Shown piece by piece: positions 1-64,000 of a stretch of DNA of 64,000 nt. The position numbers and the translations under genes were made by a program. The DNA is from Lingula anatina. Lineage: Eukaryota > Animalia > Brachiopoda. The DNA is taken from NCBI GenBank assembly GCA_051362555.1, contig CM120645.1:20522001-20586000 (forward strand), given 5' to 3'. The notes beneath the pieces were generated by a model, which worked only from the letters and a program-made list of their open reading frames with translations, was not told the origin of the DNA and did no database searches. Every line of letters starts with the position of its first letter. The stretch's first letter is position 1.

Positions 1-311
1 TATTGTTTTGGTTTTGGTTTATCAAGTTAAAGAGGAAGGCTAATTAATATATGAATATTTTTGCGATATGTAAATGGATATTCTCAACTCTAGTTTTTGA
101 TCACTTGAACAGGCGCTATACTTTGTAATCTTGTAGAACACAACACATCTCTGGGGTCAACAAACAAATGGCAGAGATTAGATTTTGCCGCGAGTATTTC
201 TGATTAGTTTATCTCGGAAAAAAAACAAGAATTTACAAAAATTATTTTCCTCTTGGCCGCACTGATTATTGTGGAATAAAAGAAAGTACTTTTAAAATCT
301 AATTTTCTCAG

Positions 312-521
312 GAACTGTACCTCTTTGCCGCACTAGTTATTGCGGTTGTCATAGCAACACCAGTGTCGATGCACCAGTACAGGGAAGTGCAGGGTTGGTG
401 GATACCAGTGAATCCCGAGCGCCATCTGGCGAACACCACCGTGACCAGCTGCCCGTGGTTCATGATCTATAACGAAACAATGAACAGGTATGATCTTAGG
501 TACTCACTGTCACTGTCGCTC

Positions 522-558
<37 letters not shown>

Positions 559-1580
559 GCATTTGTGCGCACTTGTGTCGGATGTTTGCAGTATATTGGG
601 AGAGGGGAGAAGGCATATGTGTGTGTTCTAGTATACCTCTCCTGACGTTATTATTTCCCTACGGGTTTTACCTTATAGAAATGAAACACTTTTGTGATGA
701 AACGCAGTACAGAGGATAAAAGTTATTGTTACTCTAAATTGTGGTACCGTTGGTAATCACTGTCATATAAAACCGTAGTGCTTAATACAAGGAGCCGGTT
801 TCACAAAAGAAAATATACCAAATGCCGTGCTTTACTTTTGCACTCAAATTATAGTCTACTTCAAATCTGGTATGTCTAGTGATGTAATATTTCGTTTCAT
901 GTTTAAATGAACATTTCTTTATTAAACTAGAAAAGCACTCCGAGAGCGCAGACCTCCGCCAAGGCAGCAATTTTTTTATTATTATTGATTATTGATTGAT
1001 TATCGATCCGGATCACCACCAAAAACTAATCATCTGTTCCTTGGCCCTCTTCTGACACTTCCTGAAAATTTCATCAAAATCGGTCTATAATTTTTTGAGT
1101 TATGTTGATGACAGACAGACAAAAAAAAAAACAGGGGTAAAAACATAACCTCCTTGGCGGAGGTAAATATTATTTATCTATGTTGTCGGTCTATGAAAGT
1201 CTGTCTAAAGTTCCTATGGCCGCATTCACAACACTCTGCACTATTATTCAGCACCAACAAAAGTGATACCTGGCACTAACATTCATCCGCTCTGGAAGTG
1301 CTGGTTAATCTGTGGGTTTGGTGGTTACTGTGGGTGTTGGTGCTAAAAGATCTGCGTGTAGTGTTAGTAAAAGCTTACTCCGTTCATAAGACCTAACTCT
1401 ATTCTGTTCAATTGCAGACGTCCACAGCGACTGTGGTCGGCACTATGTCTGACCGACCGCGCCCTTTACGGCAACGGTAGATGCGAGTTTGTAAAGTATA
1501 AAGTATTGGTGGAAAACGAATGGGTCACCGTTAACGCGGGCTGCACGTGCGTTCCAGATTTACAACCCGTTCAAAAGTAA
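312..1580 (+). CDS. IL17: IL-17-family cytokine, 5'-partial (exons 312-487 and 1418-1580; first coding exon not identified)
   Basis: Spliced translation ELYLFAALVIAVVIATP..TSCPWFMIYNETMNR|RPQRLWSALC..GRCEFVKYKVLVENEWVTVNAGCTCV..* has a hydrophobic signal peptide and the IL-17 pattern S-CPW..NR-P..A-C..C..V-x-GCTC. GT-AG intron in phase 2; AATAAA at ~1961. Confidence 0.85.
926..1166. mobile_element. Short non-autonomous element (MITE or Helentron/HINE-like) in the IL-17 intron
   Basis: Inverted repeats ACCTCCGCCAAGG (952-964) and CCTTGGCGGAGGT (1152-1164), with an internal (GACA)n run. Confidence 0.6.
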
Positions 1581-3280
1581 CTGATCCGAGTTTTGGAGCA
1601 AGTGCCAAAACTTCATGAGTTTCAGAAGACCAACATGAAAAAGAATACTGGCATGGCAAATGCGTTTCTCTGGAATGGCGAGGATGAAGAAAGACGTTTA
1701 CCGAATTTGAACTTCGATGTATTGTCGTCTGCTGTTTATTTTACTTACATCTGTTGAATACCTTACACTTATTTCGGTTTGATAAATCAAACGTAGGCCC
1801 TATATACCTGCAATGTTTTTATATCGTCTACTATACATGTATTGTTATAGCTTTACGTCTTTTTGGGCGACTTTATAGGCTTACAATTTTACCATTATTA
1901 TTTAAAAGAGTCTTTCATATTTCCAATATATCAAGGAATACTGATGTTAGTTTTGTAATCAATAAATTCCTAGGAAAATGTATATGATTACGCATTTATT
2001 AATTCCTTCTAGTTCAATTTTCAGTTAAAAAGAAGTGGCGTGTATCTTTTTTATCCAATTAAGGTATGAGTGAAATACCATATATTTAACATAATTAATA
2101 ATACGTCAGTTTTAATGATATGATAAAAAACAGAAAATTGTCAGAATTCAAACATTTTCCCAAACTTTTAAAATCCTTTCTTTATGAAATAAACAAGCCG
2201 GCTAAAAGGCCCTGGCCAGTACGGGCTAAATTTGTAGGCCTACGGTTGCGTTTGGCTTCTCTACCGCAATGTAACTACTACCATTCCATTCCACAAATCT
2301 TAGCAGTTGGGGTATCTGTGTAGACTATTCTCAGCGGCTGTCAAGGCGACTCCAAAGCTCCAATTTCCTTTGGACAGTAAAAACTTAAGTTTTGTTAGAA
2401 CAATGGTTTTGGCAGATATAGGAATTTCAAGAAAAAGATAAAATTTGTAAGTGGAAATCTTGTTTGTGGTTACATCAATGATGAAAATATAGGCCTACAT
2501 GTACATCTGGATAAACTATATAGGCCTAATTATTCATTTTTTAAAACCACGCTACACAAACGTCTCAGTGTTGTTTACAGTAGTACTACATATCAAACCT
2601 AAAACCTAATAAAGCCTATTAATCAAAAACTATAATAAAGATAATAAACGTCAAAAAGGACATGGAAGCGTTCAGATAAACCCATCATACTAACTATCAA
2701 AATAATAAATAAATAATATAAGAAACAATAGAACTACACCAAACAAGGCCAAGGCATTTTTTTTATATCTTTCGCTTTAATTCATATATGATAAAAAACT
2801 GCCCTAAAACAAAATACAAAATAAAATAGACCTACAATTTTATAAATGAACAACGTCACGAGGCAAAGCGTAGGATTCAAGATTTTATGCAAAACAAAGC
2901 ACTTTCCTGACGGCTTATTTATTGTGAAAAACATCCTGTAGATAAACCATCAGAAGATCACACTGTCACGTGCCATGTCAAAATTGGCACGTCTTCCAAA
3001 ATAGGTGCGTCTTGTGATTAACCAAAATATTTTGGCAGGACACTTAATTACAGTCTAGTAGCCTACAAAATGTTTCTGTAGGACACTTGCACCCGAGGAT
3101 CAAGCGGAGCGAGGACGGCAAGGATCGCTTCGAACAGACGGGTAACACAGTTTTGCTCGACGTATTTCTCATTTCATTAAACCAACTCAAATTTAACATC
3201 ACAGAGCACCTTTAGACCGAAAGGTACAAAAAAAAAAAATACATCTGTAATTTCTAAGACGCACAACAACACAGGCACTG

Positions 3281-3288
3281 TGACGTCA
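3281..3288. promoter_or_regulatory. Palindromic CRE/ATF site just upstream of the IRAK start codon
   Basis: gTGACGTCAc about 20 nt before the ATG at 3310, in a locally CpG-rich segment. Confidence 0.5.
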
Positions 3289-3309
3289 CGCAGTAATTAG
3301 GTCACCACC

Positions 3310-3958
3310 ATGGCTGGCCGGCAGGCTGGCGAAGAAGCTCCGCGATATGTCCCAGATATACCATATCCAATTCGACTAAAACTCTGTAGAGCACTCGACG
3401 CCGATAAAGGATGGGAAGATCTAGGTATGTTCTTATTCTTTTGGGTGTAAATTTTGATTTGGGGAGGTATAACATGCATTTCCTTACGTGTTCGTGGAAC
3501 TCTATCAGTTCTTCTGTATTAGTCTTATAGAAGTGAAGCAGGAAGTTCTTAGCGTAGCAAAGTGTATGTTAACACTTTCCTACATATTTTGCTAACCGCG
3601 TATGTAATGTGCTGATGTCGCTCGTATGGTACTAGTCTTTTCATGAATTTTATTTTAAAAACAAGTTGATTTCAAGCCTAATATCTGAGAGTGGAATTGT
3701 CCTACTTGGATGGAAACATTAGAAGCAGATGGATTTAATCAAGAATATTCTGGTGTTTATTTTCTCGACAAAGGAAGTTCTTTTTTTTTAACTTCCTGGT
3801 ATTAAGGGACATGTGAGCAGCTTATTGCCTGTCTTGTAATCATCATAAGTAATAATGTGTATTGAATACCACTCAACCCAAGTGTAGTCACATAACATCT
3901 GCTTAATAATCACACCCCCTCATACCAATAATTAAAGGCATATAACCCCCCCCCCCGA

Positions 3959-3993
<35 letters not shown>

Positions 3994-6900
3994 TAAAGTC
4001 ATCCTGTCTTTCTTAAACAGGACATAATGCAATATTCCTTACATTTTTATAATCAAAGTATTTTGATATGTTGGTTGTTATAAGTTTCAGTCATCATATG
4101 GTTAATTATTAAAATTTGTTCGCAAATCTTCATATTCTTTATCATTTTTGTGAAGAGCATTGGGCCATTATGGAATGTGCTGTATAAGAATTACTTAATC
4201 TTTAATGTTATTATTACCTACTGGCAATTAACTACTGAGAGAAGTCAAATCTCTCAGTTGTTGATATCTAAATCAGGGAACATCTCGTAACATATAAATG
4301 CATCTATTTTAAAACTGTCTCATAATTTTCATATGTGTTACATATAACACACTAATTAACAGATGTGTACAGTACAAATGTGAACATTTTCATTAGAATA
4401 TTTCAGAATGAAATTGTGTGTTGATATCTGGTTTGTTTGCTTGTGTGGCTTCCCATTAAACCTTGCCATTCATATCTCTGGTTGCCCCTGACTTCACAGG
4501 AATGTATGTCACTCTCTATTCTAACAAGAAGTGGATTCTCAGCACAAGACTGTGATTAGTATCCCTCAGTCTTTCAGACAAAACCATATTGCTGTACAGT
4601 AAGCTTCCCATGTTTTTCACATTTTTTTTCATTTGTAAGGCTCTCAGTCTTGGGTGTGATCAACATTGATTTGCAGCACCTTTTTCAGATCAAATTAATA
4701 ATGCCCATCATGTTTTTACTGATAATTAATGGCAGTCATTGTCCTCTTAAGGGTCTTTCTCACTTCATATCTTACTTTCTAATGTCTTTCAGTATTCAAA
4801 GAACTCATTTTGTCACAAAGTACAATTTTGGTCGCAGTCACAACCAAACCGACTTACCCTTAAATGTTAAATTGATATTTCCATATGCTGTTTTCACAAT
4901 TTAAACAAGTTAGGAAGGGAAAAAGGATACAGTGTGCCTTTAAATTTTAAGCCATATGCTTCCTTTGGAGAAAGATAGATCTTTCCTCATTGGGAATGCA
5001 TTCTAAGGGTGCATTCCCAGAGATTTAGATCGATCCAGAGATTTAGATTTAGATTGACCTAACTCCCTGGGGGTTCACGCTAAATTGCAGTCAGCCGAGC
5101 CTGCACCATAGTTAATTACCCCCTTACAACTTTTAGTAGGCGGGACAGATGCTTAAGCCAGCTAAGCTGACAGTAGTCTAGTGAAACTCCCCACAGGGAT
5201 AGAGCGATCTAAAATCTATGGGAATGGGGTCTAAGGTGCTATATTAATTACTAGTAGCTATCCGGTTGTTTGCTGCTGTCAGGTGGACTATTTTCCCTGT
5301 ATATTATTCCTGATCTGAAACCAGCCATATATCTGATTGTTTTTGAACTTTTCAATACATTCAAAAGAACAGGTACTTCCTTCTGCCTTCTAATGGAAAA
5401 TCACTGTATAATAGCTAGTATGTGGGAAGTAAAACTATTGGTCTGTTAAATTCACATTAACATTAAGTGCAGGCTAAGCCAGGATTGCTTTCTTTTATTT
5501 ATGTATACTGTATATCAAAAGAATTTTTGTGCACTTGATTACAATCAGTTTTTTTCTGTTGTTGTCGTTGATTATTATCTATGAAATATGTTGTTTAGGT
5601 GTGCATGTGTGTATTTGATAGAGAGAGAGAGTTGAGAGTTGTTACATGTTTCCATATATATATATATATACTAATTTTTATCAAACCAAAATATTTTCAG
5701 CATTTGATAAAATTAGGCCTTTCTCACGGTTTGCGTGTTTGAACATGGGAGCTATTTTTTTACGTTCCTGTTGGTAACAGTGGTGTACCCTATTTTTGTT
5801 GCTTATAAATAAACATTAGATTAAGGTCAAGGTTTGTGCAAGTTGTCAACATATTCAACGTCCCTGGATGTTGCCTGTGGAGATATTATCACAACTGAAT
5901 TATTGTAAAATTAATGGGTCGGATGTGTCATTTGGCTTCAAAGGAAATGGTCAGACAGTGGTCTCTCTGTAACCTAGCCAGATGTCTCCGACCACACTCA
6001 TAAATTATAATTTAATCATAAGTCATCTCCTACCTGTAATTAAGTTCATTGTTTATTGTCCTTTGTTCAGATAGGCTATATAACTTGCATGTATTCTCTG
6101 AGAGAAGAAGACTGGACGTGGCCACACCAGACAGCTGAACAAGCTGACTGGAGGTCCCAGCTCTCAACCAGGAATAAACCGGACTTTGTGGAAATATATT
6201 CTAAGTCTTGCTTATTTATTCTTGGACCATGTCGCGGTGGATCTGATCCCCAATCCCGCCGTGATAACTGTTGGAGAACCTTAGGCATTTTAACTTCCCC
6301 AGTACCTCTCGCAACGAAGATGGAAAGACTTGGGAGACAAAATATCTTACCAGCAGATATTTTTAATATTCTACTGGAAGTTGACCAAGTACCATCTATG
6401 TACAATGTGAGTAAGGTGAATGAAGAACTGTCTATTACTTTAAAGTAGAAAACCATTCCACAGATACCAAAATGAGGACCAGCGAGGTGAACACCCTATC
6501 AACAATGAAAGTAGAGAAGAAACATTTTGGAGAACCGGACTTTGTGGAAATATATTCTAAGTCTTGCTTATTTATTCTTGGACCATGTCGCGGTGGATCT
6601 GATCCCCAATCCCGCCGTGATAATATATGCAGAATCTGAATAAACATAAAGTTAAAGACAAGTGCTATTTTTGCCAGTTGCCAGTTTTGTTTACTTTCCT
6701 TGGCAGCATAGGCTGTTAAGTGTAAAAAGTCACTGTCTCTGACGGGACGTCTCTGACGGGACACTTTTGGGCACTATTGAAAAATCTTAGAAAAGAGGTT
6801 TAAAAAGCCACATTTTTGTATCCAATGAATCTTACTTGATGGTTATTGCAAAATAGCATTTCTGTACATTAGAAAAATCACCAGATGCAATATGTTTAGA

Positions 6901-9900
6901 ACATTAATTAATTATCATGACACAGCGATAAGGCACAGTATAATTTTCGTGTAATCCACTGTCCATTACTGCTATTTCTCAATATCAATCAACATTGTCC
7001 ATGATAGTTCACATAATAATTCCTGTTTTTTAATTAGTCTTAGAACACATATCTTTTCTGCACTTTAGAGATTTTTTCAACCAGTCACCTTAACAGGTGA
7101 TGGAAACAAGTTAAGTCCACGAGTGTCTATGCTAGGCATTGGAAGGACTTCCTTTGCATCTTTTATGGGAATCCATGCTTTGTCTTCTGTGGCAGGGTAC
7201 AAAAAGTTTCTTTTGCCAGAACCTTCAGTACGTAAGAAACTGACTTTCACTTTGCCGTCTTTAGTGTCATGGATGACCTGACCTAAGAATTGTTTTACTC
7301 CTTTCCTGGCAGCAAACTCCGCAATGACAAAATCTCCCTGGTGAGACTGAGCTGTGCCTTGACCAACATTGTCATAGTGCGGATGTGCAGGCAAATCTAA
7401 GTCCACAGTCATATGAATAAGTTTAGCATATTAAGAGGGTTGCTGGTACAAAGAATTGGTTGACACAAGAACATGTCCACGGGTCTGGGGCTGGGGCTGA
7501 AGCTGTTGGAAGTGTTGAATTCCTGGAACAGATGGACAGTTTTCCCAGCGACTGCTGATGGGCGCGGTAGCTGCTACAATATCTGCTGCAGACTGGTGCA
7601 TTATGTTGACATTGGGGCATAATTCTTTGCCAGCCAAATAGAATTGATAAGGTGTGTCTACAACCATTTTTCTCTGGAGCACTGCTCTCCAAACCTGATG
7701 TTTCATTTCCCCTACGATCCCATCCACTGGTCCTTTGCCATGGGCAGTGGTATAAAAAGTACCACTGCGCTCCATACCAAAATCTCCCTCATGATAGTAC
7801 CATGTTTAGACAGTAAAAACCAACTTTTGAATTGACTGGGGGCTCGGGCTCCGTCTGACCAGTAATGGACTTTGCTGAATGAATGCTGGTGTTGGAGGTC
7901 TTCAAGAATGGCCTTATTACAAGTGAAGACGGGCTGTTTGTTATGATGCAGTTCATCAGATACCATAAAATATGGTTGGAGCTGGAGGTCTCCTTCAGAC
8001 TCTCTTCTAAATCATGCACATGCAGTGAACAGAATGACCTGCTCACAGTTCTAGTGCTCTGACATGATCTCTGACGGCACATGTCAACACCTAATCACTG
8101 ACAGTCAACCTAGCTAATAATCAGCAATGGTTAATGAATTACCCAGTAATGATCAGTTGCAAAAGAAAAATAAGAAATGTAACACACCAGAACATTTGAA
8201 AATGATTCAATTGAAGATGTAAAACCTCGTGTTTCACATCTGTCAGAAAATGTCCCGTCAGAGACAGAAAATGTCCCGTCAGAGACAATGATAAAATGTG
8301 GCAATAAATTCACTGTAAATTGTTTTAATTTTGTAATTTTTAGCTATAATCATTACTTATCATTATTGAAAAGAGGATTTTAAGTTTCATTTATACAACC
8401 TACCAGATGTGGAAAATATGAAAACTTTTCGAAGTCAAATGTCTCTGACGGGACACACCACTCCTAGTGCTAAATAATTTTTTACTCAAAATAAGTGATA
8501 GGTGGCAGTTTTCTATGTTAAACTATTACTTCTGATTAGTTTAACATATTTGGGTGATAAAAACTTGAAAAAACAACCTAATATCTGACTCAGGCCAATA
8601 TGACCATGTGTCCCGTCAGAGACAATTTTTTTTTTTCCTTTATGTTTCCCAGTGGCTCACAGAAAAAGTACTGGGAGTATATCAATGAAACTTACATTAT
8701 CTGAAAATTTGATTTGTTTTCTACAAAAATGTAACAATTTTAAATTTCAATGAAACAAAAAAAAATTTGACACCCATGGCACCGTTACCGTGTTTTGACC
8801 CTAAAAGAAATAAATTGTTCTGAAAAAAAATGTAAACTGTTATGTGAACAAAGTAATCTTTTGGCTAAAAGATTTGATTTGACTGAAACTCCATTGTACA
8901 TTATTTGGTTTAAAGGAAACATCTATTTGAATTACTTCATTTTATGTAAAATGGTCATGGAAGCTGACACAGCCACTAAATGATACTTAGACCCTGTTCC
9001 CATGCCTACATCGATCATAGCAGGATAGACCCATCTCCGAGGGGTTTCTTGCTAAATTGCATTCAGCTTAAGTGGCTTAGATGTCTTCTTTTAGGAAGAT
9101 GAATTACCGGTAAAAGGAAATAGATATGGCCCTATGGGGGAGGAGGAGGGGGGGGGGGGTCCTGATTTCTACTCTTTATATTTCCACTTCAGTCAAGTCA
9201 CCTAGAGTGAAAGAGGCATATTTATTTTATTTTATTGTTTTATTTTAGGGATATCAGTTTCTTTTTCAAATAAGCTCTCTGCAGGGAAAAGTCAAACAGT
9301 GATTTGTGAATAGGAGAAAATTGCTTTTTATGTAGGAAAATTCAATTTGGCATGAAAATCCTGTATAGGATAGATTTCTTTAATCGTTTCAAATTACCAA
9401 AACATTCTGTCTTTCAGCTGGGGATCTCCAATATGCACTGACAGATATACTGCTATTCAATAACGCCTACATGCGTCCAGGCGGGAGCCCGACCAACGAA
9501 CTGCTGACAAGCTGGGGACATCGAAATCCTTCCATTATAACCCTATTTAAACTGCTGGCAAACCATAGACGTTGTAGAGAGATGCAACTGCTGAAAGATT
9601 TAGGTAAGACAATGTCAAGACTAACATCAATCTTCATAGAAAAGATTTTTTTGTGTAAAAAGTATTACATAGTAAAAGAACTTGATAAAATGAATATATG
9701 AGTGTTAAGAGAGTCACATATTGAATGAATAAAAACAGAACAGATTTGACATTTTTCCAACTCAAAATTGTCCATAATCAATGAAATTTTCTTTCTACTT
9801 CTACTTGCTATGATCGAAAATAGAAACTGAAACAAAGAAAATGAAATTGACAGACGCTTTATCAGCGCACAGTTTTGATGAAATGCGACTGATAACTAGT

Positions 9901-10857
9901 CAGAGAAATGCCACTTTCTCTTCCTCCCTCAGGTCCATATCCATAGCTGATATTAACATCATATTCTTGTAAGACATCAGAGCAACAGCCTGGAAAAAAC
10001 AAACAAATGGCAGATATTACCCAAGTTATTAAGTACTGGCAGATAGACTAGCGAGGCATGTGAAATGTGCATTTAGGAGTCTTTTAACTGATAAGAGCAG
10101 TTGTATGGCCCATTTACTGCTTTCTGCTGTGAAATATATGGGTTATTTTAGCTTTGAGCTATGTGATATGATGTTGTCATTAACAACTGTGAAGGCATTG
10201 TCTGATTAGAATTGCGGAATATACTTGATACAATGGTTCATATAGATGTTAGGGAAAAAAACCCTAAAAGACAAAATTTGGATTGTCAGAGCAGTTTCAT
10301 TATTAAAGGGGCTGCTAAGTAAAATCCAGTCATATATAACTCTTCGCTTAATATTTCACATTCTGGCAAAATACCCCAAATTTGATGATTGTCCCAGAAG
10401 ACACAACTATCCCAATTTTTTTTTTTTTTTTTTTTTTGTACACAAGTCCCATATTATGAGTGTGCCTCATCTTGTATCAACATCTAAGCATTCATTCATT
10501 TCCAATAAATGTGCAAAATGTTCAAATCTTGTTTGATGTTTATGACTTTAATTTGGTGTACAATAGAAGTGGTGTTGATCCACCTCAACCCCTGAATATA
10601 CTTGTAATTATGTTCTTATCATCCTAAAAGAATGCAACCATTCTCTAGTGATGCACAGCTTATGACATTTTATTCTATCTCCATGTATTTCAAGATCAAG
10701 GAATTACTAAACTTAAGGGAAATTCCAGTTTTTTTTTTTTTTTTTTTTTTTTTGTTGTTGTTGTCCTAAACCCGGAAGTAGGTGTTATATTTTATTTAGT
10801 CTAACCCAAATTCAAATGCAAAAAATCAATAAGGAGTTGTTGATATTTTTCAACTAC

Positions 10858-10888
<31 letters not shown>

Positions 10889-13800
10889 AAAGCATTGACC
10901 TAGATGTGGATTTCAGAGGGGATTCCCCTTAAAATAAGCAATGCCCATTGGCTGAAATGCTGGCCCATAGCTGATAAGGAAGTAACTTTCACTACTACAC
11001 CGAACCCTTAGGAGTAATCAGAATGGACAAAGCAAGCACTAGACTTAGATTCCCACAAGGTACGATTTCCTGATTTTATCACAACTTATGTTCTATTAAT
11101 GAGTCCAGAAGAGAACTCTGTCTTGTATATTGTTTCAGTTGTTGAAATTCTACATTTCCTTGTTATGTTGAGGTGTGATTTGTCATTGTTATTTGAGGCA
11201 TGGACTTATGTAAACTTCTTGACCAGTGTACTGTACGAGTTGATAAAAAATTATGTCACTGGCCAGAGCAATATTTTACCTGATATATACTAGCTATTTT
11301 AGTAACTCAAAATAGTAATGTAATCAATTTGAAGGTGAATGATTTTCAGAAATGTTTTTATGAATATATCAGTTTGAATTGTTGTCATAGGAAGTGCAGG
11401 AAGAACTAATATAACAAATCAAATTTAGTTGAAATTGTTTTAACAATAAGAATCAAAATTCTTAATCAAAACATTGATATGGTGATTGTTTAGATTTATT
11501 AAGTTAGTATGCATGGCCTTGAAATACTAACCTGTGTCAATAAGAGTAATGAGTCGTTTGCATGTTAAAACAAATGTACTTGCTGGGGATACTGTACATT
11601 ACCTGAAGGTACTACCTCTTTAATGAATCAGGAAGTAGAGGGGAATTTACTACTTTGAGAAAACTTCGATAGGGTATATTAATTTTCCTCGCTTCTGTGT
11701 TTGTCCTTAAAGCATTAATACTAAACATATCATTAAAAGAAAATATGCTTAATGTATTCGCTTTGGCTATATGAAAAATAAAGAATAAAATCCATGCATT
11801 TCAGAATATAAATTTCACACCATTTGTTCTAGACAAAAGATAATTGGAGTTACTAGATGATGAGCTATTTGGAGTCTGCTTTGTTTTCATGTGCTAGAGA
11901 GAGAATTTTTAAGTCTGGGTTGAAGACTTTTATTGTCTCAACGAGCGTAAATCTTAAGTTAACAGTACCAGTTCCACAGGTGTGTTTTTAGAGGTTCTAC
12001 TAAGCAGTTACCATGTACAGAGGACTTCACAAGTCCTTTCACAAGTCCTCCTGTGTGGACAGAAGTTAATGTCAGACACTGGCGTCACATGGCGTTTGTT
12101 CATGGGGAGTGTGAATGGGTGGGGGTAAAACCAGGGGTGGACCCAGAGATATTTTCTGACATCCTTTCAAATTATATTTGTAGATCCATCCTCCAATTTT
12201 GACTGCCTTCCAATAGAAAAAATTAGATAATTGTCAATGTAAACTCAAAAATCTGACAGTTTTCTGGAAGACTCGGAAGACAGCCTCTATCTGCCCCTGC
12301 AGAACTCTCTAAAATATTACTACTTGATAGCAGGACAAATGAGTCGTCAGTCTCTAAAAACATATCAGTACAGCTGTAATGTTGAGATATAATGCTTAAT
12401 ATGAAAAAGTGATGTGTTCATGGACAGAGTAAGTTAAGAAAGCTTTACTCAATAACCATTGTTATGGGCTTGTCTGTATCTCTTGATCAGCTGTCTTAGT
12501 GGCCGATGACATGAATGAACCCACTAAACTTAAAGTAATTACCATGCCAAGGTAATGTTTCTCCTGAGACTTAATAATTTAATTACAGCTCTGTGAGGGA
12601 TTAGGGATGTCGAAGGTGCACTGTCTCAGTTGACAGGGATGGTTTCCCTTTAATTTAATTTAATTTTGGTCAGTTTCACTTTTAAATAAATCCATATTGG
12701 TCCAGTTCAGTTAAGTAGTAAGTGTTATTCTGAGACATTAGCCATGTCTTTTGTATTATAAAACAGACACAGTGTTTCATGAAATTGGACTACTACATGC
12801 CCTGAATTATCTTGTGTGAAATTAAACTGAAATTTTGGTTTATACTTTTTGGGCTAAAATTTTTCTTATTTATTTGTTTTGTTGTTTATTTTTTCTTTTT
12901 TAAAATAGTCCCAGGTATTTTATTCTAGGAAACTGCTGCTGAAATCTTGAAACACACAGGCTGTTTTTATGTCATTCATCCTATTGTTAAACCAGTAATT
13001 GGTTACTATGCAAGCATTATGCCGTATGTTGCTAATATGAAGAAACTGATGTGGAACAAGCATCCTATAATCCAAATTGAAACATAAAATGAAGTGGTCA
13101 ATAAACTAAGTAGTATGTGTATAATCTGTGTATATATGTGAGAGAGTGAGAGATAAGTTATTGTCGTCATACTAATGCTATAAAATTTGATCAATTATTT
13201 AATGCAACAACCCAACAGCTTCTGAAACTTGCAAAATTGATTCAAATTATCATGGAGAGAGTCTCCTCTCCAGGTTAAAATTGTGAAACCTCTCTAAACT
13301 GTAACCAGTTTATGAGAATACACCATTGTCATGGTCATGCAAGAAAGAATTTATAAGACAAGATCTGTTTGACAGTAGTATGTCTTTTATGATTCTACTC
13401 TCACACCTTTAGCCAATTAGGAGAAAGGCATTTATTAAATGTAGACATTAATGACCTAATAACATGTCACTGTTATTGGCATTTTCCATTTCCTTATCAC
13501 ATTGGATCCTTGTAATTTATGGGTGAGTAGCTAGGTGCTGTTCTCACTATGCATTCTGATTTCCCAGATTTGTATAGTATGAAAAGGGTATTGTCTCATT
13601 TTAGCACCTGCAATTATATTGAGATTGGTTTCCTTTGCAGTAACTTTTTTGATATCAATTATTTACCAACACAAGGCCCGACTCAGCAGTTATCAAATTA
13701 CATATTTTATTATTTTCCTTCCTCAGTGCCAGAAGAGTACCACCGCCTAATGGACGAAGACTTCAGTGGAAATTTGTTTGAGAGGAGCGACAGCAGTCTG

Positions 13801-14759
13801 AGCAGATGTTCCAATAAAAGTTTTGATGAAAGTAATTGATTAAAATGTGTAATGTTTGGAATACACATTGTCTGAAACAATGTCTTATGACACTTCTGTT
13901 CGTGTTTCTTTAAACTTCCTTTTAACAAAAGTCCAAGCCTTTAGAAACTTTCCAACTTTCAGTAAATTTGCTATAAGGTATTTTACCATAAAATTGAGCT
14001 CTGTTGCAGATTTACAGTAAATTTGCAGCAAAAGCATAATTAGAAGTGTTTGATCATATGCACAATTTAGTTCAGTCGATTTAAAATAGAAATGGTAGTA
14101 TTTATTTTGAGTTAGAAATTTCAAAATAATATTTTTATACAAAGTATTATAAAATTAGTAAAATTTATACAATTCTTAAATAGGTATTTTTCCTATGGTT
14201 GTTTTAGTAATAATTTTATTAACTGTATTACAATAAACTGAAGAAAAAACATCATCTGATCTTTTACAGACCTTCCTTTGCCACCACAGAATGTGGAGAA
14301 TGATGAAACCTTGGATTACACCTACCATAATGTAGGCCAGCCAGCGTCAGCTCAGTCACTACAAAATGGCTACCACAAAGACAACCGAGACCAGAACATG
14401 AACGAAGACAAGCTGAAAGATATTTCTTACGAAAATGAAAAATCCATCAAAGACATGCTGTCTCCTCTCTTCAGTGAGGCGCAGCCATCCTATCCTTGTC
14501 ACCCAAATAAGAATCCACACCAGATGAGAAAAATGCACCCGCAGTCGCAAGAAAACGAGGAGTTAGACTACGAGAATGCACTGCCAGTGATGAAGAACAG
14601 GGTTCTCCCTCACGAGCCTCAGGAGTCGGAGTGTGACTTCACTGAACCCTCCACGGGTTATACACAGAGGCAGTCACCCCAGTCCATTCAGTCTGTGGGC
14701 AGTGAGGGTTCGTCTCTGTCCTGCCCAGAAGAAGGTACGACAGCACATGTTTTTGTTAA

Positions 14760-14823
<64 letters not shown>

Positions 14824-14945
14824 GATGATTTTTAACTATTTAATTTCCACACCAAAAAATAAATGAATAAATAAATAAAACCTTTTCAGAAATAATTTGA
14901 GTTGATTTAATCCCTCAGGAAGAAGGTATGGTGGCACATCTTTTA

Positions 14946-14992
<47 letters not shown>

Positions 14993-17900
14993 GAAAATGA
15001 TATTTATTTACAAAAATACATGAACACAATATCCAAGTCTTCAACATGACTCCCGTTCTCATCCCAAACAATAAAATTTTCAAAAATCTGATTTTGTGAA
15101 TTGTTATTGTGTTAAAAAGAGTTCAGAAAAATGTCACATTTGGTATGAAATGTACCAGTATAGTAGAAAATAAGAGGAAATAATTTGTGTACGTTAGATG
15201 GTAAGAGCTCTGAATGTTTGTCAGTAATATTTATCAGAAAATCAAGCTAATCACAGTTTTCACGTGATTGTCGCATAGATATTTTTTACTCTTTTGATAA
15301 GTGTAATGTTTAATTTCTTTTCTTTTTCAAGCCAAGAAGTATGATAAACTGACCCAGTTTGCATACTCAGTGACCCCACATTTCTCCTACAAAGAGATAG
15401 TGGGGGCCACAGATGGGTTTGCAGACCACAACCTCCAAGGAAAAGGAACATTTGGAGAAGTTTACAAAGGCACTCTGAGGAAGACGGCATTTGCAATCAA
15501 AAGATTATTACAGGTACGAATATAATAGCATGCAGGAGGGGTATTGTTCTGTCATCTGGAAGCTAATTCATAAGGAGTCTTTGACTTAAGCTCAAAAAGA
15601 TAGATGACTATGTGAAATTGACTAAGTTAGTAGTATTGGTCTAAGAGCATTTTACAGAAGACTTGCCATGATTAATATAATAAGTTAGGTATCCAGATGG
15701 GATATTTTCACTACATAGAAAAAAAAGATCATTGTCATGACAATGACAATTTGCCCCATGAGGCTCAGTTATAAATTACTGAAAAAGAAAAGATATTTCA
15801 GTGATGTCAGCTCTTCTCATTTAATTCCAGCAAAGACAGTTTGAAGGTGAGCAAGCACGCCAGAGACACCATCATATGGAGATTAAGTCTTTGCTCATGT
15901 GAGTTTATCCTTTTTGCCTTATTTTTGGCAATTATTACCATGAAAACTGACATAAATTTGACTGCATAATTCATTGTAATTAGATTTATCAATTATCTCA
16001 AATAAGTCTTGCGAAATGGATTTTTTTTTTTTTTTTTTTTTGGTATTAGCTAAACTTAAACACCTTGCATAATCCAATTTTCGTATACTTAGAACATATT
16101 TTCTGGTTCGAAAAGTTTCTGAGTTATAGGAAGTCTACCGTTCTTTATAATAAATATTGGTACAGACAAGTGCTGATTAATAATTTTACTGAAATTGCCA
16201 AACTAACTCTTCCATACATGCCCAGTTCTTCAAAGAACTACAGTGCACCTATCTTGCATCGTGCTGACCAGAATTTGTTTACATTTCCACCTAGGTATCG
16301 CCATGACAACATAGTCCAGCTGATTGGCTACTCTCTGGATGGACCAGAAGTGTGCCTCATCTATCAGTTTATGGTCAATGGCTCCCTGGAAGATAGGCTG
16401 GCCTGTAAGGTGAGTTTGTAGGAAAAACTCTTGTCTTTGACCTCACAATCACCTTTGCCATTAATTCAAAATAATAGCTTGATGACTTTATGATGAAACA
16501 TTGTTTTTTTCACTTTTTTCGTGGATAAAAAATTTATTTCAGACTTGAATTCCTTTTCAGGATGGTACTAAGCCCCTTTCCTGGCACCAGAGATGTTCCA
16601 TACTGAAAGGAGCAGCACGGGGCCTCCAATACCTACACACTGCCCTGGATAAGCCCCTCATTCATGGGGATGTGAAGAGGTGAGGCACTGAACAGATTTT
16701 TGTAAAATATTTATTTATTTATTTATTTACCATTTTTGGGGGGGAGAAAAGGGGGCCCATAACTTGTTTCTCTTTTATCTCCCGTGTTTTTGACATGTTC
16801 AGAATTGAATCCAACCTGATGAAACTGAATAAGTATTCAAGATAAAAGATTATTATTTTAGGCTCAGATGTATTTGAATGATGAAATAAAAGATGCAAAA
16901 TGTTATGAAGATTCTGTAAGCTAATTTAATAGGTCAATTGATTATTTTCTTATCTCAGTGCAAACATACTGCTGGACAAACACTACGAGGCCCGTATTGG
17001 GGACTTTGGAATTGCTCAAGAGGCTCAGAAGGGGAGTGAGGGGAAATACACTCACATTACACAGCAAGATGCTGGCATATTTGGCTCTCTGGCATATGCA
17101 CCCCCTGAATTCCTTCGTAACTATCAGTTGTCTGTGAAGGGAGATACATATGGCTTCGGAGTGGTACGTTTGTGATCTGTTGAATTGTTTTCTTTTATTA
17201 AATCGTCACCGAAAGTCGTGATGGTGTTGTTTATTGAGATTATATATTAGTTTTTAGAGATAATTTCAGTTAGAAATTTGAGAACTATTGTTGAAAGTAC
17301 ACTTGCAGCTAAGACTTAAGTTTGCATTTTCACATCTTTGAAAACTGTACTACAGCTTTGTGATTTCTATATCGAGTTCATTTTTTTTTTTGTTTTTTTG
17401 GCAATTTTTTAGGTTATTTTTGAGGCGTGTTCTGGAAAACCACCATTTGAGGAAAAAGAACACAAAGGGAGACGAATGACAAAATATTTGGTAGGAATCA
17501 TAAAAATCATAAAAAGTCTGGGTTTTTCAATTAGAAAATGTTGAAAAAAAAATGAAATTACATCATAGCAAAAATGATTTTATTAAAGTGTATATTTAAA
17601 TTTTGTTTAGTAGAAAAAACAAATAGGTCCTTTAAATGATGTTACAGGATTTTTTTGCCTCTGGTATCAGATTTTAAAAAATCTGCTTTGTCATTTCTGA
17701 CAAATCTTTCTCGTATTTTTCAGAAAGATCACATGGGAGAAGTTTTGGACATGGTGAATGATGACAAAGAGTTGCTGAAAGAAAAAGACCACAAAGCTGC
17801 TAATTGGCCAGATGACATATTTGTTGAGCTCATGAAGCTGGGTCATTACTGCATTATGCCCAAGAAGAAAGAGAGGCCTGAAATGTCAGAGGTGTGGATT

Positions 17901-20236
17901 TTTAGTTATAAAGTTAAAGTAAACGATGGCCATAGACAGTCAGGTGCAATGTCTGTTCAGAGGGATCTATAGTCCAGGGATCTTTTAATTTGGTCTAAAT
18001 TTTTAGACCTAAGTTTTAGTCAACTTTAGTTAGGTAGTTCCATTGTCGGATAACTTCATTGAAATTGGGAGATTCAGACCTTGTTTGGAAATGAATAAAA
18101 TATGTATCCCTCCATTCTTCCTCCTATCTCAAAACATTTAATATAAAAGAATAAACCAAATAAAAAAGATAACAGAATAGAAAAGAACAGATCAGCTTAT
18201 TGTCACAGAATAATTTTTAAAACGTGCAAGCGTGTACGAGTTTTTACTTTTGAAAGTTGAAGGGGAGGGATGAAAAAAAAAACTTCAACCACTCCCCCCT
18301 TCATACAGTCAAACTGTGCCCTAGGGACTACCAATGATGAGACACATTTAATGTAAATGTGTACAGTTTGTTAGTATTACCAGTAACTCAGTTATGACTG
18401 ATGCCGTGTCTTAATGCTTGTAAGAAGTACATCAAGTTAATAAATTAATGTTGTTTTCTTTGAAATCTCTAGGTTCTGAAAAGTTTAGAAGATGTAGAGC
18501 TGAATGTTCAAAAAGAGAAATACTTCCAACACAGAAGGTCTTCAAAGGGTAAATAATTTCCAATGTTTTATTCAAGATATTTATTTAAATGAAGAATTGA
18601 GACTTGCAACAAAATATTTCTCAGTCATTGCTTGTACATGTATGATGCAGTCAACAGATTCTTATGTGTTTAAAAGTCAGATTTTTTATGTCAAAGTTTT
18701 TAAATAGAAATGATTTACATAATGGTGTATTGGAAGCCATGGTGAACCCTTACTTTACTTTGAAGCTGAATTGTAAAATTTGAAAATCCTTCTTTTTCAG
18801 AGGATGAAAAACCGGCTCCTTCTCACATGTCATATGAGGACACTTCAAGGTCTTTCCAAATGGACCATCATAGTTACGTGAGCCCAGAGAAAAAGCTTCA
18901 GGAAGTTCCAGACTATGTAAATGAGAGCAGCATTACAAAGGATGCAGATGACCCAAATTTTTTCTACAGTGACCCAAAGAAATTGGCCGAAATAGAAAAG
19001 TTTGATCAGGGCAATATTTCACACTCTGCAGATGATGAACGTTTTTTGGCCTATGATAAAAAGAAAATTGGAGAAGACACTGTAGGTGGCAGCACAGGAG
19101 GTGGTCCACGCAGCATGAGCCCTCTTGAATTACAAAAACAGTATGATGTTGCAAAGGAAAAAGAGACCCAGTCTGGAAATTTTGTTACAGCTGAAAAACG
19201 GCCTGGTCTTTTGAGAACTTATAGTCCATTACAACTCCAAATGAGTTATGATGCTATGAAGCAACATGGAGGTGCTAAGTCACTTGACGGACACCTGCAG
19301 GAGAAAGTTGAAAAGAAGGCCACGGAAAATTCTGTCCCCACTTCACTGCCTGCACAGCCTCTCAAAGATGGACGAAAGTTGGAAGTTGAACATTATGAGA
19401 ATATCCCTGTACACCATGACTATGAAAACATCCCAAATTTTAGTGAAATTCAGTTCATCCAGCAGGGGGCATCACAGTCACCCCAACCAAGACAGTCCAC
19501 AGCCAATTGCACTCCTGCTGAAACAACTAACAGATCAGAAATGGCAGTTGAGGAAGTTATGCCACGTAAGAAAAAACTACCCAAGGCATTTCAGCAGTAT
19601 TATGACGAGGTTGCTGAATTGCAGAAGGAAGTCGAAAATAAAGATGCCAATGTGTTCTTTGCTGGTCTTGAGCAAAGTCAAAATTTTCGGTCACAGGCTG
19701 TGGGGGATAATCCAGAATATTACAACGAGGTTTGCCTCCAGATGGCACTGCAAGAGCACCAAGAAAGCCAAAGTCAAATAGGTGACATTCAACAATTTGA
19801 AACACGAGACACTGCTGTTGTGCAAAAAGAGGACAACCAGCAGAGAGACACTGATTTTGCAGAGCAGAAAAGTGAGATTTTGGCCACAGATTCTACCATG
19901 GCTGAAGCCCAGAGCACGGAGCATATTCAAGAGCATGTAATCAAAAGTGGGGACAAAACTGCCATTTCACAGCATCATCATTACACCAGCTGCATCACAG
20001 AGTATGTTGCAGATGAGGGTTATGTGCAAAATCCTGCTTTGGGCTCATCGCATTTTCAAAATCCAGAATTGGGCCTGGAGTGCACTAAGCCAAGGTTGGG
20101 CTCGCCAGCAGATATTGTGGAAAATTTGAGACAGAGAAAAGAAGCACTCATGCAGTCGGTGCAGAAAGACTTGCCATCAGTTACTGAAGACATGGCGCAC
20201 ATGTCTGTCAAAACCAACACAACCAACACACCTTAA
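3310..20236 (+). CDS. IRAK1: Pelle/IRAK1-like kinase (death domain, non-RD Ser/Thr kinase, long C-terminal tail). Exons approx. 3310-3424, 9418-9603, 13727-13831, 14270-14734, 15332-15513, 15831-15898, 16295-16409, 16561-16679, 16959-17163, 17413-17490, 17724-17891, 18473-18548, 18801-20236
   Basis: Death domain ([31 protein letters not shown]). Kinase motifs [27 protein letters not shown], Tyr gatekeeper [27 protein letters not shown] (non-RD, as in IRAK1/Pelle rather than IRAK4 HRD), DFG, YAPPE, ERPEM. Intron phases are consistent throughout. Confidence 0.9.
5007..5231. mobile_element. PIF/Harbinger-like (Tourist-type) MITE, copy 1
   Basis: Imperfect TIRs GGGTGCATTCCCA..TGGGAATGGGGTC flanked by TAA on both sides; same family as 49273-49486 and 59009-59222. 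Confidence 0.75.
6177..6623. repeat. Identical 91-bp direct repeat (6177-6267 and 6533-6623)
   Basis: AACCGGACTTTGTGG..CCGCCGTGATAA occurs twice; the ORF track shows the duplicated peptide. Confidence 0.85.
6730..8630 (-). mobile_element. Degenerate DDE DNA transposon, probably Sola2-like; transposase pseudogene at ~7077-8082
   Basis: Frameshifted pieces [39 protein letters not shown] and [10 protein letters not shown], plus a C-terminal GDFVIAEF domain. A subterminal motif GTCTCTGACGGGAC recurs in both orientations (6735, 6748, 8252, 8273, 8441, 8609). Termini not resolved. Confidence 0.7.
10717..10928. mobile_element. TTAA-flanked MITE (Kolobok-like) in IRAK intron 2
   Basis: TTAA|GGGAAATTCC ... 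GGGATTCCCC|TTAA, with imperfect inverted ends and internal poly-T and poly-A arms. Confidence 0.6.
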
Positions 20237-20550
20237 AAAAAATATTTTTATGGGACTTAATTTCTCTACATTTTGATGTGAGAGCAGCATTTAGAGGCAG
20301 ATCTTGGATTTTGGAAAACTGTGTGTGTGTGTGTGGTGAGGGGGGAGTAGAAAAGGGGATGCCTACAAAGCTTAGCTGAAGGGAAGGATGCCCCTGCAGT
20401 GTCCCCCCTCCCCCAGTCCACCATTGAGTACAAAGGTGCTTCTTTACTAATGAAAGGAACTGAGATACTTAGTACTATATTGGTGCTTTTGCTTTGTACA
20501 GCTATTTAATGAAGAATCTTATTAACAGGTTATTACCTTAACCGTTTGTT

Positions 20551-20594
<44 letters not shown>

Positions 20595-22268
20595 GTTGAA
20601 TGTATTGTTTATTTTTCTTAGAAAGATGTCTGTAATATTTTGATATCACTGTAATGTTGAAAATTAATAAATTGATAATAATGTGATATCATTTTAATGT
20701 AAGATGATTTTCTTGAGCAATAAGTGAAGATCATTGACATGATGTAGTTCAAGCAATAAAACTTCATAACCAGATTTATTCATTCTTTAGTAATTGAAAC
20801 ATATAGCCATGATCATAGTAAAAGGCATTACCTTTTAAGTTAATAAGTTAAATATATTGGAACTGTTTTAATCATAACTGTTACTCTGAATTGATGTTTT
20901 ATATATGATTCCTGATAATTGAATGATATAATTGTTAAGGAGTAGATGTGGGGGAATTTGATTGAATACTTAGGATTTATGAAAATTTAGACAAAAATTG
21001 TCAGTTGTCATAATTTAGTTGTTGACAACTAACATTCTGATGTGTCACAAGTGCTTGTTAGTCTGAAAATAATCCTATCCAACAAATCTTAGATGACTTA
21101 AAAAAAAACCTTGGATCCTCTTTCAGAACTTTAGTCTGAAAGTTGGTATTAGCTATTATGCCAAAAATTTATACTTGTTCAGTTCAGGATAATTTGGTAA
21201 TAGTCAAATGTTATTATAATTACATTGTACTATTGGTCTTATTAAACATGAAACATTTTCCTTGTGATAAGACAGGTTCAGCATGTCATTCAAGTGAATT
21301 ACTACTGATTATTAGTATAGGGCAAAGAAGACCTACATTTTGATCAAAAAGTTTAAACTAACTTACTTTTCAAAGTACATTTACAAATTAAACTGATCTT
21401 TATCCATTTTGCCAAAGGACCATCTACAACTAAGCTGTGCATCACAAATGTATTGGCTGGTAATTTTGTCTCCACAAAATTGCAATTTTCCTCTAGTCAG
21501 TAGATGTTCTACGCAGTTGTAGTTAACTATTATAGTATTATAGAATGATTAAGTTACTAGAAGTAGGCCTAAATAACTCTTAATGTCAAATAGATTTGGA
21601 GCTTCTTTTTGTGAGTGCCAACATAAATGTTAAACTTTGATTTCAAGGAAATTTTGTTAGAAGGAACTTGTCATTGGGTAAATTAACAGTTCAGACTTTA
21701 CAGTTAAATAACTCGCTTGTTAAAACATGCATGCATTGTTTGGATTTGTCAGAGATTGTGCTTTACTATAAAGGAGCTCCAGAAATCAAAAAATCAAAAC
21801 CTGTCACTCTCTCTTTAGTTCCTCAAGCAATGTTAGAAAGAATCAGGTTGTCAATCCTTTTTTTATTCGACAATAAAACTGACAAGGAGAGTCGGGATTT
21901 GATAACATTTTGCTCTTTATTTTAATTGTGCTGAATAGTTCTTTCCTATTTTTTATTTCCCCCCACTGAAAGAGGAGTTGGGGGGTATATTAATATTTTT
22001 GCTAATGGTCATCAACTTACTAATTGCACAAATCAAACGGGGTTTCTATAGATTTCGGAGAAGCTCGGTCAGGAATAATTATAGCAGGTTAGGTGCACAT
22101 TATGCAGATTATTCCCGTCTCGATCACAGATGAAGTAACAGTGCCAACAGCCAGGTTTTTTTTCCTACTATCTCGGTTTATATCCATCATAACTGGTTTT
22201 CAAAATGAACATCAGTTTTTTCAGATGATTCGAAAATAACCTTTACTCAAAAGAAAGTTGAAGTTCTA

Positions 22269-22309
<41 letters not shown>

Positions 22310-25300
22310 CTCGAAATAAAAATGGATAAAATGATATTTAAAGTATGGCCTTGTTTGCTTCAGGTCTTCAACCTGCTTTGGGATGTAACATTGTACAAAA
22401 CTAAGTAAACATTACTTTTCTAACGAGTAAAATGTTATCATCTGCTAAAGGGATATCTGTTCATATCAGATTCATATTTCACAATAAATGCATTGTAAAC
22501 AACTCACAGAAATATTTTCCACCAAAACAGAGGTTAACGCAGTTAATCTGGAATCTATGCTTGCCATGACTTCCATAGATGGCTTTATATCTGTAATATA
22601 TCAAAGACCAAATACCAAAGACCAAATCTTTCAGATAAAAAGACCATGGACTAACTTTGAATGTCGGACTTGATTCGTTTACAGTTGTTATGCATGGGAA
22701 AATGGTCGTGTACCCCAAGAAAATCCCTTTTGTATTTTTAGATCAAATTATAATTTTATATCTTGATGAACGAACGCTTTGTGATTGTAAAGGCCATTTC
22801 TTTCTATTTGGGTTCATTGTGCCAAAACTAACTGAAGTGATTTATAGCACCAAAACACCGGTCAAGCCTGAATAGCGCCTCGATGGACCTTTTCTTTTTT
22901 GTCTCTTTATATAACTTGGCATTACTTTTCATCTGCCAAGTTTTACGTGCTGTAACACAAAGTTTATTATTAACTTGTTGATGCTTAATTAAAATCGTTC
23001 CGTCACAGATTGATTTTTTTTTAATGTTTTTACCGAGAAAGAACCCTCCTCTGAGAAATACTGGATCCGCCGCAATATATAATATACCCCTTAACTAACA
23101 TCAAAAAGTGTTGGGTTCTTGCACCTACAGTGAAATTTTCTTAAGATTGTTACTTTTGGGGCACTAATCCGACTCACTGAAGTCTTGACATCGGCAAGAG
23201 TTATTCCCGGAGAGAAAGTTACGTAACACCGCAACATCGTTTTTAAAACCAAAAATTAATTATTACTGAACTTCGTCCGGTTTTATGGAAGAAATCGGCA
23301 TAACAGTAATTACAAAACCGTAAATCAAATATAGAGTATAAATTTTATTCAACTGTAATGTACAATTTTGAACAGTTACATTCAATTTCAAAAGGACTTC
23401 AGTAATCATTAATGAATCATATAAACGCAATGGATTAAAAAATGGTAGTGTTACTGAAAGTTTATATTTTCCTTTCCCGTCTTTATCATCTAACAACGAA
23501 ACGCAGATAGTCCAGTAATGCTGGTTTTATGGTCGAAAGTTGGTACCCGATGCTCTCGAGCCGTGGGGAAAAACCCGTCTAAACCCTTCTTGGGGAATGC
23601 CGGGAAAGTGCCCACGCCCGGATATTTTCTTTAAATCAATTTTTCTAATGGCGCCTTACAGTTCAAGAATATCGTCCCGTTTTAGACAGCATAGTGTGAC
23701 TGAATAAACTCTCTCGTGACTACAAACTATTCTCTATGTATACTATACAAGACAAACTATAATTTATCAAAGTAAATCATACAGAAATCGAAAGAGACAC
23801 AAAGCCAATTGAGACATTTACTAGAGACTTAACACAAAGCGAGACTAACTAAATCTAATGGGATGAAGCCATAAATAAAGCCACTTAATCCTGAAAGCAT
23901 CTTTTTTAACTTGCTTATAGTTCAAATGATAAAATGCATAAACAGACCACCAACAAATTCAGGTAACATGACTATAACTCGGGTATCTCAATGATTTAAA
24001 CTAAACTTAGACATAACTCGGTACAAAATACAAATTTCTAAAATTTCATTTTGCCCTGAAATCGACACTACCTATATGGATACAAGTAAGGAATAAAGCA
24101 AGCTTGCTTCGAAATATTTCACACCTCACATCACTGTTTGACCGTCCATGCAAGTTTCAATTTGAATTTGGTCGATCCGGAGAAAAGGTGCATATCTGAT
24201 GAAGTGGATATATTTGTCAAGTATAACACTTGGGAAAATCTGAATGTTAGTAATGTGATCTCTACCTTGAGAGATGATAGCATCTCTCAAGTAGAGGAGG
24301 CTGTGCAAAAAATATAATGAAATATTTTATCATGTAAAATATTTCATTGCAGATTTTGCACAGGCTGTCAATGTAAAATCTCTTCATGTAAAAGCGTTTA
24401 CATCAAGTCAGATTTTACAAAGATGTGAGGGTTTGTTAGTAAGGTTAGTGTGCTGGTTAAGACCTTCCCAAATGACATACTGACAAACAACTCCACATCA
24501 TCAAAAGCACAAATTTCGGAAAAGACTACTGCACTACGATTAAAACAAAACACAGACGACCATAAGTGGTGGGAATACTAATGCTTTTGTGAGCAAAAAA
24601 CTATCTGCATTTAGAATGTATACAGCAACTATATATTCAATTTAAATCATTTATATGATAATCAAGTATCTGAAGAGGTAGACTTAACAAATTTTCATAC
24701 ATAACCACGCCTCATCTTATTCAATTGGAATGCATGGAATTAAGAATGATCATTCAGACCTTCAGCCATTGAAATAAAACTTCACTTACATAAGTATAAA
24801 ATAAAACTTAGCGCAATTATATTCGACAAAAGTTTGTGACCAATGAAACCCAAATATTTTTATTATCCAAAAGCCTCGAGTCCATTATTAGATTGTATTC
24901 CTATTATAGTCAGCATATTGCTCTTCATTACCATTGCTCATTCTCTATATTTGTTTGCAGAACAAGTTGTATCCTTCAAAACCGAAACTGCTAGGACGTC
25001 CAATCATTAATGAAAAGTGGCTACAGGGCTCCTTGCTAGCGCTATGAAGTGTTTCACATCTTGGATATTTGGTCTATGGTTGAAGTTGTTTGCTTTCGGG
25101 CATCATTTCTGGAAATCCCTTTTTGCAGCCTACAAATGAAATGTAATATGTTCACTTTAAAGTAATAATGATTTATTTCACCTTGTAAAGTTACATGTTA
25201 ACATTGTTGGTTGTCCATGCTATTTTTCTGCATTTTCTTAAGGAAAGTGAAATAGTAATATATACTTGAATTATTTCATAACTAATTTAGACACTTGGCT

Positions 25301-26859
25301 ATCAGTACATACAAGTTAAGGGATGCGATGTTTAGGAATGTGATGGGCGCTTTTGCCAATTCTGTATATACAGACACTGCTCTAAGATTATTATTCTGCG
25401 AGTTGAGAAGGATACAGTTTTTGTTCACAGTCTATAATAAGAAAAAATACACTAATAATATAGATATATATATATATAAAAGTTAAGAACTGCTTTTCTT
25501 AAAGTTGTCGATCCCCATTAACTTACAAACTTATCTTGCAAGAAGATCCCTCGCTCCTGAAGAAGAAGTGTTTCATCTGGTGGTTTGGATGTTGCAATCG
25601 GCATTTTTGGAAACCTCCACTTTTGGTAGCCTGCAAATTTTATTTATAATTTTAAAATGTAATACAAGCCAACAATTGCAATACGAAATGTGTATAAAAA
25701 GTTTAATCGGTTTGATAGAAAATAGATATCAAGAGCATTTTTTGTCACAAACTCTGAAAAAACTTATCATTCACGCGAAATATTTTGACATGCCACTGGC
25801 GACCTTCGTCAAAATTTAGAGTTTTAACGACGGAAAAGGAACATTGCATTTGCTCTAACGGACCAGGAAAAAACCGATTGGGAGAGTGCTAATATTCTAC
25901 AAAACGAAAGTGACTGGAGAACAAGAGGCATAAAGGAAGGAACGTGTTTTGCTTTCCCAAATAACATGAGTTACATGTACCTTTTAAGGCTTTCCATCTC
26001 AGTGAAACGCCACATGCTTCTGATGTTCTCCCATGCAGCCGCCTAATAAACAGTCCATGGCAGGACTAAATCATGCACCAAGGAATGATCGAAGTAAACA
26101 AATGTGCCGCTCTTCTTGCACTTCTTTTAAAAACTGGGAACTATCAGGAGTAGCCATCAGTTCTGTAAATAGAAACGAAAATGGAATTAGTTTTCAAAAT
26201 CAAAAGCAGTCTGCGACCGAGTACATTTAAGAGTTTTAGATTTGATTCAATTTTTTAAATTAACTGTTAAATCACAATTCTAAAAATGACAAGGTCTTGT
26301 TAATACAAATATTAATGCAATCCAGTCCAGTCCTATTCAAATTTTTATTTGGACCAGTAAATCCAAATTCAGACTTCTAGATTTAAAGGGATAATAACTT
26401 CGTATTATATCTTTATTTCACAATAAATGCATTGTGAACAACTCATAGAAATATAATATATTGTTTTACCACAAAAATAGCAGCTATAGCTATTATTCTG
26501 ATATCTAAGCTTGTCTTCAGATCATGTGACTTCCATTGATGGCTGTACTCTGTTATAATCTCTTAAGAGATTTTAACAAAAAAAACCAAACTTTTTAGAA
26601 AAAAAAAAAAACGGACAACTTTGAATGTAAAAATGGATTCATTAACCATTGGTAAGTATGGAAAAATTGTTGTTTACTCCAAGAAAATTCACTTTTTGGC
26701 CAAAACGAAGAGTTATTATCCCTTTAAGGAAAGTAAGGCGGTCCAAACGGTGAAAAGTTTATGGCACGGACTTCAACTAAAAGAAAATCATTTTTGTATA
26801 TTGCTCTCCCCAATAACACGGGTTACCTTCCAGGGTTTTCCATCTCATTGAAACACCAT

Positions 26860-27190
26860 ATGACAGGACTCGCTGGACGCGTCCCCAATGCAGCCACCTC
26901 GTAGACGGACCATGGCAGGACTCGCTGGACGCTTCCCCCGTGCAGCCACCTCGTAGACAGACCATGGCAGGACTCGCTGGACGCTTCCTCAGTGCAGCCA
27001 TCTCGTAGACAGACTATGGCAGGACTCGCTGGACGCTTCCCCAGTGCAGCCACCTCGTAGAAGACCATGGCAGGACTCGCTGGACGCTTCCCCCGTGCAG
27101 CCACCTCGTAGACGGACCATGGCAGGACTCGCTGGACGCTTTCCCCGTGCTGTCACCTCGTAGACAGACCATGGCAGGACTTGCTGGCAC
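26860..27190. repeat. 52-bp GC-rich tandem repeat, block 1 (~6 units)
   Basis: Unit GACAGACCATGGCAGGACTCGCTGGACGCTTCCCCAGTGCAGCCACCTCGTA. Confidence 0.95.
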
Positions 27191-27384
27191 CAAGGATTGG
27201 TCGAAGTAGCTGAAGTGTAGATGTGGGCCCTTTTCTTGCAGTTGTCAGTGGGAGCTCTGTCGAGGATCGCCATAATCGAGTTCTGTTAACAGAAATAAAA
27301 AAAGATTAATGACTTTTTCTACTTATGTCAGTACTCTGCAGTCAGGCTTACCTTTAAGGAGTTTCCTTCTCGTTGAGGCACCAT

Positions 27385-27770
27385 ATGACAAGACTCGCTG
27401 GACGCTTCCCCAGTGCAGCCACCTCGTAGACAGACCATGGCAGGACTCGCTGGACGCTTCCCCAGTGCTGCCACCTCGTAGACAGACCATGGCAGGACTC
27501 GCTGGACGCTTCCCCAGTGCTGCCACCTCGTAGACAGACCATGGCAGTACTCGCTGGACGCTTCCCCCGTGCAGCTACCTCGTAGACAGACCATGGCAGG
27601 ACTCGCTGGACGCCTCCCCCGTGCTGCCACCTCGTAGACAGACCATGGCAGGACTCGCTAGACGCTTACCCAGTGCAGCCCCCTCGTAGACAGACCTTGG
27701 CAGGACTCGCTGGACGCTTCCCCAGTGCAGCCACGTCGTAGAGAGACCATGACAGGACTCGCTGGCACCA
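27385..27770. repeat. 52-bp GC-rich tandem repeat, block 2 (~7 units)
   Basis: Same unit as block 1; the flanks are also homologous, so the two blocks are duplicated exons. Confidence 0.95.
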
Positions 27771-27829
27771 AGCAATGGTCAAAGTAGCTGAGTGGGGCGT
27801 CTCCTTGCAGTTGTGTTCTGTTAACAGAA

Positions 27830-29899
27830 ATAAAAACGAGATTAGATTTTTCTATCACACACTTTAAAAAAAAAAAAAAAAAAAAGAAATTACATACCTT
27901 AAGGAGTGTAGTCGAAGTCCCACAGGTGGCGCCCAACATCTTCTATGTCCTGTAAACAGAAATAAAAACGAGGTTAGATTTCTTTCATTTCTCAAATTCT
28001 CCTTACAAAAAGAAAAAAGATTACATACCTTAAGGAGTGTAGTCGAAGTCCCACAGGTGGCGCCTATCATCTTCTATGTCCTGTAAACAGAAATAAAAAA
28101 GAGGTTAGATATCTTTCATTTCTCAAACTCTCCTTCCAAAAAGAAAAAAGATTACATACCTTAAGGAGTGTAGTCGAAGTCCCACAGGTGGCGCCCATCA
28201 TCTTCTATGTCCTGTAAACAGAAATAAAAACGAGGTTAGATTTCTTTCATTTCTCAAATTCTCCTTACAAAAAGAAAAAAGATTACATACCTTAAGGAGT
28301 GTAGTCGAAGTCCCACAGGTGGCGCCCATCATCTTCTATGTCCTGTAAACAGAAATAAAAACGAGGTTAGATTTCTTTCATTTCTCAAACTCTCCTTCCA
28401 AAAAGAAAAAAGATTACATACCTTAAGGAGTGTAGTCGAAGTCCCACAGGTGGCGCCCATCATCTTCTATGTCCTGTAAACAGAAATAAAAACGAGGTTA
28501 GATTTCTTTCATTTCTCAAACTCTCCTTCCAAAAAGAAAAAAGATTACATACCTTAAGGAGTGTAGTCGAAGTCCCACAGGTGGCGCCCATCATCTTCTA
28601 TGTCCTGTAAACAGAAATAAAAACGAGGTTAGATTTCTTCATTTCTCAAACTCTCCTTCCAAAAAGAAAAGAAATTACATACCTTATTGAGTGAAGTCGA
28701 AGTCCCACAGGTGGCGCCCATCATCTTCTATGTCCTGTAGACAGAAATAAAAACGAGGTTAGATTTCTTTCATTTCTCAAACTCTCCTTCCAAAAAGAAA
28801 AAAGATTACATACCTTATTGAGTGAAGTCGAAGTCCCACAGGTGGCGCCCATCATCTTCTTTGTCCTGTAAATAGAAATAAAAACGAGGTTAGATTTCTT
28901 TCATTTCTCAAACTCTCCTTCCAAAGAGAAAAAAGATTACATACCTTATTGAGTGAAGTCGAAGTCCCACAGGTGGCGCCCATCATCTTCTTTGTCCTGT
29001 AAATAGAAATAAAAACGAGGTTAGATTTCTTTCATTTCTCAAACTCTCCTTCCAAAAAGAAAAAAGATAACATACCTTAAGGAGTGAAGTCGAAGTCCCA
29101 CAGGTGGCGCTCATCATCTTCTATGTCCTGTAAACAGAAATAAAAACGAGGTTAGATATCTTTCATTTCTCAAATTCTCCTTCCAAAAAGAAAAAAGATT
29201 ACATACCTTAAGGAGTGTAGTCGAAGTCCCACAGGTGGCGCCCATCATCTTCTATGTCCTGTAAACAGAAATAAAAACGAGGTTAGATTTCTTCATTTCT
29301 CAAACTCCCCTTCCAAAAAGAAAAAGATTACATACCTTATTGAGTGTAGTCGAAGTCCCACAGGTGGCGCCCATCATCTTCTATGTCCTGTAAACAGAAA
29401 TAAAAACGAGGTTAGATTTCTTTCATTTCTCAAATTCTCCTTCCAAAAAGAAAAAAGATTACATACCTTAAGGAGTGTAGTCGAAGTCCCACAGGTGGCG
29501 CCCATCATCTTCTATGTCCTGTAAACAGAAATAAAAACGAGGTTAGATTGCTTTCATTTCTCAAATTCTCCTTCCAAAAAGAAAAAAGATTACATACCTT
29601 AAGGAGTGTAGTCGAAGTCCCACAGGTGGCGCCCATCATCTTCTATGTCCTGTAAATAGAAATAAAAACGAGGTTAGATTTCTTTCATTTCTCAAACTCT
29701 CCTTCCAAAAAGAAAAAAGATTACATACCTTAAGGAGTGTAGTCGAAGTCCCACAGGTGGCGCCCATCATCTTCTATGTCCTGTAAACAGAAATAAAAAC
29801 GAGATTAGATTTCTTTATTTCTCATACTTCCCTTCCAAAAAGAAAAAAGATTACATACCTTAAGGAGTGTAGTCGAAGTCCCACAGGTGGCGCCCATCA
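27830..29899 (-). repeat. 131-bp tandem array, 16 copies; each unit is a 52-nt exon-like segment plus a 79-nt GT-AG intron-like segment
   Basis: GAAGTCCCACAGGTGGCGC recurs at 27914, 28045, 28176, 28307, 28438, 28569, 28699, 28830, 28961, 29092, 29223, 29352, 29483, 29614, 29745 and 29875. Confidence 0.95.
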
Positions 29900-30254
29900 G
29901 CTTGCTGTCTGCTTCCTGGACCTGTAATAAAAAGAAACCTGGAAAACATGGGAATATGCAATGACACTACGACTCCAGCCCATGACAGCAAAAAAGGTGA
30001 AGTATCCTGCGAAGATTCCCGAGCGACGATTCCTCGTGGGGAGAAGCGAAGTTTTTAGCTGGCCAGCTAAGAGAAACGCCGAATCCAACGTCTAGACGTC
30101 TGCGTGTGCAAGGAACAATATGTCGAAGAGCGATGCGTTGACGTAGGATGAGGAAAAGATTCGGAGAAATGCGAGTCGACTCCCGTGTCCTTTGTGCTTG
30201 ATACAGGACGCAGCACACGACGTCCTTCCTGTTGCTGTAGATCTGTCCGCAGTT

Positions 30255-30303
30255 GAGTGAACGCACTTTCAAAATTCCGCGCTTTTATACCTTTAGTCAC
30301 GTG
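30255..30303 (-). promoter_or_regulatory. TATA-Inr core promoter with adjacent E-box
   Basis: Minus strand reads CACGTG..GTATAAAAGC (T at 30289) and TCACTC with its A at 30258, 31 nt downstream, followed by a CpG-rich first exon. Confidence 0.65.
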
Positions 30304-33150
30304 GTGGCGTTCCTGTTGTCACCACTGGTCAACTTGTTCATAGGGGATGGCCTTTGATAGTGATAGGCCAATTTGATTATAATATCTTAAAGACATATAA
30401 TTTTTTTTCTATTTTCTATTTGGATTTTTTTTGTTTATCGTTTCATTTAATGATAAAGATATTAAGTAGGCCTACTAAGCAGTGACCTCGAAATGTAACA
30501 GACAAAGTTGATGACAATTTCTGAGCAACATATCCTCTCCCCAAAATTGTGATAGGCACGATGTCCGTTACACTGGAAGCTGTGAACTTCTCGCAGCTAG
30601 GGCACTATATAGTGCGCGTGTATTCGAGCACTGATCCAAAATGTGGATGATGTAATAGGGCGTAGAATGACTGCATTTTCGAGGCACCCTGAGGGAGTAT
30701 GGCTGTTCTGATTGTAGTGAATTGTAGTGTGTCAATTGAAAGTACGCTGGACTTGACATGTACATTCACCTCAGTTCTCTGAAACACATTTTGTAATCAT
30801 ATGAGTTGTTATTCTGAGAAATGAAAATAAGTTATTATGATTTTACGAAAAGAAAGAATAGCAGCAGTGGGTCATTTAAAAAATCTTGATTAACTTCTTC
30901 AAGGCAGTAGAAACGAATGATTTTATTTTTGTATATAAAACTATTGATTTAGGCAATAATTAACAACAGGTGCCTTCCTTTATGGCTTCAGGTGATCAGT
31001 ACTCTCATGTCACTGACATGAGCAGAGAAAAAACAGAAAAAGATAATAAATAAGTATAATAAGTTAAAATTTTGAAAAAATGAAATATTTCCCATTTGTA
31101 CGTTCACTTTATCCCTTTCAAACCATAGCTGAATTTTATCCTTTTTAATATGCGTTTTAACATTAGCCTCAGTGCTCACCGATTCTCAATATGTAGGTCC
31201 ATTTAGGAATTTAAAACAAGAGAAAGAATTGTTTATCCAAGTGGAATTAACTTATATCAGTCTAGCTACTTAAATCGCTGCATGAAAAAAATAATTACTA
31301 GATTTATCTGTTCTGACACACACACACACACACAAAAAAAAAACATAAAATTTAAACCATCGTTACTGTAGTTCGCAGCTCCAGCTTACATTCTCCAATC
31401 GATTTAGGTTATTTCTACTAAAGAACAAAATCAGGAAGTGAGTATGATATCTAACGTCTCAGAAAATGTCTGTGTCTATGTTCATTTTAAATGGCGCAAT
31501 AAATAGATTGCGGATACGTTCGCGGTGTCACCGGGCTTTAAAAAAATTTTTTTTTTAATCGTGACGTCTTTTGCCGCAAGCCATAATTTTAGTTTGATTT
31601 TTTAAAATAATATTATAAAGAATCTTTAATTCAGTTACGTCCATGATTAGCTAGACGATCTGGTGACAGGACACAATTGTTTGAGACGAAACACAACAAA
31701 ACTGTATTCTCGTAGAAAGTAATTTGCAAAACCTTCGTTTCCAGGCATTGTAAAACATATACTTTAGGTTAAGGACAATATTTGCCAGTAAAATCATGTG
31801 CGTCTCGTAATACCCCTTTATCGCGTCATCATTAATAGCGTGCAAATATTATCCAAGCGGGTTTTTATTTTTATTTTACTGAATACAAAAACTTCCCATA
31901 CTACAAAGGCATGTATGGGGAAATGTTTGGATCATCACATAAAAAGCTAGATTTATCCCTTTCTGTCACAACAGATTTTGGAAAAAGAGGAATTCGCAGA
32001 GGAATCCCTCCCCAATTTTGATTTCAGATAGTTATTCAGTAACAGACAAAACTGTGTTAAAGTATATTGTTACAGGCAAGGCACAGCCCATCCTATGCCT
32101 AGATACAAAATCTTTGATTCAAACAATATGGCCTCGATCAAGTGTGGCTTACTTAACAGTTTTGCGATGTTACTTGATGACTTTCGAAAATTGATATATT
32201 AAATTATTATTTAATATTACATTTAAATTCTGTCCACGCATTAAAATGTTTAAAAACTTTTTTTAGGGGTGGGGGGGGGGGCGGTTTTTAAAAAACCGAA
32301 TACCCCTCTAGGAAATCCAGAATCCGCCCCTGCTTGGCTTAAACCAGCTAGAAGTACATACTTGGGAGATGGCATCTGATCTTTTTAATATATCAAAGTC
32401 ACTCCAAAAGTCCTAAAACATTTTTATATTGGGTCTCACATGAATATTTCCAGCTCTGGTCATTTCCATTTTTTACATAAATGAGATACATGAGCAATCC
32501 CAATAGCGACTGGATGGCGATTCCGACTCTTTTAAAGAGATTTGATAAATAATGCTCTTTAATCCAGAAAAGAAATACATATAAATACATTAGCGGTGTG
32601 TTATAACTCTTAAGGAGTGTATTTCACATTCTTTTAGAGGACTAATACCATTACAGAAACCAATAACTGATGCTCTGATCAGTTTGACGATGCAAAGAAC
32701 TTGAACTAGCAGAACTTGGGATATAAAGCTGATGAACAGAGAGATTAACATTTCCTATACAAGTTATTTGAATGTTCTGTCTTTTTAAATATTTATTAGA
32801 AATGAGAAATAATGTCACAATTCTGGATCTTTGTGTTAAACAAGCCATGTACACTTTTTGAGCTTATCAAATATCGTTTTGTCATACCACGACAAAGCCA
32901 GTCTTATTGTATTTCCACATTCTTCTCTCCTTCTGTTGCTTTTGCCTTGTATCCTAACATACATTATTAATGAGGCAGTGACCGATAAAAAGTAGTCCCA
33001 AATCACTATTCAACTGTGTCAAATCTTCCACACATCTCAAAGCTACACCAAATCCCAAAACTTTGACAACTCCCTCATTATGCTGTTTTAATCTCTTATA
33101 TAAAGTCACTGCAGCATTAACTGGAGGTTAAAAGTACATTCCAAGTTTGT

Positions 33151-46687
<13,537 letters not shown>

Positions 46688-46976
46688 CTTCACCTTCAGC
46701 AGCGAAGATGGCGTAAGTCTTAGATCAGGTGGCGACGCCTATCGATAAAAAGTATCAGTAAGAGCCGGGCTCGATGCTTGGAATTTTTTAATCTTTTGAA
46801 AATAATCAAACTATATGTCAATGTCTAGTGTAATATGTAAGCTGGGACAAGACATAAATAGCTTGATGACGAACAAAATATTATAAAACCTCCCTTGTGT
46901 TCTTCAGTTTCATTTCCGGAAATTCAGTTTGCAGGTCAAGGTCATTTATTTTTACCCATTCACAAACTTCTGCAAG
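46688..46976. promoter_or_regulatory. Bidirectional housekeeping promoter shared by DLD and EEA1
   Basis: 289 bp between the divergent ATGs. Contains YY1/TISU-like GAAGATGGCG (46704-46713), DRE TATCGATA (46740-46747), palindromic ETS-like TTTCCGGAAA (~46913) and TCAGTT Inr-like motifs (~46904, ~46924). Confidence 0.7.
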
Positions 46977-49900
46977 ATGTTGAAAAGGCTACGAAACATC
47001 ACCAAAAGAGATGCAGATAAGGTAATATTTTGAGTAAAAGAAGATCCGTATATATTTCCAGCCTGTCTTAGTGTTTGAAAACATTCAAAGAGAATATATA
47101 TATACCACGGTTTTAGGTTGAAAAATAAAGCTAGTGTGACTGCCGTAAGTCGCCTTTTGCCTACCGGTTGTAAAATTGTGTACTTGAAGTAGTAGGCGTG
47201 ACGCATAAATACCTAGAGAATAGTTGTTGTATGGGGAACGAAGATAATGAATAAGTATAATATCTGACTAAAAGTGGACGTCAGTGAGAATTGGTTGTCT
47301 TCTTATTTTGTAGATCATTTGGTTATTTGCAGTTTTTATTCTTGTAAAAAATATTTAATGTTATTATTGTTTTTTTTTTTTGCTTCATAACATTAATACT
47401 TGTGAACTTGTGTGGACAGTTCAATGTCACTCAATGTCACATGCCTTTTGAATGCATAATTAGTACATTAAGGTAAATGCTTAAAGAAACTGGTAGAGGA
47501 AGTGAGAGCTATTCCAGTCCTTGAAATCACTTAGTATTAGCCCACCAACTATATGGAAAATATCCATTTTTGCCACCTTGCTTTGATTCAGTAAGCAAGT
47601 ACACTCTGTGCCAAAACTTTTAAGCCCACTTGTCCTTCCAGCCACAAGTGTCTGAAAAAAACAGTATGTTGTTAATAACAAAATGGAGTTACAAAATTTT
47701 ACAGACTTCAGTTTCACTGACAGTTGGCATGCTGTTACTGCAAAGGTTCAGACTGCAATAAGTAGTTATTCTACTGTATACTGAGTATATTCATAGCATG
47801 AACTGATAGAACTAGTGTTAATGAAGGAAATTTTGACAATAATTACAGGAAGATGAGCCCCCACCCTCACCACAGCGTCCCCAGCAGGGGGCAGCACCAC
47901 AGTCACCACATCGAGAGACTGGGGATCACAATAAAGAGGTAAAACATAAATGAATCGATCTATGAATGAAACAGTAGTTTATTGATATAACCACAGTATT
48001 TTATAGGTTATAATAATCACTTGTTGATTTATATGTTAGTGCCAGAAATTTATGTTAATTTTTTTATACTTGTATAATCAACATGATTTATGTCAATATA
48101 TTGCAACTTAAGTCTATATAATTGTTAGATGTACAATAAAGCAGTTTATCTTGATGGTATAGTTGAGACTTTTTTGTTTGTTTGTTTTATCCCATTTTCT
48201 ATTAGAACACTTGGTCCTTAAAATGTAAGGGTTATTTCCAGTATTTAAAAAAATGAACAATAAGTAAAAATTAAGTTAATAAAATAAGCAGATCATTCAT
48301 GTTGTGTGTAATTGATTGAAAACTTAGGTCAAAGTAATGCAAGTTTTTTAACATAGTTGTAGTGCTTTTTTATTGAACATTTATAATTCAAAGGAGGAAG
48401 TTACATGAAAAATAAAGGGTGAAAGGAAAAGCATGTCTAAGTATATCTTGTACATTTGGATGAATTAGCTTTAGATACTGCCCTTAGTCAGTCAAAGTAA
48501 AAGCATTGATTCTGGTATATTTTCCCCATATCAGGGTTTCTTGTGTCCTATGTGTATGAATGAGATGTCATCTGCCGAGGCTCTACAGAGCCATTTTGAC
48601 CTTGTCCATAACCAAGAGCAAGCCAAGGTTTGTCATTGTGGTGACCCTTTTTCTAGTAGAGTGGGTTGGACTAGTACTAGGACTGTTGTTTGCCATTGAT
48701 ACAATGTATAACCCATATAAGCTAATCACCACTTTAATACCAGGCCCGTAGCCAGCAATTTCAAAGGGGGGGTTCTTTTTCCGAAAAAGTGGACCTTTTA
48801 CCATATAATTCCCATGTACCTAGGTCAAATTTTACCCAGAGTAGACCTTTTTCCAGCAAAAAGGGGGGTTCTTTCGAACCCCCCGAACCCCCCGAACCCC
48901 CCTGGCTACGGGCCTGAATACTAACATGGATGTCTTGGAATCTAATGCGTTGCCCTGACAGTTTTACTCTTTTCCAGTTTTTTAGCATGGAGATATTACA
49001 TGTATACTGGTACAAACTGCCTGATGTGGTTTATAGATTGCTTCTATCATGCTTTAGTGTATAGGCTGATATTTCAATTTTTGGATTTATTTATTTATTT
49101 ATTAAATATCAAATTATTGATAATTTTTCATTTATTTATTTTTGTAATGTGACATTTTTGTAAATAAAATATTGTTCTTAGAATATCATGTTCACAGAAA
49201 TGCATTTTGCATATTATTGCTTGGTGAAGAAGAAAAATAATGTGCTTACTGGTGGAGGGGGGCTGTGGTTTGGACCCCATTCCCAGAGATTAGATCGATC
49301 CAAACTAGACTGACCTAACTCCCTGGGCGTTCACGCTAAATAGCTGTCAGCCGAGCGGGCACAAAAGTTAATTACCCCCTTACAGCTTGTAGTAGGCGGG
49401 ACGGACATTTAAGCCAGATTATCTGACAGTAATCTAGTGAGACTCCCCACGGGGATAGATCGATCTAAATGTCTGGGAATACGCCCTTAGATTGGTTATT
49501 GCCCAGAAAATGTGGCCATTTTCCTGTGTTTTGTACTCATAGTTCTAGTCCTTCTTGGTTTGATATTTTTCTACACTTATTTCATGCATGATAGTTTGGA
49601 AAGCTCTGTAGTTTGATTTTTGTAGAAATAGGAATATGATTTGTAATCTCCTTTCAGTATATTATAATGTGTTTTTGATGTTTAGAAATAGACATATATA
49701 TGTCCGTTTTAGTCCTTACTGGTTATAGTATGAAGAAAGTTAATCTGTTTGTTTGGGGTGCTGTAGAACAATTATATTAATCTACACTACTAGTACTTAG
49801 ATTGGTAACCATTATAACTGGGATTCAGTTTTACAAAAAAAAAAAAAAAAAAATTCAGTTTTAAAAGACTGAAATATAGTACTAACTTTTACATCAAAAA

Positions 49901-52900
49901 CGTTTGGTCTACTTCTAGCTAGGATAAATATGTAGCACAAATCTTCAAGTTGGTGAATTAAGGGAGTAATTATTTTTTACAGATTTGTTATTACATGCTG
50001 CATGCTGTGAATGTAATTTTTTATATACTTACTGTTGTTGTGCACATACTGCCATTGATGTGGTTATATAATCTGATTTAAACCAGTATTCAAAATAGAC
50101 ATCCAATTTTATACTTTTTTTCACACAAAAGAAACAATAGTGTGGTGAATCCAGCAACTATCTGTTACTAGTAAATTTAAACTGGAATTCTGTACATAGC
50201 ACGTGTCATGAACATGTTTACTAGTAATTGACATGATAATACTCCAGTTGATACTTGATGAATAACCTTGAGACAATGTGTTTGGTTTTAGGGTTTCCTG
50301 TGCCCCATTTGTATGCAGTCATTCCACACAGCCGAGGCACTGCAGCGGCATTTTGATGATGCACATGATGAGAATAAGGTTTGTATGGAAGATCTGGGAT
50401 TTGCTTAAAGTTCTCATCTAAATGAAAAAATGTTCTGCAGTACCAATCTTTATATTTTAATCTTATTGTTTGCTTTCTCTTAATTGAGATGTTGATACTT
50501 CAGATAAGATGATATTGTCTAATAAAAGTCAATATGAGAAGATTTTGTGGATACACTATTTGTCTATTTTATTTTATATGTCTTAAAAAAAAAACTTGAT
50601 TGATATTTTAAAAACAGAGAGTAAAAGGGCATGTTACTCGAATAAACACAACAAATGCAATGGCAAAACAGCTGCAAAATTACCAAACTGTTGACATTTA
50701 TCAGTGACAACTGTTCTAACTTTTCAATCAGGGTTTTATCTGCCCCATGTGTAAGACAGGGTTCCAGTCAGCTGAAGGTTTACAGTCTCATTATGAGAAG
50801 GAACACGATGGCCTTGCTGAAAACAGGTACATGTAAGTTATAATTGTAATTTACAAAAAAAAAAAAAAAAAAAATTATGGCACACACAAAATAGGTGAAG
50901 GTGCTAACAGGTGGTTGTTTCCCATGTACTACTCTTGTATATATATAATCCAGCAAAATTGCCACTTTCTTGTGCACAGACAAAGAGTAGTGTCTGTACA
51001 TATTGCCAGTGCCTGCAACTCTGGGGTAGCGCTAGCAAATTCTTTTCACCTAGCCAAATCACCACTTTTTTGTCAATTTGTTATCCATTTGATTATAATT
51101 TGACTAAAATAAGTCAAATCAAGCCCTTTTTGTTTAGCCAATTTATGTCAGTTTTAGCATTTGGCTAAATTGGCGAGTGTTACCGCTACCCCACCAACTG
51201 TTTGTTTGCTGGAGTTGGAGCCATTCACATATCTTATACCCAGTTACTGAGAACCAGTGTAGCACATGTGCAGAGGTTTTGGTTTTACCAAAGATGGCAC
51301 GATTCAAGTCAGATGCACTACATATATTTCTGTCATGTTAAAACTTATCAGTAGTATCAAATAGCTTTGGGATATATGGCTGACAGAGTTTGGATATGGT
51401 GAAGTGATTTATTTGCTTGTAATATGAGTTGCATGCCAGTATAGTTTACCTCAAGTTGTTAAAATTTTATTTGAATTTCTGTTCTCTGTCTCTCTCATTC
51501 TTACTTAAAAATCAATTAAGAAGCAAAGTGGTGTTCTGACAATTAGAACAGATAAGGTCAACATAGAAAAGCATTGCAATAACTGGAACAGACTTGTGAT
51601 ACAAGTACTGTGATAACATTACTATAATGGAAAATGTCAACATGAGCAAGTGTAGTCATAACTTGAGACAGAAAAGGTCAGCATGGACAAGAATTGTGAG
51701 AACTTGACAATGATGAAGTCAACATGGACAAGAATTATGATAACTTGACGATGATAAGGTCAGCATTGTAAGCAGATATTGGACAAGTATTATGATAATT
51801 TGACAATGATAAAGTCAACGTAGACAAGTATTGTTATAGCTTGAGAATGATAAGGTCAGCATGGACATGTACTGTTATAGCTTGCATTATATTTAAATGT
51901 CTCTTTTTTTTTCAGAGCTGGGGATGTGTTGGCTCTAAGGCAAGAGCTAGATGACTTGAGAAAGTCTTTGAAGGTAAAAACATGTACTCAAACAAACATT
52001 ACTGTTTATTCTTTAATAATAGGAGGTTAATCGGATTAATCAACCACCAGAAAATGACAGAGCCACTCATTGGATCATAGTTATAAAAATGCACTGGTAT
52101 TGAGATGTTAAAGTAAAAAAAAAAGTGTCTCTGTCAGTGTTGCACTAAAGGAACACCAAAAGAAATGTTTATTCATGATATGGTATAAATCTTTCTAGGA
52201 AGAAAGATGGTATGCAGTTGAACTGAAGAAAGAAAACGAGAGGTTACAGAGTGGAAGATCACCAACTAAAGGATCCATGGTAATAATAATAACAATGACA
52301 TTTATTGGTCTGTTTCAAAAAATCTGAACATGCTTTGCAAAAAAAAATAAGATATAAGAAAAATATAAGACATACTGAGACAAAAAAAAAAAGGAAGGAG
52401 TTGATAATTGACCATAAAGAATATCAGAAGTAATAATGAATTGATAAGGTTTTTGAACATGCCCCCCCCCCAAAAAAAAGTTATAATTATTATCATGATT
52501 ATTTATTTTTGTATTTTAAACAGAATGTTTGTTTGTTTATTTATTTATTATAATAACAAAGTAAAATTATTATTTTTACTATATTTTTAACTGTGTTACA
52601 TTAGGACAGTGTTGAAATGGATATGATGAAGCAACAGCTGAAGGCTTCAGAAGAGAGCAGAACACTGTGTAAGTATTTGTTATATTTGTTATGTGGAATG
52701 ACCATTTTACTGCCATGAGTTCTGTGTTGTTACTAGTGTAGTAAATGTGTATAGTTTGTAACAGGTATGAGATTTTTCTGACTACTGGCGGTTTCTGACT
52801 TTTTGGGAGCCAAAAATATCATTGGCCTAGGCAACCCCCTGGATCCCATGCCATATTTTCTGATTTTTTCAGTAAATGGTAGCCTCATCCTTCCTGATTC

Positions 52901-55151
52901 CAGTGACACATTAGGTGTCATTTGTCCTGGTGTGATAGATTGTAGCAAATCTTAGAAAACTGGATTAGTTTCTGTTGATTATTATGAGCATACTTGCGAG
53001 GAATGCATTCGCAAAAAAATAATAACCCATGATTTTTTTTAAGCAGGGACCAAAAATGATGATGGAGGTATGCAATTTTTTGTAGTATTTTCACCCTGTT
53101 GGCTACAATAAAATTGGAATCTGATGAAAATTTACTCCAGAGCATAAATGCTTACATACCAATTGTATCTTGTTAGCAACCCACCAGCTTGTGTGTATGT
53201 GTACAAGTATTTTTGTTGATGTCTATGGCTGTACTATTCCTTATCCATGGCACCTTCCTGGTCTTTTGGGATGGGGAGGGGTTGCAGGGGAGAAAAAGCA
53301 AACAAACAAAAAACAAAACAAAAAAGTTTTTATTGGAATTTTGAAGGTAATTGGGAAGAAGATTTTTGTTGAACGTTTAGAAAAAGGTAATACCAATGAG
53401 GGTTGTGATTTGTGGACGTGAAAAAGTTTTTTTTACCCATTCCTAATGAAAGGCATACCATGTGAGTAAAAACCTTTATATTATAGCAGCAATAATAATA
53501 ATATGAAGAAGATATATATTTTCATGGAAATTTCAGCAATCCCCCCTACATTGTTAAGGTGTACCCATGTAAATGCCATTAATTTCAACATTGTAAGCTG
53601 ATATTGTCTCTCACCAACCTTGACTTAAGATTTTTTTCATTTTTCTGTAAACAATTTGACAGCTTGACTATTAATATATTCTATCTGTATTTAATGAGTT
53701 ATCTTTTTGTTAGCAAATAGAAAATTAATAAAGAGTAATGTATTTTTATGGAAATTTCCACTCTTGTTGTGATTCTTTCCTTCCTTTGAAGTGTCTGTGG
53801 AGGTGAACAATATGCAAAAAGAGCTGAATGAAGCTGCACAAAAACTGAAAGATCACAGTGAGGAAAAGAAGATGATAGAACAGAAGGCTGCAAAGCTGGT
53901 AACCAGATCAGTTTCTTTACTTCAACAAAATCTTATCATAAAATTTCAGTATGATTTATCAAAAACTTAAAAGGAAATTATTTTCAGCAATTTATAGTGT
54001 ATAATATTTAAAGTTATGATCAATGCAAATTATTACAAAGTGTTTAGAATTCGTAATATTACTTTGATGTGATTTTATACAAACTATGACAAGCGTATGT
54101 ATTAGGTGAATTGAAGATGAAAAATTGAACTCAGTTAATATGTACTAGACTGTTCCCAGAGAAGAATTTCATCAGCTGTGTTAAGTTATAAGAATGATGT
54201 ATGGTGACAATGGGGGGGGGGGGGGGGGGCAAGTACACCTCCCGAGTAGAGGCTATTCACCTGGATAGCCTCATTCCCTTTAGAAGATGTCCTGATAGAC
54301 ATCGAAATATTGGAGGTAAAACCTATCTCAATATTAGCTGTTGACTGAAGAAAAATTCACATCATTCTTAGACTGTTCCCAATAATTATTTCCCAGGCAG
54401 GGGATATGGTATTATACAAGGCCAGGGCAGATGAAGCAGAGGGACAGAAGACTGCTTTGGAAGATCACATTTTAACTCTCAAGGTTCTCCTTTTAGATGA
54501 ATTGATATCAATAAAAATTCTAAGATAATAATTTTTTTCTTGTATTTTAAACATTTTCTTTTCATATTGTTGAAGTAATAAAATTTTAAGTGATTAAAAT
54601 GATTTTAAAAAATGATAAGAAAATTTCATATAAATTCATTGAAGGCAATATTAAGTGAAATTAAGTATTAAGAGTAAAATGTCTGCAAGTTATTCCTTGT
54701 TTTATTAATTTTGTTGCTTTGCATAACAGAAAAGATGGAAGAATACAGTTCAGTAAAGCTTTAAGAGGTTATTATCTTAATTTTTTTGGCATTAGCTTGT
54801 GAGTGAATTATATTCAGTATTGTTGATTTATTTCATAATTTCATTTCAGAGTCAACTTAATGACAAGACTGTGTATGCCCAGAGTTTAGAGACTTCACTT
54901 GCTCAAAGGTAATAATAAATTTGAAATTTAAATTATTACGATAATATAGTCTTTGTAATTAATTGTGAGGTAAATGTTGCTGTCTCAGAGATATTTACAA
55001 AATGATACAAATGATACAAAAAAGGCTGTTCAGGACACAAGAATCCAGTAGGTCATAGAAAACAGAAATATTTTGTCCAGTAACTGGACAAATAAATGAA
55101 ATTTTTTTAGCCTGCCTTCAACTTTACAGGCATTTAGTGTTACTAAACTGT

Positions 55152-55193
<42 letters not shown>

Positions 55194-57288
55194 TGAAAGA
55201 TGTGCTGTCGTACCTTCTTCTGGGCAGGACAGAGACCACCCCTCGCTGCTCACAGACTGAATAGACTGTGGTGACTGCCTCTGTGTATAACCTGTGGAGG
55301 GTTCAGTAAAGTCATCCTCAGACTCCTGAGGCTTGCTAGTAGGGAGTAAAACAAAACTGAACCTATTTGTGAATGTGCTTTTTAACAAAGTGCTGTTTAA
55401 TTCATCTTCTCTATCTGTATATTTGCCAGCTTTGCTGTCTATTAAATTCATCTTGTGTGTCAGGCCTGGTGCTGATGATGTTATGGTGCTGAAGCAAGAG
55501 TTGGTGCAGACACACACCATGATGGACCAGCTGGCACAGGAGAAAGAGGCAGAGAAGGAAAAGATGGAGAAGGACTATGAAGAGTTAAAGACTAGATATC
55601 AAGAGTAAGCTTGTTTTGTTTTTTTACTGGCAGCTTGAAGTTTCCACTTTCAATTTATAAATTTAATGAAGATACAGTGTATCAAGAACAAGCATGATTC
55701 ATGATAGTAGCAACTACTAGATTTCAATGTTAATGTTTCATCTATTTAAAATAAGTTCTGCTTAGTAAAATTTTGACAAAAATGTGTGCCTAATTGAGCA
55801 TTTTTCTGCCTTATGCAGTAGATAGGATATATGTTTATTTAAAACTATGGTGAAAAAAGTATACAATAATTTTCATAGATACTAATTTAGTTTAGTTAAT
55901 TTAAGTCATGGTTGATGGTTTCAGATGATCACTATCAGAAAAACTCCATATTTATAATATTGCTTGACATCTGGTAAGTAGTATTTTATTGATGAAAAAT
56001 GAAACAGAAATTAACAAATACAAAAAAATAAAAGTGATGGCTAATGAATTGACATTGAATTATTTTTTTTTCGTTAGGAGTGAGCAATTGACCAGGGAGC
56101 TGAGGGAAGAACTGGCTAGGGCTCCTAAACTGGAGGAGTTACAAAGGTAAAGAAATAATTATTATTATTAATTTTATTAATTTATTATTATTGACAAAGA
56201 CACAATTAAGAATATATATATATATATAGTATCATAGTAAATAAAACTATGTGAATATCTTTTCTTCACCAAATGGCAATGCGTCTCTTGCGTGTTGTGT
56301 CCATGTCCAGTGTTTTCTATCCCTAGACTCCAGGCATCTGCTGCAGACTCCAGCTCTGGCTCTCAGAAACTCCTGGAGTCCTTGCAGAAAAAGCAAGAAG
56401 AGGCAGCAATGTTACAGGGACAGTTGGAACAGGTAAATACATCTGTAATGTCACATTGGTAATGGATAGAATATACTTTATTTTCAGAACCAATTTTTGT
56501 GGGAATTAGTTGATTGTAACTTAGTTTAACCTAGTTTCATTTAAACATAAAGCATTTTATTAATATTGCAATGCTCATAACATTTTATGTACATTTTTTG
56601 TGCAACTCTCATAATTAAATATAATTCTAATCATATTATTATTATTATTAATTAAGTAGTTGAATTAACTTAACTTGTTCTTTTCATATTTGCAGCTTCA
56701 ACAGGAAAAACTGCAACTTGACCAGACTCTGCAGGAAAAATGTTCAGAAATTGGAAAACTGAACAAAGAATTAGAAACCAGGGGAAACAGTCTTCACCAG
56801 GACATAGCAACTCTAAAGGAGCAGCTGAAGGAAAGGGACCAGGCCATCCAACAAAAGGACTCAAATATCAAAACTTTAAAGGAAGACATTGGTGCTAAGG
56901 AGACATTATGCAATGAATTGCAGGAAGAAATTTTAGAGAAGGAAAAGTCACGAGAAGAAGTCAGAGAGCAGATGAGAGAAAAGCAACTGGTTTACCAACA
57001 GCTTGAGCAAAAGTTTACAGAGATTGAACAAAAAACACACGACATGCAGCAGACTTTGAATGAAAAGGATAGTTACTTGCAAGAGATGCAGCAGATTATC
57101 TCTGAAAAGGAAGATAGCTGTCAGCAGTTTCAGCAGCTTTTGCAGTCCAGTCAAGAAAATTGTGAGCAGCTTCAGAAACAGTTGGGAGAGTTGGAACAGA
57201 GGAATGCACAATTGCTAACAAGTGTTGAGGAAAAGGAGCAGAGCCTCAAGGAAATTCAGGAAGATATGATGAAGGTTTGTGTGAACCA

Positions 57289-57321
<33 letters not shown>

Positions 57322-60300
57322 TGATGGATGTAACGTAGCTTTCAGTAATATAAAATGTACTTTAATATGATTATATTCATAATGCATCTTTTACATAGTC
57401 ACAAATGCTAGCAATAAATTAGTCAATATATAAATGAATATATAAAAATGTAAGCAATAAACAAAAAGAGAAAACTCTATGAAAATAGAATATAACAATA
57501 GAAAAAGAGGGAAACTTACCATGGCGAGTTACTAAACCTCTATTAGAACAAGATGTAATATTTTACTTTATGAGATGCAAAGTATTTAAATGTATTTTTG
57601 CATTTTTTCTAAGACCTAAAACATATATTTTGTGTCATTTCAGACCAAGGCAGCTATGGCAGAGAAGGAAACTCATCTAGCATCTTTAACTCAACAACTC
57701 GGGGACACCAAGCAATCCTCACAAGGGCAGCTACACGAGAGAGAACAGCAGTACACTGCTCTGAAACTGGAGCTGGACAAGGTAGGGCATACTAGGGAAA
57801 CACAAATTATCAATTAGACCCCCCAAAGCCGTCCAGATACTTTTACCAAAAATACATCCAAGAACTTGAAAAAATCCCTAGAAAAGCAATAAACAAATGG
57901 CACACAGATATTGGGGAAATTTTAGACGAAGAGAAATGGCATTTGATATTTAGATCGGTTTTTACTGAGATAGATGACACAAAATTACAAACATTACAAT
58001 TTAGAATTAATCATAGAATTTTCAGCACAAATTCGTACTTAATGAAAATAAAGAAAAAAGAATCTCAGCTGTGCGAGTTTTGTAATATTGCCAAAGAGAC
58101 AATATATCATGTATTTTGGGAATGTCCATACGTACAAAATATCTGGACCTGCCTTATTAATGCTTTAAGGGAAAGTATGAAGATGAATATAGAGAGGCAT
58201 CCCAAAGTGTTCTTATTTGGTCTTGTACAACAATTCAAGATAGAAGGCCTGTATTTACTTACATTGATAACTAAGAAATACATAAGCATATGCAGGTCCA
58301 GATCCGACCCCCCCACTTGGGTAGGGTTAATACAATATATGTCAGATGCTATGGAAATATTACCAGGTTCTCATTATACATGTATCCTCAAGCGAAACGA
58401 ACTAACATACAACAGATTTGGCTAAATATTGATAAGATATTAGCGGAATAACAAAACAAAACTGTTTATAATATGTATTTTTATTTCTTGCTCAAAATAA
58501 GATCAGTATTTCAGTGACTGAGCATCTGTATTATAAGTATTTGTGTGCACAACAGTGTGCGTGCGCCTTCGGATGTGTGAGGCTGTATGAGAAAAAATGT
58601 GTGTACAAATGTGCATATACACTATATTACATTAAGACACACAATCTATTATATCTCTAGTTCTTATAGTGATGCACAGTATCACCTTGCTTCGTTGACG
58701 TATTGTTCAGTTTATAATGTACTTTGTAATGTACTGAAGAATTTTGTATATTGTATTATACGTTCTACAATATTAAAATAATATTTCAGTGACTGTGCAC
58801 CCATAAAAGTGTATATATTGTATTAAGTTAAAACTGTATTGATGTAGTGTATTGTTTTGTATTTGTACTGAAATGTGTTTTCTGATTCTGTGATGTATTG
58901 CATGTTCTCGTATGTTTGTCTTCTTTGTAATGTGCTGTATTGTGTTTGTATATGTTTAATAAAAAAAAAAAAAACTTCAAAAAAAAAAAAAAAAAAACTT
59001 ATCAATTAGACCCCATTCCCACAGATTTTAGATCGATCTATCCCCACGGGGAGTCTCACTAGATTACTGTCGGCTTAGCCGGCTCAAATGTCTATCCCAC
59101 CTACTAAAAGCTGTAAGGGGGTAATTAACTGGCGTGCACTCGTCTGAATGCAAATTTAGAGTGAACCCCCAGGGAGTTAGGTCGGTCCGGATGGATCGAT
59201 CTAAATCTCTGGGAATGCATTCTTAAACCATTATATAATAGCAAAATTTTAGTTTTGCTGTAATTTTTAGTACCATTCCATTAACGGAGAACGATATGCA
59301 TGCCTTCATTTTATTTGCATTTTTGTATTACTGGTTATTTTATAGTAATTTATTTATTTTTAAATTAATATTATATTTCAGACTGTAAACCAAGTTAAGG
59401 TCCATAAAGCCAGTATTGAGGATCTGACAAAGCAGCTAAATGATGTGCACATAAGACACCAGGAAGAGGTATACACTTGTCGAAGGATTAAGAGTCACTG
59501 GAAGATAATTTTGAAATTAAATTGAAAAATATGTTGTAATGAGTTCAGTTAAACCCCGTTGCATTATTTGTATTATTTTATTCATTTCTGCCTTTCTCCC
59601 TATTATTACATAACCATGCAGTTTAAGTTGCCCAGTGTAATTTTCCTGGTTTCCAATTGATCATTTTAGTCCTCCAGAGCCGAGGAGTTCAAAGTTCTGC
59701 TGAGAGAGAAGTCCGGGGAATTGGAGAATGAAATAAGAAGTAGAGAAGCAAGGTAGTTATCAGTGAAAGAGAAAACAAAACTAGTAGACTATTTGATAGC
59801 TAAGTGTTATACTTTGCATTAGATTGTAAAATATGCTTATAGCTTATGAAAGAAATAAATACTAGCTACTAGTATAGTGAACATTATCTTGAAATATGCT
59901 TTGACTATACCTTGATATTTTAATTAAAATTTGAGATTTTGGCTCTCTCAAAAGAAAGAAAAAATATTCTTCTTCTCCAGGATTCATTTGGAATTTCCAT
60001 AATCTTTTATAAGTACTAGTTTTGAGAAAGTGCTTTATATTTTGTGATGTATGTTTTGTATAATAATTATAATATTATTATATGCTGTAGAAAAAGAAGG
60101 ATTGGAACCATAAAGGTTATTACTTTACCTTACAGTTATGTCTTATCATGGTTGTTATTATATTGCCTCATTCTACATGTTCTTTGTTTCATTGGTGAAC
60201 TTGCCTTTTTTCTATTCTTTTTTCTATTCAACTCAGGGATTCCAAAATCAAAGAGCTGGAAGGCATCATGTCCTCACTCAGGGAAACCATAGACCGCATG

Positions 60301-63300
60301 GAGGCGGAGAAGACGGACCTTATAGCAAAGGTGATATTTTTGTAGTGGTAGGACAAAGAATTTTGGGATAAACATGTAAATGTGCTGCATAAAAATTGCC
60401 CAATGTCACAACATTAGGAGCTGATCTCAAAGATATTGGACTACAAGGTCAACATAAAGCTTTTGTTATCTTTTTTTACCAGAATTTATATTTTGTTGAT
60501 TTTAGTGACTTTTTCTCCTATTTATAGATAGAAGCTGGAGAGGGAGTGGCCACTGCCATCAACCAACTTAAACAGGAAAATGTGAGTATCATGATTGAAA
60601 ATATCAGCAGGCCCGTAGCCAGCAATTTTAGAGGGGGGGTTTCGTTATCTGAAAAAGTGGACCTTTTACCATAAAATCCTCAAGTACATAGATCAAATTG
60701 TACCCAGAGTGGACCTTTTCCCAGCAAAAAGGGTGGTTCTTTCGAACCCCCCGAAGCCCCCCTGGCTATGGGCCTGATCAGAAAGTTTGTGCAGCTGTGA
60801 GTTTTAATGAGTCAGACTGTGTGAAGTCTACTGCACTTACAATTCCAGGAATCAGTGTCATTTTTCAGTAATTTTCCTACTTGTTTTTTAGGCAACTCTC
60901 CATGAACAACTGACTAAAGCAAAGAGGACCTTGGAAACTCAGGGTGAGGAGAGCCAGAAGAAGGAAGAGACCCTGTTCAAGCAGCTCCAAGAAGTAAAAT
61001 CACAGCTGGCAGATGTCCAGGAAAAGTGCACCAAATCTGAGGCAGGCCTGACTGAGAAAGGGGAGAAACTGGCATCTGCGCAACAAAGGATTACCGAGCT
61101 GGAGACTGAGATAAAGAGCAAGGTTGGTTTTATTTAGTTTGCTGTCAATTTTGAGGTAATTTTGTAATTTTATCTCCTGATTTTTTTTTATTTCAGGTTG
61201 AAAACAGTTCTTGAAAACATATTGTTCATTTGCTCATTCTTTTCTTGGGTTATTCGTTACTTTGACAAATGTGTATTGGTTCATGCGTTAAAATACCCAC
61301 TCATCCATTCATATAATTCTTTAACTGTGCAGCATGAAGTGTTACTGGCCACAGAAGCAGCTAAGAGCAGCCAGAGAGCTGACCTGGAGAACCACATCAA
61401 GACCACACAGGCAGCACTGGAGGAGAAAACTCAGGAGCTGAACACCATCAAACAGCAGCTAGAACAGGTATTTGGGACTCAGTTTGGAAGTATTATCTAG
61501 AGCAAGCAGATAGAGCTTAAAGTGTTTTTTGAGCTATATGATATGAATTAATTCAAAAATGATTTATGTTCTGTATGAAGTAAGTTTAATACAAAAAATA
61601 ACATGTAAACAATATAGTTTCCGGTGACTGATTTTCTTTAAAACTTGTATTGCTTGATTTCAGACAAACTTCCCAGAAACTTAAAATATATTATGTGCAC
61701 CTTTTTAACCTGTGTGTAAATTTTTCTTCACTGTGCGTCAGGTGACAGGTGAATTGAACTCCCGTGGTGACCAGTGCAGACAGCTGGATGTCACCTTAAA
61801 GGAAGCCAAAACCAAGTGCAATGATCTGGAGCAGAAATGTGTGGCAGCACAGGCAGATATTGCCAGCAAGGTGATGACATACTCAGGGATGAGATTATTT
61901 TCAACAATCGGCATATTTCTGACTTTTTGGGAGCCAAAAATATCACTGGCCTATTTTAAAATGCCATATTTTCCATATTTTGGAACAAATTGCTACAGTG
62001 ACTGTTAGTAACTTACCATGGCTGATTGCAAAATTGTTAAAAATTGTTAAAACAGTGTGACAATATGGACAACTATTAGTTTTGCTATAGTGATCTATAT
62101 ACTGACAACCTGTTAAACTATGGAGCACTTCAAGATCCTAGTCTTCAACTAAGGACAAAAACAAAGAGTTATTAAAATTGTATGAGCCCCAGATTTAAGT
62201 TTAAGTAATGTAATCACTTCTTTCCCTTCTGAAGAACTGTCTTTACGGAAAATTTCATAAACATTTGTTCAGAGCTTTTTGAGATGTCTTGTCCATGAAC
62301 AAACAATCACTGGTGAAAACAAAATCTTTAATTTATTGCCATTTTAATATGGTAATTTTAAAGGCTATAAATTGAACTTGTAGGTAACTGCTTTGGAAAA
62401 ACTTCAAGGTGAAAAAGCAGACCTAGAGAAGAAATTAAAAACTGCTAAAAGTGATGGAAGAGAGAAAGAGAACTCTCTCTCAAAGGTATAATTATAGTTT
62501 ATGTGATGTCTGGGATGTAATTTTTTGTTTAAAACAACAGATTGCTTTATGTTTTTTAAATGTCAAGTGTGTTTAAGTCAGCAATGTAAAAGAATATATT
62601 TTCACTGTAAAGCTTAATGGCATAGCAACTCTTCAAATGAGATTCAACATTCCACTATAAATACTTGTAAACAACACATAGAAGTATAGTAAATGCCATT
62701 TTACCACAAAAATGTCAGTAATTCTGAAATCTGTACTTACCATCAGTACTTGGACCTTCATACATGGCTATCTTCAGGGTTATCAAGGCTATAATCTCTT
62801 AAGGAATTATTACAAAAACACGCTTGACAAAATCAACTAACTTTGAATATCATTGGTAAGTATTATAACATATTTTACCCCAGGAAAACCACTTAATAAT
62901 AATGTGGGACTTTTCACACCAAAATTAAAAGTTGTTATTCCTATAATTAAACTTATGAACAGAAAGTTTTTGCTGGTTGGTTGACTTTCAGGGTAAAACT
63001 TCTACAATAAATTTTAATAAGGGTTATTTTTGCAGGCTAATTCCGAAAATGAGATACTGTCATCAAAACTGAGCAAAGCAGAAGGAACATTGAAAGAAAT
63101 ATCAGAGAAGCTGGTCACCACAGAACAAAAAGTTGAAAAAACTGCTGAAGAACTGAAAGCAAAGGTAATTTTACAATCATGCAAAAACAGCTTCATGTCT
63201 GGTCAAGTTTCAGTAAGGAAGAGAAACTCTGAAATAGGATGATGAATATTCACCAAATTTGTTCTTTTTCTAATTTTTTGTTAGAATGCTGAAAACAAGA

Positions 63301-63769
63301 AGTTGACTGCTGAAAAATCCAAGTTGGAACAAAAGTTGTCAGCTGTGTCCAGTGAGCTACAAGAGAAAGAAACCTCCCTGAAAAAGGTATAATTGTAACT
63401 AGGATTAGTGGCTGGCATTTCAACTATGTTTTTTTGTTTTTTGCTTTTTATATAAGAATTTGAAACCTAGGGAAAATAGGTAAGCTTATTTTTTCATTTA
63501 ATATTATTATTTTAACCTTATTTGATATGAAAAAGAAAAATGATAACAAAAAATATTTTCTTATTTCTTGTATGTTACAATGCCAAAAAATAAAATAGAA
63601 ATTGTGGTTGTTTTTTTTCCACATATCTTATGATATCCCAATTCTTTAAATATTTTTTCCTTAATTTTAGCTGACAACTGACCTAGAGTCATCCACTGGC
63701 CAGTGTCAAAGGTTGGAGACAGAAAGTAACAGCAAAAGTGACCAGTTGACCAAGCAGCTTGGGGACAAG
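46977..63769 (+). CDS. EEA1: Early endosome antigen 1, 3'-partial (FYVE domain lies beyond the window). Exons include 46977-47021, 47849-47938, 48535-48627, 50292-50378, 50732-50826, 51916-51973, ~52199-52279, ~55463-55605, ~56695-57273, ~60892-61121 ... 63671-63769
   Basis: N-terminus MLKRLRN; GF(L/I)CPxC..H...H fingers; DVLALRQELDDLRKSLKEERWYAVELKKE and RPGADDVMVLKQELVQ match conserved EEA1 blocks; long Q/E/K-rich coiled-coil exons follow. Confidence 0.92.
48741..48916. mobile_element. hAT-like MITE with 5-bp TSD, copy 1
   Basis: AATAC|CAGGCCCGTAGCCAG..CTGGCTACGGGCCTG|AATAC. Confidence 0.85.
49273..49486. mobile_element. PIF/Harbinger-like MITE, copy 2
   Basis: Homologous to 5007-5231 along its whole length. 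Confidence 0.75.
51021..51194. mobile_element. Short MITE with TGGGGTAGCG terminal inverted repeats
   Basis: CAACT|CTGGGGTAGCG..CGCTACCCCAC|CAACT. Confidence 0.6.
51545..51885. repeat. Degenerate ~40-bp minisatellite in an EEA1 intron
   Basis: Recurrent TGATAAGGTCAACATGGACAAGTATTGTGATAACTTGACAA-like units. Confidence 0.75.
55152..55335 (-). pseudogene. Inverted fragment of IRAK exon 4 (3' end, donor and ATT microsatellite) inside an EEA1 intron
   Basis: Translates [40 protein letters not shown] versus [44 protein letters not shown] (14615-14750). Confidence 0.9.
57823..58998 (+). mobile_element. 5'-truncated L1/Tx1-clade LINE
   Basis: ORF2 C-terminal zf-RVT (LQFRINHRI..CEFC..ETIYHVFWECP..W), 3'UTR, AATAAA and poly-A tail, 16-bp TSD TTATCAATTAGACCCC (57807-57822 and 58999-59014). 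Confidence 0.9.
59009..59222. mobile_element. PIF/Harbinger-like MITE, copy 3 (inverted relative to copy 1)
   Basis: TTA|GACCCCATTCCCA..TGGGAATGCATTC|TTA. Confidence 0.75.
60608..60776. mobile_element. hAT-like MITE with 5-bp TSD, copy 2
   Basis: ATCAG|CAGGCCCGTAGCCAG..CTGGCTATGGGCCTG|ATCAG; homologous to 48741-48916. Confidence 0.85.
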
Positions 63770-64000
63770 GTGAGAAGAATGTTAAATCAATACTGTGACA
63801 GGAGTTTGGAAGCTAGTGGGGATGCAGTCTACTCCTTGAACCTATCAGCTCACTTGTTACTGAGAGACTTCAGAAAACTACAAGTCTGGTCAAAACTTTA
63901 GAAAAAATTCAAAGATGAAATCTAAAGATTATAGAATGGGACATAATAATTATAAAAACCTGTAATATGTACATCAGTTTTATCACGTTAAAAAAAACTG

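What the first reader, a model, noticed from the sequence alone, without database searches (positions are those of the whole stretch)
24850..30303. A 'satellite' that is built like a spliced gene: TATA-Inr promoter driving a 16x exon-intron tandem array
Seen in sequence: on the minus strand each 131-bp unit reads ..TTTTTATTTCTGTTTACAG | GACATAGAAGATGATGGGCGCCACCTGTGGGACTTCGACTACACTCCTTAAG | GTATGT.., i.e. a strong acceptor, a 52-nt GC-rich exon and a strong donor around a 79-nt AT-rich intron. The GT and AG are intact in every copy, and the indels I noticed fall in the intron part. A TATAAAAG with an Inr 31 nt downstream sits ~360 bp upstream of the array. Five further exons follow, themselves in duplicated sets (27352-27817 ~ 26827-27282 ~ 25981-26162; 25630 ~ 25129). 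There is no long ORF. Inference: a ~21-exon repeat-built lncRNA or smORF gene produced by exon-intron amplification, architecturally reminiscent of repeat-modular chromatin lncRNAs (Xist, Rsx, Firre). No homology to those is claimed.
Basis: partly seen in the sequence, partly recalled or inferred. Interest (0 to 1): 0.88.

Follow-up and report, generated by a model that had tools for sequence, protein, structure and literature searches.

The report
Spliced exon-intron satellite in brachiopod RNA
A 2-kb tandem repeat in the lamp shell Lingula is a transcribed and partly spliced run of 15 copied mini-exons with their introns, inside a likely non-coding gene, and it likely arose by the same exon-edge copying already known as "mirage" repeats, so it shows working introns multiplying without yet showing a function.

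Summary
The anatomy is real: 15 identical-length 52-nt exons plus a first exon, 77-79-nt GT..AG introns with branch sites, TATA at 30289. RNA reads show a minus-strand transcript that starts in the bin holding the predicted start, no DLD read-through, and exon-exon junction reads in 3 of 4 runs (7, 8, 8, 0). But splicing is partial: intron depth is 105-133, 18-22 and 28-33 in those runs, while a DLD control intron has none. The organism is Lingula anatina. Three RefSeq models on other contigs share the large-exon module, so this is a small family without a held reading frame. Intact GT/AG and intron-only indels are what chance gives (P 0.46; 0.08-0.22). Best reading: a regulated non-coding gene whose exon+intron module was tandemly copied, a complete, used form of the splice-junction "mirage" repeats known from amphioxus; this scan noted one-sided mirages elsewhere in this genome, and DLD next door has one. 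A scaffold function is untested.

The parts
30282..30289 (-). TATA box TATAAAAG
   Evidence: sequence
30255..30260 (-). Inr-like TCACTC; predicted start 30258
   Evidence: X1 depth 6.1 in bin 30161-30307 and 0.24 in 30308-30454; the start is bracketed, not pinned
29859..30258 (-). exon 1 (400 nt): 275-nt AUG-free leader, first AUG at 29983 (28-codon ORF), last 45 nt shared with the array exon; unused-or-rare acceptor at 29922
   Evidence: read depth about 8-20 in X1, no joint listed inside it
27898..29858 (-). 131-bp array: 15 x (77-79-nt intron + 52-nt exon), mean pairwise identity 96%
   Evidence: junction reads 7/0/8/8 and retained-intron reads in X1/X4/X7/X9
27818..27897 (-). last array-type intron (80 nt)
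   Evidence: 3 reads of X9 join a 52-nt exon end to the start of exon 27817, 25 of 30 loose letters matching
27352..27817 (-). large exon A (466 nt) with 7 units of an unrelated 52-nt minisatellite
27283..27351 (-). 69-nt intron; not covered by either lay; the matching junction is joined in models P0003/P0004/P0012 and read through once in P0012
   Evidence: inference from protein models
26827..27282 (-). large exon B (456 nt) with 6 minisatellite units
   Evidence: 52-nt 'goes back' joints on the minus-strand RNA: X1 98, X2 145, X5 0, X9 30 (three rows summed)
26383..26727 (.). high-copy MITE in the intron: TTAA + AGGGATAATAACT inverted ends + TTAA
   Evidence: depth 460-2900 on both strands with discordant flanks
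25981..26162 (-). diverged one-unit copy of the module; candidate exon, weakly covered
   Evidence: bin depth 1.8 (X1), 2.5 (X2); no joint among the 15 shown
   Evidence: bin depths 1.5-5.2 in X1
24158..24388 (-). further transcribed block (bin limits), holds a 33-bp hairpin 24298-24369; likely a downstream exon
   Evidence: depth X1 17.8, X2 17.5, X5 1.0; fold z -7.2
23465..23695 (-). further transcribed block (bin limits); likely near the 3' end
   Evidence: depth X1 19.1, X2 21, X5 0; next bin 0.13 in X1

Best explanation
This is a transcribed, partly spliced gene of the brachiopod Lingula whose 131-bp array likely arose by unequal crossing-over that copied an exon tail, a whole short intron and the next exon head, and whose RNA is likely non-coding. 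Shown: minus-strand RNA beginning near the TATA box, sample-dependent expression, exon-exon junctions and frequent intron retention, relatives of the large exons at three other annotated loci. Inferred: the gene was first built from one exon+intron module (exon 1, the 52-nt exon, A, B and 26162 are related); because one module was only 131 bp, a mirage-type duplication captured both splice sites, so each new copy is a usable intron. The spliced RNA would carry a stop after 28 codons followed by many junctions and is predicted to be cleared by nonsense-mediated decay, while intron-retaining RNA with up to 16 U1 sites would stay in the nucleus. Copy number is likely tolerated rather than selected.
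For: Transcription and strand match the DLD control in the stranded run X1, with about zero depth between 30.3 and 32.5 kb. Junction reads 7, 8, 8 in X1, X7, X9; intron depth 105-133, 18-22, 28-33; unspliced tandem joints 19, 2, 7; DLD intron skipped by 32, 40, 22, 34 reads with zero intronic depth. X4 and X5 express DLD/IRAK but hardly this unit. 52-nt exon aligns with the head of exon 26162 above 1000 of 1000 shuffles and of exon 27282 above 984 of 1000. No exon-over-intron conservation among copies, no synonymous-only change. Frames are not held between modules; no Pfam match above cut-off in 5 of 5 translations. A 10-copy donor-only repeat sits in DLD 5 kb away, the pattern described as mirages (PMC3087553, passages).
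Against: Regulated expression at about a quarter to a half of DLD's depth, a conserved branch-site position in 4 of 5 diverged introns, an AUG-free 275-nt leader (130 of 5000 shuffles) and persistence as a family hint at more than drift. 52-nt exon vs head of exon 27817 is not above chance (198 of 1000). Neighbouring units are only weakly more alike than random order (1533 of 20000). Spliced share is uncertain: about 13-16% (X1) and 40-55% (X7, X9) from junction counts, up to about 50-60% and 70-77% from the depth of the unique 5' part. Reads could come from paralogues. Decay and nuclear retention were not tested.
Confidence: 0.6

Rival explanations
1. A functional repeat-modular nuclear lncRNA: the 52-nt exons and the 52-nt minisatellite units are protein-binding modules, and splicing or retention sets how many are displayed and where the RNA stays (as for 116HG, or Xist/Rsx/Firre, recalled).
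For: Own TATA promoter, on in 4 of 6 runs laid and near off in 2; two repeat domains; family of at least three more loci; U1 sites hold lncRNAs on chromatin (10.1101/310433, abstract); 116HG is the spliced, nucleus-retained product of a tandem exon-intron array (10.1101/305557, passages).
Against: No conservation signal among copies; units do not fold better than shuffles (z -0.4 to +1.8); exon and minisatellite do not pair better than shuffles (431 and 410 of 1000); splice-edge repeats arise readily in this genome.
Confidence: 0.2
2. A polycistronic short-ORF mRNA (tarsal-less/polished-rice type, recalled): splicing creates a chain of 30-codon ORFs across the junctions, read by re-initiation.
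For: Each junction creates a 29-30-codon ORF; ATG and stop are kept in all 15 exons; AUG-free leader and good first-AUG context.
Against: All 6 variant events in the exon change the peptide in every frame they fall in; ORFs overlap in different frames; introns often retained; related modules lack this ORF; a 94-aa query holding half the peptide found no relative (weak for short ORFs).
Confidence: 0.07
3. Interior of a dispersed mobile element (Helentron/HINE- or LTR-type carrier of tandem repeats) with incidental transcription.
For: Relatives lie on other contigs; oyster HINEs carry short arrays (PMC7492417, passages); two palindromes lie at 24260-24369.
Against: Stranded, promoter-bounded, spliced RNA; no flanking long repeats within 20.2-31.5 kb; the real MITE in the intron shows a quite different read pattern (both strands, hundreds to thousands deep, discordant flanks).
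Confidence: 0.07
4. Host or precursor of small RNAs (snoRNA, mirtron, piRNA or the 24.3-kb hairpin as a miRNA).
For: Tandem exon-intron non-coding genes are often snoRNA hosts; hairpin 24298-24369 folds at z -7.2 inside a co-expressed block and weakly matches mir-55 (29.7 bits, cut-off 53).
Against: No Rfam family at its gathering score in 24-31.5 kb; the intron has no C/D boxes and is no single hairpin (z -0.41); the hairpin is AU-rich with a 5-nt loop.
Confidence: 0.06

Closest known systems
Amphioxus 'mirage' minisatellites (Adh3, globins BflGb6/BflGb9; PMC3087553, passages read)
   Same: Head-to-tail copies spanning exon-intron boundaries, 81-100% alike, units of 10-160 bp, carrying splice signals; proposed there as a route to new introns.
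   Different: Mirages copy one boundary in protein genes and were reported not to disturb normal splicing; here the unit holds a whole exon and a whole intron, the extra sites are used, and the gene is likely non-coding.
SNORD116 host gene 116HG (10.1101/305557, passages read)
   Same: Non-coding RNA made of spliced exons from a tandem exon-intron array; regulated splicing.
   Different: 116HG introns carry snoRNAs and the units are far longer (recalled); no cargo was found in these 79-nt introns; nuclear retention is untested here.
Xist, Rsx, Firre (recalled; no paper read)
   Same: Long RNA with several tandem-repeat domains and no main ORF.
   Different: No homology, no evidence for chromatin binding, sex linkage or silencing; here one repeat domain exists only after splicing.
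Oyster Cg_HINE elements with central repeats (PMC7492417, passages read)
   Same: Short dispersed tandem arrays in a lophotrochozoan genome.
   Different: No splice-module units or promoter-bounded spliced RNA described in the passages read; HINE termini were not identified here.

Membership tests
mirage minisatellite | tandem units spanning an exon-intron boundary of an expressed gene | tested here: met
mirage minisatellite | only one boundary copied; extra sites largely unused | tested here: not met
   both boundaries in each unit; junction reads in 3 of 4 runs
mirage minisatellite | array length unstable between haplotypes | not testable with these tools
   no genome held; reads show unit variants absent from the window (extra T in 49 of 123 X1 reads)
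spliced Pol II lncRNA | own promoter, over 200 nt, in polyA/oligo-dT libraries, spliced | tested here: met
spliced Pol II lncRNA | no conserved translated ORF | tested here: inconclusive
   no held frame, no Pfam, no synonymous bias; but RefSeq calls three relatives coding (108-215 aa) and no ribosome data exist here
Xist/Rsx/Firre-type chromatin lncRNA | nuclear focus, chromatin binding, repeat-bound proteins, regulatory effect | not testable with these tools
   none
snoRNA/miRNA host gene (116HG type) | intron-encoded small RNA in each unit | tested here: not met
   Rfam none at gathering score; intron fold z -0.41; no small-RNA data
polycistronic smORF mRNA (tal/pri type) | repeated short ORFs under coding constraint | tested here: inconclusive
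   ORFs present; 0 of 6 variant events silent, too few for a test
HINE/Helentron | 11-12-bp subTIRs, 5' microsatellite, 3' palindrome next to the array | not tested
   repeat search used a 25-nt minimum
high-copy transposon interior | both-strand, deep, discordant-flank read pile-up | tested here: not met
   vs the MITE; DNA copy number not measured

The most novel reading that the evidence does not exclude
A brachiopod family of regulated nuclear RNAs whose repeat domain is assembled by splicing: 16 tandem mini-introns act as a dial, so that retention or removal sets the number and spacing of protein-binding modules and the RNA's residence on chromatin; the first case of mirage-type copying building a working multi-exon non-coding gene.
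Probability: 0.2. Interest if true: 0.75.

Novelty: new variant of a known kind. Interest (0 to 1): 0.48.

Why it matters
It is a read-supported case of a 'satellite' that is a row of working introns, the intron-gain outcome that the mirage model predicts. Sixteen near-identical introns in one pre-mRNA, with run-to-run differences in splicing, give a natural test of exon definition and retention at minimal exon and intron sizes. If the RNA has a nuclear role it would extend repeat-modular lncRNAs to brachiopods. It also warns that repeat masking hides such genes.

Tried and rejected
No whole genome held, so copy number and paralogue DNA were not examined. Run search: no RNA holder listed; nine raw-read RNA runs under the same species label were offered; six of nine were laid (X1, X4, X7, X9; X1, X2, X5, X9), each only 6-30% read. 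Second lay was swamped by the MITE: 15 joints shown, 42 hidden; 652 loose ends hidden. Exon-minisatellite zipper suggested by the shared 52-nt period: rejected; the two units are not alike on either strand (999 and 597 of 1000). Mirtron/snoRNA: rejected. Spliced-leader gene: rejected by inference (acceptor before each exon, modest depth, no spread of partners behind the donor). DLD read-through and IRAK antisense overlap: not seen (IRAK signal ends near 22 kb, this unit near 23.5 kb in X1/X2). Apparent higher conservation of the unit than of the DLD 3' UTR between animals: not claimed, 112 difference rows were hidden. Four of seven hits plus P0005 (P0002, P0005-P0008) are unrelated repeat translations or unrelated proteins and were dropped. 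Literature: 'Lingula anatina'+'lncRNA' (11 papers, 10 listed, none on this), the three LOC ids (0), tandem exon-intron lncRNA terms, mirage terms (2): no description of this locus found; supplements were not searched and most subscription papers are not held.
Full report
Observation. The array is as described. TRF gives period 131, 15.5 copies at 27876-29903. On the minus strand there are 16 AAG|GTATGT donors, 15 exons of exactly 52 nt (GC 0.51) and 15 introns of 77-79 nt (GC 0.28), all GT..AG. Each intron also has a branch-like CTAAC/CTAAT 28 nt before the acceptor, and the same spacing holds in the diverged 80-, 69- and 664-nt introns downstream but not in the 350-nt one. None of 5000 shuffled units shows that full signature. 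TATAAAAG at 30289 with TCACTC 29 nt on is the only such pair in the window. Exon 1 has a 275-nt AUG-free leader (130 of 5000 shuffles). The downstream duplicates are real; exons A and B hold 7 and 6 units of a second, unrelated 52-nt minisatellite.

Organism and neighbours. The kinase gene to the left matches a Lingula anatina protein at 97% (IRAK4-like names in its cluster); the gene to the right is dihydrolipoyl dehydrogenase. No whole genome was held.

Transcription. The run search listed no RNA holder but offered nine raw-read RNA runs of the same species label. Laying four on 29720-34100: in the stranded run X1 the unit has the same mate direction as DLD, so it is a minus-strand RNA; depth is 16 at 30014-30160, 6 at 30161-30307 and 0.24 beyond, with near zero up to the DLD 3' end, so it starts at about the predicted place and is not DLD read-through. 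X7 and X9 (unstranded) also express it; X4 hardly does (1.4) although DLD is at 40-83. The joint 29779->29728, which is the exact exon-exon join within its 3-letter ambiguity, stands in 7, 0, 8 and 8 reads (X1, X4, X7, X9); 3 reads of X9 join a 52-nt exon to the start of exon 27817. The finding's refutation test is therefore not met. However, intron positions have depth 105-133, 2, 18-22 and 28-33, unspliced tandem joints number 19, 0, 2 and 7, and the DLD control intron is skipped by 32, 40, 22 and 34 reads with no intronic depth. Rough two-state estimates give a spliced share of 13-16% (X1) and 40-55% (X7, X9) from junction counts, and at most about 50-60% and 70-77% if the unique 5' depth is scaled to 15 introns. 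Both assume the window's copy number, and spliced 150-nt reads may be under-laid. The joined form could not be checked in DNA runs.

Downstream. Laying X1, X2, X5, X9 on 20000-26925 shows the 52-nt minisatellite exons transcribed on the minus strand (52-nt 'goes back' joints 98, 145, 0, 30). Two further minus-strand blocks, 24158-24388 and 23465-23695, have depth 17-21 in X1 and X2 and 0-1 in X5, like the rest of the unit, so the RNA likely runs past 24850 with a different 3' exon plan. In all, 4 of 6 runs laid express the unit and 2 do not, while expressing a neighbour.

Family. A translation of exon A found two Lingula RefSeq models (LOC106164805, 147 aa; LOC106173768, 108 aa) and a third followed (LOC106153014, 215 aa), on contigs of 36, 687 and 346 kb, not the 217- and 410-kb contigs of the IRAK models; two may be haplotypes (86-88% alike). 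They join the same module ends as the predicted junctions here, and one reads through a short intron. Frames shift between modules and no Pfam family reaches its cut-off. Whether these loci have the 131-bp array is unknown (one search found nothing). Six X1 reads run from an array-type acceptor into an exon-B-type core, an order absent from the window, so alleles or paralogues contribute reads.

How it likely arose and works. The 52-nt exon is related to the heads of exons 26162 (0 of 1000 shuffles as good) and 27282 (16 of 1000), less clearly 27817 (198 of 1000), so the gene looks built from one module. Tandem copying across splice junctions is known from amphioxus as mirages, which copy one boundary, vary in length and were proposed as a source of new introns (PMC3087553, passages; lead from earlier notes of this scan). 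DLD, 5 kb away, has such a repeat: 10 donors, no acceptor-like tract. I infer that here the same process caught a whole 131-bp module, so each copy is a usable intron. The modelled spliced RNA has a stop after 28 codons followed by many junctions, which by established rules predicts nonsense-mediated decay; retained introns keep many U1 sites, which in mammalian cells hold RNAs on chromatin (10.1101/310433, abstract only). These two steps are inferred and would explain the excess of unspliced reads. I found no sign that the array is selected: no exon bias in conservation, 0 of 6 exon variant events silent, no unusual folding, no exon-minisatellite pairing, no Rfam match.

Comparison and verdict. 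It works like a mirage but fails that definition in being two-sided and used; it is built like the 116HG host array (10.1101/305557, passages) but carries no detected intronic RNA; likeness to Xist, Rsx and Firre is recalled and architectural only. PMC13121700 (two passages) had no mention of non-coding RNA; searches found no account of this locus; other papers in those lists were seen as listings only. The labels Kolobok/T2-MITE and tal/pri are recalled. Verdict: real, expressed, partly spliced, a new variant of a known kind; function open, neutral tolerance more likely (0.6) than a scaffold role (0.2).

Noticed in passing
window 34965-35546: 59-bp x 10 repeat in DLD copying the 3' end of a coding exon and its donor into the intron: a classic one-sided mirage.
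   Followed up: partly
window 26383-26727; relatives at 22446-22731 and 62649-62818: High-copy MITE with TTAA flanks and AGGGATAATAACT inverted ends (Kolobok/T2-type by recall), abundant in RNA on both strands.
   Followed up: partly
window 24260-24369: Two adjacent palindromes; the larger folds at z -7.2 and weakly matches mir-55 below cut-off; lies in a block co-expressed with the array gene.
   Followed up: partly
window 55212-55349 (-): Displaced, inverted copy of part of an IRAK-like exon (residues 159-203, 83% identity), with the following (ATT)n repeat, inside the coiled-coil gene region.
   Followed up: no
window 28474-28552 and 27283-27351: In both intron types a purine run can pair with the pyrimidine tract, leaving the branch motif in the loop (z -0.41 and -2.44); a possible cause of retention, untested.
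   Followed up: partly
window 7077-8094 (-): Broken ORFs that read like a decayed transposase-type gene; not searched.
   Followed up: no
window 57796-58425 (+): 209-codon ORF that reads like the zinc-binding end of a LINE reverse transcriptase (by eye); not searched.
   Followed up: no
   Followed up: no
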